Origin: Ostreococcus lucimarinus
Lineage: Eukaryota
Reading direction: 5' to 3' (one strand)
Assembly: GCA_000092065.1 (NCBI GenBank)
Contig: CP000593.1
DNA: 64,000 nt
In this document: positions 1 through 64,000 of the stretch, piece after piece
How positions within the stretch are numbered: the stretch's first letter is position 1
Layout: the number at the start of each line of letters is the position of its first letter
Notes under the pieces: generated by a model
What the model saw: only the letters and a program-made list of their open reading frames with translations
Databases searched by the model: none
What the model was told of the DNA's origin: nothing
Made by a program: the position numbers and the translations under genes

Positions 1-2
1 CG

Positions 3-491
3 CGTCCGTTGATAAATAGACGTTCGAGCATGCGGTTTCAAACGCGCGCCATCGCAGCAAATATCCGAGGCGATGGATTCGTGGCCGCGAGCGTCGAGGG
101 ACGCGTAGCGGTGGAGTTCATACGCGATGAAGAGAACGACAAGCGAAAATATGCGTTCAAGTGTCATCGCAAAACCGATGACGCGAGCGTGGGTGAGATT
201 GTTTATCCCGTCCACGCGGTGGCGTTTCATCCCGTCCACGGCACATTCGCCACGGGCGGCGGCGACGGTTACGTCAATTTTTGGGATGGCGACGCTAAAA
301 AGCGACTTTTTCAGTCGCCCCGCTACCCCACCTCCATCTCAGCGCTCGCTTTCAGTCCTTGTGGGTCCTTGCTCGCCATCGCGTCTTCGTACGCGCACGA
401 AGAGCGAGAGAACAACAAGCCCGAAGACCGCGTCTTCCTTCGCGAGACGCGCGCCGAGGAAGTCACCCCGAAATCGGCCAAGACATCCTAG
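3..491 (+). CDS. BUB3: Mitotic checkpoint protein Bub3 (WD40), C-terminal part; 5' end lies outside the window
   Basis: The translation ...KYAFKCHRK...VYPVHAVAFHPVHGTFATGGGDGYVNFWDGDAKKRLFQSPRYPTSISALAFSPCGSLLAIASSY... matches the conserved C-terminal WD repeats of Bub3. The ORF is open to the window edge and its first M in the ORF track is a TTG. Confidence 0.8.
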   Translation, partial: RPLINRRSSMRFQTRAIAANIRGDGFVAASVEGRVAVEFIRDEENDKRKYAFKCHRKTDDASVGEIVYPVHAVAFHPVHGTFATGGGDGYVNFWDGDAKKRLFQSPRYPTSISALAFSPCGSLLAIASSYAHEERENNKPEDRVFLRETRAEEVTPKSAKTS

Positions 492-668
492 ACAAACGAC
501 CGACCGAACGAACGCGCGCGCGTGTCAACGCTCATCGCCAGATATTCATTCGCGCGCCGAACCTTTCGCCGAGACGCTTCGCGTCCCGCTCGCGCCGCGT
601 CCTCACTTTCCCTCGCGCGCGTCCGCCCGCGGCGCGCCCGCGGCCCGCCCGCGCCCGCGCTCGGCGTC

Positions 669-2702
669 ATGTACCGCGCGTCACGCATCCCCGCGCGCGC
701 GCGTTGGCGCATCGCGTCGCTCGCGTCGCCGCGGCGCGCGCCGTCGCCGCGTCACCGCCGCTCGCTCGTCGTCGTTCGCGCCGCGCGCGCGACGCCCGCG
801 ACGTTCGATTACACCGCCCTCGTCGCGAGCGTGCGGGAGATAAACGCGCTGTCGACGCCGGTGAAGATCGACGCGTGCGCGCAGGTGGACGCGCACTCGA
901 TGACGCTGGACGCGCGCGCGGCGGATGGACGGCGGAGCGTGCGAGTGAGTTGGCACCCGGTGACCGCGCACGTCGCGATGAGCGCGCGCGGGGCCAAGGT
1001 GGAGAAGGGGATGAATCTTAGTTTTGGCGAGAGCGCGAACGCGCTGCTCAAGGGGAAGGTGCTGCTGGATGCGCGCGTGGGGACGGCGTGGGAACGCGCG
1101 TGTCGGTTGCGATTCGGCGATAGGCCGGGAGGTGAGGCAGAGTACGAGCTGTTGTGTGAGGTCATGGGGCGGTACAGCAACGCGTTCTTGCTTGATAGTA
1201 AAAATAATGATGAAGTTTTAGCGTGTGGGTATCAGGTTGGGGAGAAACAGACGAGTGTGCGGCGATTGGCGATCGGGTACGCGTACGAGCCGCCGCCCTC
1301 GGCGCCCGGGATCGATCCCACGACCGGGGTTGAAGGGGGCGTGGACGGATGGACCGCGGTGTTGCGCGACGTCGCACGCGGTCGCAGTGGTGATATGGGC
1401 GAAGCGCGTTTGGATGAGTGCATGGTGCGCGCGTTTCGAGGGGTGTCACCGGCTTTGGCCAAGGCGTTGATTCGCGGCGCGGGCGTCGCCGATGGCGAGC
1501 GCGTCGAAACCGCGAGTGCGAGCGATTGGGTCGCCGTGTACGATGAGTTCATGCGATGGATTGCGAGCGTTTCAAGTGATGCCGACAGTGCGGGTACGCT
1601 CGCAAACGCCACGTGGTGCGAAGAGTTCGGGCAGTTGTTATTGCACCCGTCGTCCGCGGGCGTCGTCTTGCCGCCCGCCGCCGACGATTTGAGCGTTGCC
1701 GGCGGGCCGATCGGCGCTCTTTTCGGCGCTGTGTACGGCGAAGCGGGCGAAACCGACGTGTTCGAGCGCGAACGCTCGCGCATTTTACAAGCCGTGCGCG
1801 CGCGTCTGAAAAAGTTGGCGAGCAAAGACGTTGGGTTCCGCAAGCAATTAGAGGCGGCGAGCGGGCACGAAGAAATTCAACTGCTCGCCGACGCGTTGAT
1901 GGCGTACAGTTACAACTATAAGCCTGGTTCGAGCGAGCTTGAGGGTCAAGACTTCACCACGGGCGAGACAGTGATGTTTAAAGTAGATCCCGAGAAAGGT
2001 CCTGTGGGCACCGCCGAGGCGCTGTACAAAAAGACGAGAAAGCTGCGTCGCACCGCCGACGCCGTCGAGCCGCTCATCGAACAAAATGCGAGCGAGATTG
2101 AGTATTTAGAGGGCGTCGAATTTAGTATTCTCGAAGTCAGCGAGTTCAAATCGCGCGACGATTTATTGTTCATCGAGGAAATTGGCGCCGAACTCGTGGA
2201 CGGTGGATTCTTAAAGCCCACGGGCAAGGGCGCCGACGCGAAGACGCGCGCGATGGCGGCGGCGAAGAAGGGCGGCGGCGCGAAGCCGAAAACCGGTAAG
2301 CAAGCGCGTAAGCAAGAGATGATGAACGCCATTCGCATCTATACCGCGCCGAGTGGAAAGGAGGTGTACTGCGGAAGAAATAGCCGCGGAAACGAAGCGG
2401 TTTCGCTTTTCTTCGGACAAGACCAAGACGTGTGGTTTCACGTTCGCGGCGCCCCGGGCGCGCACGTCATCCTTCGCCAACAACCAGGCGAAACCGCCTC
2501 AGACGACGACATCCAATTCGCCGCCAACGTCGCGAGCTTTCATTCGAAAGTGAGAACGGGCGGCAAAGTCAACGTTTCGTACACGTCTCCTAAGTACGTG
2601 AAAAAGCCCAAGGGCGCCAGGCTCGGCATGGTCACCATCGACCGCGAAGACGTCATCGTCGGACGACCGGACGACGTCGCGGACGTCTGCGACGGGCGAT
2701 GA
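669..2702 (+). CDS. NFACT-domain protein (FbpA/Rqc2/NEMF-like; NFACT-N, coiled coil, NFACT-R/DUF814), probably organelle-targeted
   Basis: N-terminal FDYTALVASVREIN...GRYSNAFLL fits the NFACT-N pattern. C-terminal YTAPSGKEVYCGRNSRGNEAVS...FHVRGAPGAHVIL...VSYTSPKYVKKPKGARLGMV fits DUF814/NFACT-R. The ORF opens at 522 with a GTG, the first ATG is at 669, and the N-terminus is R/S/A-rich like a transit peptide. Confidence 0.7.
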   Translation: MYRASRIPARARWRIASLASPRRAPSPRHRRSLVVVRAARATPATFDYTALVASVREINALSTPVKIDACAQVDAHSMTLDARAADGRRSVRVSWHPVTAHVAMSARGAKVEKGMNLSFGESANALLKGKVLLDARVGTAWERACRLRFGDRPGGEAEYELLCEVMGRYSNAFLLDSKNNDEVLACGYQVGEKQTSVRRLAIGYAYEPPPSAPGIDPTTGVEGGVDGWTAVLRDVARGRSGDMGEARLDECMVRAFRGVSPALAKALIRGAGVADGERVETASASDWVAVYDEFMRWIASVSSDADSAGTLANATWCEEFGQLLLHPSSAGVVLPPAADDLSVAGGPIGALFGAVYGEAGETDVFERERSRILQAVRARLKKLASKDVGFRKQLEAASGHEEIQLLADALMAYSYNYKPGSSELEGQDFTTGETVMFKVDPEKGPVGTAEALYKKTRKLRRTADAVEPLIEQNASEIEYLEGVEFSILEVSEFKSRDDLLFIEEIGAELVDGGFLKPTGKGADAKTRAMAAAKKGGGAKPKTGKQARKQEMMNAIRIYTAPSGKEVYCGRNSRGNEAVSLFFGQDQDVWFHVRGAPGAHVILRQQPGETASDDDIQFAANVASFHSKVRTGGKVNVSYTSPKYVKKPKGARLGMVTIDREDVIVGRPDDVADVCDGR

Positions 2703-2723
2703 ATCGCGCGCATCGCTCAAACT

Positions 2724-2728
2724 TGTAA
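2724..2728 (+). promoter_or_regulatory. TGTAA poly(A)-signal-like motif downstream of the NFACT gene
   Basis: A TGTAA pentamer lies ~25 nt after the stop at 2702. TGTAA is the green-algal poly(A) signal. Confidence 0.4.
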
Positions 2729-3085
2729 CATTCGCCCCCTCGTCCCGAGGACCCATAAAGTCATAAAGCGTCCATCGCGTCGTCGCGCGCACCGTCGCGT
2801 CTCGCCGCGCCCTTCGCCGCGCGCCCCGCGGGCTTCGCGCGTCGCGCGCGACGCCGACGCCGACGCCTCGCCTCCGACCGCGCGCGCGTCGACCGCGTCG
2901 ACCGCGGCGACCGCGCGTTTCGTCGCGCGGTCGCGTGACGTCACGCGCGAACCGTCGACGTCGACGATTCGTGTCGCGCGACCGACCGCTCGTATGCGTA
3001 AACAGTGACGCGCGAAAATGACAAAATTCGACGTCACCGTCGACGGCGCGCCGCATCGCGTCACTCTCGCACACGCACGCACGAC

Positions 3086-3742
3086 ATGTTCGCCGTCACG
3101 ACTCGCCCCCAACTCGCCGCCCGCGCCGTCGTCAAGACGCAGCGCGCGCACCGCCGCGCCTCCGTCGCGGTCCGCGCCGAAAACGACGTCTCCAAGGCGG
3201 TCGAAGAGGCGAACTCCGAGTGGAAGGATGCCGACGCGGCGTCCAAGCAGCCGACGATGCGCGTCGACGCGATCGACCCGGCCGACGGCTCCATCGCCGA
3301 AGCGGCGCCGCTCGGGAACGATAACTCCATGCTCGACTCCGTCATGCTCGCGTTCAAGGACTCGCGCGCGGTGGAGACGATCAACGGTCGCGCGGCGATG
3401 ATTGGGTGGACGGCGGCGCTCTACGTGGAGCTGACGTCGAACACGAGCTTCATGCACCAATTGTTCAACGAACGCACGTTCACGCTCGCGGACGGCATCA
3501 CGCGCACGTCCACGTACCCGGCGGCCGGGTTCTTCCTCGTGCCGGCCTGCGTGATCTTGACCTTGGCGTCCTCTTTGGCGCCGGCGCTCAAGAAGTCGTC
3601 GCCGAACGGCTTGGACGAGGCGCCCGAGGCGTTCGGGCCGTTCCGCGCGGAGGCGGAGATGACGAACGGTCGCGGTGCGATGATCGGTCTCGTCGCGTTG
3701 CCGATCGTCGAAAAGATCATGGGCGGCTCCGCGCTGTTCTAA
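3086..3742 (+). CDS. ELIP/LHC-like (Lil) chlorophyll-binding protein with transit peptide
   Basis: Two helix motifs, ETINGRAAMIGWTAAL and AEMTNGRGAMIGLVAL, give the ExxNGRxAMxG signature of ELIP/OHP/LHC helices. The N-terminus MFAVTTRPQLAARAVV... looks like a transit peptide. The ATG at 3086 sits inside a longer GC-driven ORF that opens at 3005. Confidence 0.8.
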   Translation: MFAVTTRPQLAARAVVKTQRAHRRASVAVRAENDVSKAVEEANSEWKDADAASKQPTMRVDAIDPADGSIAEAAPLGNDNSMLDSVMLAFKDSRAVETINGRAAMIGWTAALYVELTSNTSFMHQLFNERTFTLADGITRTSTYPAAGFFLVPACVILTLASSLAPALKKSSPNGLDEAPEAFGPFRAEAEMTNGRGAMIGLVALPIVEKIMGGSALF

Positions 3743-3870
3743 TCGAACGATATCGGACAAAGATAAACAAACAACATTTTTTCAAGCAAGGATGGGCAGC
3801 GCTAACGATGTGCGCTCCGCCGCGCCAATTTTCACGACGATGATCGAAGACTTCTTACTTAGTCAGTTAG

Positions 3871-3875
3871 TGTAA
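3871..3875 (+). promoter_or_regulatory. TGTAA poly(A)-signal-like motif downstream of the ELIP gene
   Basis: TGTAA lies in the AT-richer 3' flank ~130 nt after the stop. Confidence 0.35.
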
Positions 3876-3963
3876 CAACACGAAAACATTTGCGCATCAA
3901 TCATTAAAACAATTGCGTCTAACTATGGCTTCGCGAAAGCCCGCGTCCGCCACGTCGAACGCT

Positions 3964-4608
3964 TCACGCGAACTCGTACGCGCGGCGCGCGAGTCGGGCG
4001 ATTTCCGCGTCGTCCGCGCCGCGAGCCACCGCCGCGTACATCGCATCCTCGCGTTCAGACCACACCATTTTCTTTGCAGAGATGTGAATCGGCGGTAAAA
4101 TCACTTTTTCGTCCGTCACGGCTAAGATGTCCTCCACGGACCAAAATTTTTGATCTAAATATTCGTCGGCGCACATCGTCTTGCGCGCGATTTCCTCCTC
4201 CGTCAGCGTCGCCGCGAGGACCACGTTAATATCGCACGTCCCGTTCCCCGCCGGCTCCTGCACTCGAAATTCCCAATTCATCGTGCTCGTGGTCACGAAT
4301 CGAAACCGCTCCGTGTCGATCTCGATCCCGATGTCTCGCTTCGCGTGCCGTCTCGCCGTCTCCTCCACCGTCTCCCCCGTGCGCATCCGTCCACCGATGT
4401 ACCACCACGTCCCTTTCGCCGGTTCGTGCTTGCGCAGCCCGAGCAAAACCTCTCCCTTTTCGTTCGTCAGCAAGCAATCGACGCAGCCCTTCACCAGCGC
4501 GTCCAAAGCGCGTCCGTACTCGTCGTCCGGCAGGAACAGCCCGCTCGGTTTGTACGTCCCAGTCTCGAAGTGGTGGTGTCGCGTCGGCGGTCGCGTCGGC
4601 GCCGGCAT
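3964..4608 (-). CDS. Nudix hydrolase
   Basis: The Nudix box GGRMRTGETVEETARRHAKRDIGIE fits GX5EX7REUXEEXGU. The ORF starts with ATG. Confidence 0.8.
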   Translation of the reverse strand: MPAPTRPPTRHHHFETGTYKPSGLFLPDDEYGRALDALVKGCVDCLLTNEKGEVLLGLRKHEPAKGTWWYIGGRMRTGETVEETARRHAKRDIGIEIDTERFRFVTTSTMNWEFRVQEPAGNGTCDINVVLAATLTEEEIARKTMCADEYLDQKFWSVEDILAVTDEKVILPPIHISAKKMVWSEREDAMYAAVARGADDAEIARLARRAYEFA

Positions 4609-4817
4609 CGTCTCGACGATCGCCCGCGTCTATCGTCGCTCGTCCGCGCGCGCGCGACCGGTCGAAGCGCGTCGGCGCGTCGCGACGTGCGCGTCGCGCC
4701 TCGGAGTCGCGCCGAAAAGTGTCCCGAGCGAAGTGGATAAAGTCGTCACTCCGCCGCGACGTCGCGTCGCGCGCGCGATCGCGCCCGACCGTCGTCGACG
4801 TCGTCCAACGAAGCGCC

Positions 4818-5810
4818 ATGGGCATTCGCGCCGCGTGCGCGGTGGACATGCGCGGTAAGATCGCCGTGGTCACCGGCGCGAACACCGGGATCGGGTTGCA
4901 GACGGCCAGGTTGCTCGCGGACGCCGGCGCGCGCGTCGTCATGGCGTGTCGCTCGATCGACAGAGCGAGGGCGGCGCTCGAGTACGCGTCAAACGGGGGC
5001 GCGAACGACGTGGCGGTGATGGCGCTCGATCTGAGCGACGCCGCGAGCGTCAGGGCGTTCGCGGAAAAGTTTGGGAAGGAGTATGAAAAATTGGACGTCT
5101 TGGTGAATAACGCGGGATTGAACGGGGCGAGCGGATACAGTGGACCGAAGACGACGAAACAAGGGTACGACATATGCATGGGGGTGAATTATCTCGGACA
5201 CTTCATGCTCACGTCGTTGTTGTTGCCGCAGTTGATGAAGAGCGACGGCGCGAGGGTGGTGGCGTTGAGTTCGGTGACGACGTGGTTCGGGTCAAACAAG
5301 TATCAGTACTACTACAAGGGTGCGAGTAAGACGAAGGGGAACTACGGGTCGAGCAAGTTGGCGTGTTTGGCGATGACGGTGGAGCTGCAGCGACGATTGG
5401 ATGCGGCGTATCCGGATAACAAGATCGTCTGCGCCGCCGCAGATCCGGGCTTCGTGGCGAGCAACATTTGGAGAGATTACAACCCGGTTTTGCGAAAGAT
5501 CATGAGCATCTTGGCCTTGACGCCCGCGCAAGGAGCGATGACGAGCGTGAACGCGGCGTCGCTGCCGTCCATAACAAAGGCGACGCTTTACATGCCGTTC
5601 AAGATTAAAATGTCCAAGCTGTTCAAGATGCACAAGAGCGCGACGTACATGTTCGGCATGCCTCTCTTATCCAAAGCGTTCGCCGGTTTCGGCGCCGATG
5701 CCATGGCGCCGCGCGCGAAAAACGCCGAGTCTAACGCGAAGCTTTGGGATTTGAGCATCGAGTTTTGCAAGGAGAACGGCGTCAAGAGCTGCGAGGCGTA
5801 CAATTTGTAA
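4818..5810 (+). CDS. Short-chain dehydrogenase/reductase (retinol-dehydrogenase/WWOX-like SDR)
   Basis: KIAVVTGANTGIGLQTARLLADAGARVVMACR is a TGxxxGxG Rossmann motif. NNAG is present, and YGSSKLA provides the catalytic YxxxK. The ORF opens at 4719 and the first ATG is at 4818. Confidence 0.8.
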   Translation: MGIRAACAVDMRGKIAVVTGANTGIGLQTARLLADAGARVVMACRSIDRARAALEYASNGGANDVAVMALDLSDAASVRAFAEKFGKEYEKLDVLVNNAGLNGASGYSGPKTTKQGYDICMGVNYLGHFMLTSLLLPQLMKSDGARVVALSSVTTWFGSNKYQYYYKGASKTKGNYGSSKLACLAMTVELQRRLDAAYPDNKIVCAAADPGFVASNIWRDYNPVLRKIMSILALTPAQGAMTSVNAASLPSITKATLYMPFKIKMSKLFKMHKSATYMFGMPLLSKAFAGFGADAMAPRAKNAESNAKLWDLSIEFCKENGVKSCEAYNL

Positions 5811-5858
5811 TGGCTGATTATCTTCGCCGCGTCTCCTACAATTTGTTGTCGATTTTAA

Positions 5859-7007
5859 TTACACCACGCTCCACGGAATTTCCTCACCCGCGTAAAATGG
5901 CACCACCGTAGTGTCACCAAACTTGTACTCATCCGGCACTTTCCAAGCCTTCTTCTCCAACGTCACCGTCTCGGTGTTACGCGGGACGCGGTAAAAGTCG
6001 GCTCCGTTGTGCGACGCAAACGCCTCGAGCTTGTCGAGCGCGTCGACGGATTCGAAAGCCATGGCGTAGAGTGGCAACGCGGCATGCGCAGAGAAGATAC
6101 CCGCGCACCCGCACGCGGCCTCCTTTGCGCCTTTGGGGTGCGGCGCGCTGTCGGTGCCGAGGAAAAACTTGCCGCTCCCGCTCGTCGCCGCCGCGAGCAC
6201 GGCTTCGCGATGCTCCTCACGCTTTAAGATGGGCAAGCAATAGAAATGTGGTCTTAAACCACCCTTGAAAAGGGCGTTACGATTGAACAGCACGTGTTGC
6301 GGCGTCACTGACGCTGCGACGTTCGGCCCCGCCGCGGCGACAAACTCGGCGGCGTCGCGCGTCGTGATGTGTTCCATCACCACCCTCAAATCCGGAGATC
6401 TATCCAACAGCGGCATCAAAACGTCCTGAATGAATCTCGCCTCTCGATCGAACACGTCCACGCTCGCGTGCGTCACTTCTCCGTGCACTTGCAACGTCAG
6501 CCCCAGTTCCGCCATGCGTTTCGTCGCCTTCGCCACGTTCGCCACATCCGTCACCCCAAATTCACTGTTCGTCGTCGCCCCTGCCGGGTACAGCTTATAC
6601 CCTCGCACGAATCCACACGCGTGCGCTTCCTCGACTTGCTCTACCGTGGTGTTATCCGTGAGATACAGCGTCATGTGCGGTTCGAATCCGTCGCTCGCCG
6701 GCGCCGCCTTCGCGATGAGTTCCCGGTACTTTTCAGCCTCGCTCGCCGTGCGCACGGGCGGCGTCAGGTTCGGCATCACCAGCGCGCGCTTGAACGTCTT
6801 CGACGTGAACGGGACGACGTCGGCGAGCTTTGAGGCGTCGCGGACGTGCAGGTGCCAGTCGTCCGGTCGAGCGATGGTCAGCGAGGACGCCCGCGCGACG
6901 GCGACGCGCGCGCGCGGCGAGGCGCGCGCGCGACGACCCGGAAGCACCGTCGCTTCGAGGGAGAGTCGCGACGACGCGAGGGCGCGTGGAGAGAGGAGTC
7001 GCGGCAT
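5859..7007 (-). CDS. Dihydroorotase (type II, E. coli PyrC-like) with N-terminal targeting extension
   Basis: ...RPDDWHLHVRD...LVMPNLTPPV...HGEVTH...FLGTDSAPHPKGAKE... aligns throughout with homodimeric-type DHOase. The ATG at 7007 starts MPRLLSPRALASSRLS..., which looks like a transit peptide, and the ORF continues upstream to 7127. Confidence 0.85.
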   Translation of the reverse strand: MPRLLSPRALASSRLSLEATVLPGRRARASPRARVAVARASSLTIARPDDWHLHVRDASKLADVVPFTSKTFKRALVMPNLTPPVRTASEAEKYRELIAKAAPASDGFEPHMTLYLTDNTTVEQVEEAHACGFVRGYKLYPAGATTNSEFGVTDVANVAKATKRMAELGLTLQVHGEVTHASVDVFDREARFIQDVLMPLLDRSPDLRVVMEHITTRDAAEFVAAAGPNVAASVTPQHVLFNRNALFKGGLRPHFYCLPILKREEHREAVLAAATSGSGKFFLGTDSAPHPKGAKEAACGCAGIFSAHAALPLYAMAFESVDALDKLEAFASHNGADFYRVPRNTETVTLEKKAWKVPDEYKFGDTTVVPFYAGEEIPWSVV

Positions 7008-7166
7008 GGCGGGCGGGCTCGAAGTGACGCGCGAGGGCGGCGGCGGCGCCGAGAGACGCTCGTCTCGATTCGAGCGCGCGCGTCGCGTCGAATCGCGTCG
7101 CGCTGCGCTGTTTAGTTTTACACGCACCCACCGTAGCTAGTGGTGGTTGTCATCTCGCGCGCGGCG

Positions 7167-8102
7167 TCACTTGCGCAGGGCGCAACAACCGCCGCACACG
7201 CTATTGAACATTCGCACAAGCGGACTGAGCTCGGCGCCGTCGCCGCCCCGACCGCCTTTGCCTTCGCCCATGAACTGCGAACTCGATCGACTGAGCGAGT
7301 TCACGCCTCTCGCGGCTAAATCGATGACGACCTGACCGGTCTTCGTGTTCCCGACCACGGGCATGTCGTCCTTGTACTGCTCGAAATCCATCTCGGCGCC
7401 GTTTTCAGTCAACCCGGCTTCGAGCTCCAAGCTCGCGATGCTCTCGTGCAATCGCGACTTGCTCGTCGTTAAACTATCGCTCACCGCGTTTATCCGCCCA
7501 CTCACGCTCCCGAGCTCGCTCTTTTTATCGTTCCTCGCCGTCGCACCCCCAGCCACGCGTTCGCTCGGCAGCGAAAAATCAACCGAAAACTCGCTCGCGA
7601 GCTCATCCGCGTCCGCCGCGCTCCCATCGTCGTCCACCGTGCTCCCGTACATCATCGAGTACCCGACCAACGAATTTTCATCGTTCATCGATCGTCCATC
7701 GCCGCTATCTCCGCTCTTCACGCTCCATTTATCCCCTCCTCGTTCCCGTTCTCGTTCCCGTTCGCCGCGCGTCGTCCCGCTCGTCCCGTTCGCCCCTCGC
7801 GGCGCCTGTCCCGTCCCCGTTCGTTTCTCCGCGAACGACTCCAGCTGCCGCACCAGCGCCGTGAGTTCGTTATCTCCGCCCTCCTCGTCCTCCTCGCCGT
7901 CGTACGGCGAGACGAGCGTCGATCGCGGTTTCGATGCGTCGCGCGCGTCCGCGTCTCTGAATTCCCTCAGCGCGCGCTCCGTGAGCTCCACCGCCTGCAC
8001 CGTGCGCGCGCGCGTGTCCGACAGGCGATGCGAGACGTCGTCCGCGCTCGCGCGCGCGCGCGCGAGGTCCACCGACGCGTCCGCGCGAGGGCGCGGCGGC
8101 AT
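7167..8102 (-). CDS. Hypothetical protein (acidic, Ser/Gly-rich, ending in Cys cluster ...VCGGCCALRK)
   Basis: The ORF is 311 aa and its distal two-thirds has a non-repetitive, protein-like composition. The overlapping plus-strand ORF 7345..8370 is S/L/P/R-rich and looks antisense. I recognise no domain. The 5' third contains an (RE)n microsatellite, so the true start is uncertain. Confidence 0.4.
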   Translation of the reverse strand: MPPRPRADASVDLARARASADDVSHRLSDTRARTVQAVELTERALREFRDADARDASKPRSTLVSPYDGEEDEEGGDNELTALVRQLESFAEKRTGTGQAPRGANGTSGTTRGERERERERGGDKWSVKSGDSGDGRSMNDENSLVGYSMMYGSTVDDDGSAADADELASEFSVDFSLPSERVAGGATARNDKKSELGSVSGRINAVSDSLTTSKSRLHESIASLELEAGLTENGAEMDFEQYKDDMPVVGNTKTGQVVIDLAARGVNSLSRSSSQFMGEGKGGRGGDGAELSPLVRMFNSVCGGCCALRK

Positions 8103-8128
8103 TCGCGTCGAGAATACGATCGCGCGCG

Positions 8129-9088
8129 ATGTGGCGCGTCACAATCGCGCGACGCGCGCGCGACGCGAGTTCGCGGCGCTCGGGCGAACGGGACGCGATC
8201 GCGACGATGCGCGTCGCCGTCGCGCGCGCGGACGCGACGCGCGCGCGCGCGCGCGCGGCGGCGTCGCCGCGAAGGACGACGTCGACGGGGGTCGGTTCGA
8301 GGTTCGAGCGGGCGCGCGCGACGACGACGCGCGCGATCGACGACGCGCGCGCGCGAGGAAAGGGTGGTGACGTCGACGCGGAGGCGCGCGCGGACGAGGC
8401 GCGCGCGCGCGCGAGGGCGCGGCTGCGGGAGGCGTGCGCGGGGACGTATCGCGGGGCGCTGGCGACGCGCGACGACGCGGCGGAGATCATGGCGGCGGCG
8501 GGCGCGCTCGAGCGGCTGACGACGAGCGAGACGATCGAGTGGGATGCGCTGGATGGGAAGTGGCGGTTGGCGTACACGAACGCGGCGGACGTGCTGGGGC
8601 TGTTGATGGCGTCGCAGAGGTTGGGGGTGCCCGAGGTGGGGGATATTTTTCAGAGCTTCGGGTGCGCGAACGGGACGAATACGGGGATCACGAACGAGAT
8701 ACGCCTGAGCGTGCCGTTTTTGTTGAGCGAGGCGAAGGTTGGCGCGCCGGGAGGCGTCGGATTGCGCGTGCAGGCGAGTTTTAAGGATGTCGGGCGGCGG
8801 CGCATCGCGTTGACGTTTCAAGAGGCGCAGGTGAGCGAGATTAGTATTTCGCCGCTCGCCGAGACGTTGTTGGCGCCGGCGATTTTGCCTCGGTCGTCGC
8901 TGAATCATCAAGTGCTGATGTTTATCAAAGAGCTCGAGCTGAAGTTTCCGCTTCGGGGCGCTCTGACGTCCATGGGCGGCGGAGAAGCTGGCGCCGCCGT
9001 GGGCACGTATCATCTCACGTTTTGCGACGAGGACATGTTGATCGGACGCGCCGCCGCGGGCGGAATATACATTTTCACGCGCGCTTAA
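8129..9088 (+). CDS. Plastid lipid-associated protein / fibrillin family (PAP_fibrillin)
   Basis: ...LERLTTSETIEWDALDGKWRLAYTNA...LTFCDEDMLIGRAAAGGIYIFTRA matches the fibrillin fold. Fibrillins typically end ...YLDEDLRISRG...FVL. The N-terminus is transit-peptide-like. Confidence 0.7.
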   Translation: MWRVTIARRARDASSRRSGERDAIATMRVAVARADATRARARAAASPRRTTSTGVGSRFERARATTTRAIDDARARGKGGDVDAEARADEARARARARLREACAGTYRGALATRDDAAEIMAAAGALERLTTSETIEWDALDGKWRLAYTNAADVLGLLMASQRLGVPEVGDIFQSFGCANGTNTGITNEIRLSVPFLLSEAKVGAPGGVGLRVQASFKDVGRRRIALTFQEAQVSEISISPLAETLLAPAILPRSSLNHQVLMFIKELELKFPLRGALTSMGGGEAGAAVGTYHLTFCDEDMLIGRAAAGGIYIFTRA

Positions 9089-9182
9089 TTAGCAATTCTT
9101 TCCTTGTAGATTCACACACGCTGCTACTACGTACGTGCGTACGCACCACCACTAAATTCTATAAGTTTCTGACTCGCGTCGA

Positions 9183-10633
9183 TCATCGCTTGCGCATGTT
9201 CACGCCCGCTCTGAGAACCTCATCCGTGCAGAGTAACTGCGTGGCGATGATGGGCGCAGAGTGCAGAATTTGCTGTTTGACGAGAAAGTTGTCGTAGATA
9301 CCACTCATGGTGGGGTCGAAGGGCTCGCCGATGCTGATATCGAAACCGACGACGTTGCCTCTGTCGTGCTCCTCTTGCATGTCGATGATGGCGTCTTGCG
9401 GATCGTAACCGCTGTTCTCCGCGAGTGTCTTCGGGACCACGAGCATGGCTTCCGCAAACGCCTCGACGCCGCGTTTCGCGCGACCTTCGACCATCTTGGT
9501 GACGTTCTCCTTCAAGTGCTTGTTCAAGGCCATCTCAAACGCACCCGCGCCCGGAACCACGGCCTTGTCGGTCAACACATTCTTCACCGCCCGCAAGCCA
9601 TCTCGCACCGCATCCTTGAGCTGTGCGATGGTGTGATCGTTCGAGCCTTTTAAAAGTACCGTGCACGACGTCGGGTTGACGACTTTTTCCACAAAAGTGT
9701 ACTTTTCCTCGCCCAAGACGTACTCGTACACTTCGCCGGCGTGGCCCAAAATTTCCGGCGAGAGTTCCTCAACAGAGTTGATGCATTGACCACCACATGC
9801 GAGGACGAGACGCTCCATGTTTCGGCGCTTGGCGCGACGAAGTCCCATAATGCCTTCCTTACAGAGCATGTCCAGAGAGATTGGGTCGATCCCCTTTTGT
9901 GTGATGACGACGAAACCCTTGTCGTTGCCGTCGCACACCTGCTTCTTGAGCGCGATCACCTTGCGCACGGTTTCATCGGTGTACGCGCGCTCGGCGGCGA
10001 CCATCTTCTCGCGCTGTTCCGCATCGGTGTACATGAACGTCGAGTTCACCTCCGATCGTTCGTATTCCAGGCTGATGTTACACGTCAACACGAACGCGTC
10101 CTCCACGTATCTCTTCATATCCGGATGTCTCGCCCCGTGGTCGAGGACCAAACCCTGAATCAATTTGGTTTCGTCATCCGTCTGATGCTTCATGGTCATG
10201 ATCTCCACCATGTGCAAATCGATCGACTCTTCCGGTTTGGCGATGCACAACACAGCGTCGACGACGATCGTCGTCAACTTATCAGCCAACTCTTCCCGCA
10301 ACTTTGTTCGCAACGCCGTGCGCGCCACGCACAACAACATTTCTCGATCCGGCGCTTCCACACCCGGCGCCGCGCGCTTGAACGTTTCCAAAAACTTCAG
10401 CGACTCGCGTTTCGCCACATCGAATCCCTCCACGATCACTCTCGGATGCAAACCCTCATTCAAATACCGCTCCGCTTGCTTCAACAACTCTCCGATGACG
10501 AGCACCGTCGTCGTCGTCCCGTCCCCGGTGATATCATCCTGCGCCACCGCCGTCCTCGCGATCATGATCGCCGTCGGGTTTTGAATCTGCATCTCTCTCA
10601 GCAGCACGTTCCCATCCTTCGTGAGCTTCAAAC
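9183..10633 (-). CDS. CCT6: T-complex protein 1 subunit zeta (CCT6), exon 2
   Basis: ...[21 protein letters not shown]...[17 protein letters not shown]...[15 protein letters not shown]...VPGAGAFE... aligns end-to-end with CCT-zeta. It joins exon 1 through a CAG acceptor with the motif tgcgtag|GTTTGAAG. Confidence 0.9.
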
Positions 10634-10796
10634 CTACGCACATCGATTTCAACATCGCCGTCAGTCGTTCGGTCAACAGAGTCAACGCCGCGCCGCGTTC
10701 GCGCGAAATCCAACAGATCACCGTCACCGCGCATCTCTCACGCGCCGCCGTGACGCGCGAAACCGCGATGTATCGACGAAACGATCGTACACGCAC
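10634..10796 (-). other. CCT6: Intron of CCT6 (163 nt, phase 1)
   Basis: The donor is GGAG|GTGCGTGT. An ACTGAC branch-like motif lies ~30 nt before the acceptor tgcgtAG. Splicing joins ...KMLVDGAGG to LKLTKDG..., exactly as in CCT-zeta orthologues. The summed exon lengths, 154 + 1451 = 1605 nt, are divisible by 3. Confidence 0.85.
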
Positions 10797-10950
10797 CTCC
10801 AGCACCGTCGACGAGCATCTTGATCGTCCCTTTCGGGCCTAAATTCGTCTTCATCACGTCTTGGAGACCCTTGGCGGCGTTGATGTTCATGAACAGCGCG
10901 GCATCGGCGTTCATGAGCTCGGCGTTGGGGTTGATGGACTTGAGCGACAT
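10797..10950 (-). CDS. CCT6: T-complex protein 1 subunit zeta (CCT6), exon 1
   Basis: [52 protein letters not shown] is the conserved CCT-zeta N-terminus. The reading frame breaks after this point unless the intron is removed. Confidence 0.9.
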
Positions 10951-11208
10951 CGCGACGGCGTGGGATCACGTTCACGCGCGCGTGTGCGCGTCCAAAGGGA
11001 GATCGATGCGCGCGTGCGTCGTGGACGCGTCGCGATCTGATGCCGACCAAAGTCATCCATCCAAAGTCGCCATTCGCGAGTCCAGCGGCGGTTCGCGATT
11101 TTGACCGTGGCCCCGACGCCGGCGCGGTCGGTCGATTCGGCGCGCGGTGGCTAAAATTAAAAGGGCTACTTTTAGGTTTGGATAGTGCGTGGAACGAGGC
11201 GCGAGCGG

Positions 11209-12465
11209 TCACTTGATGTCGCAAAAATCGACGTCGCCGGCTTCGCCAGAGTACGATACGTGGAGCTCGAGCTCGGGATTCGCGATGTGGAGCATCATTT
11301 TGACCACGGCGCACTCGCTGGTCATGACCGGGCCAGATTTGGCCCCTACGGCTAACGCGCCGAGACCGGCGGCGTAGAGCTCCGGTCGTAATTCGCCGCT
11401 TTGACACTGCGTCGATAGGTAGATTTGCAATCCGCGCGACGCTTGGCTGGTGAGCCAAGGGACGAGGCTCTGCGGGAAGTTTCCCACGCCGAACGCTTCC
11501 AAGATGATGCCTCGCACGCCTCGACCGTACAAATCGCCGTACGCCTTTTCGATGTCTAAGCCAGGAATCACCGGGACGCGTATGACGTTCGAATTCAACT
11601 CAAATTGCGGCGCGTACTCTGGCGCCGGCCGTAACAAACGCGCGTGGTTCCAATCGACCCCCACTCCTAATCTCGCGAGCGCTGGATACGAAGGTGAACT
11701 AAACGCCGCGTACACCGTCGCGCTCGTCTTTGACGCGCGATTCCCGCGTAAAAGCTTACCGCCGAAACAAATCGCCACCTCCGCGAAATCCACGGTACCT
11801 CCGCAGCTTCGACTCGCGCAACAGCACGTCAGGGCGTCAATCAAATTTTGGCGCGCGTCCGATCGCGCGAACGACAGAGGCAACTGCGAGCCCGTCAACA
11901 CGATCGGCTTTCCGAACCCAACCAGCATCAACGACAGCGCGCTCGCCGCGTACGCCATCGTATCCGTTCCGTGCGCCACGACGAACGCCGAGTACTCCTC
12001 CCTCCTCTCGTGCAGCGCCCGCGCGAGCGTCACCCAATCCTTTCCGTCCATCTCGCTCGAGTCTTTATTCATCAACACCTCCACGTCCAGCCGCGCGAAA
12101 TCTCGCAGCTCGGGTATCACCTCCTGCACGTCCAACAGATATTTCGACGCCCCCAGCGGTCTGTACTTGCCACCCGCGCGCGGGACGACGTCCGCCTCTC
12201 GCAGCTCGAACGACTCCACCCCCATCCCGAGCGTGCCGCCGCAGTGGAGCAGCATCACGCGCGGTCGCTCGTCGTCGCCCGTCGTCGCGCTCGCGGAGGC
12301 ATCGCGCGCGCGCGCGAGCGATTTCACCGGCGACGCGCGCGAGTCGGGCACCGACGCGACGAACGCGTCGTAGCTCTCGCTTCGCGGGATCGCGCCGGGC
12401 GCGAACGGCATGGACACGCGCGACGCGTCGCGTCGCTCGCTCGCGACGTCGGGCGCGCGCGACAT
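11209..12465 (-). CDS. L-asparaginase (type I, AnsA/lysophospholipase-N-like)
   Basis: RVMLLHCGGTLGM...AFVVAHGTDTMAYAASALSLML...GKPIVLTGSQLPL...GVRGIILEAFGVGN matches the asparaginase threonine-motif region and fold. Confidence 0.8.
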   Translation of the reverse strand: MSRAPDVASERRDASRVSMPFAPGAIPRSESYDAFVASVPDSRASPVKSLARARDASASATTGDDERPRVMLLHCGGTLGMGVESFELREADVVPRAGGKYRPLGASKYLLDVQEVIPELRDFARLDVEVLMNKDSSEMDGKDWVTLARALHERREEYSAFVVAHGTDTMAYAASALSLMLVGFGKPIVLTGSQLPLSFARSDARQNLIDALTCCCASRSCGGTVDFAEVAICFGGKLLRGNRASKTSATVYAAFSSPSYPALARLGVGVDWNHARLLRPAPEYAPQFELNSNVIRVPVIPGLDIEKAYGDLYGRGVRGIILEAFGVGNFPQSLVPWLTSQASRGLQIYLSTQCQSGELRPELYAAGLGALAVGAKSGPVMTSECAVVKMMLHIANPELELHVSYSGEAGDVDFCDIK

Positions 12466-12550
12466 CGCGTCGCGAAGTGCGCGAGGCGTCGGTCGGCGAA
12501 GCCAATCGTCGTTTCGAGGCGCCCTCGCGCGAGGACGCGTTGCAAACGGC

Positions 12551-12580
12551 TACGCTACGCTACGCTACGCTACGCTACGC
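12551..12580. repeat. (CTACG)n pentanucleotide microsatellite in the intergenic/5' region
   Basis: ctacgctacgctacgctacgctacg lies between the asparaginase start and the carrier gene's 3' end. Confidence 0.6.
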
Positions 12581-13567
12581 GACGGGATCGTCGTTTAATA
12601 CGCCTAAAACGCCCTCGTACGCGGCGAACGTGATGGCCGAACTCGGTAACACGCGAACGACGTTGGGGGCGAAGCCCTTGTAGAAGCCGCGAACGCCCTC
12701 GCGAGCGAAGGTGCGCGAGACGGCTTCGCCGAAGCGCGCGTACGTCGGGGCGTCCGCGGGTCTACCGACGTCCGAGCGCTGTTGAATGCGCGCGCGCACG
12801 ACTTGAATTGGATAAGTCGCGGTCACGGCGATGAATTTCGACGCCAAGCCCAGGGCGCCAGCCTCGACCGGGGCGACGTCCGCCGCGCCCCCTCGCGCGC
12901 GTCTCGCTCTGCCGCTCGCCGCGATTTCCTTCAACCACTCGTACGCCGTCAACTGTATCGAACCGTGCGAGACGAGCCATATCGACGGCACGAGTCCCTT
13001 GTATAACCCTCTCAACCCTTCCTTTCGCGCGATCGTCGCCAACGCGTCGACGAATCCCGCGTATCGCTTTTCGCCGCTCTTCGCCGCTTCGCTCGCCGCG
13101 TCCCCTAATCCTCCTCCTCTCTGCAACTGCAACCGCGTCTTCACCACCCAAATCGGGTTCGTCAGCACCGTCGTCACCACCCCCGCCTCCGTGGCCGCCA
13201 TCATGTTCGCGCCCGCCGGCAGCGCCCCGTTTCGCTCTCGTCCGAGCGCGTCCGCGTACCGCGCCCGCGCGCCGTCGTACCACGCGAAATACGCCCCCCA
13301 GCTCACCGCGCTCCCGACGATCGCCGGCGCGGCGCCCGCGTAGATCCCGCGCGCGCCTTCCTCGGCGACGATCCGTCGCGCGCCTCGCCACGCGCCCGCG
13401 TACCGCGCGCGTCGCGCGTCCGGGTCGTCCTGCACCTGCAGCCGCGTCTTCACGACGTCGAGCGGGTGCAGCGCGAGCGTGCTCGACGCGCCGCCCGCGA
13501 CGCCGGCGACGAACGCGCGCCAATCGCTCGCGCGCGCGTCGCGCGCGTCGGCGCGCGCGCGCGCCAT
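12575..13567 (-). CDS. Mitochondrial carrier family protein (folate/FAD/NAD+ transporter-like, SLC25A32/Flx1-like)
   Basis: Three carrier repeats are present, including HPLDVVKTRLQVQ. The ATG at 13567 starts MARARADARDARASDWRAFVAGVAGG..., and the ORF opens upstream at 13624 with GTG. Confidence 0.8.
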   Translation of the reverse strand: MARARADARDARASDWRAFVAGVAGGASSTLALHPLDVVKTRLQVQDDPDARRARYAGAWRGARRIVAEEGARGIYAGAAPAIVGSAVSWGAYFAWYDGARARYADALGRERNGALPAGANMMAATEAGVVTTVLTNPIWVVKTRLQLQRGGGLGDAASEAAKSGEKRYAGFVDALATIARKEGLRGLYKGLVPSIWLVSHGSIQLTAYEWLKEIAASGRARRARGGAADVAPVEAGALGLASKFIAVTATYPIQVVRARIQQRSDVGRPADAPTYARFGEAVSRTFAREGVRGFYKGFAPNVVRVLPSSAITFAAYEGVLGVLNDDPVA

Positions 13568-14181
13568 GCTGCGGCGTCCGCCGCGCGGGCCGTCGAGGCT
13601 GGGCGGCGTTCTGCTGATACTCACACTGTTTACCCATACGAAGACACATACTCTTGAGTCATGAACCGTCGACGAAACGCACGCGTCGACGCATCCTCGC
13701 GAAGACCCCAGGACGGCGGCGGCGCCATTCTTCGACGGTCAAAGGTGCGCCCGCGCGCGGCGAACGACGCGCGCGCGACGGCGATCGACGGACGCGGCGG
13801 TGGGAAATATTCGCGCGCGTCGCGGCGCGCGCGCGAGGGCGCGCGACGACGCGAGGGCGAGGCGATGCGGGCGCCGCGCGATCGATCGCGGACGACGATC
13901 GATCGCGGACGGCGCGCGGACGACGATCGGACGCGGTGACGCCGCGATGCGACGCGCGAGGCGTCGGTCGCGGATGGAAACGATCGGGAGGAATACGCGC
14001 GCGATGGATCGGGCGGCGCGGGACGCGCGCGAGGGTCGCGAGCGAGGGGGGGGGGCGAGGTTGACGATCGCGATCCGATGGCGGCGCGATGGCGGGAGGT
14101 TTGGACGCGGGACGAGGCGAGACGAGAGGAAGGGGGACTGACGATGCGCGCGTGGCTCGAAACAGTTGAAATAAACGCACA

Positions 14182-15585
14182 ATGTCTGAAGGCAAGGAAC
14201 ATCTTTCCATCGTGATCTGCGGTCACGTCGATTCCGGTAAGTCGACGACGACCGGTCGCTTGTTATTCGAGCTCGGGGGTATCCCGGAGCGCGAACTCGA
14301 AAAGCTTCGCGCCGAAGCCGATGCGCTCGGTAAGTCTTCTTTCGCGTTCGCGTTCTACATGGATCGCCAAAAGGAAGAGCGTGAGCGTGGTGTGACGATT
14401 TCTTGCACGACCAAGGAATTCTTCACGGACAAGTGGCACTACACCATCATCGACGCCCCGGGTCACCGCGATTTCATCAAGAACATGATTTCCGGCGCGG
14501 CGCAAGCCGATGTGGCGCTTCTCATGGTGCCGGCGGACGGTAACTTCACGGTCGCCATCCAAAAGGGTAACCACAAGGCTGGTGAAGTCCAAGGCCAAAC
14601 GCGCCAGCACGCGCGTCTTCTCAACTTGCTCGGCGTCAAGCAGCTCATTTGCGGCATCAACAAGATGGATTGCGACATGGCTGGCTACAAGCAAGAGCGT
14701 TACGAAGAAATTCGCAACGAAATGAAGAACATGTTGATCAAGGTCGGCTGGAAGAAGGATTACGTCGAGAAGAGCGTCCCGGTCCTCCCGATCTCTGGCT
14801 GGAACGGCGACAACTTGTTGTCCAAGTCCGCGAAGATGCCGTGGTGGAACGGCGTCGACGTCGAAGACTACATGGGCGGCGGCAAGAAGTTCCACATCGA
14901 CTGCCTCCTCAACGTCCTCAACGACATGGTCGACAAGCCGGACCGCAACACGGAAGCCGCCATGCGCCTTCCGATTTCCGGTGTCTACAAGATCAAGGGT
15001 GTCGGTGATGTCCTCGCCGGTCGCGTCGAGCAAGGTCTCGTCAAGCCGGGTGAAGACGTCGTCTTCCTCCCGACCCACACCTCCTCCAACCCGTGCGGTG
15101 GTAAGGTGTTCACCGTCGAAATGCACCACAAGCGCGTCGAAGCCGCCGCGCCGGGTGACAACGTCGGTATGAACATCAAGGGTCTCGACAAGCTCAACAT
15201 GCCGCGCACCGGTGACGTGATGATCTACAAGAAGGACACCTCCCTCGCCCCGTGCAAGGAGTTCACCGCGCAAATCCAAACCTTGGACATTCCGGGTGAA
15301 CTCAAGGCGGGCTACAGCCCCATCGGTTTCGTCCGATGCGGCCGCTCCGCGTGCAAGTTGACCGCGCTCAACTTCAAGGTTGGCAAGGAAACCGGCGGTA
15401 AGAAGCTCGAGTCCCCGATGTCGTTGAAGTCCAACGAAGTCGCCGAGTGCGTCTTCGAGCCGGTCCACCCGCTCGTCGTCGACTCCTTCAAGAAGTGCGA
15501 AGGTCTTTCCCGCATCGCTTTCTTGGACGGTAACACCGCCGTCATGTTGGGTAAGATCACCAAGGTTGAGTACAAGGCCATCTAA
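14182..15585 (+). CDS. EFL: Elongation factor-like GTPase EFL (EF-1alpha paralogue)
   Basis: MSEGKEHLSIVICGHVDSGKSTTTGRLLFELGG... contains the G1-G4 motifs. The sequence diverges from canonical EF-1alpha in the EFL-typical way. The ATG has an aaacgcacaATG context. Confidence 0.9.
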   Translation: MSEGKEHLSIVICGHVDSGKSTTTGRLLFELGGIPERELEKLRAEADALGKSSFAFAFYMDRQKEERERGVTISCTTKEFFTDKWHYTIIDAPGHRDFIKNMISGAAQADVALLMVPADGNFTVAIQKGNHKAGEVQGQTRQHARLLNLLGVKQLICGINKMDCDMAGYKQERYEEIRNEMKNMLIKVGWKKDYVEKSVPVLPISGWNGDNLLSKSAKMPWWNGVDVEDYMGGGKKFHIDCLLNVLNDMVDKPDRNTEAAMRLPISGVYKIKGVGDVLAGRVEQGLVKPGEDVVFLPTHTSSNPCGGKVFTVEMHHKRVEAAAPGDNVGMNIKGLDKLNMPRTGDVMIYKKDTSLAPCKEFTAQIQTLDIPGELKAGYSPIGFVRCGRSACKLTALNFKVGKETGGKKLESPMSLKSNEVAECVFEPVHPLVVDSFKKCEGLSRIAFLDGNTAVMLGKITKVEYKAI

Positions 15586-15685
15586 AGCCTTTGCTTCTTG
15601 ATCTTAGCGGTATAGAGTCCCAGTGAGAAAATACGTCGTACCATACTTTTGTGTTCAACGAACGAATGTGATCCTAAAATAAAGT

Positions 15686-15690
15686 TGTAA
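15686..15690 (+). promoter_or_regulatory. TGTAA poly(A)-signal-like motif downstream of EFL
   Basis: TGTAA lies in the AT-rich 3' flank ~100 nt after the stop at 15585. Confidence 0.4.
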
Positions 15691-15766
15691 CGAGAGACGC
15701 ATTCAAATTTTCGCCGAAAACAACCTCGAATTCAACATCAAATTAAAACACGTAAATCTACGCCGC

Positions 15767-17537
15767 CTACTTGGAAATCTTTGCACACGCGCGTTCGAGC
15801 CACGTTTTAGTCTCCCCCGACACTCGCGGGGAAATTTGTTGCCAAACTTTTTCGTGATACGCGTTCACCCACGCGATTTCTTTTTCACTCATAATGCTCA
15901 AGTCCATGAGTTTCGTTTGAATCGGGATCAACGTCAAGACGTCAAAGCATAAAAATCCAGTGTCTCCGAAGTTGTGCGCAGTCTTCGCCTCCTTCACTTG
16001 CAGAAGCGTCTCGATGCGGATACCGAACGCACCGTCTTCGTAATACCCCGGCTCGTTGCTCAAGATCATTCCTGGCATAAGGGGCGTCATGTTTCCAAAA
16101 CGCGGAGAGATTCCTTGCGGACCTTCGTGCACGTTGAGCGCCGCGCCGACGCCGTGGCCGGTGCCGTGACGGTAATCCAAGCCGTTGGCCCACAGGTGCG
16201 ATCGCGCAAAGGCGTCGAGAACGAAACCTTTCGTGCCGACAGGGAAAACCATTTGGTCGAGTGCGATGTGACCTTGGAGCACGCGCGTGTAGCACTCCTT
16301 TTGATGAGCGGTGGGCGTTCCGAAGTGCACCGTTCGAGTGACATCCGTCGTGCCACACGCGTACTGGCCGCCGCTGTCGCAGAGTAATAAGCTGTCCTTA
16401 CCGATAGCCCTCGCGCTCTTTTTCGAAGCACGGTAGTGCACCACGGCGCCATGAGGACCTTCACCCGCGATCGTCGGGAACGATTCTTCGAAGAAACCGT
16501 TTTGCTTGGCTCGGCACGCCAAGACCCTCTCGCCAGCTTCGTACTCGTCAATGGCGCGCCCCTCGGCGACGTCTCGCTCGATCGCGCACCAGAATTCAGC
16601 CATCGCAGCGCCATCCATGAGGTGGGCTTCGACCATACCGGCCATCTCGGCCTCATTCTTCACCGCCTTTGCGATCGGGACCGGACACGTGCCCTCCTTG
16701 ATGGCGGACGGCGCGCTCTCCGTCTTCACCTTTTTCGCATCCTTGGGCGCTTCGGCGGCTCCGGCTTCAGCCTGTTCGAGCATGGCGATGGAGACCTTAT
16801 CGACGTCCATCCAGAGTCGCTCACCGCGCTGTGCCGCGGCATACACGTCTTTGGCCATGTCTTCGTACGGCTTGATCGTCACGTTTGCCTCGGCGAGATG
16901 CGCCACGACTTCAGGCGTCGCCTTGTCCGTGTCGACGTAAAACGAAGCGTCGTTTTCACCCACCAAGACGTAAGACAACGTCACCGGATTACACGGTGCA
17001 TCACCGCCTCGAACATTGCATAGCCACATGACGTCATCCAACGAGCTCACGACGAGCTTCTGCGCGTCGTTTTCCTTCATTTTTTCTCGAAGGTTTTCCA
17101 ATTTTTCCGCCACGCTCTTCCCCGCGTACTCCATCGGGTGCACTCTGAGCGGCGTCTTCGGGAACGGTGGACGATCGCTCCAAACCAAATCTACCAAGTT
17201 CTCTTCGACGCTCATCAACTCGATCCCGCACGCGCTCAACGCTTCTCTCAAACCTCGCGCCTCGCTCACCGAGTGCACGTTTGGATCGATGCCCACCTTG
17301 GCTCCGGTAAACGCCAGTCCCGCCTCCTCCGCGCACAACCACTTCTTCACGTCCGGCACATCCTTCACCCCACTTCGCATCAGAGTCCAGTCCTCGCTCA
17401 GCTCGTCTTCAGCCTGCACGAAATACCGTCCATCCGTCCACAACAACGCCGCCGCGTCCGTCACCACCACCGTCCCCGCCGACCCCGTAAAATCGCTCAA
17501 CCATCGTCGTCGCTCGAAGCACGCCGCCACGTACTCA
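15767..17537 (-). CDS. Xaa-Pro aminopeptidase (aminopeptidase P, M24B), exon 2
   Basis: SEYVAACFERRRWLSDFTGSAGTVVVTD...HGTGHGVGAALNVHEGPQGI...NEPGYYEDGAFGIRIETLL aligns with APP1/XPNPEP1 from residue ~40 onward. The ORF track begins it at an in-frame GTG, and no in-frame ATG lies upstream before a stop. Confidence 0.85.
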
Positions 17538-17641
17538 CTGCGTTCCCCACAAAAACACGCCCTCGCCCGTTCGTCAGTCTTTCCCGTCGCGCGCGTCGTC
17601 GTTCCTCGTTTCGTTCGTTCGCCTTCGCTTCGCCGACGCGC
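17538..17641 (-). other. Intron of the aminopeptidase P gene (104 nt, phase 2, apparent GC-AG)
   Basis: Exon 1 ends ...CCG CAC TTT AG| and is followed by gcgcgtcgg. Exon 2 begins after ...ggggaacgcag|T GAG TAC. ACTGAC lies ~45 nt before the acceptor. Splicing gives PSQDPHF-S-EYVAAC, aligning with human PSGDAHQSEYIAPC. No GT donor is available in the required phase. Confidence 0.55.
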
Positions 17642-17751
17642 CTAAAGTGCGGATCCTGCGACGGCACGACGACCGCTCGCACCCCTCGCTTCGCCATCGC
17701 CTCTCGCACCGCCGCGAGCTTCGACGCGTTCGAGCGTTCGCCCGTCGTCAT
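17642..17751 (-). CDS. Xaa-Pro aminopeptidase, exon 1
   Basis: MTTGERSNASKLAAVREAMAKRGVRAVVVPSQDPHF matches the APP N-terminus, compare human ...LRQLRQAM...AYIIPSGDAHQ. An alternative upstream ATG at 17880 would add an organellar-like presequence. Confidence 0.6.
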
Positions 17752-18103
17752 GCTCGCTCGCTCGGCGATCGCGGCGTCGCGCGCGCGGGTCGTCGTTTTG
17801 AGTTTTCGAGCGGCGAGGCGACGCGATGACGTCGGCGTTCTCGCGGCGACGCGCGCGGCGACGAGACGCGCGGCGCGCATGCACGATTCGAACGCGCGCG
17901 TCGGTCGCGTCGGTCGCGTCGGTCCGTCCGTCGAGCCGGTGGCGCGCGCGGGAGTGACGACCGAGGCGCGCGCGGTCGACGCGCGTCGGTTGAATCGAAC
18001 GGCTGGTTGGTTCACGATTTCAAGCTTTACGACCGGGCGACGCGCCGCGAGACGATTCGGAACGCCGACGCCGTTCGAGGGCGACGACGACGACGCGGAC
18101 CGA

Positions 18104-20176
18104 CTAACAGCGCTCGAAAATTTTGTACAACTGCTCGAGGCACGCGATCTGAATGACGGTGCCGTCGTCGGCGAAACGACGAGGCGGGGCGAGACGGCGC
18201 TTCATCGCGGGAAAGACGCAGAGGCGAGCGACGCGACGAGCGTCGGACTCGGCGTCGCCTTCTTCGGCTTTCGGATCGTGGAAAGAGCAGTCCATGGCGA
18301 AAAATGCGCCGATGACTCGAGCGCAGGTTTCGAAGCACTCTTTTTCACTCGTCCAATCGACGTCTTCGGCGAGGGCGAGGACGAACTCGGGAAGTTTGCC
18401 GATTTCCGGCGCGTACCCGGGAAGCATCGACGGCACTCCGGTGATCTGACGCCGTTCCTTGTCGATGACGACGCCGAGATACTCCTTGAGCATGTCCGCC
18501 TTTTCGACGAGCATCTCTGCGATTTTCTCTGCGACTTCCTCCTTGGAGCCATCGCTCGCGTCCCACTCTTCGTCGTCGACGAATTTATCCTCCAGCGCGC
18601 ACAGCGCGAGTTCGGCCAAAGACGCGGGATCTTGCAGCGATTGGTACCCAAAGTTGGCGAAGTTCTTCAAAGCCATTTGATGGAACATTTCCTCGGTGAG
18701 CTTTACGGCGTCCACCATGAAGAGCTTGGTTTGGTGCTGAAGTAACCACACGCCTTTGCGCGCGTCCACGGCGCCGACGAGTGTGTGATTTTTAATCACG
18801 TCGCCGAGCTCCTTGTGCGCGCGATTGGCGATTTCGGTGTTAAGCTGGCGAATAGACGTCAACTCGCACACGTACGTGTCTTCGGGTTCCGTGCGCTGTC
18901 CTCGACGCTCTCTCACCGCGCGTCGAACCTCTTCTATTTTCTCGTGTTCGCGTCCCTCGGAATTCATCGCTCGCTGCAAGTACGCGTCCAAACTCCCCGC
19001 TGCTAAATTCGCATCCGTGCGAACGAGCTTGTGATCACCACCCGCGCGTTCGCGCTGTGTCCGCATCGTCTTCGCCTGCGACGCCGGCGGTTCGTCCGCT
19101 TTTTCGCTATTTTCCTTGTCGCCGCTTCGCTCGGCGTCGTTTTCGTCATCCTTCTTTGCCAGTTTCTCCGCGCCAGGAAGCAGTGTTTGCACGGTGAATG
19201 TTCGCGACGAATTCGTCGCGAGAAGAATCTTCTCTAGTTTGGACTGAATCAACTCCACAATGGCTTCTTGGTGCAGAAAGTGCACCTCCTGTTTCGTGGG
19301 ATGCACGTTGACGTCGACGTCTTCAAACGGCAGGCGGAGGTGCATGAATACAAACGGCTTCTCAGCCTTGGGGAGTATCGCCGCGTACACCGACTCACAC
19401 GCGCGCTTGAGCGGCGCGCACTCCACTAAACGCGAATTGATGAACAAAATGAACGTCGTCTTCTTTGAATGATAATTCCCACCGCTCACTAAACCGTCCA
19501 CTTGCAGCTTGAAATCAAACTTTTTCTTGGACAGCTCGCTGTCGAAGTCGAGCTTCTTCAAATCTCTCGCCACCGTGGGACCGTAAATCGCCTGCAACCG
19601 CTCGACGCGCGATTGCGCCACGGGAGTGTGCAACGTCGCTCGCGACTCACCGTGCTTCCGACACGTGAACGCCACATCCGTTCGCAACGCCGCGTACCTC
19701 TGCAACACCTCGAGCACTTTCGAGTACTCCTCTGACGCGCTCTTCAACGCCTTCCTTCGAGTCACGACGTTATAAAACAAGTTCTCCACGCTAATCGTAG
19801 TTCCTAACACCCCCGCGATCGGTTTCGCCCCCTCCGCATCCATCTTCCCATCCGTATACGTCGCTCGAGTCGCGTGCGTCGCCCCCGCCGCCATCGTCGT
19901 CGCCGACACGTGCGCCACGTAGCTCATGCTCGCCAGCGCCTCTCCTCGAAACCCAAAGCTCTCGCATCGCGCTAAATCCTCAAACTTTTCAATCTTACTC
20001 GTCGCGTGTCGCTCGCACAGCAGCGGCAAGTCCTCTATTCGCACTCCGTGTCCGTCGTCTTGCACTCGCAACAGTTTATTCCCGCCCTCCCTCGTCGTCA
20101 CCGCGATCGACTTCGCGCCCGCGTCCAACGAGTTCTCCACCAGCTCTTTCAGCGCGTTCGACGGTCGATGGATCAC
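18104..20176 (-). CDS. MLH1: DNA mismatch repair protein MLH1, exon 2
   Basis: VIHRPSNALKELVENSLDAGAKSIAV...GFRGEALASMSYVAHV... is the GHKL ATPase domain. The C-terminus ends in the MLH1-specific ...LYKIFERC. Confidence 0.9.
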   Translation of the reverse strand: MIHRPSNALKELVENSLDAGAKSIAVTTREGGNKLLRVQDDGHGVRIEDLPLLCERHATSKIEKFEDLARCESFGFRGEALASMSYVAHVSATTMAAGATHATRATYTDGKMDAEGAKPIAGVLGTTISVENLFYNVVTRRKALKSASEEYSKVLEVLQRYAALRTDVAFTCRKHGESRATLHTPVAQSRVERLQAIYGPTVARDLKKLDFDSELSKKKFDFKLQVDGLVSGGNYHSKKTTFILFINSRLVECAPLKRACESVYAAILPKAEKPFVFMHLRLPFEDVDVNVHPTKQEVHFLHQEAIVELIQSKLEKILLATNSSRTFTVQTLLPGAEKLAKKDDENDAERSGDKENSEKADEPPASQAKTMRTQRERAGGDHKLVRTDANLAAGSLDAYLQRAMNSEGREHEKIEEVRRAVRERRGQRTEPEDTYVCELTSIRQLNTEIANRAHKELGDVIKNHTLVGAVDARKGVWLLQHQTKLFMVDAVKLTEEMFHQMALKNFANFGYQSLQDPASLAELALCALEDKFVDDEEWDASDGSKEEVAEKIAEMLVEKADMLKEYLGVVIDKERRQITGVPSMLPGYAPEIGKLPEFVLALAEDVDWTSEKECFETCARVIGAFFAMDCSFHDPKAEEGDAESDARRVARLCVFPAMKRRLAPPRRFADDGTVIQIACLEQLYKIFERC

Positions 20177-20306
20177 CTGCGCGCGCGTTCGGTCGTCGCG
20201 TCGTCTCGCGTCGTCAGTCGCGCGTTCGCGTCGTCCGTCGTCGAGCTGACGTTCAAACATTCAATCTCTCATCGCGCGCGCCGTCGCGCGCCGGCCCTCG
20301 ACGCAC
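20177..20306 (-). other. MLH1: Intron of MLH1 (130 nt, phase 0)
   Basis: The donor is GAG|GTGCGTCGAG. ACTGAC lies ~35 nt upstream of the acceptor gcgcgCAG|GTGATC. The apparent ORF start MFERQLDD... lies inside this intron. Confidence 0.75.
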
Positions 20307-20402
20307 CTCTCCCGCGGCGACGCGATTGACGACGTCGCTCGGCAGGCGCCCGATGGCGCGCGGCGTCGACGCGCCGTCGCGCGCGCCGTCACCGCGCGTC
20401 AT
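20307..20402 (-). CDS. MLH1: MLH1, exon 1 (32 codons)
   Basis: MTRGDGARDGASTPRAIGRLPSDVVNRVAAGE aligns with the universally conserved MutL N-terminus IRRLDETVVNRIAAGE. Splicing restores ...AAGE|VIHRPSNA. Confidence 0.75.
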
Positions 20403-20476
20403 GACGAATCCTTTCGCCGCACACCGCGTCGCGCTCTGCCGCGCGCGCGCCGTCGGGCGCGCCCGCGCGTCGACGC

Positions 20477-21454
20477 ATGCGCGCCGCCGCCCGCGCGCGC
20501 TCGCCCGCGCGCTCGAGCGCGCCCGCGCGCGCCGTCGCGCGCCGTCGACCGGCGCCGATTCGCCGCCGCCGCGCCGCGCGCGCCGACGCGACCGCGACGC
20601 GCTCGAGCGCCGACGACCGCGACGCGCTCGACGCGTTCGCGCGCGCGACGCCGCGCGCGACGCGCGCGTTCGAGCTCCTGCGCGAAAGCCGACGCGCGAT
20701 CGACGCGGAGGCGATGACGGCGATGTGCTACGTCGGCGCGATTCGGCGTCGGCGCGCGACGCGCGGCGAGACGGCGTGCGTCGCGAAGATTTGTGAACGG
20801 TGGAGCGCGCGCGTCGGCGGGCGACTGGGACGCGTGCGAGCGTCGCTGGAGGCGGAGGATGGGTCGGCGGCGGCGCGAGCGGTGGCGAGGGAGGTGGGAA
20901 AGTGCGAGGCGGAGGCGACGGCGCTCGCGCGGCGATTCGCGCACGAGGCGATCGAGGCGACGGAGGCGTTCGAGACGCGCGAGGCGGCGGACGACGCGAC
21001 GACGTCCGAGGCGCGCGGTGACGGTGACGGTGACGGTGACGGTGACGGCGTGAATGGGATACCGGAGAAGTGGCGCATGGCGTGCGGGAACGTGAACGGA
21101 TACTTGGAGTACGCGGGGGCGACGTTGACGTTTGAGGAGTGGGCGCGGGTGCGCGAGGCGTTCGACGCCGTCGTGACGGAGGTGGACGGGGACGACGCGA
21201 GCGCGCGGTACGTGCGCGACGATGGGAATTGGAACGCGATGAAGGCGATGATGGATGATTCCGTCGTGCGACCGAGAAGGCTGTCGCAGGTGGAGAATAA
21301 CGCGCGGTACGCGAACGCCAAAGCCGAGCTCGACGAGGCGAAAAAGGCGTGGAAGGAGGCGAACGAAATTTACAAGGACGCGCGAAGGAGAATTAAGCAG
21401 GCCAGGCACGAGGTGCACAAAACGCGCAAGGCGGTGAGAATAGAGTACAGATGA
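20477..21454 (+). CDS. Hypothetical protein (Arg/Ala-rich N-terminus, internal (GD)n repeat, K/E-rich C-terminus)
   Basis: The ORF is 325 aa and starts with ATG. The C-terminal half (...NGIPEKWRMACGNVNGYLEYAGATLTFEEWARVREAFD...KAELDEAKKAWKEANEIYKDARRRIKQARHEVHKTRKAVRIEYR) has a normal composition. The opposite-strand ORF is pure R-rich and looks antisense. I see no recognisable domain. Confidence 0.4.
   Translation: MRAAARARSPARSSAPARAVARRRPAPIRRRRAARADATATRSSADDRDALDAFARATPRATRAFELLRESRRAIDAEAMTAMCYVGAIRRRRATRGETACVAKICERWSARVGGRLGRVRASLEAEDGSAAARAVAREVGKCEAEATALARRFAHEAIEATEAFETREAADDATTSEARGDGDGDGDGDGVNGIPEKWRMACGNVNGYLEYAGATLTFEEWARVREAFDAVVTEVDGDDASARYVRDDGNWNAMKAMMDDSVVRPRRLSQVENNARYANAKAELDEAKKAWKEANEIYKDARRRIKQARHEVHKTRKAVRIEYR
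21008..21048. repeat. (GTGACG)n hexanucleotide microsatellite encoding (GD)n
   Basis: gtgacggtgacggtgacggtgacggtgacggc lies within the hypothetical gene above. Confidence 0.6.
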
Positions 21455-21510
21455 TGACGATGACAATCCGCGGTACGAGTAGTAGTTTTGTAAGGTGACG
21501 CGTACGACAT

Positions 21511-23319
21511 CTAAGGACGAGACGTCTTCAAAACCTCGACGCACCAGTTGCCGTGATCGTAATACGCCGCCGTGACCTCGCACCAAGGAAGGTTTTCAAA
21601 CAGCTTTGGAAGCTCACCCTCGGTGTACACGTGACAATATCGCTGATACACAACCGATCGTTTCTCGCGATCGGCCTCACCGTGCGTGGGCGCGCCGCTC
21701 ACGCGCGATTGGCGCTCTCGCTCGTCCTCGGGCGCGACGCCCTTGACTTTGATCTTGTTATGAAACGGCACCAAGACGTCTTGGCCTTCAAATTGGTGAC
21801 CAGAAACCCCCCCTTGCTCTTGCTCGAGCGCCCAGGCGTAGAATAATGCGACACCACCAACCTTGACGATGCGCATCGTTTCCTTTACGAGCTCCACGCG
21901 ACGTTCGGGAGACGATATGTGATGCAACACGGCGATGTTGAGCGCGTAGTCGAACACGTCGGATCGATACGGCAAAATAACGGCGTCGGCCACCATTACC
22001 TCGTATCCGCTATCGCGACAGATTTCAATCAAGCCTCTGCTAAAGTCGCTTCCGAGCGCGAAACCACCGCCCTTGACGATTTCGGGAATGTTCTTACCGT
22101 TGCCGCATCCGACGTCCGCGGCGAGCAAACCGGGCGGCTGTTTCCTAACGAAAGCCTCCACCCCGGTCCACGCGCGATACCTCGTGCCGTGCCATTGCTG
22201 CGCGACGATATCGTACACCTTCTGCACGTGCTCGCGCTCGACTTCGGGCATCGCTGTCACCTTTTCCGCGGCGTCTATGAAATTTTCTGGCACCACGGCG
22301 CACGCTCGCTTGGGCGGCTTCTTCACCAACTCTGTCGCCGTCGTCCCTGCGTTCGACACGCTCGTTTTTACGGACGGCGACGGATTCTTCCTCGTCGCCT
22401 CTTCCATTTCGAGCGCATCCGACCGCTTACCTTCCTTGCGCAACTGTTTCGCCTTCTTACGCTCCTCTCGCGCCGCCTTGATCGCCGCCCTCTCGGCGGC
22501 GATGCTCTCGCGTCGTCTCTGCTCCTCGGAAACTTCCTTGGGTTCCTTCAACGAATCGTCTCGACCGACCGCGCGCTTTTCCCTATACATCGCTCGAAAC
22601 TGCTCCGTCATCGCCATCTGCGCCGCGATCGCGTCGCCTTCGGTATTCGCCGCCATTCGTCGTCTAAACGTGAGCGAAATCCTATCCTCGCTCACGGGCG
22701 GAATCGCGTGCTCGTACTCGTCCGCCGCCCTTCCCTCCATGCGCACCGCCGATTTCGCCGGAAGCACCACCCTGAACTCCTCCCCCTCATAAACGACCCC
22801 CGGATCCGGTTTTTCGTCCCCACTCGGCCACAGCATCCCTCGCCCCATCGTCATCGTCTGCGCGCTCGCCAACGAAACCGTCACAAACGGCCGCGCGAAC
22901 GTCGGATTATCGATGTGCGGCGGTATCCACTGTCCCTTCCCGTACACGTTCACCGTGCACGAATCCATCTTTTCATCCTTCCCGATCACCCCTCTCGCCA
23001 CCAGCGCGTCCAGCACGTCTTCAAACATCGCCGGCATCGCCGCTACGCGCGTCTCCGCGTCCACTCGGTTACTGTGCGTGTACGTCCCGTACTGCAGCAT
23101 CTCCCTCGACTGATCCCTTCGCGCCCACTTCGGCGGCACCGGCGCGTGCGTCTTACCCTCAAGCTCCCCTCGCCGTCCTCGCTCGAGCTCTTCCGCGACC
23201 CACGCGCACACCGCGTCGTGCAAACCGTCGTCGACGGCGTCTCGAAAGACCTCGGCGCCGATCGTTTCGACGTCCGCGCGCGTCGCGCGCGCCGCGGCCG
23301 ACGCGCCGGACGCCGTCAT
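21511..23319 (-). CDS. ALKBH8-like bifunctional protein: AlkB-type 2OG-Fe(II) dioxygenase fused to a Trm9-type tRNA (mcm5U) methyltransferase
   Basis: The N-terminal half has ...QWIPPHIDNPTFARPFVTVSLAS...ISLTFRR, an AlkB-like double-stranded beta-helix. The C-terminal half has ...LLAADVGCGNGKNIP...ALNIAVLHHI...GGVALFYAWALEQE, a class I SAM MTase Trm9/ALKBH8-like motif I and post-I. A K/E-rich linker sits between the two. Confidence 0.75.
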   Translation of the reverse strand: MTASGASAAARATRADVETIGAEVFRDAVDDGLHDAVCAWVAEELERGRRGELEGKTHAPVPPKWARRDQSREMLQYGTYTHSNRVDAETRVAAMPAMFEDVLDALVARGVIGKDEKMDSCTVNVYGKGQWIPPHIDNPTFARPFVTVSLASAQTMTMGRGMLWPSGDEKPDPGVVYEGEEFRVVLPAKSAVRMEGRAADEYEHAIPPVSEDRISLTFRRRMAANTEGDAIAAQMAMTEQFRAMYREKRAVGRDDSLKEPKEVSEEQRRRESIAAERAAIKAAREERKKAKQLRKEGKRSDALEMEEATRKNPSPSVKTSVSNAGTTATELVKKPPKRACAVVPENFIDAAEKVTAMPEVEREHVQKVYDIVAQQWHGTRYRAWTGVEAFVRKQPPGLLAADVGCGNGKNIPEIVKGGGFALGSDFSRGLIEICRDSGYEVMVADAVILPYRSDVFDYALNIAVLHHISSPERRVELVKETMRIVKVGGVALFYAWALEQEQGGVSGHQFEGQDVLVPFHNKIKVKGVAPEDERERQSRVSGAPTHGEADREKRSVVYQRYCHVYTEGELPKLFENLPWCEVTAAYYDHGNWCVEVLKTSRP

Positions 23320-23696
23320 CGCGTCGACCGCGCGCGTCGTCGTCCGGTTCCTTCGCTCGCGCGCGCGCCGAGGCGTCGAGCGTCGCGCGACGCCGCGCGA
23401 AGCGACGCGGTGTGCGCGCCGCGCGCCGTCCGTCGCGCGACCTAAACCGTTTTTTTTTGCCGATTCGGCGCCGGCACGCGCGCGTCGCGACGCGACGCGC
23501 GCGACGACGGGCGACGCGACGCGCCGAAAACGATGGATCGCTTCGTTTTCGACGCCCCCGCGCGCGCGACGCGACGCGCGCGCGACGCGACGCGCGTCGA
23601 AGGCCGACGGCGGCGCGCGCGACGGACCGTTTTTATTTTACTCGAGCGCGAAACGCACGTCGACGGAAAACGCGTCACACGGCGACGCGCGCGACG

Positions 23697-24329
23697 ATGG
23701 GCGCCGGCGACGCCGACGATGGGTACGACAGCGACGGATGCGTCGCGCGCGCCGACGGCGACGCCGACTCGGCGCGCGCGCGTCGCGCGTGGTCGTCCGC
23801 GTGTCGCGGTTCTTCGAGGTGCTGGACGGAGATTGCGTTGTGGAATCAAACGACGTCGACGGTGGAGATCACCGTCGAACTGCCCGCGAACACGCGCGGG
23901 CGGGACGTGCGCGTGACGGTCGACGACGGCGCGCTGACGGTGTGGACGTCGTGGCACGGCGTCGTCGAGGGATTATCCGGCGCGCTCGCGCGGCGAGTCA
24001 AGGCGGACGAGACGGCGTGGAGCGTCGCGTCGGACGCGCTCGAAATCGTCCTCGCGAAGGACGCCGACCGCGACGGCGATCCGTGGGGATGCGTGTTCGC
24101 GGACGCTCGCCTCGGGTGCGCCAAGTCGCCGCGGGAGGTTTTGAAGGACATGGTGTTCGCAGACGAACCCTTCGATTCCGCGGACGATTTCTCGCTCGAG
24201 AGTCGAGCGCTCCTGGGCGAGATGCGTCAACGCCACGCCGCGCTCGTCCGCGGCGCGCTCGTCGATCCGGGAGACGATTTAGATTTTAAGCTCGGGTTGG
24301 CGTTGAACGCCAACGCGCGCTTCGCGTGA
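23697..24329 (+). CDS. CS (p23/HSP20-like) domain protein
   Basis: IALWNQTTSTVEITVELPANTRGRDVRVTVDDGALTV fits the CS-domain core. The ATG at 23697 lies inside a longer R-rich GC-driven ORF that opens at 23412. Confidence 0.55.
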   Translation: MGAGDADDGYDSDGCVARADGDADSARARRAWSSACRGSSRCWTEIALWNQTTSTVEITVELPANTRGRDVRVTVDDGALTVWTSWHGVVEGLSGALARRVKADETAWSVASDALEIVLAKDADRDGDPWGCVFADARLGCAKSPREVLKDMVFADEPFDSADDFSLESRALLGEMRQRHAALVRGALVDPGDDLDFKLGLALNANARFA

Positions 24330-24429
24330 GAACTCGCGTGAGAATTCCGCGCGCTTCGCGCGTCGCCTTCGCGTTCGCCGCGCCGCCGGCGCCGCACTCG
24401 TCGTCGCGCGTGTCGCGCGCCGTCCCGTC

Positions 24430-25380
24430 ATGTCGCTCCCCGAGGACGGGCTCGATCTGTTACCCGCGGCGTCCTTCGACGTCTCGGGCGTCGCGCACGT
24501 CGTGCCGACGCGCCACGGCCCCGTCACCGTCACCGCGCAGGGCGCCGATCGCTCGAGACCCGCGCTCGTCACCTACCACGACGTCGGTTTAAACCACCGC
24601 ACGTGCTTCCAGCCGCTGTTCGTGTGCGCGGGACCGCGGAGCGACCTCGTCAGCAGGTTCTGCGCGTATCACATCGACGCCCCGGGGTGCCAGGACGGCG
24701 CGCGGGGGCGAGATCGAGGCGGGGACGGGGACGCGGCGACGACGGCGACGACGCTGGACGCGCACGCGGAGATCGTCGAGGACGTCGTGAAACACTTTGG
24801 ATTGCGCGATGTGACGTGCTTGGGGGTCGGCGCGGGAGCGACGGTGATGGCGCTGTACGCGGGACGACACTCGAGCGCGTGTCGGGCGGGAATATTCGTG
24901 TCGCCGAGTTGCGGACGAGCGAGGACGATGGAGCACGCGTTGGGGGCGGTTTGCAAGTTTAATTTGAAGCGTCACGGATGGACGCCGTGGACGTTGAAAC
25001 ACTTGCTGAAGCGAATGTTTAGTTATCGCGGACTTGGTGGGTCGAATGGGATGTACGAGAGCGATCTGGCGCAGACGGCGCGAAGGGAGATGCGAGAGAT
25101 GAACCCGGAGGCGACGTTGGCGTATTACGACGCGGCGTTGCATCGATTGGATAACGAGCACGTGTACGCGTCGTTAGACATAGACGCGATGATTTTGGCG
25201 GGAACGAGCAGCCCTTGGTACAAGGACACGATCGTGATGAATTCGTTGATGAAGGCGAGCAAGACGAGCTGGATCGAGATCGAGGGCTGCGGCACCGTGG
25301 CGACGATGGAGGATCCGCAGCAGCTCCTGTCGCCGATTAATTTGTTCATCCAGCGTTTGAAGAGCCAAGGGTTGGCGTGA
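24430..25380 (+). CDS. NDRG/Ndr family alpha/beta-hydrolase-fold protein
   Basis: ...VTVTAQGADRSRPALVTYHDVGLNHRTCFQPLF...LGVGAGATVMALYA... matches the Ndr family signature region. The ORF starts with ATG. Confidence 0.75.
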   Translation: MSLPEDGLDLLPAASFDVSGVAHVVPTRHGPVTVTAQGADRSRPALVTYHDVGLNHRTCFQPLFVCAGPRSDLVSRFCAYHIDAPGCQDGARGRDRGGDGDAATTATTLDAHAEIVEDVVKHFGLRDVTCLGVGAGATVMALYAGRHSSACRAGIFVSPSCGRARTMEHALGAVCKFNLKRHGWTPWTLKHLLKRMFSYRGLGGSNGMYESDLAQTARREMREMNPEATLAYYDAALHRLDNEHVYASLDIDAMILAGTSSPWYKDTIVMNSLMKASKTSWIEIEGCGTVATMEDPQQLLSPINLFIQRLKSQGLA

Positions 25381-25444
25381 GATTTCGACACGTCGGCGCT
25401 GCGATAGCCTAGTACTTCTACATCGACTACATCGACTACTGTAG

Positions 25445-27664
25445 CTAATTTCTAATAATTCTACGCACGATGTCATGCTCGGAGACGATGACGTCGCGCG
25501 CCGCGGCGTCTTCGACGAGCGAACGCAACGCGTCGACGCCGCATCGAGACAACGTATCGCGCGACCCGAGGACAATTGAGGAATATTTTGCGCGCGTCAG
25601 CGCGACGTTGAGACGACGTTTATCGGATAAAAATCCCACGTTCGCCTTTGCGTTGCTTCGCACGGCGGAACACACGACGACGTCCGCCTCGCTTCCTTGA
25701 AACGAATCGACGCTGTGCACCGCCACATCGCGAACGCCTGCTCGTTGCAAAGCTCGAGCGATGGCACGAACTTGCGCGCTGTAAAACGTAATGCACACGA
25801 CGAAAAGCGTCGGAGACTTGGTTTTCAACGCTCGAATCAGCGCACACGCGACGTCGGCCTCGCGCTGGTTCCACTTCGATTTTCCCACTCCGCCACTCTC
25901 GACGCTCGCCACGTCCACGAAGGCGTACGACGGCACGCTGGATGAAAGACCTTGCGGGAGATTTCGCGTCAACACGTGATCGGCGTTCGCGAGGCGTCCA
26001 CCGTAAAATTGCGCTGCAGGCCAACTCGCGATCGACGGATGCATTCGGTATTGCGTGTCGAGCAAACTCGCGCGCTCGGCGTTCGCGGACATCAATCGTT
26101 CCATGAGCGAAGTCGCGTGGCCGTGACGTCGAGCGATTTCCGAGATCAACGTGGCTGGCAACTGCGCAGGATCGCCCACGAGCAGTGCTTTTCTTGGATA
26201 CCGCAAAAATGGAATCGCAATCTCCGGCTCGAGCGCCTGCGCGGCTTCGTCCACGACGAGGGCGTCGGGCTGCTCGAGCGAAGACATGATCGACTGGCCT
26301 GCGCTCGCGAGCGTGCAGAACACCAAGCTCGCGCGATTCAAAGCTTCGCGCGCGAATTCATCCGAACGCTCACCGCGCCCCGAGCCCTTTTCGATTTCTC
26401 GCGCGATCTCCTCACCTCGAGCGCGCATGGACGCTTCGTCGTCCATCGCGGCGACGGCGGAGAGACCTTCGGCGACGACGCCCTTGCAAAACGAAGGCGC
26501 TATGGATTCCAGAGCTCGCCGCGCGGCTTTCGCGCTCTCGCGAATGCCGTCGCCTCCCGAAACGAAAGATCGTCGAAAAGACGACGCGATGACGTTGCAA
26601 CGTTCGAAAATGAAATAATCCATCGCCCCGCCGTCGACCGACGACGCCTCTCGCAACGTATCCTCGGCGCCCGTGAGCACGCACGGCGCGGCGTCTTCGC
26701 CGCACGTTCGCAGGTAAAGTTCCATCACGACGCACACAGCCTTGTTGCTCGGCGCGCACACGAGTACGCGCTGTTTCTTCGCCGCGAGCACCGCGAGGAG
26801 CGATACGATGAAGTGCGTCTTCCCACATCCCGGCGGTCCTTGAACCATTTGTAACTGATCGAAATGCCCGTCGCGCGCGAAGAATCGACGCAACGCCCGT
26901 CGCTGCGACGCATTCAGCGGTAAAACGTACTCGCCCTCGCGCTCGTCGCACGAGGATTCATCATCACCCTCGACACCACTTTTCCCGTCGACTCGCTCGT
27001 CGTCGTCTTCGTCGGAATCGCTAAATTTTATGTGCGTCGCGCGTTTGGCGCCGACGATTTGGTGCGCAAACGCCACGCGCGGTCGCACGAAGCACGCGTG
27101 CGCCATGCGCTGATACGAGACGAGCGACGCCAGCGCGACGGCTTTAAACTCGACGCCCTCGACGTCGTCGAAAATGCGCGAACGTTTCGCCAACAGCGGC
27201 ACGACGTCCGCGCCCCGCGCGTCGCCGCGTCCCCGCACGAGCGCGAGCGCCGAGCGCGTCTCGTCGTCGGCGCGACGCAACAGCACCACCGTCGCCGGTC
27301 GACGCCAATCCGCGTCGTCGCCTCCGCGCCTCGCCGTCTTCTCGCCACCGACGCGTCGCGCGCTCAGCTCCACGAATCCATCGCTCGCGCGCGTCTCCAC
27401 CACCTCCGCGTCGAACGCTTCGCCTCGTCCTCGCGACGTCGCCGCCGCCGTCGTCGCCCGCGCCTCCTCGTACGCCAACGCCTCGCACGTCGCGTACCAC
27501 GCGTCCGCGCTCGCGTACGTCGCGCGCGCCGCCACCATCCGCCCGCCCTCGCCCTCCCGCGCGTTCGCCGTCAGGTCTTTCGCCGTCCACGCCGCGACGG
27601 TTCGCTCGAACGCCGTCGCCGCCGTCGTCGCCCGTCGTCCCGTCGCGCGTCGTCGCCGTCGCCG

Positions 27665-27695
<31 letters not shown>

Positions 27696-27823
27696 AACGC
27701 GTCGCGCGACCTCGCGAGCGCGGACGATTCTTCTTCTTCTTCTTCGTCGTCGTCGCCGTCGTCGATCGCGCGCGCGTCGTCTCGGTCGTCGACCGCGCCG
27801 TCCCAGCCGAAATCGCTCTCCAT
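25445..27823 (-). CDS. Superfamily-1 helicase, UPF1/SEN1-like (AAA_11/AAA_12 domains)
   Basis: Walker A is MVQGPPGCGKTHFIV. ...VVDEAAQALEPE... is motif II. ...TQYRMHPSIASWP... is motif IV-like. ...SVDSFQGSEADVVVCSAVRSN... and ...LNVALTRAKYSSIVLG are motifs V and VI. The N-terminus is acidic. Confidence 0.8.
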
Positions 27824-27951
27824 CGCGCGCGTCGCGTCGCTCGCGCCTACGCCGTCGCCGACGCGCGTCGCGCGCGACGCGCGTCGCGCTCGAGCATCCC
27901 GCGCGCGCGCGCGCGCTCGCGGGGCCGCGCGACGACGCGCGGCGTCAGATT

Positions 27952-29910
27952 GTGACGCGGCATCGCGTCGGCGCTTCGCGAATGTCGCGCGCGACCGACG
28001 CGGCGACCGGCGCCGCGTTCGTCGCGATCGACGACGACGACGGGACTCCGACGGTGGTGTTCGCGACGCTCGCGGGCGACGACGGCGCGCTCGCCGCGGA
28101 GCTGCGCGCGATGTGCGCGAACGTCGTCGACGGGAGATTCGCGTTTCCCGAGCGTCGCGCCGCGGCGCGCGCGCGGACGACGGACGGCGCGACGACGACG
28201 ACGCGATTCACGTTTTGCCTGACGCGCGCGGACGGCGCGCGGACGATCGGGGCGGTGCGACGCGTCGGCGCGAGGCGGGCGGCGGCGGCGCTGACGCGGA
28301 CGGCGCGGTTCGAGTACCACGACGACGTCCTGCGACACGCGATGACGCGCGCGATGGAGGCGCTGGACGCGACGGCGCGCGGGACGACGCGGGAACTCGC
28401 GCGGGGGGACGCGCTGTGGGAGTACCTGGATCGAACGATCGGGACGCGGGCGCCGACGGCGGGGACGACGGCGGACGTCGGGCTGCCGTGGACCGAGTTC
28501 GCGGGCGTCGCGACGCAGAGCGTGCGGCTGCGAGCGCCGGATCTGAGGAAGGAGTTTAACGGGGGGATAAAATTTACGGCGCTGTTGGACTGCGGGCACG
28601 TGGAGGCGGTGCTGGCGCTGTTCGCGGCGTTGGTGACGGAGCGACGGGTGGTGCTGACGAGCGGGCGGTTGGAGGCGGTGAGCGCGGCGGTGCACGCGGC
28701 GAACGCGGCGCTGTATCCGCTGAGTTGGCAGCACATATTTTTACCCGTCGTTCCGGAGGCGTTTTTGGATTATTTGACGGCGCCGATGCCGTTTTTGGTC
28801 GGTTTGCATTCGAGTCTGTCGGAGGACGCGAAGCGACTTCCGTGCGACGACGTCTTTACGTTGAATCTCGACGACGGATCGTTCACGTACTTTGAGGAAG
28901 ATTTCGAGGCGATTCCGTCCGGTCCGTTCACGCTCCTTCGCGTCGGGTTGCTCAGGGAGATCGAGCGCACGCGAGGTGAAGACTCGCAAGCGGTGGCGCG
29001 CGTGTTTCGAACGTTTTTCTCGAGCGTGCTCGGGCCGTACAAGCAGCACATCAAGGGCGTCGTCGCGCATCCGCCGCCTCGAGACGCCATCATCGCCGAT
29101 AGTTTATGGCTCGACCAACGAGGACTCGAGCTCGGAAACTTGAAGCACGCCGGCATTCTCGCCGCGATGCGAGGGACGCAAATGTACGAAGTCTTCGTGC
29201 GACAGCGATTGCGCATGTGCGCCCAGGTGGCGAGGAAAACCGGCTTCGTGCCCATGGGGGACGAAATCGTCGATTTCGATCTCGAAGAGGGCGAGTTGAC
29301 GCTTTCTGATTTAATGATGCGAGGTCAAGCGTTGTCCGAGCAGTTCGCCTCCGCTTCGTCGCACGCGTTCTCCGTGGGAAGCTCCGCGCTTCGCGAGACG
29401 ATGCGAAAGGCGAAGAAGGCGTACTCGACGTCAAAGACGATTCAGGGCATGCGCGAGGCGTTCGCATCGAAACGTTCGCAGCTCGCACACTCAATAGGAA
29501 AACTCAGAGAAAAGAGTTCGGAGGATTTGCAGGCGAAATGGGCGGAGTGGACGGACGAGGGAACGGCGAAGAATTTGAGTTTCGCCGAGGCGTCGACCGC
29601 AGAGGCGCCGGTTCCCGCGCCGCCGCAGACGCAATCACCGGTGGTCGAGCGCGAAGCCGTCGAAGTGAACGAACCAGTGGCGATGAGCGAGCCCATCGTC
29701 GACTCGCTCGCATCGGCACCGACGCCGGCTCCGACGCTCGCGTCGGCACCGCCGCCACGCGTCGAATCAGTCTCGGGCGCGGCAAACATGATGGCGAACT
29801 TGATGTCTTTCGACGACGCCGGAGACACGCTCGCCCCCGTGACGCCGTCTAAGCGCACGGGCGCGACGATGGCAGACGTTGACGAGCTCCCAAACTTAAT
29901 CGACATGTAG
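27952..29910 (+). CDS. DENN-domain protein (uDENN-cDENN-dDENN; putative Rab GEF)
   Basis: ...FTFCLTRADGARTIGAVRR is uDENN-like. ...LLDCGHVEAVLALFAALVTERRVVLTSGRLEAVSAAVHAANAALYPLSWQHIFLPVVPEAFLDYLTAPMPFLVGLHSSL is the core DENN. The tail is Ser/Pro/Ala-rich. Confidence 0.7.
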   Translation: MTRHRVGASRMSRATDAATGAAFVAIDDDDGTPTVVFATLAGDDGALAAELRAMCANVVDGRFAFPERRAAARARTTDGATTTTRFTFCLTRADGARTIGAVRRVGARRAAAALTRTARFEYHDDVLRHAMTRAMEALDATARGTTRELARGDALWEYLDRTIGTRAPTAGTTADVGLPWTEFAGVATQSVRLRAPDLRKEFNGGIKFTALLDCGHVEAVLALFAALVTERRVVLTSGRLEAVSAAVHAANAALYPLSWQHIFLPVVPEAFLDYLTAPMPFLVGLHSSLSEDAKRLPCDDVFTLNLDDGSFTYFEEDFEAIPSGPFTLLRVGLLREIERTRGEDSQAVARVFRTFFSSVLGPYKQHIKGVVAHPPPRDAIIADSLWLDQRGLELGNLKHAGILAAMRGTQMYEVFVRQRLRMCAQVARKTGFVPMGDEIVDFDLEEGELTLSDLMMRGQALSEQFASASSHAFSVGSSALRETMRKAKKAYSTSKTIQGMREAFASKRSQLAHSIGKLREKSSEDLQAKWAEWTDEGTAKNLSFAEASTAEAPVPAPPQTQSPVVEREAVEVNEPVAMSEPIVDSLASAPTPAPTLASAPPPRVESVSGAANMMANLMSFDDAGDTLAPVTPSKRTGATMADVDELPNLIDM

Positions 29911-30013
29911 AAACGTAGGAATAGCGCGCGCACTGTAAATAGCTTCAGCTTAGACGCTCGACGAAACGCGACGACTACTGTACGATTATCAAATCTCTAA
30001 ACTCTTGATCGAA

Positions 30014-30631
30014 TCAAGGCATCCCCGGCGTCCGCGGCGCCGCCCTCGCGCGTTGTCCGTCTCCACCTACATTCAAATATTCGACCGGAAACGTCGCATT
30101 CGACGTCGACGTTTCGCCTCGCCAAATCCGTCCCGCGCGCGGCGTCACCGCCCACCGTAATTTCACCTCCATCCCTCGTCCGGACAACCGCTCGTCCACG
30201 CTCCGTAGCTTATACTTCGCCCGTATCACGCCCTGTTTCCTCAATTTCTTCGCCTTACTCTCCGCGCTTTCCCATCTATCAAACTTTACCGCGTCGTCCC
30301 AAATCGTCGCCTCGTTGACGCCGCGCGTCTCCGTCTCCCACGACACCGTCACGTGCGCGAACACCATCTTCGTGTTCCAGCTCGCGCACGACGACAGATC
30401 GTAGTCTACTTCCAGCCTCACCACTGCCTCGTCTCGGCTGTCGGCGACGCGCGCGAAGCGTTCGTAGTCGACGACTCGAACGATCGGGCTTCGGGACATG
30501 AACGGCATCGAAGACGTCGGCGCGCAGGCGTGAAAGACATCGGTGACGGACGCGCACGCGACGAGGACGGCGAAAATGGCGACGGCGAGCGTGAGCGTGG
30601 CGTTGAGGCGGTGCCACGGGGAGTGGGACAT
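30014..30631 (-). CDS. SPCS3: Signal peptidase complex subunit 3 (SPC22/23, SPCS3)
   Basis: MSHSPWHRLNATLTLAVAIFAVLV is an N-terminal signal-anchor. ...WNTKMVFAHVTVSWETETRGVNEATIWDDAV... matches the conserved SPC3 block W.TKQ.FVY..AEY...N...LWD.I. The ATG is 21 codons into an ORF that opens with TTG at 30694. Confidence 0.7.
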   Translation of the reverse strand: MSHSPWHRLNATLTLAVAIFAVLVACASVTDVFHACAPTSSMPFMSRSPIVRVVDYERFARVADSRDEAVVRLEVDYDLSSCASWNTKMVFAHVTVSWETETRGVNEATIWDDAVKFDRWESAESKAKKLRKQGVIRAKYKLRSVDERLSGRGMEVKLRWAVTPRAGRIWRGETSTSNATFPVEYLNVGGDGQRARAAPRTPGMP

Positions 30632-30690
30632 GGCGGCGAGGCGCGCTCTGCGGCTGACCCGGGACGCGCGCGGACGGTTACAATACGAGG

Positions 30691-31548
30691 TCAAGCGGAC
30701 GCGTCGCCGCGCTCGCGCCTATTTTGGGCTTCTAAATCTTTCAACGCGGTCTCCACGCGACGCATGATCTGCGCGTGCAGATGGTCGCGCGCCTTGGCGT
30801 TCTTCTCGCAGCGCGCGCACTTGGCCGTCAAGTCGGTCAAATCGAGCGGTTCGCCGACGGTAACGTGCACGCGCTTACCCACGCCAATCTCCCATCGCCC
30901 GTACGGTTTTACGTCGGACATGCCGGAGTGCCAAAACGGTAGCACCATCGGCGGCGTTCCGCCCGCGATCTCGACGTCGCACAGCAATTTCGCCACGCCT
31001 CTTCGCATCGTTCCCAACTCTCCGTCGCGACTGACGCGACCCTCGGGAAACAAGTGCACCCAATCCCCTCTCAGTAACAGATTCGCCGCCGTTCGCATCG
31101 CCGGCTGCTCCACCCCACCGCCTCGCTTGATCGCCAGCGCCTTACCGCACAAGAAAAAGCTCTCTCGCAGCTTGGTTTTCGCGCAAATCTCATCCGTGCA
31201 CAGCGTCCACCGCACGCCCCCGCGCCGCGGCTCGCCGACGAAGACCGACCACGGGATCAGCGCGCTCAGCATTCCCGGGTCGTCGAACGTGCTCACGTGA
31301 TTGCACACCGTGAGTAATCCCTGCGCGTTCGCTCGATCGCGATTCGCGATGGCGCGCTCGAACGTCGCGAGATTCGTCGTCGTCGTGACGTTGGCGACGT
31401 CCAGGACGCACTTGCTGAACGCCGCCACCGCGGCGAGCACCGCCTGACGCCCGACGACGCCCCAGGGCGAGGCCGTGGGCAGGACGTCGTCGTAGACCGC
31501 GCGTCCGCTCGTCGAGGGCGCGGCGTCGCCGGACGACGGCGCGGACAT
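30691..31548 (-). CDS. TAZ: Tafazzin-like phospholipid/lysophospholipid acyltransferase
   Basis: The HX4D acyltransferase motif is present in LLTVCNHVSTFDDP. FPEG is present in WVHLFPEGRVSRDGELG. The overall length and order match tafazzin. Confidence 0.8.
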   Translation of the reverse strand: MSAPSSGDAAPSTSGRAVYDDVLPTASPWGVVGRQAVLAAVAAFSKCVLDVANVTTTTNLATFERAIANRDRANAQGLLTVCNHVSTFDDPGMLSALIPWSVFVGEPRRGGVRWTLCTDEICAKTKLRESFFLCGKALAIKRGGGVEQPAMRTAANLLLRGDWVHLFPEGRVSRDGELGTMRRGVAKLLCDVEIAGGTPPMVLPFWHSGMSDVKPYGRWEIGVGKRVHVTVGEPLDLTDLTAKCARCEKNAKARDHLHAQIMRRVETALKDLEAQNRRERGDASA

Positions 31549-31837
31549 CGGAGGCGAGGCGAGGCGCGCGCGCGCGGCGGCTTCGGGACGCCGCGCGGCG
31601 GCTTCGGGACGCGCGGACGCGCGCGCGGACGGCGAGGCGAGGGCGACGCGCGCGGGATGGGCGGCGAACGGTGCGCCGACGCGCGCGCTGGTGGACGGTC
31701 GACGCGGCGCGGAAGGGCGGCGCGGTGTGCGGGCGACGGGACGAACGCGTCGAGTGGTACGAGTTACAACGGCGACGAATGAATGAAAAAAGTTTGCGGT
31801 ACAGACGGATTCGTATCGAAAGAAAGAATGCGGTGAA

Positions 31838-33628
31838 TCACCGAATGCTCGTGCGCGCGAGCGTGCTGACGGTGTTGTCGCCGGCGCCCGAGACGGGGGA
31901 CTTCATGCCGGGGAAGACGTTCCAAAAGCGCAACGTCTCGTCGCCGGCGCCGGTGACGATGGTTTGGCCGTCGGGAGAAATGGCGAGAAAGAGCACGCGG
32001 AGGGTGTGGCCCGTGAGCGTGGTGAGCTTGGACATACTCGGATAACGCCAGACGACGATTTGATTTTGGCTGTAGCCGTGCGTGCTGACGATCTCGTTCA
32101 CGTTCTTGCTCCAAACCAAGTTGCACACCTGCGAACCGGTGTCGACGCACTGCAACGGCGTGTTGGTGACGGTGTTCCAAAACCGAATGCATCGGTCGGC
32201 GGTACCGCCGCCGCTGGCGAGTAAGCCGTGTTGATGTGGAGACCACGCGATGGCCTTGACCGCGGCGGTGTGCTCGCTGCATCGCAAGATTGGTGACGTC
32301 GAGTGCGAATTCCACACGAAGAGTTGATTGTCGTTGCCGCCGCTCGCGAGCTGTTGGTCGTCGTAAGACCACTTCAATCCGCACACCTCGCTCTTATGCC
32401 CGAGAAGCTTGCTAGAGTAATCGCTCGGTGATCGAATGTCGCGATTCAAGATGGCGCGATCGCGACTCCCGCTCGAGAGCGTGTGCGAGTTCCACGCCAA
32501 CGTCCCGGCGCGACTGCGGTGCCCGAGCATCGCTCGCGTCTTTTTGCACTTGGCCACGTCCCATATCTGCACCTCGCCGCTGTTCGTGCCGACGCCCAAA
32601 TACGTCCCACGCTGCGTCCACGCCACAGAGGCGACGGAATCGTTAGGAGCGAGCTCACACAGCTTGGTCACCTTGCTAGTGCACGCGCTCCACAGGTAGA
32701 CGCACGTTCCCAAACCGACGGCTAACACGTTGCTCGAACTCCAATCGACGAGGTTGAGGTAGAAATCGTCCTGCAACGCCGGCGCGTCGAGTACTTTGAA
32801 CGGACTACGCGCGATCTTTCGCGGCGCGCGGCGGCGCGGCGATAAAAGCGTCATGCCGAGCGGTCCGTCGCCGTCGCCGACTGGATTCAACGCGTACGGC
32901 GATTCGCCTCGAGCGATCGTCCCGAACGAGCCATCGTCGCGAAATTTGAACAAGTTCCTTCCGGGAGTGGAGTACGAGTACGACGATCCATCGATCGGCG
33001 TCGCCGGCGTCCGCGGTCGGTACCTCGCCGCGCTCGGCGTCGCCGGCGGCGTCACGCCGTACGCCTCGGGCGGACACACGTCTCCGAGCAACTCGCTTCG
33101 CAACAACGCCCCGTACGCCGCGCTCGTATCCTCGCGCTCGTGCGCTCGCGCCGAACCACCATCACCCCTGTGCGCGCCCGCGCTATCAGCATCGCGATTC
33201 GCGTCCCCCTCCCGTCCCCGATCGGCGTCGCCGCGTCCGTCCCGACCGATTCGTCCGCCGCCGCCGCCGCTCGCGCCGCCGATCTCTTCACCCCTACCCC
33301 CTCCCGTCGCCCCGACCCCGACGCTCGCGCACGCCTCCAGCATACTAAAATCACCCCGAAATCCCGCGCTCGCGCTCCTCGACGGCACGTACCGATCGCT
33401 GTATCCCGCGTTCGCCCGTCCCGCGCTCGCGCCGCGTCCCGCGCTCGCCCGCCCCTCCCTCTCCGGCGTCCCCGGCGCGCTCCCATCGCGCGCGCCCGTC
33501 CCGCGTCGCGTCGAGTCCTCGAAAATCAATCGCCGCGCCACGTCCACGCCGCGATGCCCCCCGTTCGCCATCCCGCGCGCGCCGTCGCCGCGAATCAGCG
33601 TCGTCGTCCCGGCGCTCCCGAGACGCAA
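31838..33628 (-). CDS. CDH1: APC/C activator CDH1/FZR (Cdc20 family WD40)
   Basis: DRYVPSRS is the C-box. ...FKVLDAPALQDDFYLNLVDWSSSNVLAVGLGTCVYLWSACTSKV... and the WD40 repeats are near-identical to FZR1. The C-terminus ends in the IR tail (...RTSIR). Confidence 0.9.
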   Translation of the reverse strand: MRLGSAGTTTLIRGDGARGMANGGHRGVDVARRLIFEDSTRRGTGARDGSAPGTPEREGRASAGRGASAGRANAGYSDRYVPSRSASAGFRGDFSMLEACASVGVGATGGGRGEEIGGASGGGGGRIGRDGRGDADRGREGDANRDADSAGAHRGDGGSARAHEREDTSAAYGALLRSELLGDVCPPEAYGVTPPATPSAARYRPRTPATPIDGSSYSYSTPGRNLFKFRDDGSFGTIARGESPYALNPVGDGDGPLGMTLLSPRRRAPRKIARSPFKVLDAPALQDDFYLNLVDWSSSNVLAVGLGTCVYLWSACTSKVTKLCELAPNDSVASVAWTQRGTYLGVGTNSGEVQIWDVAKCKKTRAMLGHRSRAGTLAWNSHTLSSGSRDRAILNRDIRSPSDYSSKLLGHKSEVCGLKWSYDDQQLASGGNDNQLFVWNSHSTSPILRCSEHTAAVKAIAWSPHQHGLLASGGGTADRCIRFWNTVTNTPLQCVDTGSQVCNLVWSKNVNEIVSTHGYSQNQIVVWRYPSMSKLTTLTGHTLRVLFLAISPDGQTIVTGAGDETLRFWNVFPGMKSPVSGAGDNTVSTLARTSIR

Positions 33629-33862
33629 TTCCCGTCCGTTTTCTCGCGCGTGGGACGTCGGCGCGCGCGTTTTCGGTTCGCGTCTCGGCGTCTCGGCGTT
33701 AAAGCGCGCGTCCGCTCGCGATCGGCGCGGTCGAGCGGTCGTCGTCGCGCGCGACGCGCGTCGCGGTGCGTCGGTCGTCGCGCGGTCGCGTCGCGCGGTC
33801 GTCGTAATCCGTGTGTGACGCCTTCCGACGACAGTGATACTAAGTCACGACACGCAGACGAC

Positions 33863-33961
33863 GCGCGCAAAGTCGTATTCACCGGGGCGAAACCGCGATC
33901 GCGACGCGTGCCGAATGTATACATAAACGCGAACGACGCGCGCAAAGTCGTATTCACCGGG
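33863..33961. promoter_or_regulatory. Two copies of a 39-bp direct repeat (acgacgcgcgcaaagtcgtattcaccggggcgaaaccgc) in the CDH1/RRM-gene bidirectional promoter
   Basis: There are exact copies at ~33863-33901 and ~33923-33961. Each contains GCGCGCAAA, i.e. TTTGCGCGC on the other strand, which resembles an E2F site. Confidence 0.4.
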
Positions 33962-34535
33962 GCGAAACCGCCATGAACTTTCGACGCGCGACGTGACCTT
34001 TGGGCGCCACGCGCGCCCGGAGACGGCGCGCGCGCGTCGGCACGACGCGACGCTCGAGGACGCGGGAGACGCGCGATGTCGCCGCCGACGCCGCGCGACG
34101 TCGATCGCCCGTCCCCGCGCGCGCCCGCGCCGAGACGCGCGACGCGAGGCGACGACGACGCGGGAGACGACGGCGTCGCCGTCACGCGCGCGAATGCGAA
34201 AAATGAAAATGAAGCGAATGCGAATCGAACGGCGCGCGCGTCGACGACGCGCGAGGACGCGCGCGAGGCGAACGGGAACGATGGGAAAACCGCTCGAGAG
34301 CCGACGAGGGTGCGCGCGACGCGCGAACGGGCGATGCGATGGCGACGGGAGGGAAACATTCGGGAGATGGGCGATCTTTCAAACGGCTGGTGATTTTGAA
34401 AGATTTTTTAAACGCGAGGACGCGAAGACGCGAGGGCGATCGGGGCGCGGTGAAGGCGCGCGAGAGACTGACGAAGGCGCGAAACGTGGATTTTTAACGT
34501 CGCAGAGCGCGTCGTACGAGTCGAGCGAACGACCG

Positions 34536-36545
34536 ATGATGACGCCGTCGTACATGGAGTGGTATCGAGCGGCGATGGCGAACGGCGGCGTGGTGCCGGC
34601 GGCGGGGACGCCGTTGCAGGTGGTGTCTCAGCACGAGTTCGCGGTGCCGGTGGTGGTGCCGGTGAACTTAATGCCGGGTGGGGAGGGTATGTCACCGCCT
34701 GGGGTGGCGGATATGGGGTACGGGGGGTACGATCCGCACGCGATGGCGGCCGGTTCGTACGCGCCGGCGGGCGCGTACGGGGTGCCGCCGCCGATGATGA
34801 TGATGGGCGCGCCGGCGCCGCCGGGGGCGTACGGTGAGTACGCATACGCGGCGATGACGGCGGCGCAGCACGAGTATTACGCAGCCATGCATAACGCGCA
34901 TCATTACGACCACTACGGGTACGTGATGCCGCCTTACATGGGCGCGGGCTTTGTCCCTGGCGGTCGCGGATACGGCAGGCGATCGCCGGGAGGTCGCGGC
35001 GGTCGAGTGGGAGGTCGTGGCGGCCGAGGTCGCGGCGAGCAGTGGCGTAATGGTGTGCACGTGAACGGTGGTATCGTCGGTGGCCGCTTCTACGGCGCCA
35101 GTGGACGATATTTCGGCGATGGACGTGCGAACGAAAAGGCGGTGCCGTACACCGTCTTCGTCAAGGATGTGCCGGCGAGCGTGAGCGAACGCGAATTAGC
35201 GGATGTTTTCGCCTCGTGCGGCCGCATCATAGACTGTCGCATGTGCGGTGATGCGAACACACACAAGTTTAGCTACGCCTTTGTGGCGTTTGAGTGCGCC
35301 GAGGCGGTGGATCGGGCGTTATTGTTGGACAAGACGCCGCTCCACGGGAAAAACATCATGGTGAAGAAGAGCGACACCGCGGTGATCCCAGTGAACCCGT
35401 TACTGCTACCGCAGAATGAACGAGAGGTTGAATCGTGCGCGAGGACAATTTACGTCGCAAACGTCGACAAGACCGTGGACTCGCACGCGTTGAAGTTACT
35501 TTTCGAGGACCGCGCCGGCCCCGTCAACCGCTTGCATTTGCAAGTGAAGAACAACGCCGTGGCGAATGTAGCCTTCGTAGAGTTCGTCGACCTCGAAAGC
35601 GTGGGAACCGCGCTGCATTTGACGGGTGAACAGCTTGGAAACCGCATGATTCGCGTGAGTGCGTCAAAGACGCCGCTCCGTTTGCATCGACGAACGAATC
35701 ACGGATCCGCGGCTTCGACTTCGGGCGACTCGTCTGCCGAATCGCAGCGCGCAACCATGCCACCGTTCCCTTACCCGTACTCGACGTCCACCCGGACCAT
35801 CGGTGATGAACCGACGACGCCGGAGTCGCCGCCGTGCAAAGTTTACGTGAGGAACATTCCGAAAACTTTATCTCCAGGGAGTCTCAGGGCGATGTTTTCC
35901 GAATGTGGACAAGTGAGACACGTCGAGTTGCTCACCAACCCAAAGAGTAAGTTTCCGTACGCTTTCATAGACTTTGAGGACAACGAAGCGGTAAAGCGCG
36001 CGTTGGATTTAGACGGCAAAGAAGTGGATGATTGCCAGCTCAAAGTTGAGATCTCGCACAGCAAAAAGCGCGCCCTGACACGGCCATTGGATCCAGTAGC
36101 GCAAGAAAAGGCGGATCGCACGGTTTACGTGACGGATATCGACCCTGAGATCGAACCGACGCTCGTGCGCGACAAGTTTGAGGAGGAATGCGGTGAGGTG
36201 GCGTTATTCTGGTACAAGGCGTTCGAAAAGGGCGAGAAGCAAGCCATCGCCTTCATCGAGTTCGCTGAACTGAGCTCTGTGGGTAAGGCGTTGAAGCTGT
36301 GTCGGACGCACTTTTTGTGTGACTCGCGCTTGGTCAAGGTTCGACACTCCGTCACAGCGTTGACACCCAAAGAAGGTCATCCCGGGACGTGCCACACTCC
36401 TGAATTAGACAGCCCCGCGAGCTCGAGCGGTGATGAAGGTCCGGATGATCGCGAGAGCGTCGTGCGTAATTTATCGTCTCCGCTCGACGCCGAAATCGTC
36501 GCGGCGAAGGTTGAGAAGTTAGGCATGAAGAACGCCGCGGCGTAG
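34536..36545 (+). CDS. CID (CTC-interacting-domain)-like RNA-binding protein with four RRMs
   Basis: The four RRM cores are VFVKDVP...YAFVAF, TIYVANVDKTVDSHALKLLFEDRAGPVNRLHLQ...ANVAFVEF...RVSASKTP, KVYVRNIP...YAFIDF and TVYVTDID...IAFIEF. The second matches the CID11/12-type RRM. The N-terminus is Tyr/Gly/Met-rich and low in complexity. The ATG at 34536 lies inside a GC-driven ORF that opens at 33993. Confidence 0.75.
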   Translation: MMTPSYMEWYRAAMANGGVVPAAGTPLQVVSQHEFAVPVVVPVNLMPGGEGMSPPGVADMGYGGYDPHAMAAGSYAPAGAYGVPPPMMMMGAPAPPGAYGEYAYAAMTAAQHEYYAAMHNAHHYDHYGYVMPPYMGAGFVPGGRGYGRRSPGGRGGRVGGRGGRGRGEQWRNGVHVNGGIVGGRFYGASGRYFGDGRANEKAVPYTVFVKDVPASVSERELADVFASCGRIIDCRMCGDANTHKFSYAFVAFECAEAVDRALLLDKTPLHGKNIMVKKSDTAVIPVNPLLLPQNEREVESCARTIYVANVDKTVDSHALKLLFEDRAGPVNRLHLQVKNNAVANVAFVEFVDLESVGTALHLTGEQLGNRMIRVSASKTPLRLHRRTNHGSAASTSGDSSAESQRATMPPFPYPYSTSTRTIGDEPTTPESPPCKVYVRNIPKTLSPGSLRAMFSECGQVRHVELLTNPKSKFPYAFIDFEDNEAVKRALDLDGKEVDDCQLKVEISHSKKRALTRPLDPVAQEKADRTVYVTDIDPEIEPTLVRDKFEEECGEVALFWYKAFEKGEKQAIAFIEFAELSSVGKALKLCRTHFLCDSRLVKVRHSVTALTPKEGHPGTCHTPELDSPASSSGDEGPDDRESVVRNLSSPLDAEIVAAKVEKLGMKNAAA

Positions 36546-36601
36546 GGCACGACACCAGAGAATGTACATATAAACTAAGTGTGATATACTACTACAATAT
36601 T

Positions 36602-38011
36602 CTACTGCGCCTCGGCTATGCCGCGAACGATGCCGTTCGCGTGCGCCAAGCCGGTGACGATGACGCACGTGACGACTTCGTCGTCGTCTTCATCAATCCG
36701 CGGCGCTTGCGACGCCTCGACGCTCGCGCTCGCGAGTAAATACCCAGCCGGATGTGTCTCTAACGCGTGCACGTCGCACTCGTCCATTCCTTCGATCCAA
36801 ACCTCCAATTTCCGAGCCTTTGTCGTCGGGCGCTCGCCCTCCACCACGCGCGTCACTCGTGCGCGGCGCATGGAATCCTCAACGGCCACGGTTCCAGTAC
36901 GTCGAGCCGCATCGCCTAGAATCTCAAAGCAAGAACTACTCACGTAATGTCTCGCGCGCCCGAGTAAACACCCGAGCTCGGCGCCCACGAGGGATCCGCC
37001 ATTCGCTTCCGCGAGCGAGTCCATGAGCGCTAGCCAACGCGGCTCCCACAAGTTCAGCCTTCTCGTTTCGCCCCGTTTCAGCGGACGTTTCAGCGTGAAG
37101 CACGGCACCGCGCCAGCATCACTCGGGGTGAATGTTTGCATGCTCTTCTTCGTCGCCGACGGATCGGTGGAAAACCCAAATCGCACGCGGCGTACCCGCC
37201 CTCGAGCGATGCCCGAGCACACGTCGACGGCGTTCAACGCGTTGGCGCACAACACCTCGTCTCTTTCCATCCACAGCGTCTCCACGAGCGGGCAAAATAA
37301 TAAAAGCGCAAGGAACACGCCGACTGCGTCCACGAGACCGTTCTCCGCTCCGTTCGGCATCGCCAAGCTCGCCAACGTCGCCGCGACGAACGCCGCCGCC
37401 GGTCCCGCGAGCGGCGTCAGATTTCTCGGCTCGTCCATGAGAGCTCTCGCCACGTCCGCCGCGGCGAGCGCGCCATCGCTCGAAACACCCACGGATCCAC
37501 CATCCCACGCGTTTTTCACGTACGCCAACACCGTTTTCCACCGTTCGATCGCGAAAGGGTTCGTCCCGAACGCGCGAGCCGCCAACGCCTCGCCTATACC
37601 TCTCGCCCGCACGTCCCCGTACACCGTCAGCGCGTCCTCGCGCTCTGATTCGATGATACCGGTCAACAAATCGCTCCCGTATTCGGAATCGTCGATCACG
37701 CGCGCGCGTTCGACGAAGCTCGCGACGAGGGCGTCGGCGCGCTCTTGGTCGAGCTCGAGCACCACAGCCTGCGGTTTCGCGCGTCGTATGACCCGTCGAA
37801 CGTCTGCCGCCGCCGCCGCGCTCGCGTGGGAGGTACCGACGACGTAGAATTCGCACTGCGTCGCGCGGGAGGGTCGAGAGACGTCGAGTTTGAGGCTTTT
37901 TGAGACGAATCCCGTGCCGGGAGGGAGCCAGGTCGGGACGGCGGCGCCCGACGACGACGACGACGACGACGGGACGTCCGGGACGACGACGCGCACGCAC
38001 GCGGCGCGCAT
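36602..38011 (-). CDS. TraB-family protein with C-terminal Lon-N (substrate-binding)-like domain
   Basis: EFYVVGTSHASAAAAADVRRVIRRAKPQAVVLELDQER is the TraB/PrgY-type N-terminal motif. The C-terminal ...FTLKRPLKRGETRRLNLWEPRWLALMD resembles the Lon N-domain core (LPLFPL...L.IFEPRY). Confidence 0.7.
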   Translation of the reverse strand: MRAACVRVVVPDVPSSSSSSSGAAVPTWLPPGTGFVSKSLKLDVSRPSRATQCEFYVVGTSHASAAAAADVRRVIRRAKPQAVVLELDQERADALVASFVERARVIDDSEYGSDLLTGIIESEREDALTVYGDVRARGIGEALAARAFGTNPFAIERWKTVLAYVKNAWDGGSVGVSSDGALAAADVARALMDEPRNLTPLAGPAAAFVAATLASLAMPNGAENGLVDAVGVFLALLLFCPLVETLWMERDEVLCANALNAVDVCSGIARGRVRRVRFGFSTDPSATKKSMQTFTPSDAGAVPCFTLKRPLKRGETRRLNLWEPRWLALMDSLAEANGGSLVGAELGCLLGRARHYVSSSCFEILGDAARRTGTVAVEDSMRRARVTRVVEGERPTTKARKLEVWIEGMDECDVHALETHPAGYLLASASVEASQAPRIDEDDDEVVTCVIVTGLAHANGIVRGIAEAQ

Positions 38012-38176
38012 GGCGATCGACGCCGACGTCGGGCGCCTCGCGCGCGTCGCGACGTGAAGTTTGGGTCGGTTCTCTGTGTGTGACGTAGCAATTTGTCTAT
38101 TCTACCCGACGGGAGGGACGACGACGACGACGCGGGCGGCCTACCTCGCTTCACCGCGGCCGCGATCGCGCGGCTT

Positions 38177-41100
38177 TCACTTTTCCATCCTTGCCGCTCG
38201 TTTCTTTTTAGCCTTCTCTTCCTCTCGAGCGAGTTTCAACGACCTGGACGCGACGAAGCCTTCAAACGTCAAATCGCCCGTCTTCGCGATCGCCTCCTCG
38301 TCCGAATCGATGTCGTCGTCGGTGTCGTCTTGCGCGAGGATTTGCCTGCCATCGCGCCACTTTAACGTGGACTTTCGGTTGTCGATGCCGATGATCTTGG
38401 CCGTGACGTCGCGGCGAGTCTCGTCTTCTTCTTCTGACGAATATTCGGCCGTTTGCAAACGGTCGCCGGTGTCGGTGTCAAACAGCTCTCGACTTTGATC
38501 GTGGACGTTGCGAGCGACGAAAACATCGCTCCAAAATTGACGCCACACCGCATCGCCGGAGAGCGTACACGTGCGCTTATTGATGATGATCATCGCTTGC
38601 AAGATGAAACCGTATCGCTCGTCGATGGTGACGTTAATCTTCGGGGGCGTTCCTTTCCACTTTTTGACGTCGATGGGCTCGGTCCAGCCGTATTTCACCA
38701 CGCGACGGTTGTTCTCCTCCTTAAAAGCCGTCGACTCCACGTTGCGCGTCGCGATGAATCGCCGCCATCGCGACAAATGAATGGGTTTATTGAGTGTGAG
38801 CTTTTTCGTCTCCACGCTGCAATGCATGTAGGCCAAGTAGCGCATCAAATAAACAATTCCACCGCCCAACGCCGACCACGCGAGCATGTTCAAGATGAAC
38901 CAAACCGCGGGAACATTCACTATGTACGGCTGCACCGCTTCGACGGCCCATCGAATCTCGGTGAACGAAAGGTATTGCCCCGTGAATCGATCGAGAATGT
39001 CAAACGCGAGCGTCCCCGACAAAATCACTTGCGTCACCTCGAGCGTGGTGCTGTTGCGCGCCTGCGCTCGGAAAGCATCCTCTAAGTTTTTCGTCGTCCC
39101 TTCTATCGCCTCGTTGATGCGGAGCTTTCTTCGTGAGCCGATGACGGCGTTCATTTCTCGCAGAGACTCGAGATCGTTGACGCACGCCGCGATGACTTTT
39201 TCCAAGTCAACGGCGCGTCTTTGCAAGCGTTTCCACGACGGTTCCAACTGAAACAAGTCGTACAACACTTGCGACGCGCCGTCGCTCATATCCGCGCTCA
39301 ACTTTTCACGAGACGTGTCGACGTTTTCGAGCGACTCGAGCACGAACTGCTGAGTGGCGCTCAAGATCGTCACCGTCGTCGTGTGATCGGCGAGGCGCGA
39401 ACGAATGCGCGTTACGTTCGTCGGATCGATCTGATAGGTTTCAATCAACGCTCGCGTCTTCTTCAACTCGTCGTTCAGCGCGAAACAACTGCTGAAGACA
39501 CTTTTGATGAACAACGAGCGAGCTTGGAACGCTGAATATGTCGCGAGAAGCTTGTGATGACGTTCGGTGCGCGGACCAAAGACGACGACACCGCGTGAAC
39601 CAAAGACGATGACTTCTTGTTCGTTCAGGTCGTACGCGTAAAACGTCGCGCCGATGACTTGCTTGAGCTCGTTTTCGTTATCTTCACCATCCATGTACGC
39701 CGCGGCTTTCAGTTTTGGCGTCGCGCGCTCGGCGATGATGCACGTAAACTTGTCGCGATTGTCCGGCTCGCCCTTGTATGTGATGTTCAACATGGAGCGC
39801 TGACGCTCGGAAAATAAATTTCCCACCAGCGAGCTCGTGTCTTCGTGGACGTCGGAAAGTAAGCGCGCGAGTAAATCGACGCTGATATCGTTTCGAATTC
39901 GATCGGCGATGCCGTTGACGACGATGCCGTAAGTGATGGCGCCGTTTTCCCGAAAGTTGATGCCGAAAACCTCGATTTGCTGCTGCACCAAGTTACTCTT
40001 GGGCGCCCCGGTGGCGAGCAAGTCTGCCTCGACGTTTACGAATCGCGTTTCGTCGACGTCGAGGACTTTTAGCTCGGTTTTATTGTCGGCGTTGATCCCG
40101 ACCACCATGTTGAATTCGTCCTGCGTCGCGCTCGCTTCCGCGGTGAACATACCGCCCGCGACGCGGTCTCCCGTGCCGAGTTTTCTACAGAAAGAAACCA
40201 TTTCGTTCGATCCCATCGGCACGTATTCGGTGACGATGATTTTCACCGAGTCGAGCAAGATACTTTCACTCAGGCGCGGGTCGCGAATATCGCGACTACT
40301 TTGAACGGCGCCGCCGAGCACGCGTTTTGCCTTTTTGTGCCCGTTCAACGCGTTCGGTGTGAACGCATCGGAGCTCAGCATGTGCGGAGGGATGTACGGA
40401 GACGAGACGTACGGCACGTCTTCGACGTCCGTGATGGTGGAGCGGATGCGGACCCCGATCGAGGGGACGGTGAGGAAAAAATCCGAGGACTCGCGGTCGT
40501 ACCGCACCTCGAGGAGGTGACCAGCTTCGTGCACCAACGAATCTACCGACTGGCGCATCGCGCTCGTGAACCGTCCCGAGGCCGTCATCCTCTGCAAGAA
40601 TTCGCTCCCCTTCTTGGAAATCTTCAACAACGTCGAGTGATCGTACGTCTCGCTCGTCACCTTGAGCGCCGTGATGAAACCAAGCTCACGCAAATCGTCT
40701 AAATCGTCTCGTCCCTCTTCCGAGACGTTCAAATACCTCGGACACGCTCCAAATATCTTTTCTGATTTTGGCGCGTAATCGTAATCGAACACCGCGTTTC
40801 GCACGATGCCCTCGTACACGAGCACCAGGAGCGGCAGCTCGCGAATCCAGGGAGAACGTTTGTTGTTGTTGTTGTTGGAAACCGCAGACTTCGACTTCGA
40901 CTGTTTCTGAGACGCGTCGGTGTACAAACTCAGCATGTACAACAATTTCAACGCCTCGGGCGATTCCTCCATCTCCCGCTCGCGCGACTCGACTTCCCGC
41001 CGACGCCGAGTCGTGGACGAGGCGGAAGTGCTCGAGTCGGCGTCTGAAGCGCTCGAGTCCCGGGCGTCCCGGGCGTAGTGCGAAGAATCATCGTCATCAT

Positions 41101-41236
41101 CGTCATCGTCGACGCGAATCGTTGCGTCCGAATCCGAATCGTAGCCCTGCGGCGCCCCGCATTCCGCGCACGTCGCCGCGCCGCCGCGCACGACGGCCCG
41201 GCACGTCGCGCACCGCGTCGAATCCATCGTATCCAC
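38177..41236 (-). CDS. Large conserved-looking hypothetical protein (1019 aa) with N-terminal Cys4 zinc ribbon, acidic tracts and C-terminal hydrophobic segment
   Basis: It is a single long ORF with normal codon composition. CATCRAVVRGGAATCAECGAP is a CxxC...CxxC motif. D/S/E-rich linkers follow, and there is a predicted TM segment PAVWFILNMLAWSALGGGIVYLM. I could not assign it to a named family. Confidence 0.6.
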   Translation of the reverse strand: MDTMDSTRCATCRAVVRGGAATCAECGAPQGYDSDSDATIRVDDDDDDDDSSHYARDARDSSASDADSSTSASSTTRRRREVESREREMEESPEALKLLYMLSLYTDASQKQSKSKSAVSNNNNNKRSPWIRELPLLVLVYEGIVRNAVFDYDYAPKSEKIFGACPRYLNVSEEGRDDLDDLRELGFITALKVTSETYDHSTLLKISKKGSEFLQRMTASGRFTSAMRQSVDSLVHEAGHLLEVRYDRESSDFFLTVPSIGVRIRSTITDVEDVPYVSSPYIPPHMLSSDAFTPNALNGHKKAKRVLGGAVQSSRDIRDPRLSESILLDSVKIIVTEYVPMGSNEMVSFCRKLGTGDRVAGGMFTAEASATQDEFNMVVGINADNKTELKVLDVDETRFVNVEADLLATGAPKSNLVQQQIEVFGINFRENGAITYGIVVNGIADRIRNDISVDLLARLLSDVHEDTSSLVGNLFSERQRSMLNITYKGEPDNRDKFTCIIAERATPKLKAAAYMDGEDNENELKQVIGATFYAYDLNEQEVIVFGSRGVVVFGPRTERHHKLLATYSAFQARSLFIKSVFSSCFALNDELKKTRALIETYQIDPTNVTRIRSRLADHTTTVTILSATQQFVLESLENVDTSREKLSADMSDGASQVLYDLFQLEPSWKRLQRRAVDLEKVIAACVNDLESLREMNAVIGSRRKLRINEAIEGTTKNLEDAFRAQARNSTTLEVTQVILSGTLAFDILDRFTGQYLSFTEIRWAVEAVQPYIVNVPAVWFILNMLAWSALGGGIVYLMRYLAYMHCSVETKKLTLNKPIHLSRWRRFIATRNVESTAFKEENNRRVVKYGWTEPIDVKKWKGTPPKINVTIDERYGFILQAMIIINKRTCTLSGDAVWRQFWSDVFVARNVHDQSRELFDTDTGDRLQTAEYSSEEEDETRRDVTAKIIGIDNRKSTLKWRDGRQILAQDDTDDDIDSDEEAIAKTGDLTFEGFVASRSLKLAREEEKAKKKRAARMEK

Positions 41237-41463
41237 CGATGGATTCGACCGCGGAGTGACGACGAACGAACGAACGCGCGAAAACCACCGACGTCCTCGC
41301 CCGAGCCCTCAACCTGTAACATTCGCGATCGCGGATCGACGGCGTCAAGCCGCGAAGATCTGTCGCAAACCCACCATCGAGCGACGTATAATACCAATTA
41401 TTCGTCCACCTCGCCGAGTTAAGCCTCGAAATAAAGAGCATGGGCAGTCGAATGTCCGCGATG

Positions 41464-41577
41464 TTGTGCGTATGCATAAACAGTCTTCCTTAACTCAGCT
41501 GGTAGAGTGTCAGACTGTTAGGAAAAAGTCTCCGTCGAATATGACGGCTGCTCCGATAGAGATCTGGAAGCCGCGGG
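41464..41577 (+). tRNA. tRNA-Asn(GUU)-like sequence with a 41-nt insertion (intron-like) between positions 37 and 38; possibly a pseudo-tRNA or SINE head
   Basis: The cloverleaf can be drawn by hand. Acceptor TCTTCCT pairs with AGGAAGA and the discriminator is G. D-arm ACTC-AGCTGGTA-GAGT has G18G19 and an A-box-like TAACTCAGCTGG. The anticodon stem is TCAGA/TCTGG and the loop CTGTTA|A carries anticodon GTT. The T-arm GCGGG-ATCGAAA-CCCGC is B-box-like. T5 lies ~25 nt downstream. Unusual features are U1-A72 and A54. Confidence 0.4.
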
Positions 41578-41700
41578 ATCGAAACCCGCAGGAAGAGATG
41601 TGTCGACATCAAACCTTACTTTTTCCCATACCCGATTGTCCGTGATGGAAAAGCGACACGACAACACTGTGACTTTCGTCGTTTCGGGGTGACGGATAGT
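41464..41700 (+). mobile_element. tRNA-derived SINE-like repeat, copy 1 (full length with tRNA-like head)
   Basis: A ~222-nt body from gctggtagag to tatcgct is near-identical to 47434..47655. It ends in an A-rich tract (actttaaaaaatttatcgct) and is followed by T9 and a GC inverted repeat. Confidence 0.6.
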
Positions 41701-41840
41701 ACTTTAAAAAATTTATCGCTATGAGTAATAAAAATAAACTTTTTTTTTGAGTTGGGGCACCCCAACATGATAAAACCGCACATCGACGTTGATGTACCGC
41801 ATGTAAGATTTCTCCAGAACCAATCGTGTGAGTGAAGTGG

Positions 41841-42338
41841 TCAAGCCAAGCCGCGTAACTCATCTACCGTAAATTGATACTTGTCGAGACTGCGCTTCGA
41901 AGGCAGCGTGCCGCGCGCTCGGGCATTCTTGAGGCACGTCTTGCGCAGTATTCCTTTTGCGTGCTGCTTGTAATAATTGAGTTGTCTGTAGTTACCATCG
42001 CCGCCGTCCCGCTTCGGCGTATATTGAGCTCTGCTGTAGGCTGGACTCTCGTCCACGTTCTCGCGGCACGCGTGTTTCTGGCTGCGTCCAGCAGCTCGGG
42101 AGTTGAATAAGCCGTCACGCTTCTCTCTCATGTAGGCACCTTTACGTTGATGGAGCTCTCCAGCTGGAATGTCCTTTTCGAGAACTCTCACGTCCGCGTC
42201 GCCAAACGTGAAGATTGGATGTCGTGCGTATTTATGCGAGGCAAGGCGCGCTCTGAGCGAACCCGTCGTCGATCCGATGTACGTTTTGTTACATTTCGCA
42301 TTATCGCTAAACATTTCGTACACGCATCCCGACGGCAT
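41841..42338 (-). CDS. Free-standing GIY-YIG endonuclease-domain protein (homing-endonuclease/viral-like), located in a low-GC island
   Basis: MPSGCVYEMFSDNAKCNKTYIGSTTGSLRARLASHKY matches GIY-(x10)-YIG-ST..L..R...H. A downstream ...LFNS... supplies the conserved Asn region. The C-terminal 70 aa are basic. The ORF GC (~52%) is well below its neighbours (~68%). There is no RING, so it is not SLX1. Confidence 0.6.
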   Translation of the reverse strand: MPSGCVYEMFSDNAKCNKTYIGSTTGSLRARLASHKYARHPIFTFGDADVRVLEKDIPAGELHQRKGAYMREKRDGLFNSRAAGRSQKHACRENVDESPAYSRAQYTPKRDGGDGNYRQLNYYKQHAKGILRKTCLKNARARGTLPSKRSLDKYQFTVDELRGLA

Positions 42339-42521
42339 TTGTCCTGGTTACCTATCTATCCCTAAGAAAATATTGTTGCCAAAAGTGCCTCCTCCTGCGG
42401 TTTGCAGTCACATCCGAGAGACCATAGGTACGCGTATCGCTGCGTGGGCTGCAAGGTCCGGAATGTAGATACCGAACCGCCTGATTTCACACCTGGACGT
42501 TCGTGATCCGTCGAGACCTGA

Positions 42522-42710
42522 CGAAATGACGAACTTGTTTTGTCGTCCACAAATTCGTCAACCCGTCGTTCGGTGACACTTTGTGTGTACCAATGATGAA
42601 AATGACGAAATGTTAAAATATTTTAATGTTTATTTTTATTTTAGATCTATGACAAGCAACAGTGTGGACCTTTATGAAAACAGTTCGTCATTCGTCATTT
42701 CGTCAGGATC
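42522..42710. repeat. Inverted repeat pair (ctgacgaaatgacgaac ... gttcgtcat(tcgtcat)ttcgtcag) flanking an extremely AT-rich ~150-bp spacer, with a third direct copy (gaaaatgacgaaatg) inside
   Basis: The ~17-bp arms are reverse complements of each other, and the spacer is >75% A+T. Confidence 0.5.
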
Positions 42711-42772
42711 CAAACCATGGTCTTTTTGGTGTCTCGTTGAGTCTTCATATTGCAAATGTACGAATTACAAAA

Positions 42773-43069
42773 TTAGTATGAGCACCAGACGACCGCCGGC
42801 GCGAGCTCCGTCTCCCCTGTGTACCCATTGTCCTTCAGCCACTCGAAGCACCCGTCGCGGTGAATTTCCCAATAGACGCCCTTCTCGTCTCTACCTTGCC
42901 TCAGGTGGTCCTCTTCCATTGGGACCCTGTGGCCCTTTTCCTTCTTGAAGAAGTCCTTGAGCTTATTGCCGACCTTCGTCGCGCTATCTTGACCGCGCGC
43001 AGCCGCTGGCAACCACGTCTGGTATTCGATGAAGATGTCACTGTGTGCATAAAAATGACTTGCGCTCAC
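42773..43069 (-). CDS. Small ORF (98 aa) of unknown function downstream of ZNG1; it may be UTR rather than a gene
   Basis: The ORF opens with GTG and has no ATG until codon 51. Its composition is not GC-skewed (...GVYWEIHRDGCFEWLKDNGYTGE...). A TGTAA on this strand follows directly after its stop. Confidence 0.25.
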   Translation of the reverse strand: MSASHFYAHSDIFIEYQTWLPAAARGQDSATKVGNKLKDFFKKEKGHRVPMEEDHLRQGRDEKGVYWEIHRDGCFEWLKDNGYTGETELAPAVVWCSY

Positions 43070-43169
43070 ATCGGTGTGGGCTCACTATAAAGGACAAGCT
43101 TACATGTCGGAAGAGTTGCCCGAGTCCACATCTCCACCCTGTTCCGCTTCAGTGTCACCTAGAAAGACA

Positions 43170-44810
43170 TCAGACTAAGCCGTCGTTTTGAGAGGGCGCC
43201 GACTTTGCCTTTGGTTTTGCCTTCGACTTTGAAGTGGGTTGCGGCCTGATCTCCTCTTCGATCTCCTCGTCGTCGACCAAATCTTCGTCGATTTCTTCGT
43301 CGTCTTCGTCATCGACTTCGTCGTCTTCGTCTTCGTCGTCTTCGTCTAGAAAGACATCACCCATGACTGCTCTCCAGCCATCAGAACCCATTTCGAATTC
43401 TTCGTCGGTCAAGAGGCAAGAGTCCAACGTTGATTGAATTTCATCGTATTTAAGATCCTTGCCAATGAACACCAGTTCTTGTCGGCGATCACCATAAGGC
43501 CCCTCCCAGTCTTTACGAAGTTCTTGCTTTATCCCCTGTGAGCCGACCCAAGCATTTTTATTCAGCGCGGTCCATCGGCTTGATCCTTCGAGAGAGTAAA
43601 TATTACCAGCCTGACTGAAAACAATTATCAAGTCGTGGGCATCACTGAGCCACGTTACACCCTTCGAACGTAGCAGCACACCAATTTCACCTTCCCTTTT
43701 ACGGCGCTTGAGTTTCATCGCTTCTTGTCGCGCTCGAATATCTTTCACTGCACTCCAGTCTACACTTGGTGTCTCTTCATCTTTTTCTTCATCACGGTCA
43801 TCGGCCTCGAGGGAGCTGAAGAAGCGCTCGACAAATGAGCCTAAAAACCGTTTGGGATGAAAAGGTCTTCTGGCTCGGTAAATGAAAGACGTAATACCGA
43901 ACCGACTATCGTGACGTGTTTGGGAAGAACTTGGTGCAAGCGTGACCTCGCTTAAGGCTGTTTCTCTCATGCGAGCTCGCTTACAGCATGGAGACTCACC
44001 TTTGTCCCTAGCGCCGGCGCAGCATGACTTCACAGATGTTGCTTCTATCTCTTGTTCCCATGTTATGAAACCAGCAAAGTCATTCTCTTTGTAAAGTTTT
44101 GTATTGACGATTCGCGTAACGTCGATCGCGCCGTTCACAGCTTCAAGAATATCAGCACGTGAATTGAGAAGTTGTATCTGCGCTTTAATCTCGGCGAGTT
44201 GTTCGTCATCGACAGTGTCGACCTTGTTCAATACGACGACATTCGCGTACTCTATCTGTTCAGCCAACAATTGAGAGTAAGACTGCCTGTTCACAGCTGA
44301 CGCCCTGAAAGAATCAATCATGTCGAGAAAGTCACCTGCAGCGATGACCGTCACGCACGTATCCAGCCGCGCCAGTGTGCTCAAATGTTCATGCTCATCA
44401 ACGTGCGCAGCTTCATGATCGTGATCGTCCTCACAATTTGCGAAGAGTTTCGCAATTTCCGCCGGTTCCGACACTCCTGATGCCTCTACGATCATGTAGT
44501 CAAAATTGCCACTCTTGGCCATGTCCCCGATTTGTTTTACAAAGTCTCCGCTCAACGAACAGCACACGCATCCGTTCTGCATGGCAACCACCTCGTCGCT
44601 CTGCAGCAAAGCGGAATCATCGATTAATTTTTTGTCGATGTTCAACTCCGCGACGTCGTTCACGACGACGGCACACCGAAACTTTCCGTTCGCGTCTCGC
44701 TTAGCTTCGAGCACGCGTTTCAGAGTTGTCGTCTTCCCAGCGCCGAGGAACCCGCACAGCGTTGTCACCGGCAATCGATTATGATTGGCGATTGCGGCGG
44801 GTGTGGACAT
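43170..44810 (-). CDS. ZNG1: COG0523/CobW-family GTPase (ZNG1-like zinc metallochaperone) with acidic C-terminal tail
   Basis: PVTTLCGFLGAGKTTTLKRVL is the P-loop. The CxCC metal-binding motif is present in ...MQNGCVCCSLSGD.... A CobW_C domain and a D/E-rich tail follow. The ATG is at 44810. Confidence 0.85.
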   Translation of the reverse strand: MSTPAAIANHNRLPVTTLCGFLGAGKTTTLKRVLEAKRDANGKFRCAVVVNDVAELNIDKKLIDDSALLQSDEVVAMQNGCVCCSLSGDFVKQIGDMAKSGNFDYMIVEASGVSEPAEIAKLFANCEDDHDHEAAHVDEHEHLSTLARLDTCVTVIAAGDFLDMIDSFRASAVNRQSYSQLLAEQIEYANVVVLNKVDTVDDEQLAEIKAQIQLLNSRADILEAVNGAIDVTRIVNTKLYKENDFAGFITWEQEIEATSVKSCCAGARDKGESPCCKRARMRETALSEVTLAPSSSQTRHDSRFGITSFIYRARRPFHPKRFLGSFVERFFSSLEADDRDEEKDEETPSVDWSAVKDIRARQEAMKLKRRKREGEIGVLLRSKGVTWLSDAHDLIIVFSQAGNIYSLEGSSRWTALNKNAWVGSQGIKQELRKDWEGPYGDRRQELVFIGKDLKYDEIQSTLDSCLLTDEEFEMGSDGWRAVMGDVFLDEDDEDEDDEVDDEDDEEIDEDLVDDEEIEEEIRPQPTSKSKAKPKAKSAPSQNDGLV

Positions 44811-44867
44811 GATGTACGGCGATCGACGTCTCCGCGCGCGAACGAGCCGAAGAGGCGTCGCGAAGTG

Positions 44868-45142
44868 CGGCGATGCGCGCGCGTCGTGCACGTGTCGACG
44901 ATTCGCGTCGTGCACGTGTCGAGGATCGTCGTACGCGACGCCCCGCGAAGCCCATCACGGATCGCGTCGCGACGCGCGTCGTAAACATGTCGACACGCAT
45001 GTCGACATATTTACCCACGCGCGTGTACGCATTGAACCCCGTGATGCATCTATATACGAAAAACGTCTCGACGCACATGTCGACATATTTCGACATATCC
45101 AAGTACCACCGAGATGTGTCGACACTGCGGCGGATGTCGACA
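44868..45142. promoter_or_regulatory. Cluster of GTCGAC-centred palindromes (5x [A]TGTCGACA[T], plus a 2x 23-nt tandem cgtcgtgcacgtgtcga(c/g)g) in the ZNG1/ZIP bidirectional promoter
   Basis: ATGTCGACA occurs at ~44987, 45000, 45078, 45117 (as TGTGTCGACA) and 45135. Two copies extend to CATGTCGACATATTT. The tandem repeat with CACGTGTCGAC lies at ~44875-44925. Confidence 0.55.
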
Positions 45143-45368
45143 TTTTGTCGTTCGCGAGTCGTGACTTATAAACGACCGCCCTCCATCGCGCCGGTTCGGT
45201 TCGTATGCCGCTTTAGTTTGTGCGCAGCCGCACTTACCGACGCCGGCGAAGACGACGACGACGACGGAAACGATGACGAACGAAAACACGAAGAACACGA
45301 AGACGACGATGCCGCCGCGCGAACGCGCACGCGGTGCGAGGACGGTCGAGCGACGACGAGGGCGAACG

Positions 45369-46802
45369 ATGCGCTGCGCGAGCGCGCTCGGTGGTGGCAT
45401 CGCGATCGTCGCGAGCGCGCTCGCGCAGCGCGGCGCGCACGCGTCCGGCGCGCACGCATTCGAATGGGCTGGAATCTTTGAGACGCCAGAGAATGAATAC
45501 GTGTGGCAGGCGCAAAAGGTGGCCGATAAGTACGCCGCCGATACCATGAAAATGGTCATCTACGACGAAATCGCCGCCGGACACGACGAGCTCGAAGCCC
45601 GCGAGGATAGCGGTGATACCGCAATCGGGGGAGCTTGTACGACGGCTAAGATACGAGATAGTGTTTTGACACCTGATAGTGGGTGTGTCAACCTTGAATT
45701 TGACAACACCTGGCACACGACGCCGTTTAAGATTAATACGACTGGCATCGACGCGATCTCAATCTTCGCTGAGCACGTTCCCACCGAGTTCGAGCGCGAC
45801 GCGCACTATCTCAAGGACCTCCACGGAGATGACGTGGTGCCAAAAGCTTCACTTCCCGAAGCATCCACCGTGAGCGAATCGAAATCAAAACCGTGGGCCA
45901 ACGCCATTGGGGCGGCAATTATCGTCAATATCGTCACACTTTCTGGTGTGGTCTTTCTCATCCCGAGTATCGCTAAGAAGCAGAAAGCGTACCCTGAAAC
46001 TGTGAGTTGCACAATTAACTCGTTTGCCGCCGGCGCACTTCTTTCGGCTGCGTTTTATCTGATGTTCTACGAAGCCACGCATTTAATCAAACCTGCTGGC
46101 TCGGATGAGGCAGAGCAGACCGCATGGTGGGCTTCCGCTTCTATCTTCGGCTTTCTCATGGCCTACTTCATCGACTTTGGTATCTCTGTCGTGTTCCCAA
46201 CTCTTGGAAATACAGCGAAGACAACCGATGCGGAACTTGCAGTCAAAGGCGCTCAAGATGACTGTGATACTTGTACTTGTAACTCACACAAGTATCGCGT
46301 TCGAAGTGGTATCATTCTTGGAGATTTCATGCACAACCTAGTGGATGGTATTTTCATTGGCTTCGGCTTTCTGAACTGCGACAGTACCATGGGATGGTCG
46401 ATCACCGCCGCGACCGTCTATCACGAAATCGCTCAAGAGCTTGCTGACTACTTGGTGCTCGTAGACCCCTTCCAGGGCGATCTCGCGCCGTTGCCGACGC
46501 TGACTTTAAACTTCGTTTCCGGCTTGAGTGTCATTCTTGGCGTCCTCATTAGTGTTGGATCGGGAAATAACAACGACTTCTGGCATGGACTGCTGCTCGC
46601 CTTCGGTGCTGGAGTCTATCTGCAAATCGCCGCCGCAGAGTGCATGCCCCGAGTATCAGTGAGCGCCACTTCACCTCGTCTTCGCGCGACGAGCATTCTC
46701 ACCTTCATCGTCGGCGTTGTTGCCATCAGTCTCGTGCTCCTCAACCACAAGCATTGCACAGGCGGTGGCGGTGGCGGAGACTCACACGCACACGCGCACT
46801 AA
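45369..46802 (+). CDS. ZIP (Zrt/Irt-like) family metal transporter
   Basis: MRCASALGGGIAIVASALA is a signal peptide. Multiple TM segments follow. HNLVDGIFIGFGF and YHEIAQELADYLVL are variants of the ZIP TM-IV and TM-V motifs HNFxDGLAIG and HEIPHELGDF. The C-terminus has a His-rich stretch HKHCTGGGGGGDSHAHAH. Confidence 0.75.
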   Translation: MRCASALGGGIAIVASALAQRGAHASGAHAFEWAGIFETPENEYVWQAQKVADKYAADTMKMVIYDEIAAGHDELEAREDSGDTAIGGACTTAKIRDSVLTPDSGCVNLEFDNTWHTTPFKINTTGIDAISIFAEHVPTEFERDAHYLKDLHGDDVVPKASLPEASTVSESKSKPWANAIGAAIIVNIVTLSGVVFLIPSIAKKQKAYPETVSCTINSFAAGALLSAAFYLMFYEATHLIKPAGSDEAEQTAWWASASIFGFLMAYFIDFGISVVFPTLGNTAKTTDAELAVKGAQDDCDTCTCNSHKYRVRSGIILGDFMHNLVDGIFIGFGFLNCDSTMGWSITAATVYHEIAQELADYLVLVDPFQGDLAPLPTLTLNFVSGLSVILGVLISVGSGNNNDFWHGLLLAFGAGVYLQIAAAECMPRVSVSATSPRLRATSILTFIVGVVAISLVLLNHKHCTGGGGGGDSHAHAH

Positions 46803-46906
46803 TGAGAGCGGTAAAAAAATGTCAATTACTATCAAATCAAGTTGTGGCAAACACACCCACGGCCACTGACGGAGATCTATTTTTCAAGCTAGAGGATCAT
46901 ATAAAT

Positions 46907-46911
46907 TGTAA
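46907..46911 (+). promoter_or_regulatory. TGTAA poly(A)-signal-like motif downstream of the ZIP gene
   Basis: aaattgTGTAAatcg lies ~105 nt after the stop at 46802. Confidence 0.35.
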
Positions 46912-47025
46912 ATCGAAACGCTCTTCGTAATTTACGGCACCTGTTCCTCGATCTCCTGGCGAACATCGATGAATTATTTCGATAAGATGTCCCAGATGTT
47001 ACCCACACCACGGTACTTGTGAAGC

Positions 47026-47137
47026 TTAATCCAGATACGCGCGCACGCCTTTCTGAAGCATGGTCGGTACCTCGGCTTTCAACTTGTCTGGGAGCGTCGC
47101 GTCGGCGTCCTTGACCTCGCGCAGAAAATCGAGCACC
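47026..47137 (-). CDS. Small hypothetical protein, exon 2
   Basis: It encodes ...VLDFLREVKDADATLPDKLKAEVPTMLQKGVRAYLD*. This frame is reached only by removing a 53-nt intron. Confidence 0.35.
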
Positions 47138-47190
47138 CTATTGGTGGAGAACTGTCAGGGAAGGATCCAAGGTGGCGGCATTTGATACAC
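47138..47190 (-). other. Putative 53-nt intron (GTGTAT...CTGAC...AATAG) in the small hypothetical gene
   Basis: The donor is CT|GTGTATC and the acceptor is ccaccaatAG|G. CTGAC lies ~14 nt upstream of the acceptor. The length of 53 nt restores a long ORF across the two flanking frames. Confidence 0.35.
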
Positions 47191-47369
47191 AGGTTGCGCC
47201 AGGCTTTGTTAGACAGCAACGGACTCGATTTTACATCATCCGCCAGTATTGCAATTCCTACACGCTTCCCATTTAGCCAGTGCTTGGGCTCCTCGAATTG
47301 GTCTGTTTCGGGATTATACAGACTGAGCATCTCTGGGGTCAAATACTCGTCCCACACGGAGGCGTTCAT
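47191..47369 (-). CDS. Small hypothetical protein, exon 1 (from first ATG)
   Basis: It encodes MNASVWDEYLTPEMLSLYNPETDQFEEPKHWLNGKRVGIAILADDVKSSPLLSNKAWRN. Its composition is moderate in GC and coding-like. The ORF opens upstream at a TTG. An acceptor-like tttacAG lies just 3' of repeat copy 2. Confidence 0.35.
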
Positions 47370-47433
47370 CAGGTGCCCATCGAGTTCCTTGTATTGCTTC
47401 AATCTCGTCGCGGTATCTCTGTAAACAATTTTG

Positions 47434-47655
47434 CTGGTAGAGTGTCAGACTGTTAGGAAAAAGTCTCCGTCGAATATGACGGCTGCTCCGATAGAGATCT
47501 GGAAGCCGCGGGATCGAAACCCGCAGGAAGAGATGTGTCGACATCACACCTTACTTTTTCCCACACCCGATTGTCCGTGATGGAAAAGCGACACGACAAC
47601 ACTGTGACTTTCGTCGTTTCGGGGTGACGGATAGTACTTTAAAAAATTTATCGCT
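47434..47655 (+). mobile_element. tRNA-derived SINE-like repeat, copy 2 (5'-truncated, begins in the D-loop)
   Basis: It is ~98% identical to 41478..41700. It lacks the first 14 nt of the tRNA-like head. It is followed by a 12-bp palindrome, CCCCCATGGGGG. Confidence 0.6.
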
Positions 47656-47770
47656 GTGAGATTCACCCCCATGGGGGGAGCTCGGCTTCCCTGATTTTTT
47701 TGTCACTTTTTCACGACGCCGCGAACCCCTCGTCCCGAACTCCGAGACGCGACGCGAGACATCCATCCCA

Positions 47771-48943
47771 TCACACGAGTCGCCCCCCCGCGAGATAATC
47801 GGCGACTCGCACGACGCGCGCGTTCGCGTCGAACGCGCCCGCGTGGACGTCGTCGTCGCCCGCCGCGAGCGCGGCGCCTTCGTCGTCGAAATCCACCTCG
47901 TCGAGCGCTCGGTAGCTCTCCATCAACGCGGGATCTTTGGCGGCCATGAGCTTTAAATCTTCCAACACGCGGTCCAGATTGACGTCGTCGACGAAGTTTC
48001 CCGCGAACGCCACCGTGCAATCGAGGTTTCGAACGGCGTGCGGCGAGCCGCCCGGCACGAAAAGCACCTCGCCCGGGCCAAGATCGACGTCCCATCGGCG
48101 CGCGCCGAATTCACGCGGGAGCGGTAACATTCCCATCTCTTCTTGTTCCTCCAACGGTGGCATCGCGGGATCGAGCGTGCCGCGCGACCAGCTCGGCCGT
48201 AAAAACGCGAGCGATTCGCGCGAGAAGACGGTCCATCGCTTCGTGCCGCGCACCACGGCCATGAAAAAGTGCCCCTGCCACTGATCGACGTGCAGGGACG
48301 ATCGCGTGTTCTTCGCGGCGACAAACAAGCTCGGCCACGACCGTGAAAATGCCGTCAATCGCATCGTGCGCTGCATGTAATCGTGTGCCACGTACGCCGG
48401 TACGCGCACGCTCTCCGACAACGACGGCAGCTTGAGCGGAATCGACGTGTCGTACAAGTAACTCCCCGCCCCTCGATCGTCCACGACTTCCGCGAAAAAG
48501 TCCTTTAAATCCAAAACGTCCGTCACCTCGCACGACAGCGTCGCGCGTCGGTGACCATCCTTCCTCGTGACGGCGACTTTTTTATTCCCGGCGCGCCGCG
48601 TCAACCACGCGCACGTCTCGCCGTCCGCGCCGTCCTCCGTCAGCGCGCTCCCGAGCCCCTCGATCACGACCGGGGTATCCGTGGCGACGTATTCGAGTCG
48701 AAAACGTCGCGGCGTGAGATCGCGCGCGTGCACGCGCGCGACGTCGCGTCCCGTCGTCGTCGGTTTTTCGACACCCGAATCTGCGGCGGCGGCGGCGGCG
48801 AGCGTCGCGCGCGCGCGCTCGACGCGCGCGACGATCGCGTCGACGTACGCGCGACGACCGTCGTCGGTCTCTCGGGCAGCGCGCGCGGCGAGATCGGCGC
48901 GCTCGACGTCGAGGCGCGCGATCTCTTCGTCGAAAAGCGTCAT
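47771..48943 (-). CDS. JmjC-domain (cupin-like 2OG/Fe(II) oxygenase) protein
   Basis: ...SSLHVDQWQGHFFMAVVRGTKRWTVF... (Hx(D/E) region) and ...GEVLFVPGGSPHAVRNLDCTVAFAGNF (distal His) fit the JmjC double-stranded beta-helix. The ORF starts with ATG. Confidence 0.75.
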   Translation of the reverse strand: MTLFDEEIARLDVERADLAARAARETDDGRRAYVDAIVARVERARATLAAAAAADSGVEKPTTTGRDVARVHARDLTPRRFRLEYVATDTPVVIEGLGSALTEDGADGETCAWLTRRAGNKKVAVTRKDGHRRATLSCEVTDVLDLKDFFAEVVDDRGAGSYLYDTSIPLKLPSLSESVRVPAYVAHDYMQRTMRLTAFSRSWPSLFVAAKNTRSSLHVDQWQGHFFMAVVRGTKRWTVFSRESLAFLRPSWSRGTLDPAMPPLEEQEEMGMLPLPREFGARRWDVDLGPGEVLFVPGGSPHAVRNLDCTVAFAGNFVDDVNLDRVLEDLKLMAAKDPALMESYRALDEVDFDDEGAALAAGDDDVHAGAFDANARVVRVADYLAGGRLV

Positions 48944-49055
48944 CTTGTGCGGGACGGCGTCGGCTCGACCGCGCTCGACTCACTGCGACTGGCTCTGACT
49001 CTTCTACATCTTCGGGACGCGGCGTCCCGATCCCTAACGCGTTCGCCGTCGCGAC

Positions 49056-50285
49056 CTATCGTCGCGGCGCCTCGTCGTCGTCGTCCGCGGCGCGCTCTAA
49101 CAACCGTCGCGCGGCTTCGAAGACGCTAAAAGTAATCGCGCTCGCGGGGGCGGACTTGATCAGACTCGGCATCAAGCCCTTGTAAAACCCACCCACGCCC
49201 TCGCTGCGCGCGATCGTTCGCACGGCGGCGAAGAAACTTTTGTACGCGCCCGCGTCGACGCGTTGGCCGTAGGCTAAACTTCGAGAGAATCCGGCGACTT
49301 GGAATCGTTTCTTGACGACGTCGAGCGGGTGAATGACGAGCCGCGCGATGGTGCCCGCGGCGAACCCGCACGCGAAATCGTTCTCCCCGAACACTTCGGG
49401 GAGGTTTGATTTCAACGCAGCGTACGAGCCGAACTGCACCGCGCTCGCGGGAACGATCTCGGCGAGCGTCACGGAGACGCCCGCGTACAAACCTTTGGCG
49501 ACGCCGCGTTCGCGAACGACGCCGAGCGCGGCGTCGAACACGTTATTATACACCTTCGGGTGACCCTGACTCGCCAGTAACGTTCGAATGACATCGAACG
49601 GGTACGTCGCCACCGTCGCCACCGATCCCGCGGCGGCGCCACCGATGAAACTCACCGGCAGTCCCGCCGTCGATCCCGGTTTCGCGCGCTCCCGCTCCCT
49701 CGCCGCCTCCTTAAACTTATTCAACACCGTGAACTGTATCGCCGTGTACGGCACCCACAGCAGCAGCGCCGGCACCGTCCCCGCCCACATCGCGCGCCCC
49801 CCCTCCTCGCGCAGTATCGTCCGCGTCGCGTCCGCCAGCCCTCGATACTTCCCGCTCGCGCCTCGCTCGACTTGCACCTGCAACCGAATCTTAATCACGT
49901 CCAACGGCGCCACGCACACGCGCGCCGTCGCGCCCGCCAGCGCGCCCGCCGTCGTCGTCACCCACACCGCCGTCGTTCGCGCGTCCTCGCTCGCGTCCCT
50001 CGCGATTCGCGTCCTCCCTCTCGTCGCGTCTCGCGTCGTCGTCGCCGTCGTCCCGCTCGCGGCTCGCGCGCGCGCCTCCTCTCGCGTCCCTTCGCGTCGT
50101 TTCGCCGACGTCGACGCCTCCGCGCCGCGCGCGCTCGCGCGCGACATCGTCGCCGTCGTCACCGTCGCCGCGAGCGTCGCCGCGGCGAGCGCGCGCGTCG
50201 CGCGCGTCGTCGTCTCGCGTCGCTTTCCGCGCGCGTGGAATTGGAATTTGAATCCCGGCGCGCCGTCGCCGAACGCCGCGCGCAT
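49056..50285 (-). CDS. Mitochondrial carrier family protein, thiamine-pyrophosphate-carrier-like (SLC25A19/TPC1-like)
   Basis: Three carrier repeats are present. The first signature, APLDVIKIRLQVQ, is TPC-like (PFDVIKIRFQLQ). There is an N-terminal basic extension. Confidence 0.75.
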   Translation of the reverse strand: MRAAFGDGAPGFKFQFHARGKRRETTTRATRALAAATLAATVTTATMSRASARGAEASTSAKRREGTREEARARAASGTTATTTRDATRGRTRIARDASEDARTTAVWVTTTAGALAGATARVCVAPLDVIKIRLQVQVERGASGKYRGLADATRTILREEGGRAMWAGTVPALLLWVPYTAIQFTVLNKFKEAARERERAKPGSTAGLPVSFIGGAAAGSVATVATYPFDVIRTLLASQGHPKVYNNVFDAALGVVRERGVAKGLYAGVSVTLAEIVPASAVQFGSYAALKSNLPEVFGENDFACGFAAGTIARLVIHPLDVVKKRFQVAGFSRSLAYGQRVDAGAYKSFFAAVRTIARSEGVGGFYKGLMPSLIKSAPASAITFSVFEAARRLLERAADDDDEAPRR

Positions 50286-50668
50286 TCGCGCGCCGCGCCG
50301 GCGCGTTCGAACGCCGACGTTCGAGCGCGCGTCGCGTCGTCGCGTCGGCGCCGCGCCGCGCCGACGTCTCGCGCGATTCGACGGCGCGCGCGCGATCGAG
50401 CGCGCGACGATGCTTACACTAAACTATCACGTACACTAAATACACACACCCGTATGTCCGAATACGTACGACCAGTATTGTGATTCATATTTACCCCATC
50501 ACGTATATTTTCTCGAAACGCTATCCACGACGGCGCCACGCGCCACACCGCGACGCGACGCGACCGCGCGACGCGCCGGCGCGCGCTCGACCGCGCGCGC
50601 GCGACTCGAGCGTCGACTCGACCGCGCTCGACCGCGCGCGAGCGCCGACGGACGCCGCGGTGGCGACG

Positions 50669-50688
50669 ATGCCGACGACGACGATGCG

Positions 50689-50719
<31 letters not shown>

Positions 50720-52681
50720 CGCGGCGGGCGACGCGCGCGCGAGGGACGCGCGCGCGACGACGGGCGACGACGCGCGATGCCTCGATGCGGCGCGACGGCG
50801 CGGGACGAGCGCGCGATGGGACGCGCGCGATGGGCGGGACGAGGGCCGGGACGCGCGCGAGCCGGGACGCGCGCGGCGGCGTCGGGCGACGATAAAAAGG
50901 CGCTGACGCTCGAGGAGCGCATCGCGAGCGGAGAGTTCACGAAGGCGTCGTCCACGGGACCGTTTCGAAAGGTGGCGGACGGGCTGCGGGGACTGGTGCC
51001 CGAAGACGCGGGACCGGTGGGGCGAGGGGTGTCGCTGGCGCTCGCGAGGTTATCGAGGCGGTGGCGCGCCGAGGCGATGTCGAAGATGCCGGTGGCGAGC
51101 GGGGACATTCGCGAGATCGCGGGACAACCGGTTTTTGTGCCGCTGTATAAGCTGTTCTTGGCGTACGGGGAGATGTTCGTCCTGGCGATCGGGCCGAAGA
51201 AATTCGTCGTCGTGAGCGACAACGCGGTGGCCAAGGAGATGTTGCTCACGCAGGCGAAGAGCTTCTCCAAGGGATTGCTGTCGGAGATTTTGGACTTTGT
51301 CATGGGTCAGGGGTTAATCCCGGCGAACGGTGAGGTGTGGAAGATTCGACGCAAGGTGATCGTGCCGAGCTTGCACAAAAAGTACGTCACGTCCATGGTG
51401 GACATGTTCGGCGACTGCGGGTTGAAGGGGATGTCGCAGCTCGCGCGCGCGGAGAAGGCGAACGAGTCGGTGGAGATGGAGAACTTTTACTCGCGATTCG
51501 CCTTGGATATCATAGGCAAGGCGGTGTTCAATTACGATTTCGACTCCTTGTCCACGGACGACCCCGTGATCAAAGCCGTGTACACGGTTTTGCGCGAAGC
51601 CGAGTACCGGAGCGTGACGTTTATTCCCTATTGGAAGGTTCCCCCGCTTCGCTGGCTCGTGCCGAGGCAGCGTCAGTGCCAGGAGGCGCTGCAAGTGGTG
51701 AACGACACCTTGGATGACCTCATCAACCGATGCAAAGCCGTGGTGGAGGAAGAGGATGAGGAATTCGTCGAGGAGTACATGAACACGGACGATCCGAGCA
51801 TTTTGCACTTTCTCATCGCGAGCGGCGACGACGTGACGTCCAAGCAACTTCGCGATGATTTAATGACGCTCCTGATCGCCGGCCACGAAACCACCGCCGC
51901 GGTGCTGACGTGGACGACATTTTTGCTCGCCAAGCACCCCGAAGTGAAGGCCAAGGTATTCGAGGAGGTTGACCGCGTCGTCGGCGACCGCAACCCGACG
52001 GTGGCGGATATGCGCGCGCTCGTGTACACGACGCGCGTCATCAACGAGTCCATGCGACTTTACCCGCAACCTCCGGTGTTAATCAGGCGCGCGTTAGAGC
52101 CCGTCACCCTCGGAGGGTACAACATCGACGCCGGAACCGACTTCTTCATTTCGGTTTGGAACTTGCACAGAAACCCGCGGATTTGGGACGAACCCGACGC
52201 GTTCAAGCCCGAACGCTTCCCGATCGACGCCCCGATGCCGAACGAGTACACCGAAGAGTACGCGTACTTGCCCTTCGGCGGTGGCCAGCGCAAATGCGTG
52301 GGCGATCAGTTTGCTATTTTTGAGTCAATCGTGTCGCTCGCCATGCTCATGCGACGATTCGACTTTGAACTCGACGAGTCCAAGCACCCCGACGGCGAAT
52401 GCGGCATGACGACGGGCGCGACGATTCACACCACGAACGGCTTGCACGTCAAGCTCAAGCGCCGCGATGGGCGAGGTGGGCGAGAGATGGACGGCACGTA
52501 CGTCACCGGTATGGCGTTGAGCAACCTGGAAGACGTCGACGTCGTTCGAGGGTCCATCGACGCCCCGACGGCGAGCGCGGACGAGTTCGACGCCGCCGTC
52601 GACGACGTTGACGGGGACACGTCGGAGAAACTCGAGCGCGCGAAAGAGATCATCGAGGAAGAGACAGCGAAGGCGCGCTAG
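50669..52681 (+). CDS. CYP97: Cytochrome P450, CYP97-like (carotenoid hydroxylase family), with transit-peptide-like N-terminus and acidic C-terminal extension
   Basis: ...SKGLLSEILDFVMGQGLIPANGEVWKIRRKVIVPSLHKKY is the CYP97 hallmark block. LIAGHETT is the I-helix. FLPFGGGQRKCVGDQFA is the heme-Cys loop. The ATG at 50669 lies inside a longer ORF that opens at 50480. Confidence 0.8.
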
Positions 52682-52845
52682 TCGTAGGCAACGAAAATCG
52701 CATCGATCGTTCATCATCAGTAGCTCAAACGAATTTTAATTCTATTCATCGGAACGTCGAACGCCGAAGCGCGGTGGTGTCTCGCTTAGCGATAACGCTT
52801 ATAATATCGGTATTAAGAAAGAATCGCGCGCGCACGCAGTCTAGT

Positions 52846-54237
52846 CTACAACAAGAGTTTATTAAGCGCATCGTCCATGTCGTTCACCACCACCGTCGCC
52901 GTGGACGTGTCGGAGTCGAGCGGATAAATAAACGTCACCACGGCGGTGATGTCGTCGGCTCGCTCGTCGTGCTCTTGCCAACGCGAGAACGCGGCGCGCA
53001 CGATGGCGTGCGCGGCGCGTTCGGCGGCACCGGGCATGTTCTCCTCGTAAAATTTCTCCGCGATCGCCATCGTTTCCGCGCTGGACATGAACTCGAACAC
53101 GCCGTCGGAGGCGACGACGACGCACCGCGTCGACGGCTCGGCGTTCAAGTCAAACTCGCTCATCTCGGGCGTCGCGCTCACGCCGAGCGACTTCCCCACG
53201 GTGTCACCGATCGAGCGAGTGAACGCGCATCCGGGAAAACGATAACCAGCCATGAAAACGCGCGGCGGGTCGTCGCAATATTCCTCGTCCGAACCCGGTT
53301 CGCCGTCGCCAAAGTCCTCGTGCGCCTCGGTTTCGCCCAAAACCATGCCGATGGTGGCGAACGTCATCGGCGACGTCGCCTCCGCTTTCATCCGCGCGCG
53401 CTCGTCCGCGCGAAAGCACGTCTGATCATGCGTCAAATCTCTCACCTCCCATCGCCTCGTGTGTCGATTCCCGACCGCGACGCCCGCCGCGCGCTCGACG
53501 CCGACGACGCATCGCGAATCCCCGACGTTTCCCACGCGCACCACGCCTTCGTCATCAAACAGCGCCGTGATCGCCGTCGACCCCGAAAACGACGCGTTCT
53601 CCCCCATCTCTTTGCACACCACCGCGTTCACCGCCTCGAACGTCCGCGCGTACCCATCCCTCAGCGCCGCGCCTCCCCGCGTCTCCCTCGCCAGCGTCTC
53701 CGCGAACGTCGCCCGCGCGATTTGCGCGCACTCCTCCCCGTGCTTCCCGTGCCCATCGAACACCCCCACCAGCACCCGTCCCGTCTCTCGCCGCGCCACC
53801 GCATCGTTTCCCTCCCCATCGATCACCGCCTCCTCGTGCGCCATCTCCCTTCCCTCCCACGTCGCGCACGCGTCCTGATTCACGTGATGATCCTTGTGCG
53901 GATAACATCCCTCCTGGCAGCACCACGCCACGCGCGCCGCGAACCGCGCGCTGAGCGCATACGCCCGTTCGCTCGCCACCTCCCGTCGCGTCGCGTCCAT
54001 CTCGAACCTCAGCGGTCGCGCGCGCGGCGGCTTCGCGCGCGGTCGCCACGCCGTCGCCGCGCGTCCCGCGCGCGCGTTATCCGCTTTCGCGTCGGTCGCT
54101 GTCGGCGCGTTTGCGTCGATCGCGGGCGTCGCCGCGCGACGCGCCGGATCGAACGCGACCGTCGCGCGCGCCGCGTCGTGGCCATCGCGCGCGGGCGCGC
54201 GCTCGCGCGCGCGGTACGCGCCGGGCGCGAGCGCCAT
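52846..54237 (-). CDS. Protein phosphatase 2C (PPM family)
   Basis: VGVFDGHGKHGEECAQ, GSTAITALFDD, VGNVGDSRCVVG, SIGDTVGK, VVASDGVFEF and DDITAVVTF match PP2C motifs 1-11. The ORF starts with ATG. Confidence 0.8.
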   Translation of the reverse strand: MALAPGAYRARERAPARDGHDAARATVAFDPARRAATPAIDANAPTATDAKADNARAGRAATAWRPRAKPPRARPLRFEMDATRREVASERAYALSARFAARVAWCCQEGCYPHKDHHVNQDACATWEGREMAHEEAVIDGEGNDAVARRETGRVLVGVFDGHGKHGEECAQIARATFAETLARETRGGAALRDGYARTFEAVNAVVCKEMGENASFSGSTAITALFDDEGVVRVGNVGDSRCVVGVERAAGVAVGNRHTRRWEVRDLTHDQTCFRADERARMKAEATSPMTFATIGMVLGETEAHEDFGDGEPGSDEEYCDDPPRVFMAGYRFPGCAFTRSIGDTVGKSLGVSATPEMSEFDLNAEPSTRCVVVASDGVFEFMSSAETMAIAEKFYEENMPGAAERAAHAIVRAAFSRWQEHDERADDITAVVTFIYPLDSDTSTATVVVNDMDDALNKLLL

Positions 54238-54480
54238 GTGACGCGTTACCGGGACGCGGCGGCGCGTGGCGGCGGGGCGACCGACCGTATGTGCGTAAAC
54301 AGTACAGACGACATTTTCGACGCCCGCGCGTCGACGTCTCGAACGAATTCGTTCTCGAATACGACGTATGGAGGCGCAGTCAGCGCGCTGTTTGCGCGGT
54401 GCTTCAATACGGGCGGTGTGATTTAATTAGCGCCGACGGATCGCGCGATCGACGGCGCGCGCGCGACACGGCGACGCGCG

Positions 54481-54501
54481 ATGCGCGACCTGACGTCGAC
54501 G
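54481..54501 (+). CDS. EIF3E: eIF3 subunit E, exon 1 (7-codon micro-exon, MRDLTST)
   Basis: ATG CGC GAC CTG ACG TCG ACG is followed by the donor GTGCGA. Joined to exon 2 it gives MRDLTST|IAARLDAHLTLPLLEF, aligning with human [25 protein letters not shown]. Confidence 0.7.
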
Positions 54502-54776
54502 GTGCGACGCGACGCGACGCGAGCGCGACGCGACGCGCGACGGGAGACGACGGGAGACGACGGGCGGCGACGCGACGAGCGGACGGCGAACGCGAACGCG
54601 GCGACGCGGCGGCGGCAGGGTTTGCGCGATCGCGACGGCGACGCGGCGCGCGCGACGGCGGCGGACGCGCGAGGACGCGGGCGAAGAGTAACGCATCGCG
54701 AACGCGTCGCGGACGCGAAGGGCCGACGCGCCGCGGTCGAGCGCGAGGACTGACGGAGCGCGGGACGACGACGCAG
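54502..54776 (+). other. EIF3E: Intron of eIF3e (275 nt, phase 0)
   Basis: The donor is GTGCGA. CTGAC lies ~25 nt before the acceptor acgCAG|ATC. Read-through gives only R-rich sequence and a stop at 54753. Confidence 0.7.
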
Positions 54777-56018
54777 ATCGCGGCGCGGCTGGACGCGCAC
54801 CTGACGCTGCCGCTGCTGGAGTTCGCGCTCGCGGAGGGCACGCACGATGCGAAGTCGCTGCGAGAGGCGAAGCTGGCGACGCTGGTGAAGACGAAGATGT
54901 GCGATTGGGCGGAGGAGGCGCGCGCGGAGGCGAGCGGGTCGGGATCGGCGGCGGAGGCGAAGGCGAGGCGGGACGCGACGGTGGAGGCGCACGCGGCGCT
55001 GGGGAAGGCGGCGGCGCGGGCGGTGAAGTTCGCGAGCGATGGGGCGCTGATCAAGAACTTGCGACGGGATAAGGCGGCGAACGCGAAGTTCGCGGAGGAT
55101 AATCACGGGGTGACGAGCGCGGACGTGGACGCGCTGTACAAGTTTGCCAAGTTTGAGTACGAGTGCGGCGATTACGAAAACGCCTCGGAGCACTTGGGCG
55201 CGGTGCAGTTGTTGAGCGCGGACAACGAGCGGTGCGAGAGCGCGCTGTGGGGGAAGTTCGCGGCGGACATTTTGTTGCGGAACTGGGGCGGGGCTCTGGA
55301 CGACATGAATAGGTTGCGAGACGCGTTGGAGAGCAACGCGAGCACGAGCAACCTCGTCAAGATGAAGCAGCGCGCGTGGTTGTTGCATTACGCCCTGTTC
55401 GTCTTCTTCAACCACCCGAACGGTCGCAACTTGATCATCGACGTGTTGTTCCAGGAGCGATACATGCAAGCGGTGCAACAAGAGGCGCCGCATTTGTTGC
55501 GTTACCTCGCCGTCGCCATCGTCGCCAACAAGAAGCGCCGCAACATGCTCAAAGACTTAGTGAAGATTATCCAGAGCGACGTGTACGACGATCCCGCGCT
55601 CGACTTCGTCGTCGCGGCCTTCGTCGACTACGACTTCTCCAAGACGCAAGAGATGCTGAAGAAGTGCGACGCGATGATTGAAAAGGATTTCTTTTTAATC
55701 GGCTGCAAGGACGCGTTTGACGAAAACGCTCGACAGTACGTCATCGAAAACTACTGCAAGGTGAACAAGCGCATCGACATCGCCAACTTGGCGCAAATGC
55801 TCGGTATGCCCGCCGCCGACGTCGAGGCCACCATCGCGACTCTCATCCGCGGCAGTAAGCTCAACGCGCGAATCGATTCCGAAGCCGGCTTCGTGCACGT
55901 GCACGTCGAGAAGAAATCCGTCAACGAGCAAATCATCGAAAAGACCAAAGCCTTGCTGTCCAAGACCACCGCCCTCACGCAAGCCGTGTTGGCCAACACC
56001 CAGGCGCAGGCGTATTAA
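54777..56018 (+). CDS. EIF3E: eIF3 subunit E (Int-6), exon 2
   Basis: ...YKFAKFEYECGDYENASEHL...WGKFAADILLRNW...WLLHYALFVFFNHPNGRNLIIDV...HLLRYLAVAIVANKKRR...VIEKTKAL... is collinear with eIF3e, including the PCI domain. The long upstream ORF (54111-) has no in-frame Met before this block. Confidence 0.85.
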   Translation: MAARLDAHLTLPLLEFALAEGTHDAKSLREAKLATLVKTKMCDWAEEARAEASGSGSAAEAKARRDATVEAHAALGKAAARAVKFASDGALIKNLRRDKAANAKFAEDNHGVTSADVDALYKFAKFEYECGDYENASEHLGAVQLLSADNERCESALWGKFAADILLRNWGGALDDMNRLRDALESNASTSNLVKMKQRAWLLHYALFVFFNHPNGRNLIIDVLFQERYMQAVQQEAPHLLRYLAVAIVANKKRRNMLKDLVKIIQSDVYDDPALDFVVAAFVDYDFSKTQEMLKKCDAMIEKDFFLIGCKDAFDENARQYVIENYCKVNKRIDIANLAQMLGMPAADVEATIATLIRGSKLNARIDSEAGFVHVHVEKKSVNEQIIEKTKALLSKTTALTQAVLANTQAQAY

Positions 56019-56097
56019 CGACAATTTGTCATCGTCAACGCACCGGTATAGTTCGCGCCGCGCCGCGTCCCTCGCGTCACTTCGCCTCGCGCGCGCG

Positions 56098-56475
56098 ATG
56101 TCCCCGCCCCTCCGTCGCCTCGCGCGCCTCGTCCCGCGCGTCGCCGACGCGCGCGCGTTCGCGTCCGGCGCGGGCAAAGACGTCGTCCGCCGCGACTCGA
56201 GCGACGTCGCGTCGTCGTCGTCGTCGTCGGACGCCAATCCTTGGCGACCGGTGGTGGACCGCGAGACGCGGCGCGTGTACTTTTGGAATCCTCGCACCGG
56301 CGAAACCTCCGCGGTCGGCGCGCCGCGCCCCGCGACGGAATTTTTAGCGGACGATCCAGGCGCGTCCGCGCGCGAGGGAATCGGGACGCAGATCGGGTCG
56401 GCGTTCGCGATGGGCGCGGGCGCGTCCCTCGGTTTCGCGGCGGTCGCCGTCGCGGCGAGAATCGCGTTCGGTTGA
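56098..56475 (+). CDS. Small protein with WW-like motif and C-terminal transmembrane anchor (hypothetical)
   Basis: MSPPLRRLARLVPRVADARAFAS looks like a presequence. PWRPVVDRETRRVYFWNPRTGETS fits W-x7-R-x-YFWN-x2-TGE-T, a WW-domain-like core. GTQIGSAFAMGAGASLGFAAVAVAARIAFG is a hydrophobic C-terminus. Confidence 0.45.
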   Translation: MSPPLRRLARLVPRVADARAFASGAGKDVVRRDSSDVASSSSSSDANPWRPVVDRETRRVYFWNPRTGETSAVGAPRPATEFLADDPGASAREGIGTQIGSAFAMGAGASLGFAAVAVAARIAFG

Positions 56476-56700
56476 TCGCGAGCGGTTCTTTAAAGACGCG
56501 ATCGATCGCGCGGATGGCGCGAACGCGCGTGGATCTCGTAGCGCGCTGTTGTTACAAAAGAATGGTTTCGTGGGTGCATCGCGGGATGGTTTCGTGAGCG
56601 CGTCGCGAGTTCGCGACGGGACGCCGACCTCGACGGCGTCCTCGCCGTTCCGACCAAATTTCACTCAAAAAATGTTTCGCCGACGCGCGACCGGTCCGCA

Positions 56701-57300
56701 TCACAGCGCGTCTCGCGAGGATAGACGACGAGAATAATCATCGCTCGACGGCGTCGTCGTCGCCGCCGCGCGCTCGAATTCTCGATCGGAATCTCGAAAT
56801 AAAATCCCGAGCGCCTCGAGCGCGGAGCCCCCGCGGGTCTGTAGAATTTCCTTCATCGGCGCCACCGAGGCGTAACCCACGCGAGGCTTCGCGCGTCGTT
56901 CGCCCTCGTCCGCGCGCGACGATTCCGACGAATCGTCGCGCCGTTCGATCCCGAGCGCGTCGAAATCTTGGAAAAGCGTCCCCGCGCGTTCTCGTTCTCG
57001 TTCTCGTTCTCGTCTCGGGACGTCCCGCGCGCGCGCCTCTTCGCTCTTCGCGCGCCGGTGCTTTCGCGCGTCGCGCGAGACCGCGCGCGGACGAAACTCG
57101 ACGCGCGCGTTCGCGTCCTCGCGCTTCGGCGCGCGTCGCGCGCGGCGCGGCGACGCCGGCGCGCTCGCGACGTCCCGTCGCGCCGCCGCGTCTCGCCGCG
57201 GCGAGGGCACCTTCACCCGGCTCGACGACGTTCCCATCGCCGGCGACCGCGCGAGCGCCGGAAGCGCGTTCCCGTGTTCGTCCGTGATCAGGCACATGCG
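56701..57300 (-). CDS. Possible gene for a low-complexity (RE)n-containing acidic/basic protein; unresolved
   Basis: The distal part of minus ORF 56701..57684 (...VAPMKEILQTRGGSALEALGILFRDSDREFER...) has moderate GC and a protein-like composition. The remainder is R-rich. It contains a (CGTTCT)n microsatellite at ~56991-57015. The start is not determinable. Confidence 0.2.
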   Translation of the reverse strand, partial: RMCLITDEHGNALPALARSPAMGTSSSRVKVPSPRRDAAARRDVASAPASPRRARRAPKREDANARVEFRPRAVSRDARKHRRAKSEEARARDVPRRERERERERAGTLFQDFDALGIERRDDSSESSRADEGERRAKPRVGYASVAPMKEILQTRGGSALEALGILFRDSDREFERAAATTTPSSDDYSRRLSSRDAL

Positions 57301-58085
57301 CCCGCGCGCGTCTCGGACGTCGCGCGCGAGGTGGCCGCGCCGACTGTCCGGAGACGCCCACCCCGAGCGCACGTCGCGAACTGCGGCGCGGCGTCGACCG
57401 CGACCGCTCGCGCGGCGACGCGCCGCGTCGATTTTCGTCGATTCGATCCTCGGCGGTATCGGAACGCGCCGATTCTCGGCGGTCTCGGAACGCGCGACGA
57501 GTCGGGAACCGATGGGCGCGGATTTTCGTTTGGTCGTTGCCAACGCTACGACGCGAACGCGCGCGACGCCTGACGACGCTACGACGCGAACGCGCGCGAC
57601 GCCACGCGCGCGACGAAAGAATACAAGGAATACGCGCCGCCGACGACGGCGAAGAACGCGACGACGGCGAAGGCGGCGAACCACTCGCGCGAGACGCGCG
57701 CGCCGTCGGCCGCGGCGGCGACGCCGTCGGCCGCGGCGGTCGGTTTCTTTTTCTTTTCGTTTTCGCGTCGTCGAGCCGCGCCGTTCGACGCGTCGCCGTC
57801 CGCGTCATCCCGCGACGCGTCTTCGCGCGCCGCGGCGACTTCGCGCGCTCGCAAGAACGCGTCGATCTCGGCCATTCGCCGCGCCTTCTTCTCGGCTTTG
57901 TCCAGCTCGCGGCGCCGCGTCGCCGTCGAGGGCGGTTTCGCCGCGTCGATCGAGGTCGTCGCCGTCGTCGCGGCGTCTTCGCTCGTCGTCGCGACGTCCG
58001 CGCGCGCGACGCGCATCGCGGCGCGGTCGACGCGCGCGGCACAGTGCCGCGCGAGGATCGAATCGATTCGCGTTCGTGCGTCGCG

Positions 58086-59405
58086 ATGTCGGCGTCGCGC
58101 GCGCTTCGTCGCGTCGTCGCGGGCGCGTCGAACGCGTCGCGACCCGCGCGCGGCGCGTCGGCGGTCGCGGACGCCGCGCCGCGCGTCGGCGGCGGCGAAG
58201 GGCGCGAATCGACGTCGTCGTCGATGCCGGCGTCGCGGTGGCGTCGCGGCGCGCGCGCGCGCGGCGCGTGCGACGGGACGACGTCGTCGCGGTGCGCGCC
58301 GTCGTCGTCGTACCTGGAGTCGAAGCGTCGACGCGCGGCGGTGGCGGCGGCGATCGCGCGGTCGACGCGCGCGGCGGCGGCGGCGGCGGCGCGGCGAGCG
58401 CGCGCGTGGGACGCGACGGCGCGCGCGGACGCGCGCGACGGCGCGTACCGCGACGACGGCGCGCGTCGCGTCGAAAAGTTGTCGCGGGTCGGCGTGCTGG
58501 GCGCGCCGAACGCGGGGAAGAGCGCGCTGGCGTGCGCGCTCGTCGGCGACGCGGTGAGCGCGGTGAGTCGAAAGACGAACACGACGCGGACGCGCGCGCT
58601 GGGGGTGCGCACGGTCGGGGACGCGCAGGTGGTGTTCGTGGACGCGCCGGGGATCGTGGGGCGCGAGCACTACAGGAACGCGGCGCACGCGAGAAAGGTG
58701 GAGGACGCGACGGCGCTGGCGAGCGAGTGCGACGCGTTGGTCTTCGTCGTGGACGCGGCGAGACAGTTGGAGCGACGGGATTTGCGCGTGCTGGAGGCGG
58801 TGCGAAAGACGCGAGCGGCGCTGGGGGAGATGCGCGCGCCGCCGGAGGCGGTGCTGGTGCTGAATAAGGTTGATAAGATTCCGAAGGAGCGACGCGCGGG
58901 GTTGACGAAGATGGTGGACGATTTCCGCGCCGCGGGGGATTTTGAATTCGCGCGCGTGTTTCCCGTCAGCGCGCTCACGGGGGCGGGAACGAGAGCGCTG
59001 ATGGATCACATCGTCGCCGGCGCTCGGGAGGCGCCGTGGGAGTTCGACGCGACGTCGACGAGCGATATGACGCCGGCGCAGAGGGCGCTGGAAATCGTGC
59101 GCGAGAGCGTGTACGACGGCGTGCACGAAGATTTACCGTACGGCATCGACATCGCGCACGTCTCGTGGGAAGACTTTAGAAACGGTGACGCGCGCATAGA
59201 GCAAAATATTTTAGTCGACACCGCGTCGCAGAGGAAAATAGTCGTCGGAAAGTCGGGCGAAGTCGTCGGGCGAATCGGCATCAACGCCAGAGCGATGCTC
59301 GAGCGCGCGCTCAATCGCAAAGTGCACTTGATCCTGAACGTGAGACTGAAGAAGAAGAAGAAGAACTATCGCAGCGATGACGTCGTGTTCGCGGAGCAGT
59401 ACTGA
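58086..59405 (+). CDS. ERA: GTPase Era (ERAL1-like) with C-terminal KH domain
   Basis: VGVLGAPNAGKSAL is G1. DAPG is G3. NKVD is G4. The KH fold is ...KIVVGKSGEVVGRIGINARAMLERALNRKVHLILNVRL. The ATG at 58086 (MSASRALRRVVAGAS..., presequence-like) lies inside a longer GC-driven ORF that opens at 57537. Confidence 0.8.
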   Translation: MSASRALRRVVAGASNASRPARGASAVADAAPRVGGGEGRESTSSSMPASRWRRGARARGACDGTTSSRCAPSSSYLESKRRRAAVAAAIARSTRAAAAAAARRARAWDATARADARDGAYRDDGARRVEKLSRVGVLGAPNAGKSALACALVGDAVSAVSRKTNTTRTRALGVRTVGDAQVVFVDAPGIVGREHYRNAAHARKVEDATALASECDALVFVVDAARQLERRDLRVLEAVRKTRAALGEMRAPPEAVLVLNKVDKIPKERRAGLTKMVDDFRAAGDFEFARVFPVSALTGAGTRALMDHIVAGAREAPWEFDATSTSDMTPAQRALEIVRESVYDGVHEDLPYGIDIAHVSWEDFRNGDARIEQNILVDTASQRKIVVGKSGEVVGRIGINARAMLERALNRKVHLILNVRLKKKKKNYRSDDVVFAEQY

Positions 59406-59542
59406 TTAGTCGTAGGCGTAGTCGTAGATGGACGCGGCGCGGACAACCTTCGGGGCGTCTCGTAGCGGTAAACAACAACAAATCAATCACAACTGCACAA
59501 TAACGTTAAACACGACGCGCCTCGCTTCGAAGCGCGACGCGA

Positions 59543-60484
59543 CTACACGGTTTTCAAAACCTTCGCGTCTTTCGTCTCTCTGGACGACGACTCAAAGTAC
59601 CTCCTCGTGGTTTCGATGACGGTGAAGTAAATCACCCCGCCCAAACCGATTTCCAGCGCGCGCGGCGCCGCGCCGCGAAAGAAAAACGACATCCCGAACC
59701 TCTCCTTCAGTCGTTTCAACCCCGCCAATCCCTTTGGATGCGTCTTGAGATCGATTCCCATCGAAGACGCGCACACGTGCGCCGTGCGCGAGACGTCAAA
59801 CGGCGTCGTCACCAATCCCGTGAGACCGCCCGCGACGCCGCCGATGATCGCCGTCTGTCGCTTCCCCAGCGCTCTCTTCTTCTTCGTCTTCTTCCCGCTC
59901 TCGTCCGCCGCCGCGCCCTCGATCGCCAGCGTCGCTCGTTTCATCGCCTCGAACGCGCTCATCTGGATCGTGTCGAACGGCAGTTCCCTCGCCAGAAAGC
60001 TTCCGAATCCCGCGAACAGCTCTCCTCGTCTCGCCGACAGCCTCGCCGCCGTCGCCAGGCTCAACCGCGACACTTGCATTCGCCGCGCGATCAGCTCCAT
60101 CGGCGCCAGCACCGCGCTCGACGCCAGCGCGCCGAGCATCGCCGCGATCGACGGGTCCAACCCGAGCGTGCTCTTCGCGCACTCGTACGCCGACATGAAC
60201 AACGCGGTGCCCGGCGCCGCGCCGAGCAGCTCCGCCGCGACGCCGCCGTACAGCCGGTCCGCGGTCAATCGCCCGCCCGCCTGCGCGCGCGTCTTGAGCG
60301 TGTTCAGCGGGAACAGCACGAGCTGGCACGCGATGCCGGCGCACGCGCCGCTCGCGATGCCGACGCGGAGGGAACGCGCGAACGACGGCGGTCGGTCGGT
60401 CGCCGACGACGAAGCGTCGCGGCGCGTTTCGCGGCGCGCGCGCGCGCGATCGGCGTCGGCAGGGACGCGGGAGGGAGGCGGCAT
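59543..60484 (-). CDS. Mitochondrial carrier family protein, S-adenosylmethionine-carrier-like (SAMC)
   Basis: Three carrier repeats are present. The first signature FPLNTLKTRAQAG resembles SAMC (FPLDTIKTRLQ). The ORF starts with ATG. Confidence 0.7.
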   Translation of the reverse strand: MPPPSRVPADADRARARRETRRDASSSATDRPPSFARSLRVGIASGACAGIACQLVLFPLNTLKTRAQAGGRLTADRLYGGVAAELLGAAPGTALFMSAYECAKSTLGLDPSIAAMLGALASSAVLAPMELIARRMQVSRLSLATAARLSARRGELFAGFGSFLARELPFDTIQMSAFEAMKRATLAIEGAAADESGKKTKKKRALGKRQTAIIGGVAGGLTGLVTTPFDVSRTAHVCASSMGIDLKTHPKGLAGLKRLKERFGMSFFFRGAAPRALEIGLGGVIYFTVIETTRRYFESSSRETKDAKVLKTV

Positions 60485-60661
60485 GCGCGCTCGACCCGGG
60501 CGTCGCCGTGCGCGCCGCGCGCGCGCGGCAGGGGCGCGGAGTGGCGCGCGATGGCGCGGCGATGGACGACGGGCGACGCCGCGAGCGAACGCGCGAGAGG
60601 GACGGAGACGCGAAGGAACGAATGCGCGGTCTTAGCGTTGAAACCGAGGCGCGTCGCGCGA

Positions 60662-63425
60662 TCACTCGAGCGACTTGGAGACGATCTCGAAGACGTTTTC
60701 GCTCAGACCCGTCTTGGCGGCGATGCGCTCGAGCTGCGCCTTCATCGCCGACGCGCGCGTCGGCTCGAATTTGCGCCAACGCGTAAACGCGGACACCATG
60801 CGAGAGGCGACTTGGCCGTTGAGATCGTCGAGCTCGAGGACGATGTCGGCGAGGAATTCGTAACCGGAGCCGTCGATGGCGTGAAAGTTGGTGGGAGAGG
60901 CGCAGAAACCACCGATGAGGGAGTACACTTTGTTGGGGTTCTTGATGTCGAAGGCGGAGCCGGCGGCGAGCGCGCGAACGTTGGCGAGGTTGTTCGGGAG
61001 CGACGACGCGGCTTGGATGCTGAGCCATTTGTTCATGACGAGCGGGTCGTGCGACCACTCGGCGTAAAACGCATCGATGGCTTTGATGCGTTCGTCGCAG
61101 TCTTTGCCGCTGAGCGCGCTCAGGGCGGCAATCTTATCCGTCATGTTGTCCGCGGCGACGTAGCGCTCGTACGTCATCGCGGCGATTTCCGGCGCGTCCA
61201 AATACGACAAATATCCGATGCACGCGTTTTTCAGCGATCGCGCGGCGCGATCGGCGGGTTCGTTCGAATACACCGCGGCGCTGTTCGCTTGCGCCGTGGC
61301 TTCCAACTCAGCGCGAAGCTCCGTGGCGAGCGTCTTCATGACAAAGTCGCGAGCGGCGTGCACGGCGGCGGGATCCACCGTGCCCTCTTCGAGCATGTCG
61401 CTCAGCTCGCCCTCGGAAGGCACCATCATGGCGCGCGCGATGAACGCCTTGTCCGCGTCGGCAGCCTTGGCGCCCGAAAGAATCGTGCGCATCGCCGCCG
61501 TGATGGCGTCGTTCATCTTGAATGACTGCTCGCCGCCCTTGATCAGATCCAGGCAGAGGTTTCTGAGCAGCGTCTGCCCAGCCTCCCATCGGTTGAACGC
61601 GTCCGAGTCGTTCGCCATGAGGAACAACAAGTCGTCTTGCGTCAAGTTGGTCGTCAAACGCACGGGCGCGCTGAAGTTGCGCAAGATGCTCGGCACGGGC
61701 TTGGCGTCGACGCCGGTGAAAGTGTACGTCGCCGAGGCTTGATCGAAACGAAGCACCGCCGTCGTGCCGTGGGATTTGCCGTCGATCGTGAGGTTCATGT
61801 CTGCACCGTCGGGACCAACGAGACCAACGGCGATCGGGCACAAGACCGGAACCTTGGAGTCTTGACCGGGCGTTTTCGGAACCACTTGCGAGCATTCGAG
61901 GGTGAACGTCTTCGCGGCGGCGTCGTAAGACCCGTTCGCGGTGACGCGCGGCGTACCCGCTTGGGAGTACCAGGGCTTGAACGTGGACAAGTCCGCACCG
62001 TTGGCGTCGCACATGGCGGCGAAGAAATCCTCCGTCGTCACCGCTTGACCGTCGTGACGTTCAAAGTACAAATCCATCCCCTTGCGGAACCCATCCTTGC
62101 CGAGGAGCGTCTCGTACATGCGCACGACTTCCGCTCCCTTTTCGTAAACTGTCACGGTGTAAAAGTTATCCATCTTAATGTACGATTCCCGGGCGAATCC
62201 GGTGCGCCATCGGACCCGCGTCTTGGGCGAATTGCGCCATGCGAAGGCGCGAGACGTCGCCGATGCGCTTGACGCCTCGCGAGTTCATATCCGCGCTGAA
62301 CTCTTGGTCTCTGTACACAGTCAGCCCTTCCTTGAGGGACAGTTGGAACCAATCACGACACGTCACACGGTTTCCAGTGTAGTTGTGAAAGTATTCGTGC
62401 GCCACGACACCTTCAATGGCGGCGTAATCGGCATCCGTGGCGCTCTGCGGCGTCGCCAACACGAGACGCGAGTTGAAAATGTTCAGCGACTTGTTCTCCA
62501 TGGCGCCCATGTTGAAATCGTCCACGGCGACGATGTTGAAAAGCTCCAAGTCGTACTCCAAACCATACGTGTCTTCGTCCCATTTCATGGATTTGATCAA
62601 GCTCGTCATCGCGTGCGCGCACTTGTCCAAGTTGTGCGTCTCGGTGAAGATGCGAAGCGTCACTTCTTTGCCCGTCATCGTCTTGAATTTATCCTCCACC
62701 ATCCCGAGATCACCCGCGACGAGCGCGAAAAGGTAACACGGTTTTGCCCACGGATCTTCCCACACGGTGAAGTGCTTACCACCCTCCAAATCTCCAGAAT
62801 CCACCAAGTTTCCGTTGCCGAGCAGCACCGGATACTTCGTCTTATCCGCCGTGATGCGCGTCGTGAATATCGACATCACATCCGGTCTATCTTGATAAAA
62901 CGTGATTCGTCGGAAACCTTCCGCCTCGCATTGCGTGCAAAAGTTCCCAGACGACTTATAAAGTCCCTCGAGCGCGGTGTTCTCTTGCGGCTTAATCGTC
63001 GTCGTCACTCGCAAATCAAACGCCTCCGTCGGCAGCGCGCGCAGCGTGATCCCCTTCCCCGTCCGTTCGTACGTCGTGAATTTCGCGCCGTCCACCTCGA
63101 TCGCCGCCAACTCCACCGATTCATCGCCGTTCAGGAACAACGATTTCCCATTCGCATCGTTCGCCGGTCGAACTCGAATCGTCGACGTCACCGTCGTCGT
63201 CGCCTCCCCGAGCTCAAAGTCCAAATTCACCCTTTCGAACGCGTACGCCGGTCGCTCGTAATCCTTCAGATATATCGTCTTCGGCGCCTCCGTCGGCGTC
63301 TCCGTCGCCGTCGTCATCGCGCGCGGCTTCACCGCGCTCGTTCGCGACGTCGCGTTCGATGGTTTCGGTCGTGACGTCAGCGCTCGAAACGCCGCGCTCG
63401 CGACGCCTCGCGCGCTCGATCGCAT
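60662..63425 (-). pseudogene. pepN: Aminopeptidase N (M1 family, bacterial/plastid PepN-like) split into two frames by a 1-nt indel near 62176-62190; either a sequencing error or a pseudogene
   Basis: ORF 62175..63545 gives ...[37 protein letters not shown]... (HEXXH+E) ...[16 protein letters not shown] and then stops. ORF 60662..62173 in the neighbouring frame gives (ESYIK)MDNFYTVTVYEKGAEVVRMYETLLG.... Deleting one nt in cgcCCGGGaatcg yields [14 protein letters not shown], collinear with E. coli PepN [14 protein letters not shown]. The ATG at 63425 precedes a transit-peptide-like region. Confidence 0.7.
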
Positions 63426-63698
63426 CGTCGGCGCCGACGCTCGCTCGGGCGTCGTCTCGGGGATTCGTCGCGGCGCGCGCGAGCGTCCGGGCGCGCGTCG
63501 TCGTCGCGCTGTGCGGCGCCGAGCGCGACTGCGAGCGAAAAGCACACTTTCCAGCGCTTCAAAACGCGGCGACGCGGCGCGCGTCGCGTCGAGCGCGACC
63601 GCGGCGCGCGCGCGCGTCGCGAAGGCTTTATAACGGGCGCGCGCGGCGTCGGCGCGCGGAATCGCCGCGCGACGCGCGCGAAAGACGGCGAAACGTCG

Positions 63699-64000
63699 AT
63701 GGTGGAAAACTCGTCCGCGACGGGGACGACTCGAGAAACGTACGAAAGCGCCAAGCGCGCGCGCGAAGACGCGCGAACGGAGATCGCCATGGATGCCGTG
63801 CGCCGCGCGGGCGACGCAGACGCGTCAACGAGCGCGACGGTGAGGGATGGGGAGGTGTTTTCGAAGAATTTGTACTTTGAGCACCCGTCGACGACGGCGC
63901 GAAGCGCGAGAGCGACGGAAGACGCGATGCGAGCGCGCGGCGTGCGCGTGGTGCGAGGGGCAGATGTGCCCAAAATCGTGACGACGTTCGAGGAGGCGTC
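63699..64000 (+). CDS. DEAD-box RNA helicase (DDX5/Dbp2-like), N-terminal part; continues beyond the window
   Basis: MVENSS...[50 protein letters not shown] matches the conserved pre-Q-motif block FEKNFY.EHP...E.E.YR....I.V.G...PKPV..F.EA. It is open to the window end. Confidence 0.6.

Follow-up and report, generated by a model that had tools for sequence, protein, structure and literature searches.

Evidence for a GC-AG intron near the 5' end of the aminopeptidase P gene of Ostreococcus lucimarinus and for a misplaced intron in its deposited model

The nuclear gene of Ostreococcus lucimarinus that encodes an Xaa-Pro aminopeptidase P (M24B) raises the question of where the N-terminus of the protein comes from, and at exactly which bases the coding sequence is interrupted. 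The gene lies on the minus strand of a 64,000-nt stretch of DNA (GC 0.62), which was analysed as a whole and is referred to here as the window; all positions are those of the window. The long open reading frame (ORF) of the gene (15767..17530, minus strand) opens on a GTG and starts with ...AACFERRRW (...AACFERRRWLSDFTGS). An upstream ORF, in a different frame, reads ...MTTGERSNASKLAAVREAMAKRGVRAVVVPSQDPHF and continues into an arginine-rich sequence without apparent meaning. The first-pass annotation of this DNA had proposed that the N-terminus is supplied by the upstream ORF through a GC-AG intron, with ...TTT AG spliced to T GAG TAC.... Both ORFs were confirmed, and the proposed junction turned out to be the same as the one carried by an independent contig, which is described below.

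Gene structure and splice signals

The gene contains a single, 5'-proximal intron. Exon 1 (17642..17880, minus strand) ends with ...CAC TTT AG in phase 2, within a Ser codon, and exon 2 (15767..17537, minus strand) runs from T GAG TAC GTG GCG... to the stop. Between them lies the 104-nt phase 2 segment (17538..17641, minus strand; GCGCGTCGGCGAAG...AAGACTGACGAA...GGGGAACGCAG) read here as a GC-AG intron. When the 104 nt are taken out, the join of both exons gives an open product of 626 aa from the ATG at 17751, or of 669 aa from the ATG at 17880. The spliced product carries all four Pfam domains Creatinase_N, Creatinase_N_2, Peptidase_M24 and Peptidase_M24_C, with E-values from 1e-20 to 7e-50; the remainder of Creatinase_N and the other three domains are encoded by exon 2. 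Human XPNPEP1 (PDB 3ctz) was matched by the N-terminal 206 aa of the spliced product with E = 6e-34. Since the unspliced sequence shifts the reading frame, exon 1 is unable to read through into exon 2.

The end of exon 1, ...TTT AG, had been placed correctly by the first-pass annotation, but its start, set at the ATG at 17751 (MTTGERS...) as in the RefSeq model, is probably the ATG at 17880 (MRAARLVAAR...). The latter is in frame, opens the longest ORF on the spliced contig and adds 43 aa (MRAARLVAARVAARTPTSSRRLAARKLKTTTRARDAAIAERAS; window 17752-17880, minus strand) that are R/A/S/T-rich and presequence-like. Comparable R/A/S/T-rich N-terminal extensions are found in orthologs of 668-704 aa (e.g. 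P0007, MLARLAARSL...), and for the aminopeptidase P of O. tauri a long (688 aa) and a short (627 aa) model both exist. The spliced contig shows zero indels against the window in 17880..17642, and its three 1-nt indels all lie upstream of 17880. The contig of a sister lineage (L012) was not used to judge the coding status of 17880..17752 because of its obvious frameshift errors. The extension from the ATG at 17880 could serve organellar or dual targeting.

The GCGCGT start, the ACTGAC and the CAG acceptor that had been pointed out earlier are all present on the minus strand. The 5' splice site AG/GCGCGTC (17635..17643, minus strand) has a C at +2 and matches GTGCGTG at +1 and at +3 to +6. The branch-site motif GACTGACG, which contains ACTGAC (17572..17579, minus strand), starts 41 nt upstream of the 3' splice junction. 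The 3' splice site CAG (17538..17540, minus strand; intron end AACGCAG) is the second AG past the branch motif; the GAG nearer the branch site is skipped, as it is in the MLH1 intron. It has been described that the EST-confirmed introns of O. lucimarinus outside chromosome 2 have the atypical 5' consensus GTGCGTG, and that 87% of them contain ACTGAC and 66.5% contain GACTGACG (Irimia and Roy 2008, PMC2483917). The signals of the aminopeptidase P intron are those of this published consensus, save for the C at +2 (and a C, not G, at +7).

Three other introns of the window were verified through alignments of the N-termini obtained after splicing with homologs in the PDB or with conserved sequence. 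These are the introns of CCT-zeta (10796..10634, minus strand; donor GTGCGTG, acceptor TAG), MLH1 (20306..20177, minus strand; donor GTGCGTC, acceptor CAG) and eIF3e (54502..54776, plus strand; donor GTGCGAC, acceptor CAG). All three are 5'-proximal GT-AG introns with GACTGACG, and the distance from the branch motif to the 3' splice site is ~32 nt in CCT-zeta, ~42 nt in MLH1 and ~29 nt in eIF3e, compared with 41 nt here. Positions +3 to +5 (G, C, G) of the aminopeptidase P donor are the same as in all four local GT donors. The motif GACTGACG was found in 7 copies in the 64-kb window, a mild enrichment over the 4.25 expected, and 4 of the copies fall within homology-verified introns. The donor octamer GCGCGTCG is frequent in the CpG-rich O. 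lucimarinus genome and carries little information by itself. For these reasons the junction, rather than the motifs, bears the weight of the argument. Further copies of GACTGACG lie at 34466, within a possible intron (34310..34505, donor GTGCGCG), at 14136, within a possible 5'UTR intron of the EF-like gene that ends at 14165, and at 31029, where it probably occurs by chance.

On the basis of these signals, the pre-mRNA would be cut after ...CACUUUAG (window 17642), the branch adenosine would lie within GACUGACG (17579..17572), and a 104-nt lariat with a terminal CAG (17538) would be removed. Excision would rebuild the Ser codon AG/U and, with it, the sequence ...DPHF-S-EYVAAC... of the N-terminal creatinase-like domain. 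Assuming the presumed roles of U1 and U2, the C at +2 would mean the loss of one U1 base pair. This loss may be offset by the rest of the 5' site, which follows the consensus (G+1, GCGU at +3 to +6, AG at -2/-1), together with the perfect extended branch motif. In GC-AG introns in general, the mismatch at +2 is compensated by an otherwise consensus 5' splice site.

Several other features of the window were also recorded. The EF-1-alpha-like protein (14182..15585, plus strand) is 100% identical to XP_001420985.1 of O. lucimarinus CCE9901 and has three GenBank accessions in this species; its gene is multi-copy, an identical protein being encoded twice on the same 406-531 kb JGI contigs (L018-L022), at ~153 kb and ~376 kb. 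An island of low GC at ~38000-48000 (0.50-0.55, against 0.62-0.70 elsewhere in the window) may be of foreign origin or unusual in some other way. Within it lie an ORF with a GIY-YIG-like motif (41841..42338, minus strand), a COG0523/CobW-like GTPase ORF (43170..44915, minus strand) and a ZIP-like metal transporter ORF (45273..46802, plus strand), the remaining 41.3-47.7 kb stretch being poor in long ORFs. An Rfam tRNA match at 41484-41597 (plus strand; 49 bits) spans 114 nt against a model of 71 positions, which implies an intron-containing tRNA gene; ARAGORN, run with bacterial settings, reported no tRNA in the window.

The exon junction in a contig and in homologs

The Logan contig SRR28369218_66516 (L023, 3039 nt) was compared with the window by blastn and was found to lack exactly 17641..17538. 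Its positions 1-1221 correspond to window 18865-17642 (99.5% identity) and its positions 1220-3039, which include exon 2, to window 17539-15720 (99.9% identity). The join reads CACTTTAG/TGAGTACG and encodes ...DPHFSEYVAAC.... Besides the 104-nt gap, four SNPs and three 1-nt indels set the contig apart from the window, and therefore it comes from another natural strain. It also reaches through the 224-nt intergenic spacer into the 3' part of MLH1, the next gene upstream. In an exact look-up in a collection of 15 billion proteins, the 669-aa product of the GC-AG join, read from the ATG at 17880, was present (P0300), and it was encoded on this contig alone.

The dinucleotide AG is present at both ends of the gap, so that both blocks overlap by 2 nt and the cut may be placed in three ways, as GC..AG, GG..CA or AG..GC, without any change in the product. 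As GG..CA and AG..GC fit no known intron class, we infer that the cut lies at GC/AG.

The homologs lead to the same join. The residues S-E-Y were found at this place, uninterrupted, in 13/13 close orthologs (P0002-P0013 and P0028), in the form ...VPS(Q/G)DPHFSEYV(A/P)(A/T)C..., and the DPHFSEYVAAC-type segment is invariant among the Ostreococcus and Micromonas orthologs. They are common to human XPNPEP1 (3ctz: PSGDAHQSEYIAPC) and to C. elegans APP-1 (4s2r), and the resemblance of HF-S-EYVAAC to the human enzyme noticed in the first-pass annotation is borne out in these three shared residues. All frame-preserving GT-AG, GC-AG and AT-AC pairs around the site, ~150 in number, were enumerated. The donor at 17641 with the acceptor at 17538 was the only pair that gives HFSEYVAAC as in the orthologs. 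The earlier statement that the GC-AG join alone restores the ortholog sequence thus holds, but one GT-AG pair of similar layout is available at a distance of 4 nt (17637..17534).

The spliced junction gave 0 matches in the JGI metagenome contigs, both in a scan for the exact 26-mer and with a gapped pattern that allowed any junction within 30 nt, which suggests that no spliced copy is present among them. A peptide search with the spliced N-terminal 150 aa returned no spliced fragment from the same species. Taken as a whole, the junction in the contig, the homologs and the splice signals indicate, with a probability of about 0.93, that the 104-nt segment belongs to the GC-AG minor class of U2-type spliceosomal introns.

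Other readings of the locus

The GT-AG alternative is the deposited annotation itself (XP_001421129.1 / ABO99422.1 / UniRef100_A4S6Q1, "predicted protein [O. lucimarinus CCE9901]"): the GT-AG translation of 626 aa from the ATG at 17751 matched XP_001421129.1 exactly in the look-up. In this model the intron is shifted 4 nt downstream at both ends (17534..17637, minus strand; CGC/GTCGGCG...CAGTGAG/TAC), and the protein reads ...DPHF-RR-YVAAC..., with the register-specific peptide HFRRYVAACFER. It has canonical terminal dinucleotides, the identical length of 104 nt and a preserved frame. Thus the case that had been named beforehand as the one that would overturn the GC donor, a nearby GT donor with another reading of the N-terminus, exists in the databases, but the contig, the homologs and the splice signals all contradict it. 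The RefSeq register predicts TTTAGGCGC/TACGTG, whereas the contig reads CACTTTAG/TGAGTAC. It replaces two residues (S-E) that are invariant from alga to human, and a 669-aa product with RR had no exact match in the 15-billion-protein collection, in which the SE version is present. Its donor GTCGGCG mismatches at +3/+4, where the published consensus and each of the four local GT donors have G and C, and its acceptor GAG has a disfavoured G at -3. The 2007 annotation is nearly devoid of GC-AG introns, which suggests that the gene predictor forced a GT-AG pair. The RefSeq register is accordingly considered very improbable and is rejected.

The weight given to the contig depends on its nature, since it could also be DNA from an allele without the intron; the 104 nt would then be a presence/absence polymorphism, through recent insertion or precise loss, that may still segregate in natural populations. 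The contig covers two genes and the intergenic spacer, as genomic DNA would. Against this, the intron is found in all nine JGI contigs over the site and also in L001 and L012, and the 669-aa product was found on a single contig. Since the intron is present in every other contig over the site, a transcript assembly is favoured a priori, and we infer that L023 is RNA-derived. The two neighbouring genes lie on the same strand only 224 nt apart, and transcript assemblies of very compact genomes routinely fuse such adjacent genes. We therefore assign the intron-less allele as small a chance as the RefSeq register. Even if the contig were intron-less DNA, its deletion is in the GC-AG register and not in that of RefSeq, and an intron lost precisely at these bases would have had the same boundaries. 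Moreover, the intron-bearing gene is intact across lineages ~6% apart, and therefore it must be spliced even in that case.

It was also considered that no splicing takes place, the protein starting inside the long ORF (GTG at 17530 or a later ATG) and the upstream ORF being fortuitous. Truncated products of 577, 566 and 537 aa are indeed given by prokaryote-style gene callers on metagenome contigs. Such a protein would be devoid of ~36 conserved Creatinase_N residues that are found in every ortholog; exon 1 encodes exactly those missing residues and evolves under constraint, and the joined form is seen in the contig. This reading is hardly credible, even less so than the two preceding ones.

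Two other intron classes were examined. U12-type introns are characterised by the 5' splice site RTATCCTT and the branch site TCCTTRAC, which the donor GCGCGTCG and the branch motif GACTGACG do not fit. The introns of chromosome 2 of Ostreococcus, a low-GC outlier, are 40-65 nt long, with a weak branch signal and a GTRNGT donor (Irimia and Roy 2008, PMC2483917). This small-intron class was ruled out by the length of 104 nt, the perfect GACTGACG and the local GC of 0.62.

As a consequence of the preferred GC-AG register, the model XP_001421129.1 / UniProt A4S6Q1 is corrected: its intron is 4 nt off, which places two wrong residues at the invariant S-E, and it is probably also devoid of the 43-aa presequence.

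Origin of the intron and comparison with known systems

The intron sequence was compared among lineages. Across the intron, nine JGI metagenome contigs show no difference from the window. The contigs L001 and L012 belong to a sister lineage that is ~6% divergent, and both keep the GC, the ACTGAC and the CAG. Of these, L012 (ENA ERZ10646569 contig_24536) is a long-read contig of ~94% nucleotide identity, collinear over 20 kb with window 7399-27710, in whose assembly frameshift errors split genes; L001 shows the same lineage in the Logan run ERR9769281. Against the sister lineage 12/104 nt of the intron differ, and L001 is in addition 3 nt shorter; a further variant (P0128) has a poly-T run shortened by 1 nt, so that length variants of 101 and 103 nt are present. 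In exon 1 (17751 to 17642) only 3/110 nt differ from L012, two of the three changes being synonymous, and in the first 300 nt of exon 2 the sister lineage differs by 5-7 nt, which puts the difference in the flanking exons at 2-3%. The interior of the intron thus diverges in the manner of non-coding sequence, whereas its splice signals are kept. The presence of the same GC in the nine JGI contigs and in two divergent lineages shows that it is not a sequencing or assembly error.

The site is intronless in O. tauri, O. mediterraneus and a further Ostreococcus lineage, whose genomic contigs read CAC TTT AGC GAG TAC and are syntenic with the window (MLH1 - aminopeptidase P - EF-like). The Micromonas orthologs are uninterrupted at the site as well, and it is intronless in all other Ostreococcus and Micromonas orthologs examined. 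Identity to the orthologs was 76-78% for clusters that include O. tauri XP_003082710.2 and an O. mediterraneus MMETSP transcript, and 60-64% for Micromonas. In a neighbour-joining tree the lineage of the window was nested among six intron-less Ostreococcus lineages, with six intron-less Micromonas as the sister group. A single gain is favoured by parsimony, since the alternative would require at least four losses. We consider it reasonably probable that the intron is a recent acquisition of the O. lucimarinus clade, later than the separation of this clade from the other Ostreococcus lineages but older than the ~6% divergence of L001 and L012, at a place no more than 2 nt from an ancient green-plant intron position. 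The O. lucimarinus genome is otherwise thought to lose introns, and the locus would represent a candidate case of intron gain, adjoining an ancient intron position, in a genome that ranks among the most compact of free-living eukaryotes.

The closeness to the ancient site may be a coincidence, with a ~5% chance for a gene with ~20 introns, or it may reflect the re-use of a proto-splice site. An ancestral intron kept only here, which would have slid by 2 nt, is the least likely origin.

The source of the presumably gained sequence was searched for within the window. No second copy of the intron was detected by blastn in the 64-kb window, where only low-complexity CG-rich matches were obtained. 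When it was aligned with the three other introns, its similarity to the MLH1 intron reached z = 3.2, below all three pairs that do not involve the aminopeptidase P intron. With no copy and no excess similarity, no sign of an origin from an introner or another repeat was seen within this one 64-kb window. A tandem duplication of exon sequence was discarded by inspection, as the intron ends are unlike the flanking exons.

Like the introner elements of Micromonas and Aureococcus, the intron is lineage-specific in a Mamiellophyceae genome and has a GC donor. Unlike these elements, which are repeated and transposon-derived, it has no second copy or repeat family in the 64-kb window.

The aminopeptidase P genes of Coccomyxa subellipsoidea (intron in L029, 201-400) and Selaginella moellendorffii (intron in L030, 500-640) carry an intron in the same motif, directly before S-E-Y/F. 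This ancient green-plant intron differs in being a phase 0, GT-AG intron located before the Ser codon, 2 nt upstream of the phase 2 site of O. lucimarinus.

With the introns of O. lucimarinus outside chromosome 2 (PMC2483917) the aminopeptidase P intron shares GACTGACG, the agreement with GTGCGTG at +1 and +3 to +6, a length in the range of ~100-190 nt, the 5'-proximal position and a host gene with a single intron. It differs from them in having C for T at +2 and C for G at +7.

The GC donor had been regarded by the first-pass annotation as remarkable in such a compact genome. This view could not be maintained, because the relatives are rich in GC-AG introns and the same minor class is present in high-GC picoalgae. 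The share of GC-AG introns amounts to 22.2% in M. pusilla (CCMP1545), 2.7% in Micromonas RCC299, 7.7% in Chlorella NC64A and 39.6% in Aureococcus (Iwata and Gotoh 2011). Major non-canonical introns (GC-AG/AT-AC) account for 173/2044 in O. tauri, in contrast to 7/2156 in the 2007 annotation of O. lucimarinus (Pucker and Brockington 2018). The v2 annotation of O. tauri was guided by RNA-seq, and 89% of its introns were validated. Unlike that of O. tauri, the annotation of O. lucimarinus has few such introns, and the intron of the aminopeptidase P gene was entered in it as GT-AG. The low count in O. lucimarinus is most simply explained as an annotation artefact, of which this gene is a concrete example. 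The difference between 7/2156 and 173/2044 indicates a systematic bias in the 2007 annotation and suggests that other O. lucimarinus gene models may carry shifts of a few nt. The knowledge of splicing itself is unchanged: this is an ordinary U2-type GC-AG intron of the kind standard in O. lucimarinus, which is new only as a correction of the public model.

Follow-up and report, generated by a model that had tools for sequence, protein, structure and literature searches.

In E. coli MutL, loop L1 (residues 2-20) reaches the ATP site of the partner subunit upon ATP-driven dimerisation. Bacterial mutL genes are not known to contain introns. The first intron of human MLH1 lies later than the site described here, after c.116 (codon 39), and not at AAGE|V. 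Nearer relatives have been annotated among the picoeukaryotic algae. The MLH1 of Ostreococcus tauri (XP_022840233.1 / CEG00174.1; CAID01000013.2, locus L001) is laid out in two exons separated by a phase-0 intron at AAGE|VIH, with the boundaries gcgggagag|GTGCGCG...AACTGAC...GTAG|gtgataca; an older model of the same gene, OUS46336.1 (595 aa), is N-terminally truncated. In the v2 annotation of O. tauri, which was guided by RNA-seq and curated by hand, 89% of the introns are RNA-seq validated (PMC4378021). The MLH1 of Bathycoccus prasinos (XP_007513736.1) also carries a single annotated intron at the identical codon boundary, GAG|GT...AG|GTC ATC; this intron differs in being 322 nt long and AT-rich (38% GC) and in starting with GTACTAC, and the upstream neighbour of the gene is a different one (Methyltransf_PK). 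For O. lucimarinus itself, the EST-confirmed introns outside chromosome 2 have been characterized: 87% contain ACTGAC, 66.5% the extended form GACTGACG, and their 5' consensus is the atypical GTGCGTG (Irimia & Roy 2008, PMC2483917).

Region 18104..20402 of the 64-kb stretch of O. lucimarinus DNA analysed here (the window) is almost certainly, as read from its letters, the 5' end and body of an ordinary MLH1 gene, encoded by two exons of the minus strand, from which a 130-nt intron would be spliced out. The start codon ATG (20402..20400, minus strand) opens exon 1 (20307..20402, minus strand), 96 nt long, made of this ATG and 31 codons (MTRGDGARDGASTPRAIGRLPSDVVNRVAAGE) and terminated by GAG|GTGCGT at 20307|20306. 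The GT..AG intron that follows (20177..20306, minus strand) is in phase 0, with GTGCGTC as 5' splice site and GCAG at its 3' end. It harbors the branch-point motif GACTGACG (20212..20219, minus strand), a sequence match to the published extended consensus, and the presumed branch A at 20214 stands 37 nt from the 3' splice site. Directly after GCAG comes GTGATCCAT, the boundary reading CAG|GTGATC, and exon 2 extends over 18104..20176 (minus strand), from VIHRPSNALKEL... to ...KIFERC and the stop codon. Joining 20307 to 20176 keeps the frame, reads ...VVNRVAAGEVIHRPSNALKEL... across the junction and yields a 722-aa MLH1; when exon 1 is read without splicing, a stop is met at codon 50, inside the intron. 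Removal of the GT...AG segment restores both the reading frame and the conserved protein, as for a U2-type intron. The original prediction is therefore borne out in its main elements: the 32-codon first exon ending in GAG|GTGCGT, the intron of exactly 130 nt (20306..20177) that contains ACTGAC and ends in CAG|GTGATC, and the recovery of the conserved MutL N-terminus, in frame, when the two exons are joined.

In the mechanism that these elements suggest, transcription of MLH1 would begin slightly upstream of the ATG at 20402. The spliceosome would then excise 20306..20177 with the help of the GTGCGTC 5' site, the GACTGACG branch point and the CAG 3' site, joining codon 32 (GAG, Glu) to the GTG (Val) of exon 2. 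The 722-aa protein thus formed would bear a complete MutL N-terminus, ...RLPSDVVNRVAAGEVIHRP....

The spliced product is identical, over 722/722 residues, to XP_001421130.1 / ABO99423.1, a 'predicted protein' of O. lucimarinus CCE9901 (UniRef100_A4S6Q2). There is no sequence difference from this record, the name of which does not say MLH1, and the annotated CDS must therefore use the same ATG, exon 1 and intron. The two-exon model is thus correct but already known, the public annotation of O. lucimarinus having included it from the publication of the genome onwards; this reference model may itself be an ab initio or homology-based prediction. The first exon, termed cryptic in the original prediction, is real, but it is hidden only from ORF-based reading and from prokaryote-style callers, being already publicly annotated. 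With its relatives annotated in the same way, the gene structure carries little biological weight. It serves rather as a worked example for picoeukaryotes with few introns: where the first exon is short and an intron follows close to the 5' end, ORF-based or prokaryote-style gene calling cuts off a functionally needed N-terminus.

The domain content of the spliced protein is that of a complete MLH1. Pfam identifies HATPase_c_3 (GHKL ATPase) at residues 38-141 (E = 6.9e-12), DNA_mis_repair (PF01119, the ribosomal S5 domain 2-like transducer) at residues 227-350 (3.9e-29) and Mlh1_C (PF16413) over profile positions 1-264 of 264 (8.2e-81), the protein ending with ...LYKIFERC. Exon 2 holds the rest of the GHKL ATPase, DNA_mis_repair and Mlh1_C. 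Motif I (E-x-x-x-N) is found in exon 2 as KELVEN, the Glu and Asn of which we take to be the catalytic residues. The conserved extreme N-terminus, R-L-x-x-x-V-V-N-R-I/V-A-A-G-E (the L1 segment), is present only in the spliced product. The GHKL ATPase and transducer fold of human MLH1 and E. coli MutL is recognised by sequence: the N-terminal domain of human MLH1 (PDB ID 4p7a) is matched with E = 4e-105 from query residue 16, and E. coli MutL LN40 (PDB IDs 1b63 and 1bkn) at about 1e-51 from query residue 17. Query residues 16-32 align to human residues 8-24 and to the start of E. coli MutL, so that exon 1 corresponds to human residues 8-23 and to E. coli residues about 3-18, those of loop L1. 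As both structure matches start at residues 16/17, the exon-1 residues belong to the homologous domain, and exon 1 can be assigned by this homology to the N-terminal L1 segment of the MutL/GHKL ATPase domain.

How far could such an exon arise by chance? The region is about 70-78% GC, with long open frames on both strands, and a GC-rich open frame might fortuitously encode a MutL-like nonapeptide upstream of an ORF. The splice signals do not speak against such an accident: a composite, GTGCG[TC]-N40-400-ACTGAC-N8-45-YAG, occurs 4 times in the window (both strands) for 5.0 +/- 2.7 expected from first-order Markov simulations, and splice signals were rejected as stand-alone evidence, being at chance frequency. 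The protein sequence gives a different answer. From 40 distinct MLH1 N-termini, Ostreococcus and Bathycoccus excluded, a profile of 18 positions was derived and searched, filters off, against all 1,415 six-frame stop-to-stop fragments of the window (118,065 residues in total). It returned a single match, at 20348..20307, with E = 2.1e-5, the next best having E = 0.21. That the sole match in about 118,000 translated residues should fall exactly upstream of the ORF, on the same strand and in phase with a GT..AG pair, and that the arrangement should be reproduced in seven lineages, makes a chance resemblance so improbable that it can be neglected.

The support for the exon/intron model comes from coding conservation and not from the splice signals. 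Variation by codon position was compared in six Ostreococcus lineages over the final 16 codons of exon 1, the opening 16 of exon 2 and the intron ends. Variable sites at positions 1/2/3 number 5/3/13 in exon 1 and 5/2/11 in exon 2, while the intron ends display no periodicity (15/14/16 and 16/15/15). Mean pairwise identity is 74% in exon 1 and 84% in exon 2, compared to 33-38% in the intron ends. The third-position bias, together with this level of identity, indicates that exon 1 is under purifying selection as coding sequence.

A GC content of 62-78% also accounts for long spurious ORFs, which makes mechanical ORF lists unreliable in the O. lucimarinus genome. Two Arg/Ala-rich examples overlap the real genes here in other frames or on the other strand, at 20399..21586 (minus strand, 395 aa) and 20326..20796 (plus strand, 156 aa).

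The long ORF of the mechanical list (18104..20260, minus strand, 718 aa) begins with MFERQLDDGRRERATDDARRRDDRTRAQ, continues with VIHRPSNALKELVEN... and lacks the VVNR(I/V)AAGE block; taken alone, it has no conserved MutL N-terminus. It had been predicted that this ORF starts with MFERQLDD, skips the conserved block and has an intronic start; the ORF list confirms the first two points, and the false start codon (ATG, 20258..20260, minus strand) indeed falls within the intron 20306..20177. If the transcript were not spliced, the gene would be this 718-aa ORF and the VVNRVAAGE stretch a decaying old N-terminus. Such a reading can point to an ORF that is open from an ATG and that prokaryote-style callers repeatedly report in metagenomes (P0001 and cluster members). 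We nevertheless hold it to be very improbable, for several reasons: the five other Ostreococcus lineages lack the MFERQ ATG, and their introns contain no in-frame ATG open into exon 2; the 27 residues MFERQ...TRAQ are without any match in MLH1; the truncated protein would miss the L1 segment of the GHKL dimer interface; the variation of exon 1 is third-position-biased like that of exon 2, which argues for coding selection; and the site is spliced in all three reference annotations. The intron happens to contain an in-frame ATG, and this creates the MFERQ start, which appears only when an uninterrupted ORF is read.

Such readings have spread through sequence collections. A protein-collection search returned a 99%-identical, 718-aa cluster representative starting with MFERQ, a prokaryote-style call on a Logan sequencing-run assembly, and the same cluster contains XP_001421130.1 / ABO99423.1 (722 aa). 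For the other Ostreococcus lineages, prokaryote-style calls open with the GTG of VIHRP, giving 'MIHRP...'. Altogether, dozens of metagenome-derived 'MLH1' entries start with MFERQ.. or MIHRP.., or read through the intron. An instance of the latter is a 153-nt stop-free intron (L002:1177-1329, L003:760-912), which a metagenome caller translated into a 770-aa 'MLH1' with a 51-residue insert (P0180).

Returning to the two-exon gene, its intron was compared with those of related algae. Alignment of their MLH1 genes places an intron at the identical position, in phase 0 at AAGE|VIH, in five other Ostreococcus lineages and in Bathycoccus, hence in seven lineages with O. lucimarinus, with lengths of 118-322 nt. 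The O. tauri intron is 181 nt long, versus 130 nt in O. lucimarinus, and exon 1 has 23 codons instead of 32; the two proteins are about 76% identical. In metagenomic Ostreococcus, the same boundary is interrupted by 153 nt (L002/L003), 131 nt (L005/L006), 184 nt (L007) and 118 nt (L008). In-frame stops are found in six of the seven introns, and the lengths are mostly not multiples of 3. A MAFFT alignment of the six Ostreococcus introns has 46% column identity with many gaps, only the splice signals being held in common; a conserved element within the intron, considered as a candidate, was discarded on the basis of the same alignment.

A mixed situation may also be envisaged, in which the transcript is mostly spliced and intron retention or an internal start provides a minor, truncated MFERQ form of MLH1 with a regulatory or dominant-negative role. 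In O. lucimarinus, an ATG of the intron, 84 nt ahead of exon 2, is in frame and open into that exon; the 153-nt intron of lineage L002 is in frame and stop-free, so that its retention would insert 51 aa into an otherwise full-length protein; and an AT-rich TTTGAA patch is common to four of the six Ostreococcus introns. Against this, the internal ATG is not kept in the other lineages, the intronic 'peptide' is not conserved, the introns are unalignable, and an unrelated candidate intron elsewhere in the window has AT-rich patches too, which are probably a general intron feature. A second form of the protein is accordingly judged unlikely, with a slim chance at best. A similarly small chance is given to the idea that the apparently Bathycoccaceae-specific insertion at AAGE|V, which has stayed at one codon boundary in eukaryotic genomes that are among the most compact, may be retained for a function, either intron-mediated control of a gene with its ATG only 74 nt from that of a divergent neighbour, or regulated retention (yielding an L1-less MLH1 from the internal ATG), the TTTGAA patch being functional. 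The patches themselves, TTTGAA in four of the six introns and TTTTAA in a fifth (window 20251..20262, minus strand; L001, L002, L005, L007), are located 47-76 nt from the 5' splice site; by its background rate, TTTGAA would be met about 0.04 times in 150 nt of one strand, a figure to be read for a motif chosen after seeing the data. They may represent a general AT-rich feature of introns rather than one specific to MLH1.

Outside Ostreococcus and Bathycoccus, the AAGE|V intron is absent from the genes compared. The MLH1 of Micromonas commoda (CP001327.1) and M. pusilla (GG663743.1), with the N-terminus ...RLA(D/E)(E/D)VVNRVAAGEVIHRP..., are uninterrupted ORFs of 832 and 808 codons, respectively. 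In the trebouxiophyte [Myrmecia] bisecta, the coding sequence is uninterrupted over 45 codons from the ATG, past AAGE at 21-24, and in Marchantia polymorpha over 77 codons, past AAGE at 28-31. An ancient intron common to green plants was consequently rejected: the first introns of [Myrmecia] bisecta and Marchantia lie elsewhere, and Micromonas has none. The simplest reading is that the common ancestor of Bathycoccus and Ostreococcus gained the intron; on five outgroup points, it may also have been lost independently in the other groups. Shared by Ostreococcus and Bathycoccus and not by Micromonas, the intron is a small datum on intron gain and loss in Mamiellophyceae.

The annotated MLH1 proteins of Micromonas deserve a comment of their own. 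They have 640 aa in M. commoda (L010:1501-3999) and 743 aa in M. pusilla (L011:1501-3927), far less than the genomic ORFs, with which they agree only over the first 232 and 364 residues, respectively. Metagenome relatives, of 839-841 aa, retain the extra segments. The annotated 'introns' of Micromonas MLH1 may be low-complexity coding sequence that was wrongly removed.

As to its signals, the O. lucimarinus MLH1 intron compares closely with the non-chromosome-2 consensus: GTGCGTC agrees with GTGCGTG at 6/7 positions and the branch point GACTGACG is exact. In O. tauri, the orthologous locus lies on chromosome 13, and not on chromosome 2. On these sequence features, the intron can be classed as a typical member of the Ostreococcus 'non-chromosome-2' class. 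Other kinds of element were also considered and set aside. An RNA gene or structured element in the intron was rejected, with no Rfam match at E <= 1 and a fold that does not surpass those of shuffled sequences (z = -0.40); and an introner-like repeat, as in Micromonas, was rejected on a blastn search of the intron against the 64-kb window, which returned the intron itself and short GC-rich low-complexity matches.

Two scans of JGI metagenome contigs were performed for the exon1-exon2 junction, one exact (O. lucimarinus/O. tauri) and one degenerate (all Ostreococcus lineages), and neither found a junction in these largely genomic collections. Within a contig index of the same, largely genomic, nature, no called gene product corresponds to the 722-aa spliced protein. 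A search with the N-terminal protein sequence matched only unspliced or intron-less forms, and the spliced proteins of four other lineages have no exact entry in the protein collection, the material again being largely genomic. As the collections are largely genomic and the MLH1 mRNA is likely of low abundance, the absent junctions amount to an absence of data and not to contrary data.

A hypothetical gene encoding a 325-aa protein diverges from MLH1 (20477..21454, plus strand, from the ORF list); its product is a conserved Mamiellales protein to which Pfam assigns no family. Its orthologues adjoin MLH1 in O. tauri, in two other Ostreococcus lineages and in two Micromonas, with 33-47% identity; they share an invariant C-terminal ...ARH.VH..R.AVR.E.R, and their Arg/Ala-rich N-termini are poorly conserved. 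The exact 325-aa sequence is also found in metagenome gene calls, as 'hypothetical protein'. The head-to-head arrangement of the two genes is kept in Ostreococcus and Micromonas. It is embedded in a longer conserved block: over 15767..23319 of the window, gene order and orientation are those of O. tauri chromosome 13 (L001), with, successively, an EF-1-alpha-like gene, an M24 Xaa-Pro aminopeptidase, MLH1, the divergent hypothetical gene, and a fusion of 2OG-Fe(II) oxygenase and methyltransferase.

The starts of MLH1 and of the divergent gene, said to be only ~75 bp apart, are separated by 74 nt between the two ATGs (20403..20476). This spacer is the shortest of the set compared, the others measuring 103 nt (L005), 131 nt (L008), 208 nt (L002), 246 nt (O. 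tauri) and about 190-200 nt (Micromonas). It presumably serves as a shared bidirectional promoter and 5' UTR region, and, the genome being so compact, exon 1 may plausibly overlap the promoter of the divergent gene. To note, the O. tauri annotators dropped RNA-seq assembly because overlapping UTRs concatenated transcripts (PMC4378021).

Introns with similar signals are found elsewhere in the window. A second one, GTGCGTG...GACTGACG...TAG, is 163 nt long (10634..10796, minus strand) and interrupts a TCP-1/CCT chaperonin gene after about 52 codons; its removal restores a full-length product of 534 aa, which covers positions 1-488 of the 490 of the Cpn60_TCP1 profile (5e-162). The TCP-1 chaperonin is hence another gene with a short first exon that is truncated by ORF reading. 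A candidate of 421 nt, GTGCGC...GACTGACG...CAG (13745..14165, plus strand), ends 16 nt upstream of the ATG at 14182, which opens the gene of a 467-aa EF-1-alpha-like GTPase (GTP_EFTU at 2.9e-49). This candidate may be an intron in the 5' UTR of a highly expressed gene, or its signals may have matched by chance. Another candidate, of 196 nt, reads GTGCGCG...GACTGACG...GCAG (34310..34505, plus strand) and contains AT-rich patches (GATTTTGAAAGATTTTTTAAACG). Finally, ARAGORN reported no tRNA in the whole window, and Rfam matched a tRNA (49 bits, model positions 1-71) over 114 nt at 41484..41597 (plus strand), the implied intron being about 40 nt long.

Follow-up and report, generated by a model that had tools for sequence, protein, structure and literature searches.

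A composite genomic island with polinton-like virus fragments in the nuclear tRNA-Asn gene of Ostreococcus lucimarinus

A 64,000-nt stretch of Ostreococcus lucimarinus DNA (hereafter, the window) contains a low-GC segment next to a tRNA-Asn gene, which raises the question of how far this segment extends, where it came from and how it entered the gene. Exact protein matches to the entries of strain CCE9901 identified the window as nuclear DNA of O. lucimarinus. An initial annotation, made from the sequence alone, had placed a mobile or horizontally acquired insertion of ~2 kb at 41240-43170. We conclude that a composite genomic island occupies the nuclear tRNA-Asn(GUU) gene and that this segment forms its left end.

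Extent of the island and its direct repeats

The GC content of 41240-43170 was 0.50, compared with 0.62 for the whole window, so the low-GC island of the initial annotation is real, but the drop continues to the right of 43170, where GC stayed at 0.47-0.57 as far as ~47.7 kb. The boundaries were accordingly revised: the foreign block is 41726-47432, ~5.7 kb (~5.9 kb with one repeat counted), and GC across this true compositional unit was 0.518. By gene, GC was 0.50 for a CobW gene, 0.55 for a ZIP gene and 0.54 for a GIY-YIG ORF. GC3 was 0.52-0.62 in the island genes and 0.70-0.86 in most host ORFs, including both flanking genes. The GIY-YIG ORF (GC3 0.60) is thus atypical for the host, as had been proposed, but it does not stand out from the equally atypical CobW and ZIP genes to its right. 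Outside the island lie, on the left, a host gene for an MJ1567/MJ1566_N-domain protein (38177..41227, minus strand; GC3 0.73, host-typical and the same value in the sister lineage), whose orthologues in contigs L016-L019 adjoin the JmjC gene, and, on the right, that host JmjC/cupin gene (47771..48943, minus strand; XP_001421140.1).

The intron-containing tRNA-Asn-like sequence noted initially is a nuclear tRNA-Asn(GTT) gene (41484..41597, plus strand; Rfam RF00005, 49 bits, E 1.8e-7), which represents both the target site and the intact copy. ARAGORN found it as tRNA-Asn(gtt) in intron mode (-i), whereas the default run missed it. Its intron is 41-42 nt long and occupies the canonical 37/38 position. 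Polymorphic introns of the spliceosomal type were also observed in the tRNA-Asn gene.

The foreign block is bracketed by direct repeats consisting of the 3' part of the tRNA and 128 nt of flank. Copy A (attL-like; 41498..41725, plus strand) runs from D-loop position ~15 to the tRNA 3' end and through the 128-nt 3' flank; copy B (attR-like; 47433..47660, plus strand) is the tRNA-Asn without its first 14 nt, followed by the 128-nt flank. The two copies are separated by 5.9 kb and identical at 225 of 228 positions, in agreement with the initial report of a repeat recurring ~6 kb away. The proximal repeat completes the intact tRNA, and the distal one is a 5'-truncated tRNA. In the lineage including CCE9901, the block of foreign composition lies 3' of tRNA position ~16.

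This repeat had been read as a tRNA-like SINE. Copy A is in fact the resident tRNA-Asn gene, and copy B is a duplicate that lacks the 5' end and takes in 128 nt past the Pol III terminator; the 228-nt repeat extends 100 nt beyond the first T5 terminator. There was no poly(A) tail, simple-repeat tail or target-site duplication at the repeat. A metagenome scan with the repeat gave 11 matches, all 11 of which were this one locus, with two copies only. A SINE was ruled out by the two copies at a single locus and by the absence of a tail and of target-site duplications.

Viral fragments and cargo genes

The left part of the island (41726..43044, minus strand) was recognized by nucleotide identity as a genome fragment of a small polinton-like virus (PLV), comprising the GIY-YIG gene, an iteron module and the 3' end of a primase-helicase gene. 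Metagenomic PLV contigs L001, L002 and L013 are 93-95% identical to it: window 41720-43044 showed 94.7% identity to L013 and 93% to L001, and 42516-43044 showed 93.6% identity to L002 (3479-4006). No prasinovirus or other named viral proteins were among the homologues found, and IMG/VR scans using single proteins gave no matches. The source is a PLV and not a prasinovirus or other giant virus; the prasinovirus remnant suggested initially was ruled out by the lack of a prasinovirus homologue and the identity to PLV contigs, although the general reading, of a horizontally acquired or mobile insertion that is in part viral, holds and is supported by the absence of the block from relatives, the atypical GC3 of the GIY-YIG ORF and the viral context of that ORF's relatives.

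At 42773..43044 (minus strand) are the final ~90 codons of a PLV PrimPol/superfamily-3 helicase gene, whose translation matches the C-terminus of a 733-aa L002 protein that bears PF09250 and PF19263. The similarity to L013 breaks at 43044/43045, and the 98-aa ORF that contains these codons extends to 43069 through chance read-through only. A GAG microhomology is present at the left PLV junction. The inverted-repeat pair of ~17 bp noted initially belongs to a 191-nt module (42517..42707, no strand assigned), whose 17-nt arms (42517-42533 and 42691-42707) are 100% complementary and lie 157 nt apart around an AT-rich core; a perfect 17-nt pair within 450 bp is far beyond chance. The module contains seven TGACGAA/TTCGTCA heptamers and is conserved in five copies (the window, L001, L013 and two in L002), in which similarity begins and ends at the arms. 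It is a candidate viral origin or regulatory element.

The GIY-YIG family ORF is intact and encodes 165 aa (41841..42338, minus strand; exact NCBI match XP_001421138.1). Its own Pfam GIY-YIG score (16.7 bits) is under the 22.6 cut-off, but PF01541 was matched by 11 of 14 family members (best E 6.5e-7), and the best PDB match of its AlphaFold model was the I-TevI catalytic domain (1ln0), which bears out the family assignment. Its relatives sit in virus-like contigs and are not cellular SLX1-type genes. The initial annotation had also considered a homing-endonuclease cassette. In related elements, however, its place downstream of the primase-helicase gene is conserved, and in the alignment the window's protein has Lys where relatives have the conserved REGE Glu, the predicted catalytic residue. 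The dN/dS ratio between the window copy and other copies was 0.12-0.24, suggesting from sequence comparison that the divergence of the viral genes built up while they were functional. Published PLV gene content includes a primase-S3H protein and GIY-YIG (PMC4642659, PMC12220804).

At the right end, a piece from the interior of a PLV packaging ATPase gene (47124..47405, minus strand; residues ~114-209 of about 300, in ORF 47079-47402) was detected in a tblastn comparison with ATPase genes from IMG/VR PLV contigs (L040, E 2.8e-13, 32% identity; L039, E 6e-11). Related capsid, penton and ATPase modules were found in seven IMG/VR viral contigs. A 446-aa protein family of L002 has a double jelly-roll capsid fold (model pLDDT 87); Foldseek matched the model to SGIV and PBCV-1 capsid proteins with E 1e-16, and to Sputnik as well. 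Both ends of the island are thus truncated PLV pieces, and its viral genes are most likely non-functional debris. The right junction falls within the ATPase gene, and identity between this fragment and known ATPases is only ~32%; the island is therefore a mosaic and not a single clean PLV integration.

Between the viral fragments lie an intact gene for a CobW/G3E-family GTPase (546 aa; 43170..44810, minus strand; Pfam cobW 6e-41, CobW_C 1.5e-18; GC3 0.525) and a gene for a ZIP-family metal transporter (45273..46802, plus strand; Pfam Zip 1.2e-21; GC3 0.62). Neither is found at this position in relatives. Representatives of the closest clusters share ~52% identity with them; one lies in a bacterial contig and the other in a eukaryote-like contig. 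This zinc-handling pair is a candidate for selectable cargo.

Variation at the locus and the mode of insertion

None of the relatives examined has the block at the orthologous position, and the ancestral order at the locus is JmjC, tRNA-Asn, MJ1567-like gene. Nothing lies between these three genes in wild contigs L024, L030 and L031, which are 97-99% identical to the window, and the site is likewise empty in two sister lineages (L016/L017 and L027/L028) and in two more distant species (L018 and L019). The tRNA-Asn gene itself is present at the empty sites of L016, L024, L030 and L031. Wild contig L003 carries the whole island, from JmjC through the MJ1567-like gene; the island is therefore variable among wild genomes. 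Copy A in all wild contigs has the 'GACAACACTGTGAC' allele, unlike the empty-site haplotypes. In L003 and L009, an 87-nt T-stem insert is missing from copy A, whose flank allele is also distinct, whereas copy B has the host-type flank allele and the 87-nt insert, as at empty sites. This allele pattern fits an exchange of the 3' part of the tRNA.

A different island of 3.84 kb occupies the same junction (between GC and TGGTAGAG) in two other wild contigs, L021 and L022. In its proximal tRNA 3' part the exons are identical but the canonical intron and the trailer both differ, indicating that this part arrived with the element. The second island has no GIY-YIG gene, and a 487-aa ORF adjoining its junction had no match in Pfam or PDB. 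Three insertions (a 100-nt intron and the two islands) lie within 2 nt of one D-loop position. In L019, the 3' end of the tRNA recurs as a short second copy ~130 nt downstream, which suggests an older event at the tRNA-Asn gene of another species.

These results make it probable that a composite PLV-derived island with zinc genes was put into the tRNA-Asn gene by Campbell-type integration and later rearranged. Recombination, either site-specific or homologous, would have taken place in or close to the D-loop, between the chromosomal gene and a circular DNA that bore a tRNA-Asn 3' segment; the host 5' part would thereby gain a 3' part from the element, and its original 3' part would be moved to the far end. 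Deletions, mosaic rearrangement and gene conversion involving the two repeats may then have produced the present structure. No integrase or recombinase was recognisable in the window's island, and no attP-capable tRNA-Asn segment was found in the PLV contigs examined. For this island alone, the three differences in 228 positions may also be compatible with duplication in situ followed by slight divergence.

In non-specific capture, an alternative that we regard as unlikely, a double-strand break immediately 3' of the tRNA would have been mended by copying in unrelated DNA, namely viral debris and a segment with the zinc genes, and replication slippage or staggered repair would have duplicated the 228 nt, with no dedicated integration system and the tRNA incidental. 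The truncated-gene mosaic without an integrase, the near identity of the window's repeats and the GAG microhomology would all fit non-specific capture, but an unrelated second island at the same junction nucleotide with its own divergent tRNA 3' part, the older event suggested by L019 and the A/B alleles argue against it. We give considerably less weight to homing, by which the PLV GIY-YIG enzyme would cut the D-loop and homology-directed repair through a tRNA-homologous segment would copy the element in. Phage T4 SegB provides a comparable case of homing within a tRNA gene cluster, and the clustering of three different insertions, the I-TevI-like fold and a distance of 115 nt between the GIY-YIG gene and repeat A favor such homing here; against this, the second island lacks the gene, Lys replaces the REGE Glu, and the gene is syntenic in PLVs showing no tRNA association. 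The least probable reading is the original one of a 2-kb mobile insertion made of a SINE and a free-standing GIY-YIG homing cassette, or of a prasinovirus or giant-virus remnant. It would account for the co-occurrence of a tRNA-related repeat, a GIY-YIG ORF and low GC, and for a top structural match to a homing endonuclease, but it conflicts with the two-copy, single-locus, tailless repeat running past its terminator without target-site duplications, the conserved viral position of the GIY-YIG gene and its substituted Glu, the lack of prasinovirus or other named viral homologues, and the 5.7-kb size.

Comparison with known mobile elements

The island shares features with several known systems. 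Endogenous PLV insertions are known from the genomes of protists (Yutin et al., 2015; PMC4642659), and one or two PLV/virophage-type capsid genes per Ostreococcus genome are reported (Bellas et al., 2023; PMC10120064). In common with these elements, the island preserves, in its left 1.3 kb and in the ATPase fragment, sequence from a virus family that encodes a double jelly-roll capsid protein, a penton, a packaging ATPase, a PrimPol-S3H helicase, a standalone GIY-YIG protein and a methyltransferase; decayed, frameshifted copies also exist in L001 and L013. Unlike them, the window's island has only fragments with no capsid gene in the window, its remnant is joined to a tRNA-derived direct repeat, and two cellular-type metal genes lie between its viral fragments. 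When PLV insertions were surveyed in cryptophytes, no tRNA gene was found within 1 kb of the sites (PMC12220804).

The N-terminal ~90 aa of the GIY-YIG protein resemble I-TevI/Seg endonucleases in fold, in the GIY-like and YIG motifs and in the Arg, His and Asn residues, whereas the gene has a conserved, not sporadic, position in viral genomes and this lineage has Lys in place of the predicted catalytic Glu; we found no evidence of homing by this gene. Fungal Starships are giant cargo-carrying transposons defined by a DUF3435 'captain' tyrosine recombinase; they insert at specific sites and carry adaptive cargo, including metal-related genes, between strains. In general terms, the island resembles them as a eukaryotic mobile island with metal-related cargo and a specific insertion site, although Starships are far larger and no DUF3435-type captain was detected in the window's island.

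Bacterial and archaeal tRNA islands, prophages and integrative elements, such as the tRNA-Asn islands of Klebsiella (PMC4891358), differ from the present case in that it lies in a eukaryotic nucleus, with a crossover in the D-loop/anticodon half and not at the usual 3' end, a 228-nt repeat including 128 nt of flank, and no recognisable tyrosine integrase. They share with it insertion in the 3' part of a tRNA with an intact tRNA rebuilt at one end and a partial repeat at the other, atypical composition, presence or absence among strains, different islands on the same tRNA, and adaptive-looking cargo with mobility-gene remnants. A tRNA-gene island in a picoalga thus looks like a bacterial genomic island, which is unusual in a eukaryote.

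Extent of the island and its presence or absence among close relatives

The low-GC segment at 41240-43170 flagged in the initial annotation had a GC content of 0.50; that of the window as a whole is 0.62. GC remained low, however, as far as ~47.7 kb. Instead of the proposed 2 kb, the foreign block (island 1) spans 41726-47432, with a GC content of 0.518. GC at third codon positions (GC3) was 0.525 for a CobW-type gene, 0.62 for a ZIP transporter gene, 0.60 for the GIY-YIG gene, 0.56 for a helicase fragment, and 0.61 for the ORF at 47079-47402 (ORF107), compared with 0.70-0.86 in most host ORFs of the window. The host gene flanking the block on the left has low overall GC and a GC3 of 0.73, with identical values in the sister lineage.

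The empty site was sought in the genomic contexts of orthologues of this left host gene, which encodes a 1016-aa MJ1567/MJ1566_N-domain protein. On the contigs of orthologues that are 91%, 66%, and 58% identical, the gene for the JmjC protein (47771-48943 in the window, minus strand; exact match to XP_001421140.1) directly adjoins the MJ1567-type gene at a distance of 575-800 bp, with no ZIP, CobW, or GIY-YIG gene between them. In the 91% lineage, the tRNA-Asn gene is found with unchanged orientation within the 574-bp spacer. Absence of the island from close relatives, which the reading of this DNA as a mobile insertion had implied, was borne out by metagenomic contigs 97-99% identical to the window (L024, L030, L031), which have the order JmjC - tRNA - MJ1567. 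Island 1 was present in L025, L026, and L003-L011, and was spanned completely by L003. Because empty and occupied sites occur at near-identical loci, we conclude that the block is a presence/absence polymorphism within O. lucimarinus-like populations. Its composition is atypical and its presence varies among close strains, as in a genomic island. The GIY-YIG and JmjC proteins have two NCBI accessions each (ABO99431/ABP01176 and ABO99433/ABP01174, respectively), which suggests that the deposited genome contains two entries for this locus, through either a segmental duplication or a duplicate record.

Viral fragments and zinc-associated genes

The left end of the island is closely related to contigs of polinton-like virus (PLV) type. 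Nucleotide identity over 41720-43044 was 94.7% to contig L013 and 93% to L001, and that over 42516-43044 was 93.6% to a stretch of contig L002 comprising the 3' terminus of the helicase gene and the spacer that follows it. All these contigs carry a PrimPol-helicase gene, and L002 also carries a capsid module. A 98-aa ORF in the island corresponds to the last ~90 codons of the 733-aa helicase of the L002 type, and the viral similarity breaks at 43044/43045, within coding sequence. This identity with the 3' end of the helicase gene ruled out the 98-aa ORF as a spliced exon, and an intron-like stretch beside it proved to reflect variation in length, by 173 nt, among the 3' ends of CobW genes.

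The genomic contexts of GIY-YIG homologues with 50-63% identity share a conserved gene order. In L002 and L015, a gene for a PrimPol + DUF5906 protein (D5-like superfamily-3 helicase) is followed by a 430-530-aa gene and then by the GIY-YIG gene, and the order PrimPol-helicase / X / GIY-YIG is also kept in the IMG/VR contig L042. In L014, the GIY-YIG gene is preceded by a 406-aa gene and followed by a 162-aa gene of methyltransferase size, whose 162-aa counterpart in L002 matches a DNA-methyltransferase PHROG. For a 446-aa L002 protein without a Pfam match, an AlphaFold model built on a 35-homologue alignment (pLDDT 87, pTM 0.88) was searched with Foldseek; it matched the double jelly-roll capsid proteins of SGIV and PBCV-1 (Vp54) with E ~1e-16, and also those of Sputnik and PR772. 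A related capsid gene was found in 7/7 IMG/VR viral contigs of 7-23.5 kb, a penton-like gene in 6/7, and an ATPase gene in 5/7; one of the seven additionally encodes PrimPol and GIY-YIG proteins. PLV gene records include primase-S3H and standalone GIY-YIG genes (PMC4642659, PMC12220804), and 1-2 capsid genes of the PLV kind have been reported per Ostreococcus genome (PMC10120064). The gene set of L002 and its IMG/VR relatives is the one characteristic of polinton-like viruses.

No capsid gene is present in the window, which holds the packaging ATPase only as a 95-aa fragment; it therefore contains PLV-derived fragments and not a PLV. The L001 and L013 copies are frameshifted and are thus decaying insertions. 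Comparison of the intact GIY-YIG ORF of the window with these copies gave a dN/dS of 0.12-0.24, a value that is uninformative on selection after insertion and fits divergence during an active virus phase. An origin from a prasinovirus or giant virus, which had been offered as an example, found no backing in searches sensitive to close relatives only: apart from the O. lucimarinus entries, the 32 GIY-YIG homologues were metagenome proteins without names, and no named viral protein was among them. IMG/VR scans with single GIY-YIG and PrimPol proteins gave no relative, and PHROGs and Pfam searches with the 98-aa and GIY-YIG ORFs gave only a weak GIY-YIG match.

The GIY-YIG ORF (41841-42338, minus strand) encodes 165 aa and matches XP_001421138.1, and also XP_001422817.1, exactly. 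Exact database matches were obtained for four ORFs of the window; this one and the JmjC ORF correspond to O. lucimarinus CCE9901 proteins encoded on a 528,469-bp contig. The GIY and YIG motifs are present ~10 residues apart ('GCVYEM' and 'KTYIGST'), and Y20, G22, S23, T24, R31, H35, and N79 are invariant in a 14-sequence alignment; R31 and H35 represent the Arg and His/Tyr that the superfamily conserves in helix 1, and N79 its Asn following helix 2. The PF01541 match of the window protein was weak (residues 4-37, 16.7 bits against a cut-off of 22.6), whereas 11/14 family members matched this profile at E<=0.01, with a best value of 6.5e-7. The AlphaFold model (pLDDT 72.9) has strands at 3-10, 19-24, and 49-58 and helices at 28-37 and 59-72, forming a beta-beta-alpha-beta-alpha core. 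Its top Foldseek match was the catalytic domain of I-TevI (1ln0; E 0.02, probability 1.0), followed by Slx1 and UvrC; a search of PDB sequences with the family profile gave nothing relevant. All homologues at 49-63% identity have the motif 'REGE', whereas the window protein and two others (P0003, P0005) have 'QRKGA' or 'QRKSA'. In the window protein and its entire 90% cluster, Lys stands at aligned position 66 (codon 42141-42143) in place of the REGE Glu, which manual motif alignment, not structural superposition, matched to E75 of I-TevI. E75 is the catalytic metal-binding Glu of I-TevI and lies in helix 2. The window protein is classed as a member of the GIY-YIG family whose activity is doubtful. 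Despite the Lys at the predicted catalytic position, the ORF is intact and dN/dS among copies is low. The view of this gene as a free-standing homing cassette did not hold, since its position is constant in L002, L015, and L042 and not sporadic among collinear genomes; this conserved position marks it as a viral core or accessory gene and not a roaming homing endonuclease. A second paralogue of the same 90% cluster, XP_001421474.1, is encoded on another chromosome (708,927-bp contig) and may mark another PLV insertion.

Downstream of the helicase remnant lies a perfect 17-nt inverted repeat with arms at 42517-42533 and 42691-42707. Alignment of five copies of this 191-nt module (from the window, L001, and L013, and two from L002) showed likeness running exactly from arm to arm and differences outside. 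The module has an AT-rich core and contains 7 of the 23 TGACGAA/TTCGTCA heptamers in the entire 64 kb, and the two L002 copies flank the primase-helicase gene on either side. A natural guess is that it might serve as a replication origin or regulatory module. The one IMG/VR contig matching the 17-nt arm (L020) was discarded as a chance match, with a GC content of 41% and no further similarity.

To the right of the PLV segment are two divergently oriented, intact ORFs that as a pair have the lowest GC3 in the window, encoding a CobW/G3E GTPase (43170-44810; Pfam cobW 6e-41, CobW_C 1.5e-18) and a ZIP transporter (45273-46802; Pfam 1.2e-21). CobW-type GTPases and ZIP transporters are zinc-associated families. 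The nearest cluster representatives of the CobW protein were 45-53% identical, the closest at ~52%; the contexts of its relatives were one contig with a Gram-negative lipopolysaccharide operon and one eukaryote-like contig. The CobW gene varies at its 3' end: 173 additional nt (43173-43345) between 14-nt direct repeats (ctagaaagacatca) occur in the window and L009, giving a protein of 546 aa with a long acidic tail, compared with 507 aa in L003, L010, and L025, which do not have them. At the right end, ORF107 had no Pfam match but aligned with residues ~114-209 of packaging ATPases of 296-324 aa from IMG/VR (L040: E 2.8e-13, 32% identity), and has neither the Walker A region nor the final third of the protein. 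The similarity was significant only against these full-length ATPases, and the pairwise comparison with the partial L002 ATPase (E 0.003) was unconvincing. With truncated viral genes at both ends and the right junction inside a gene, island 1 is a mosaic and not one intact provirus.

The tRNA-Asn gene, its direct repeat, and its inserts

The only Rfam tRNA in the window is a tRNA-Asn(GTT) gene at 41484-41597 on the plus strand (49 bits). ARAGORN missed it in a default run and detected it in intron mode, calling it tRNA-Asn(gtt) and placing an intron of 41 nt at the canonical position. From its D-loop onward, the gene belongs to a 228-nt direct repeat with 3 mismatches, of which copy A (41498-41725) and copy B (47433-47660) flank the island. 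Because copy B starts within the D-loop, 14 nt are missing from the 5' end of its tRNA, and with them part of the A box. Both copies extend 128 nt beyond the 3' end of the tRNA, ~100 nt past the first T5 terminator. The repeat had been taken for a tRNA-like SINE, an assignment that its copy number and structure contradict. Only two copies are in the window; a JGI metagenome scan with a 25-mer over the anticodon and intron returned 11 loci, all 11 of which were this locus, and a 25-mer of the same region had no match in IMG/VR. There was no poly(A) or simple-repeat tail at the end of the repeat and no target-site duplication in its flanks, and the complete internal Pol III promoter (A and B boxes) is not present in every copy, copy B being truncated.

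Upstream of the tRNA, at a distance of ~95 nt, lies a TATA-like element (CGTATAATACCAA.TATTCGTCCACCTCGCC, window 41385-41415), which is also found in the intergenic region of L016, a contig of the sister lineage. The element is kept between lineages although the spacer around it has diverged, and it could be an upstream promoter.

Many wild haplotypes carry inserts in the tRNA-Asn gene that are absent from the reference: a 100-nt insert in the D-loop (ins1; window 41499/41500) and an 87-nt insert in the T-stem (ins2; 41588/41589). Such inserts occur in L003-L010, L016/L017, and L021-L030. In a more distant species (L019, intergenic region 9332-10000), a 96-nt insert interrupts the anticodon stem. 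In every insert, the 5' end is GTAAGT or GTGAGT, the 3' end is CAG or TAG with CTGAC 26-38 nt upstream, and no T run exceeds 3; ins1, ins2, and the L019 insert thus match the spliceosomal consensus (GTRAGT, CTGAC, YAG), and their in-silico removal leaves a canonical tRNA-Asn. Because ins1 and ins2 are also in sister lineages, they are old and have been precisely lost in some haplotypes, including the reference strain. Inspection by eye for a bulge-helix-bulge structure found 4-bp complementarity (AAGT/ACTT) only in ins2 and none in ins1 or the L019 insert, and this reading was rejected. We tentatively consider it possible, if somewhat doubtful, that the nuclear tRNA-Asn gene of Ostreococcus is interrupted at three or more positions, in the D-loop, anticodon stem, and T-stem, by genuine spliceosomal introns besides the canonical intron. 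No precedent for a tRNA gene with spliceosomal introns turned up in the literature that was searched, and these inserts may be the most unusual result of this analysis. The locus raises the question of whether a tRNA precursor can hold spliceosomal introns; if this is the sole tRNA-Asn gene, the precursor must pass through the spliceosome. An upstream promoter would matter here: the A box is interrupted by the D-loop insert, and the insert-bearing gene might be transcribed from the TATA-like element instead of the split box.

L019 also has, ~130 nt 3' of its tRNA-Asn gene, a short duplicate of the tRNA 3' end together with the terminator (GCAGGAAGAGCGCTTTTTTTGATAGG vs CAGGAAGAGTTATTTTTGATGGG); this duplicate may have been left behind by an earlier integration into, or excision from, the tRNA-Asn gene of that species. 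The tRNA-like sequence of L018, likewise from a more distant species, did not resolve into a full tRNA and was set aside.

Probable integration at the tRNA gene

The order at the locus is intact tRNA - island 1 - 5'-truncated tRNA, in direct orientation. Taken alone, island 1 would also fit an in-situ duplication of the repeat, but its structure, its allele pattern, and a second island together point to Campbell-type recombination at the tRNA, in which the 5' part of the host tRNA would have acquired a new 3' part from the incoming DNA, displacing the one it had. In most wild island-bearing contigs, copy B has the 87-nt T-stem insert and the flank allele GACAAAACTGTAAC; this allele is common to the empty sites, most of which have the 87-nt insert too. 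Wild copy A has no 87-nt insert and carries the flank allele GACAACACTGTGAC. This pattern is expected if the host 5' part gains the incoming 3' part while its own 3' part is displaced. Copy B of the reference strain has the A-type allele without the insert, which fits a later gene conversion, and L010 shows the reciprocal conversion.

The second island (island 2; L021 240-4079 = Ga0228638_1001034, and L022 = Ga0315315_10038975) is 3.84 kb long with a GC content of 0.63, and had no similarity to island 1 or to the PLV contigs. It contains ~30-nt units in tandem (roughly 11 copies) and a 487-aa ORF whose end falls within the truncated tRNA. This distal tRNA copy starts at the same nucleotides as its counterpart in island 1 (GC/TGGTAGAG), and the D-loop insert site lies within 2 nt of this common junction. 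In the proximal tRNA 3' part, the exons are identical, whereas the canonical intron and the trailer differ; this segment therefore arrived with the element. Several observations speak against a dedicated integration system: no ORF of island 1 has a recognisable recombinase domain, the junction-side ORF of 487 aa in island 2 had no Pfam or PDB match, and no tRNA segment was found in the viral contigs.

In one contig (L012; ENA ERZ922745 k127_323979), window 45095-47523 is joined to 41588-42551 via a single recombinant repeat. A junction leading from the side of the ZIP gene and ATPase fragment to the GIY-YIG side would form in an excised circle or a tandem duplication of the island; as a single contig, it may also be an assembly chimera.

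Island 1 is best described as a strain-variable, tRNA-Asn-associated genomic island composed of PLV debris and a zinc-gene pair. Its initial interpretation as foreign, virus-related, and mobile thus stands, whereas the SINE, the prasinovirus, the homing cassette, and the 2-kb extent fall away. The nuclear tRNA gene would act as a recurrent integration site where the tRNA receives its 3' part anew from the incoming DNA, and the locus offers a concrete place to seek site-specific or homology-driven integration in eukaryotes. Since the island is present or absent across natural populations, it can be tracked in ocean metagenomes. In seawater poor in metals, selection could plausibly act on the ZIP transporter and the CobW-type metallochaperone, and if this cargo is adaptive, virus-associated DNA would be a route of gene gain in picophytoplankton.

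Endogenous PLVs in protists are already known, and tRNA-targeted cargo islands are a hallmark of bacteria and archaea; both themes meet here in one of the smallest free-living eukaryotes. Unlike a prokaryote-type tRNA island, island 1 has no integrase gene that we could find beside the attachment site; like one, it interrupts a tRNA gene and lies between a complete tRNA on one side and a direct repeat of part of that tRNA on the other.

Follow-up and report, generated by a model that had tools for sequence, protein, structure and literature searches.

A native tRNA-Asn gene of Ostreococcus lucimarinus as the probable entry site of a polymorphic island, with possible spliceosomal introns in its wild alleles

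Introduction

A window of 64,000 nucleotides from Ostreococcus lucimarinus CCE9901 (contig CP000593.1; the window is the whole stretch of DNA analysed here) contains two nearly identical copies of a sequence that starts within a tRNA-Asn and continues into DNA unrelated to any tRNA. The question raised by this locus is how a part of a tRNA gene, together with its flank, came to be present twice within a few kilobases of a eukaryotic chromosome. A preliminary description of the same DNA read the pair as a tRNA-derived SINE, or as a tRNA gene that had seeded a retroposed partial copy, and in either case as a recently active repeat family; a local segmental duplication was named as the fallback. 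We examined the gene itself, the repeat, the DNA between the two copies and the same locus in related contigs. The features of the window are collected in Table 1.

Table 1. Features at the tRNA-Asn locus, in window positions.
Feature	Position	Strand	Basis or remark
1028-aa gene, left neighbour	38177..41263	-	Pfam MJ1567/MJ1566_N (precomputed table); adjoins tRNA-Asn in every clade examined
tRNA-Asn(GUU) gene	41484..41597	+	Rfam RF00005, ARAGORN with introns allowed, cloverleaf fold
tRNA-Asn exon 1 (positions 1-37)	41484..41520	+	
tRNA-Asn tRNA-type intron (41 nt, at 37/38)	41521..41561	+	
tRNA-Asn exon 2 (positions 38-73)	41562..41597	+	
Left repeat copy: tRNA positions 15-73, intron and 128 nt of 3' flank	41498..41725	+	
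insD site (between C16 and U17, D loop)	41499..41500	+	Empty in window; filled in 18 of 21 wild contigs
insT site (between positions 64 and 65, T stem)	41588..41589	+	Empty in window; equivalent in the right copy between 47523 and 47524
T5 run, likely Pol III terminator of tRNA-Asn	41620..41624	+	Read from the letters; 22 nt past G73
Island A, 5.7-kb insert	41726..47432	.	Composition, empty sites, outgroups
Mobile-module fragment: GIY-YIG-like ORF and last ~90 codons of DUF5906 gene	41726..43044	-	
GIY-YIG-like ORF, 165 aa	41841..42338	-	Pfam GIY-YIG E = 0.009, below cut-off, a weak match
98-aa ORF, C-terminal remnant of DUF5906 gene	42773..43069	-	Near-identical to last 90 residues of the L011 733-aa protein
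CobW/COG0523-type GTPase gene, acidic C-terminal tail	43170..44915	-	Pfam cobW 6e-41, CobW_C 1.5e-18
ZIP-family metal transporter gene	45273..46802	+	Pfam Zip 1.2e-21
107-aa ORF adjoining right repeat	47079..47402	-	ORF list
Right repeat copy: 5'-truncated tRNA-Asn from G15 and the same 128-nt flank	47433..47660	+	
JmjC/cupin gene, right neighbour	47771..48943	-	Directly adjoins tRNA locus in empty-site genomes

Results

The tRNA-Asn Gene

The left copy of the repeat belongs to a complete tRNA-Asn(GUU) gene. The Rfam tRNA model (RF00005) matched this gene with a score of 49 bits, against a gathering score of 29, and with a 42-nt insertion in the anticodon loop. ARAGORN reported zero tRNAs at the locus under default settings; with introns allowed, it called tRNA-Asn(gtt) over the same interval with a 41-nt intron at position 38. 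Both results are consistent with the 37/38 placement that is canonical for eukaryotic tRNA introns. When the two exons were joined, the minimum free energy (MFE) fold was a perfect cloverleaf with the loop CUGUUAA, a U1-A72 pair and G73, and its T loop read AUCGAAA, i.e., with A54. In the fold of the pre-tRNA, the intron pairs with the anticodon region. The cloverleaf drawn by hand in the preliminary description was thus reproduced in each of these details, as was its 41-nt insertion at 37/38; its reading of a tRNA-Asn(GUU) gene with an intron at the canonical position was right. The start it gave for the feature, 41464, lies 20 nt upstream of the actual tRNA start. The T5 run that it noted downstream is present and likely acts as the Pol III terminator of the gene; in other alleles and clades, a T7 or T8 lies within 0-15 nt of G73.

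U1-A72 and A54 had been described as non-canonical, and this did not hold. Prasinovirus-like contigs (L027-L030) encode an intron-less tRNA-Asn with matching D and anticodon arms, the T loop AUCGAAA, U1-A72 and G73. Since U1-A72, G73 and A54 are common to these contigs and to another Ostreococcus clade, they are, by this comparison, normal in the lineage. A viral origin of the gene, suggested by the near-identical intron-less gene of the prasinovirus-like contigs, was rejected on the syntenic gene with identical exons in another Ostreococcus clade.

In the clade represented by L050, the tRNA-Asn gene adjoins the same 1028-aa gene as in the window. All exon positions are identical (73/73), while the intron (39 nt), the flanks and the neighbouring JmjC protein (57% identical) have diverged, and a T8 directly follows G73. 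Identical exons amid such divergence indicate purifying selection, as expected of a functional gene and not of a pseudogene. The location between the 1028-aa gene and the JmjC gene is the same in other Ostreococcus; in O. tauri, the syntenic position holds a permuted tRNA-Asn(GTT), which has already been published (Table 1 of PMC3978253). The ORFs of the window encode eukaryotic proteins, including mitochondrial carrier, RRM, JmjC and WD40 proteins, and protein look-ups gave exact matches to O. lucimarinus CCE9901. By its conserved exons and syntenic position, the gene at 41484..41597 is the native nuclear tRNA-Asn gene of O. lucimarinus CCE9901. Because O. lucimarinus has only 44 nuclear tRNA genes in all (PMC3673656), it may also be the sole tRNA-Asn gene of the species.

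The 228-nt Repeat

A second copy with about 98% identity that lacks the first 14 nt of the tRNA had been described, and both points were borne out. A base-by-base comparison of the two 228-nt copies gave 225 identical positions (98.7%), with mismatches at 41612, 41629 and 41721. The right copy lacks tRNA positions 1-14 and begins at G15 in the D loop; ARAGORN with introns allowed made zero tRNA calls in it, and on its own it is predicted not to be a tRNA gene. The shared non-tRNA tail of the preliminary description was also found (128 nt). The A-rich tract said to end it was not: the 3' end of the repeat reads ...TTTATCGCT(A/G)TGAG. The possibility that the tail (41598..41725) is a structured RNA or snoRNA was rejected, as Rfam at E ≤ 10 returned noise only and its fold was no better than those of shuffled sequences (z = +1.3). 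In a repeat search of the window, no long repeat of high identity came up apart from the 228-nt pair. The remaining families were GC-rich, low-complexity matches of 60-87%, plus one 48-nt pair at 94%.

The Insert between the Copies

The 5.7 kb between the copies is here called island A. The GC content of the window is 62-66% but falls to 50-55% from about 38 to 48 kb; island A itself has 51.8%, versus 61.7% and 66.2% in its flanks. Its left part (41730..43044) has a 94% identical counterpart block in the long contigs L011-L016, which belong to another Ostreococcus lineage, and the match starts at most 5 nt from the end of the left repeat. In those contigs, the block runs on into a full 733-aa DUF5906 (primase/helicase-like) gene, again among ZIP and CobW genes. 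The GIY-YIG-like ORF carries the UniRef name "GIY-YIG domain-containing protein", belongs to a 90% cluster of 898 members and has a paralogue of identical length on another CCE9901 chromosome. The GIY-YIG/DUF5906 module is multi-copy, both within and between Ostreococcus genomes. We regard the product of the ORF as a candidate nuclease and only that. Neither the GIY-YIG nor the DUF5906 protein had close relatives among IMG/VR viral contigs.

The remaining genes of island A include a ZIP-family metal transporter and a CobW/COG0523 GTPase, which is presumably a zinc metallochaperone. The 107-aa ORF beside the right repeat had no match in Pfam or PHROGs. Searches of Pfam, PHROGs and PDB sequences identified no recombinase, integrase or transposase among the ORFs of island A or of a second insert, island B, described below. 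Island A is foreign-looking DNA that appears to combine zinc-uptake genes with mobile-element debris.

Presence and Absence of Island A

No insert separates the JmjC gene from the 1028-aa gene in O. tauri (L037) or in another clade (L039), where the two are direct neighbours. Five wild O. lucimarinus contigs (L017, of 526 kb, L018, L020, L032 and L036) are likewise empty sites; they hold a single unit between the two neighbours, and the right flank of the right copy is joined straight to the single tRNA gene. Other wild contigs (e.g., L004, L006 and L021) carry island A arranged as in the window. The wild O. lucimarinus contigs are 98-99.9% identical to the window; having been found via protein look-ups, they do not sample the population without bias, and a metagenome contig can combine haplotypes. 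Because the JmjC gene adjoins the 1028-aa gene in O. tauri, in the L039 clade and in the five wild contigs, the interval is read as an insertion and not as a repeat family. Island A is, by this comparison, a derived state that is present in some wild O. lucimarinus and absent from others. The fallback of a local segmental duplication came closer to this than the SINE did, but it misses that the DNA between the copies is the insert.

Island B and Rearranged Arrays

The same site is occupied in contigs L031 and L040-L046 by island B, an unrelated GC-rich (57-72%) insert of 3.8 kb. Its main ORF encodes a 487-aa protein without a recognisable family, for which an AlphaFold model was uninformative (pLDDT 36), and it contains no GIY-YIG-like gene. 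At its left end, the chromosomal tRNA 5' end continues into a tRNA body whose exons are identical but whose intron sequence differs, and which has its own T7 terminator. At its right end is a truncated unit that again starts at the junction of GC and TGGTAGAG, preceded by ...CGCCACCTC rather than ...AACAATTTT. This is the junction structure that would be expected from an element with a partial tRNA in its attachment site. The breakpoint, G15 of tRNA-Asn, is common to the two unrelated inserts.

Several arrangements of the two islands were observed: B alone (L040), B-unit-A (L041 and L044), deletion derivatives without the GIY-YIG ORF (L042 and L043) and an A-B'-A order with two unique junctions (L047). 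L042, L043 and L047 contain illegitimate junctions at short homologies and have lost the GIY-YIG-like ORF. L047 (8 kb) and the empty-site contig L017 come from one JGI sample. In L010, the ZIP end of island A leads through a unit into the GIY-YIG end of island A. The order of joints in L010 and L047 is that expected of a circle, but both could be tandem arrays, and L010 could be an assembly chimera through the repeat. A 1.3-kb contig (L035) carries one partial copy of the unit beside a tRNA-Gly gene. One scan of JGI metagenomes with a 23-mer of the tail yielded six contigs, five at the tRNA-Asn locus and one partial beside tRNA-Gly.

Probable Entry of the Island at the tRNA-Asn Gene

We consider it quite probable that a polymorphic island was inserted at the native tRNA-Asn gene and that the 228-nt copies are its junction repeats. 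The simplest single event would be recombination between a circular DNA, carrying a 5'-truncated copy of tRNA-Asn, and the chromosomal gene. The outcome would be an attL/attR layout, in which the left copy completes an intact tRNA gene and the right copy is a displaced duplicate, running from G15 in the D loop through the same 128-nt downstream flank. Once in place, the repeats would permit pop-out, tandem stacking and reshuffling via homologous recombination. For the specific route, meaning the circular intermediate and the choice of site-specific over homologous recombination or the reverse, our confidence is about evenly divided. That two unrelated inserts have their breakpoint in common speaks for a defined site or enzyme. 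Plain homologous recombination fits equally, because of the additional 128 nt of shared flank in island A; this extension beyond tRNA-Asn makes the repeat longer than typical att cores.

The strongest alternative, which we nevertheless find unlikely, is that the inserts were captured during the repair of a break. A double-strand break in the D loop would have been mended with ectopic DNA, either copied or ligated in, with the low-GC outlier chromosomes as one possible source; the duplication of 228 nt would be a by-product of repair synthesis or template switching, and the other arrangements would have followed by later homologous recombination. Such a history would suit the failure of the Pfam, PHROGs and PDB sequence searches to find a recombinase in the islands, the illegitimate junctions of L042, L043 and L047, and a cargo made of ordinary cellular genes and a truncated mobile module. 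However, break repair does not readily account for two unrelated inserts with exactly one breakpoint, between GC and TGGTAGAG, nor for island B, which, in the manner of attP-bearing elements, supplies a full tRNA body as replacement, terminator included. The junction contigs are also compatible with a circle or a tandem array.

Homing, which is a variant of the main explanation with the enzyme named, appears somewhat less probable still. Here, the GIY-YIG-like protein would act in zygotes and cut tRNA-Asn alleles that lack the island, close to the D loop, and the island would then be copied in by recombinational repair (cf. the free-standing GIY-YIG endonucleases of T-even phages). The position of the ORF only 116 nt from the left repeat, the multi-copy nature of its module and the fixed breakpoint of both inserts would all be consistent with such an enzyme. 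Yet the GIY-YIG match is under the Pfam threshold, the gene is missing from island B and gone from the alleles L042, L043 and L047, and a target duplication is not required by homing.

A tRNA-derived SINE, or a retroposed partial copy of a tRNA transcript, is very hard to reconcile with the locus and is given little credence. A tRNA-related head with an unrelated tail, a 5'-truncated second copy and near-identity of the copies are indeed features of such elements. Against this, there are just two copies in the window, one on either side of a 5.7-kb insert that outgroups and some wild genomes lack. Across ~680 kb of related contigs and the one JGI metagenome scan, full units were found only at the tRNA-Asn locus, as insert junctions. 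The repeat ends in neither poly(A) nor another A-rich stretch, and the right copy is not flanked by a target-site duplication. The shared tail continues about 100 nt past the T5 terminator, the right copy is without A-box positions 8-14, and it keeps the tRNA-type intron and so is no copy of a mature tRNA. Taken together, these observations contradict both the SINE and the retroposed copy. Finally, a mis-join in the reference assembly, hinted at by two accession sets for identical neighbourhood proteins in CCE9901 that might reflect duplicated assembly sequence, is the least credible of all, as independent metagenome contigs from several projects (e.g., L004, L006 and L021) span both copies and the island.

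Insertions in the Exons of Wild tRNA-Asn Alleles

Of 21 wild contigs with a complete tRNA-Asn gene, 20 have at least one exon insertion (87-104 nt) that is missing in the reference strain. Seventeen have an insertion in the D loop only (insD, 100 nt), two have one in the T stem only (insT, 87 or 104 nt), one has both and one has neither. The insD sequence is identical across all 19 contigs having it. Both insertions start with GTAAGT, finish with CAG and contain ACTGAC at a distance of 34 or 22 nt from the 3' end. Of the EST-confirmed non-chromosome-2 introns of O. lucimarinus, 87% have ACTGAC as their branch motif (PMC2483917). The 5' site GTAAGT differs from the usual non-chromosome-2 consensus, GTGCGTG. 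The insertions thus have the signals of a spliceosomal intron: GT at the 5' end, AG at the 3' end and, between them, a branch motif placed at a distance typical of the species. They contain no T4 run. An introner-like repeat family was considered as their source and rejected, as neither the window nor 680 kb of related contigs contained a further copy. Bulge-helix-bulge introns were rejected as well; the motif is absent from the MFE folds, and the intron starts are unable to pair with the downstream exon starts, a complementarity that bulge-helix-bulge introns require.

Comparable insertions were observed outside O. lucimarinus tRNA-Asn. In a sister clade, that of L039 and L048, tRNA-Asn is encoded in permuted form, and an insertion of 150 or 115 nt with the form GTACGT...CTGAC...CAG interrupts the T loop after G57; the loop exists only once this insertion is taken out. 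Between the two lineages, the exons are identical, and of the insertion only the splice signals are conserved. L039 has a further 110-nt insertion, GTAAGT...CTGAC...CAG, between U33 and G34 that is absent from L048, and its anticodon is GUU only once this insertion is removed. The reconstructed tRNA is a perfect cloverleaf and is called as Asn(gtt). In L035, the tRNA-Gly(GCC) has a G1.G72 mismatch as encoded and gains C72 and A73 if a GTACGT...ACTGAC...CAG segment is removed; the 3' part of this insertion and the exon that follows are copied from the tRNA-Asn unit.

The exons are conserved while the insertions next to them diverge fast, which argues that the genes are functional and the insertions removed; the signals within the insertions point to the spliceosome. 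Judging from these sequence patterns, we lean slightly towards the view that Ostreococcus nuclear tRNA genes carry true spliceosomal introns, young and polymorphic, whose splicing is needed for the tRNA. The insD site is 2 nt from the island breakpoint at G15, and intron gain and island entry at tRNA-Asn might be linked.

Discussion

The arrangement at the tRNA-Asn gene resembles the tRNA-gene islands of bacteria and archaea in several respects. An intact gene lies at one border and a truncated copy of its 3' part at the other, as in attL/attR pairs; the cargo of island A is atypical in composition (island B is GC-rich) and plausibly adaptive, given its putative role in metal uptake; relatives and other members of the population have unoccupied sites; and different islands use one site and can be stacked in tandem. 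The differences are that this is a eukaryotic nuclear genome, that neither island has an integrase gene among its ORFs by the Pfam, PHROGs and PDB sequence searches, and that the repeat starts in the D loop, includes the tRNA intron and extends 128 nt past the gene. We found no report of tRNA-associated islands in Ostreococcus in a literature search of incomplete coverage, which is absence of evidence only.

Mobile DNA also uses tRNA genes as landmarks for insertion in eukaryotes, as do Ty1 and Ty3 in yeast and the TRE elements of Dictyostelium. The likeness to our locus ends with the landmark. The yeast and Dictyostelium elements come to lie outside the gene, on its upstream or downstream side, bring their own genes for reverse transcriptase and integrase, and leave no part of the tRNA gene in duplicate; our locus shows none of these traits. 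With tRNA-derived SINEs, the repeat shares a tRNA-like head followed by an unrelated tail. It is unlike them in being limited to two copies at one locus, in having neither an A-rich or LINE-type end nor a target-site duplication, in the loss of part of the A box from the second copy and in a tail that passes the Pol III terminator.

For the exon insertions, the closest parallel is the spliceosomal intron in the U6 snRNA gene of Schizosaccharomyces pombe (reviewed in PMC5855946), where GT..AG ends and a branch motif likewise lie inside a structural RNA gene read by Pol III. Like the introner elements of Micromonas (PMC4540971, PMC3879977), insD and insT are polymorphic for presence and absence in natural populations. 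Unlike either, the host gene is a tRNA gene, and insD and insT are putative introns that are single-copy, without a repeat family. In the literature covered, which was incomplete, spliceosomal-type introns were known in U6 snRNA genes and none was found for tRNA genes. Permuted tRNA genes and tRNA genes disrupted by bulge-helix-bulge introns are known from Ostreococcus, Micromonas and Cyanidioschyzon (PMC3978253), i.e., from the same organisms; the syntenic tRNA-Asn of O. tauri is one of the permuted genes, and the 41-nt intron of the window is of the canonical tRNA type. The gene in the window, in contrast, is colinear, and the insertions of its wild alleles bear spliceosomal signals.

Entry of islands at tRNA genes, with a fragment of the gene left in duplicate, is a hallmark of genome plasticity in bacteria and archaea, and here such a layout occurs in a free-living eukaryote. 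It suggests that picoeukaryotes have similar accessory-genome dynamics. In this abundant ocean alga, some genomes have the insert and others do not, tandem stacks occur, and the cargo includes metal-uptake genes; the tRNA-Asn locus is thus a possible marker for tracking ecotypes, with zinc scarcity as an obvious hypothesis. The intron lead would outweigh the island in importance, if true. Spliceosomal-type introns in tRNA genes would then be a new kind of tRNA gene interruption, and presence/absence alleles of such introns in one species would provide a natural system for observing intron gain.

Insertions and Rearrangements in tRNA Genes

In wild Ostreococcus lucimarinus alleles, the exons of the tRNA-Asn gene were interrupted by insertions of 100 nt and 87/104 nt, both sites being empty in the window. 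Judged by sequence, each insertion carries a full set of spliceosomal signals (GTAAGT, ACTGAC, and CAG). All four combinations of presence and absence of the two insertions were found among the alleles, which came from contigs L001–L008, L017–L021, L024, L031–L034, L036, and L040–L046.

The tRNA-Asn gene was permuted in a sister Ostreococcus clade (L039, L048, and L049). A predicted spliceosomal-type intron divides its T loop and is retained in two lineages, and a second candidate of this type lies between U33 and G34 in L039 only. Contig L035 encoded a tRNA-Gly(GCC) with a 107-nt intron at the canonical position. A GTACGT...CAG sequence comes next, the removal of which would provide C72 and A73, and its 3' part together with the next ~90 nt was a copy of the 87/104-nt tRNA-Asn insertion, acceptor strand, and tail. 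Telomere-like TTAGGGTTTAGGG was observed downstream.

Coordinates of sequence features in the window and related contigs
Feature	Location	Strand	Remark
Direct repeat, 48 nt	window 33852..33899 and 33927..33974		94% identical, 75 nt apart
Motif CGTCCACCTCGCCGAGTTAAGCCTCGAAATAAAGAGC, 37 nt	window 41403..41439		45–80 nt upstream of tRNA-Asn
tRNA-Asn insertion sites	window 41499/41500 and 41588/41589		both empty
Hairpin CCGTCGAATATGACGG	window 41532..41547		within canonical tRNA-Asn intron
G/C palindrome TTGGGGCACCCCAA	window 41752..41765		just outside left repeat copy
G/C palindrome CCCCCATGGGGGG	window 47670..47683		just outside right repeat copy
tRNA-Gly(GCC) gene	L035 729..436	−	contig of 1265 bp
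Permuted tRNA-Asn locus	L039 9500..9945	+	
Permuted tRNA-Asn locus	L048 4340..4700	+	

Sequence Elements and Neighboring Genes

The intron hairpin was preserved in every intron variant seen (the window, the copy at island B, an unrelated insert at the same site, and the more distant clade L050), with a T-to-C change lengthening the stem in L050. The 37-nt motif was near-identical in L050, although neighboring proteins there share only ~57% identity; either tRNA-Asn or the divergent 1028-aa gene could use it as a promoter element. Each palindrome is located where a minus-strand gene has its 3' end, the GIY-YIG-like gene on the left and the JmjC gene on the right, and may act as a 3'-end signal of that gene. 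Upstream of an RRM-protein gene, alignments of wild contigs over the 48-nt direct repeat showed an offset, which suggests copy-number variation.

Within island A, the insert between the repeat copies, the stretch encoding the acidic tail at the CobW 3' end (window 43172..43346) varied in length across wild contigs, and many metagenome contigs broke there. The module of GIY-YIG and DUF5906 (primase/helicase-like) genes recurred in long-read contigs of another Ostreococcus lineage (L011–L016), sometimes as an inverted pair flanking bZIP and ZIP genes, and its upstream contexts varied from contig to contig. It adjoined a block of FMN-dependent dehydrogenase, GTP cyclohydrolase II, and CobW genes, and thus again sat beside metal-related genes.

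In CCE9901, the GIY-YIG-like (window 41841..42338; ABO99431/ABP01176) and JmjC (47771..48943; ABO99433/ABP01174) proteins each had two GenBank/RefSeq accession sets with identical protein. The tRNA-Asn/island A neighborhood thus seems to be present twice in the reference assembly.

Follow-up and report, generated by a model that had tools for sequence, protein, structure and literature searches.

The GIY-YIG gene under study, which lies in a 64,000-nucleotide stretch of Ostreococcus lucimarinus DNA (the window), is probably an accessory gene of a polinton-like virus (PLV)-type element in Ostreococcus that has decayed here within a polymorphic insertion at a tRNA-Asn gene, and its product probably does not cut DNA. 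The open reading frame (ORF) is found where the original prediction had placed it and displays the motifs quoted there (Table 1). As we reconstruct it, the GIY-YIG gene of intact relatives follows a PrimPol/superfamily-3 helicase (S3H) gene, with at least one contig adding a double-jelly-roll capsid gene and a P-loop ATPase gene, and the window would hold a decayed piece of such an element, in which the 3'-terminal 90 helicase codons are followed by the spacer and an intact GIY-YIG gene. That piece makes up one end of a 5,935-bp block, a fragment of the ATPase the other, with CobW/COG0523 and ZIP genes midway. If it acts at all, the GIY-YIG protein would bind DNA as a partner of the replication module of the element and would not home.

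Table 1. Features of the insertion block and its tRNA-Asn target, in window coordinates
Feature	Position	Strand	Details
tRNA-Asn(GUU) gene, 42-nt canonical intron	41484..41597	+	Rfam RF00005, 49 bits, E 1.2e-8
Direct repeat 1, 228 bp	41498..41725	.	tRNA-Asn without its first 14 nucleotides, plus 128 nt downstream
3' flank of GIY-YIG gene	41730..41840	minus	GC hairpin at ~41751..41766 and A/T run
GIY-YIG ORF	41841..42338	minus	165 aa, ATG start
Spacer, helicase remnant to GIY-YIG gene	42339..42775	.	inverted repeat and AT-rich core
Helicase 3' remnant, aa 644-733 of 733-aa PrimPol/DUF5906 (superfamily-3)	42776..43045	minus	tblastn
CobW/COG0523-type GTPase gene, cellular-type cargo	43170..44915	minus	Pfam cobW, CobW_C; GC3 0.58
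ZIP-family metal transporter gene, cellular-type cargo	45273..46802	+	Pfam Zip; GC3 0.62
P-loop ATPase fragment, aa 113-212 of 308	47118..47423	minus	64% identity to the 308-aa ORF of L017
Direct repeat 2, 228 bp	47433..47660	.	tRNA-Asn copy without nucleotides 1-14, plus 128 nt

Fold, active-site residues and architecture of the protein

By its fold and by five of the six signature residues the protein is a member of the GIY-YIG superfamily, the catalytic glutamate being the one that fails. The Pfam profile PF01541 scored 16.7 bits on the window protein against a gathering threshold of 22.6 and covered aa 4-37, so this check fell short for the protein alone, but 15 of 19 relatives matched the profile at E up to 1 (top 6.5e-7) and the assignment holds. 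A wide profile (A3) built from 30 family sequences found the catalytic domain of I-TevI in the PDB (1mk0 at 3.3e-6 and 1ln0 at 8.5e-6); a narrow family profile (A1) had given no GIY-YIG match there. The matches in a viral structure library were GIY-YIG proteins of giant viruses, phages and Mavirus, the 165-aa Mavirus protein among them. The three-stranded sheet with flanking helices (a beta-beta-alpha-beta-alpha core) is present, and the fold is closest to that of I-TevI. The predicted GIY-YIG fold is thus borne out by the Pfam matches of the relatives, the family-profile match in the PDB and the viral structure matches; the viral affinity that had been proposed for the ORF is supported as well.

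Residues Y7, Y20, R31, H35 and N79 are retained in the protein and were invariant or nearly so across 208 aligned relatives. The column of the catalytic metal-binding glutamate (E75 of I-TevI), which was anchored both by E75 of 1ln0 and by the alanine of the E75A mutant 1mk0, is occupied by lysine (K66). This column held Glu in 157 of 198 aligned relatives, Lys in 33 and another residue in eight, and all 33 relatives with Lys belong to the window protein's own clade (at least 85%; hereafter the K66 clade). The same glutamate has been mutated in PDB entries of Eco29kI (E142Q, an inactive variant) and T4 EndoII (E118A). With Lys in place of the metal-binding Glu, the protein has most likely lost the ability to cleave DNA through the canonical one-metal mechanism. 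Against this loss of activity it can be said that K66 copies are numerous and seem to have multiplied recently, which one would hardly expect of a dead gene were cleavage necessary for its spread.

The C-terminal tail, described in the original prediction as basic, is so (pI 10.1), is conserved in the pattern YRQL..Y...N..ILR..C..NA...P..S..KY and is predicted to be helical over aa 118-162, the stretch of aa 80-113 being modelled at low confidence. Pfam recognised no NUMOD or I-TevI-type DNA-binding modules in the ORF, and a PHROGs scan of it returned no match. When the whole library was searched with a profile, representatives of 1,147 clusters matched with E values of 1e-3 or lower, most of them stand-alone proteins of 130-250 aa. 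The stand-alone architecture first noticed is upheld. That the ORF might be an exon of a longer spliced gene was rejected, the relatives all being 160-180 aa long with conserved start and stop. The protein was correctly held apart from SLX1, as Pfam found no RING/PHD-type finger and the helical tail has no Cys/His pattern, and also from Penelope-like elements, no reverse transcriptase being encoded in the ORF or its neighbouring genes. The O. tauri GIY-YIG nuclease ostta16g00515 is induced by iron limitation (PMC4855317); no link between it and the window family was found.

The helicase-GIY unit and its viral relatives

The gene belongs to a recurrent unit. A 733-aa PrimPol/DUF5906 (D5-like S3H) helicase gene is followed directly by the GIY-YIG gene in L009-L014, reef-metagenome contigs of 89 kb to 1.24 Mb, while in L008 and the distant L016 a single ORF separates the two genes; full-length helicase genes matched Pfam DUF5906 and Prim-Pol. 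The helicase remnant of the window is 93-96% identical to the L008 and L009 helicases by tblastn, and what had been listed as a 98-aa ORF (42773..43069) represents the final 90 helicase codons, truncated at the 5' side at 43045. From the helicase 3' end through the spacer and the GIY-YIG gene, window positions 41730..43044 are 94% identical to L009 10605..9304, this identity starting only 4 nt off the direct repeat, and the 3' flank of the GIY-YIG gene (41730..41840) forms the end of the shared unit. The full unit measures ~3.4 kb, its right edge lying just beyond the GIY-YIG terminator hairpin and its left edge (L009 7231) being common to contigs whose left flanks are of four unrelated kinds. 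Of the 601 members of the helicase cluster many come from contigs of 2.5-4.5 kb, as would be expected of a repeat.

The spacer between helicase and GIY-YIG gene contains a perfect 17-nt inverted repeat (42517-42533, CCTGACGAAATGACGAA; 42691-42707, TTCGTCATTTCGTCAGG), and the AT-rich palindromic core between its arms carries GACGAAATG iterons. About 185 nt of this spacer occur on both sides of the L008 helicase gene (326-510 and 3814-3998). Speculatively, the spacer is a candidate promoter, origin or protein binding site.

The viral connection is drawn from L008, a 13.6-kb contig whose helicase is 95% identical at the amino acid level and which has an extra 528-aa ORF. Its GIY-YIG gene is 60% identical to that of the window and keeps the Glu. 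A 446-aa ORF of the same contig belongs to a large metagenomic family; the model of one member (P0322, 94% identical) has a pLDDT of 88 and matched in Foldseek the double-jelly-roll capsid proteins of PBCV-1 (Vp54, E 3e-17), SGIV, EhV and Sputnik at E 3e-17 to 3e-11. The 446-aa ORF is accordingly predicted from this model to encode a double-jelly-roll major capsid protein. The gene set of the L008 element comprises a helicase, a GIY-YIG protein with Glu, the capsid protein and a P-loop ATPase.

IMG/VR contigs of 7-23 kb carry the capsid gene beside homologues of the 323-aa ORF of L008 and of a ~300-aa P-loop protein, and the genes p308 (with Walker A and B motifs), p323 and capsid are syntenic in L040 and L042-L044. 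This layout would fit the conserved PLV morphogenetic trio as defined in PMC4642659. The 308-aa ORF is a putative packaging ATPase on the strength of its Walker motifs and synteny only; it gave weak Pfam matches and no match in a PDB sequence search. Scans of IMG/VR with the GIY-YIG family and with the helicase returned no relatives, only the capsid profile finding viral contigs, and the contigs so found were without GIY-YIG and helicase homologues. L016 represents a third, distant element type with a helicase and a GIY-YIG homologue. The window has no capsid gene, and the likely PLV origin of its copy rests on the homology of fragments.

Stand-alone GIY-YIG genes, which are common in PLVs and virophages, count together with primase-S3H helicases among the genes that these two groups are known to share (Yutin 2013, PMC3671162; Yutin 2015, PMC4642659; PMC12220804), and one to two capsid-gene-bearing insertions have been reported in Ostreococcus genomes (Bellas 2023, PMC10120064), so that the nuclear copy is not as unusual as first supposed. 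L008 fits the description of these insertions; the main text of PMC10120064 mentions neither GIY-YIG, tRNA nor telomeres. The ORF probably derives from, and works in the manner of, the stand-alone GIY-YIG genes carried by PLVs and virophages (for example Mavirus MV06, OLV1/OLV24 and PgVV). There too a small protein is encoded next to a primase-S3H helicase, and the small elements concerned have a double-jelly-roll capsid gene. The window clade differs from these in having no C2H2 Zn-ribbon, a distinct basic helical tail and Lys for Glu, and the window copy in being detached from capsid genes. Unlike the endogenous PLV and virophage insertions of PMC10120064, it is part of a mosaic of fragments with cellular genes and not of a full element.

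One end of L008 carries (CCCTAAA)n telomere repeats (1..71), with the PLV-like element (1549..13572) ~1.5 kb away, and the helicase-GIY units of L010, L012, L014 and L017 are also at contig ends. Because of these positions and the L008 telomere repeats, a subtelomeric home is suggested for the helicase-GIY units.

A polymorphic insertion at the tRNA-Asn gene

The insertion target is a tRNA-Asn(GUU) gene. The neighbouring feature that had been described as a tRNA-derived repeat is a functional-looking tRNA gene together with the duplicated insertion target. ARAGORN reported no tRNA in the window and thus missed this intron-containing gene, and Rfam at its gathering threshold found no tRNA at four loci because those alleles carry extra insertions. 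Two direct repeats, 98.7% identical with three mismatches, bound the 5,935-bp block, the first of them consisting of the 3' 100 nt of the complete tRNA-Asn and 128 nt more.

PLV-derived DNA reaches to within 4 nt of one repeat and 9 nt of the other. The ATPase fragment near the right repeat spans ~100 aa and has Walker B only. The Pfam calls for the two cargo genes (Table 1) were made on identical genes in L004 and L006, and a ZIP paralogue, 78% identical, adjoins the helicase-GIY unit in L010. The GC content of the block is 51.8% against 61.7% and 66.2% in the flanks, and the GC3 of its genes is mostly 0.58-0.62 (0.78 in the helicase remnant, which is 270 nt long) against 0.73-0.82 for the flanks; the GC of the window swings between ~0.50 and 0.75 over a few kb, and 41-47 kb is its longest low-GC run. 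Genes of zinc-limitation type (ZIP, CobW/COG0523 and GTP cyclohydrolase II) recur beside helicase-GIY units in regions of low GC (0.51-0.54), at 43170..46802 in the window, 14.9-17.2 kb in L009-L014, 5343..6746 in L010 and 1.5-2.9 kb in L017.

A metagenome scan with the Cupin_8 gene of the right flank recovered conspecific contigs, both filled and empty; an exact look-up of this gene returned contigs that stop at the repeat. For 8-10 kb to either side of the site the empty alleles (L021, L022 and L024) run parallel to the window in gene order, with 98-99% of nucleotides identical; they contain a single tRNA copy and lack all five block genes. The filled alleles (L004, L006, L020, L025 and L036) share the structure of the window. 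A sister taxon (L033, 92-96% identity) and the more distant relatives L031 and L032 are empty, and the empty state is therefore ancestral. The presence of the block in some O. lucimarinus genomes and its absence from others and from the sister taxa mean that it arrived by insertion, and the filled and empty alleles of one locus display directly the mobile cassette that the original prediction had suspected.

The tRNA-Asn of the window has only its canonical intron, whereas other alleles and the sister taxon have extra insertions with GTAAGT...CAG ends, in the D-loop (100 nt; L001/L004/L006/L035/L036) and in the T-arm (86-103 nt; L021/L022/L036/L020/L025/L033). The sequences of these insertions are not repeated elsewhere in the window, and the left edge of the 228-bp repeat is at most 2 nt from the D-loop insertion point. 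The Cupin_8-like/MJ1567-like interval of another lineage (L027, 1420..6890) holds ~5.5 kb of different DNA, which has no Pfam matches, and only a 40-nt tRNA match; the tRNA-Asn site may be a recurrent insertion hotspot. A contig from ERZ922745 (L038, 1..3941) has the order GIY-YIG gene, repeat, ATPase fragment, ZIP and CobW, with a mosaic SNP pattern in the repeat, and possibly represents a circular or tandem cassette junction, or else an assembly chimera that arose in the de Bruijn graph where the repeat length exceeds k.

The anatomy of the insertion resembles that of the tRNA-targeted islands of bacteria and archaea, in which DNA of foreign composition with cargo genes lies in the 3' part of a tRNA gene, direct repeats take in the 3' end of the tRNA, the tRNA gene is restored on insertion and part of the population has the site empty. 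The window differs in being from a eukaryotic nuclear genome, in its long repeat (228 bp) starting in the D-loop, and in having no integrase: the block encodes no integrase or recombinase, and a Pfam search for recombinases among ~35 element ORFs gave only a sub-threshold Phage_int_SAM_1 match, in a 286-aa ORF of L016, that the PDB did not support. Cryptophyte PLVs were reported to have no tRNA genes within 1 kb of their integration sites (PMC12220804).

We infer that recombination through the 228-bp repeat brought the block in and can remove it. Either a circle carrying the 228 bp would integrate by homologous recombination and be excised in Campbell fashion, or a site-specific recombinase would act in trans, and recombination between the repeats could also delete the block. 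Both ends of the ATPase fragment are cut, so that the block is probably a patchwork put together at another place, perhaps a hypervariable or subtelomeric region of low GC, and not a cleanly integrated virus.

Constraint, alternative readings and significance

The ORF protein is identical to XP_001421138.1 and XP_001422817.1, which represent two loci of O. lucimarinus CCE9901, and XP_001421474.1 of the same strain is 93% identical to it; the UniProt name is already 'GIY-YIG domain-containing protein'. At 90% identity it clusters with marine metagenome proteins, 898 members in all, and the identical protein was met on contigs across 77 metagenome-index blocks. An exact look-up of P0035 gave no record, and the protein accessions of the ORF gave no match in a literature search.

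Among K66-clade copies at different loci dN/dS was 0.25-0.34; since the copies compared sit at different loci, this value speaks for the source lineage and not for the window copy. The differences within the clade were 13 synonymous and 14 non-synonymous, with ~22% synonymous expected under neutrality (binomial p 0.003). This shows that constraint acted on the K66 source lineage after the change from E to K.

It is conceivable, at perhaps one chance in a few, that the ORF is an inert relic which stays open only since the insertion is recent and is functionless in place. The neighbouring element genes are truncated and the catalytic residue is lost, and the filled alleles at the window locus all encode an identical GIY-YIG protein, hence offer no in-situ test of selection. 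Yet the ORF is intact in hundreds of clade variants in which the adjoining helicase is often broken, and the family-level purifying selection went on after the E-to-K change.

Domestication by the host, in which the virus-derived GIY-YIG protein would serve as a non-catalytic DNA-binding factor, for instance in antiviral defence or metal-gene regulation, is rather unlikely. The dN/dS of ~0.3 despite the lost Glu, the identical protein at no fewer than two reference loci and over so many index blocks, and the recurrence beside ZIP, CobW and RibA-type genes speak for it. The gene is nevertheless dispensable, as empty alleles exist. The number of copies varies, and decay is visible in some of them (a truncation to 115 aa in L007, C16S and R85C in L010b), while the linkage to the helicase gene or what is left of it persists, as for a selfish module.

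A similarly slender chance attaches to the view that the 5.9-kb block can still move, as a cargo element that circularises, with the nuclease-dead GIY-YIG protein as a DNA-binding or targeting factor. Virus-derived ends would then shuttle the ZIP and COG0523 zinc-limitation module in and out of the tRNA-Asn, L038 being a circle or tandem junction, and this, if true, would amount to adaptive gene-content polymorphism in wild Ostreococcus.

Least probable, and improbable in itself, is a working free-standing homing endonuclease that cuts empty alleles at or near the tRNA-Asn so that repair copies the cassette in: the I-TevI-like fold, the retained Y7, Y20, R31, H35 and N79, the intact ORF in a family under purifying selection and a presence/absence polymorphism at one precise site favour it, but the E75 equivalent is Lys throughout the clade, there is no intron or intein, the gene also occurs in contexts with no nearby tRNA, and gap repair gives neither 228-bp target duplications nor 5.7 kb of unrelated genes. 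The comparison with I-TevI-type phage homing endonucleases points the same way, for the window gene has neither an intron context nor NUMOD/DNA-binding modules nor the E75 equivalent, and although empty sites exist, the insertion is a multi-gene block carrying four other gene pieces and bounded by long direct repeats.

No new mechanism is established by these points; specialists may want to look again at the E-to-K clade, the metal-gene cargo and the tRNA-flanked polymorphism. Read as an accessory gene of a PLV-type element, the seemingly odd presence of a single 'phage-like' nuclease gene in the nucleus of an alga becomes understandable as polinton-like virus debris, and it lies in a eukaryotic insertion with hallmarks of bacterial tRNA-targeted islands. 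The K66 clade of PLV GIY-YIG genes has lost its catalytic Glu and yet has been under purifying selection, which bears on the function of these ubiquitous, uncharacterised GIY-YIG genes in PLVs and virophages.
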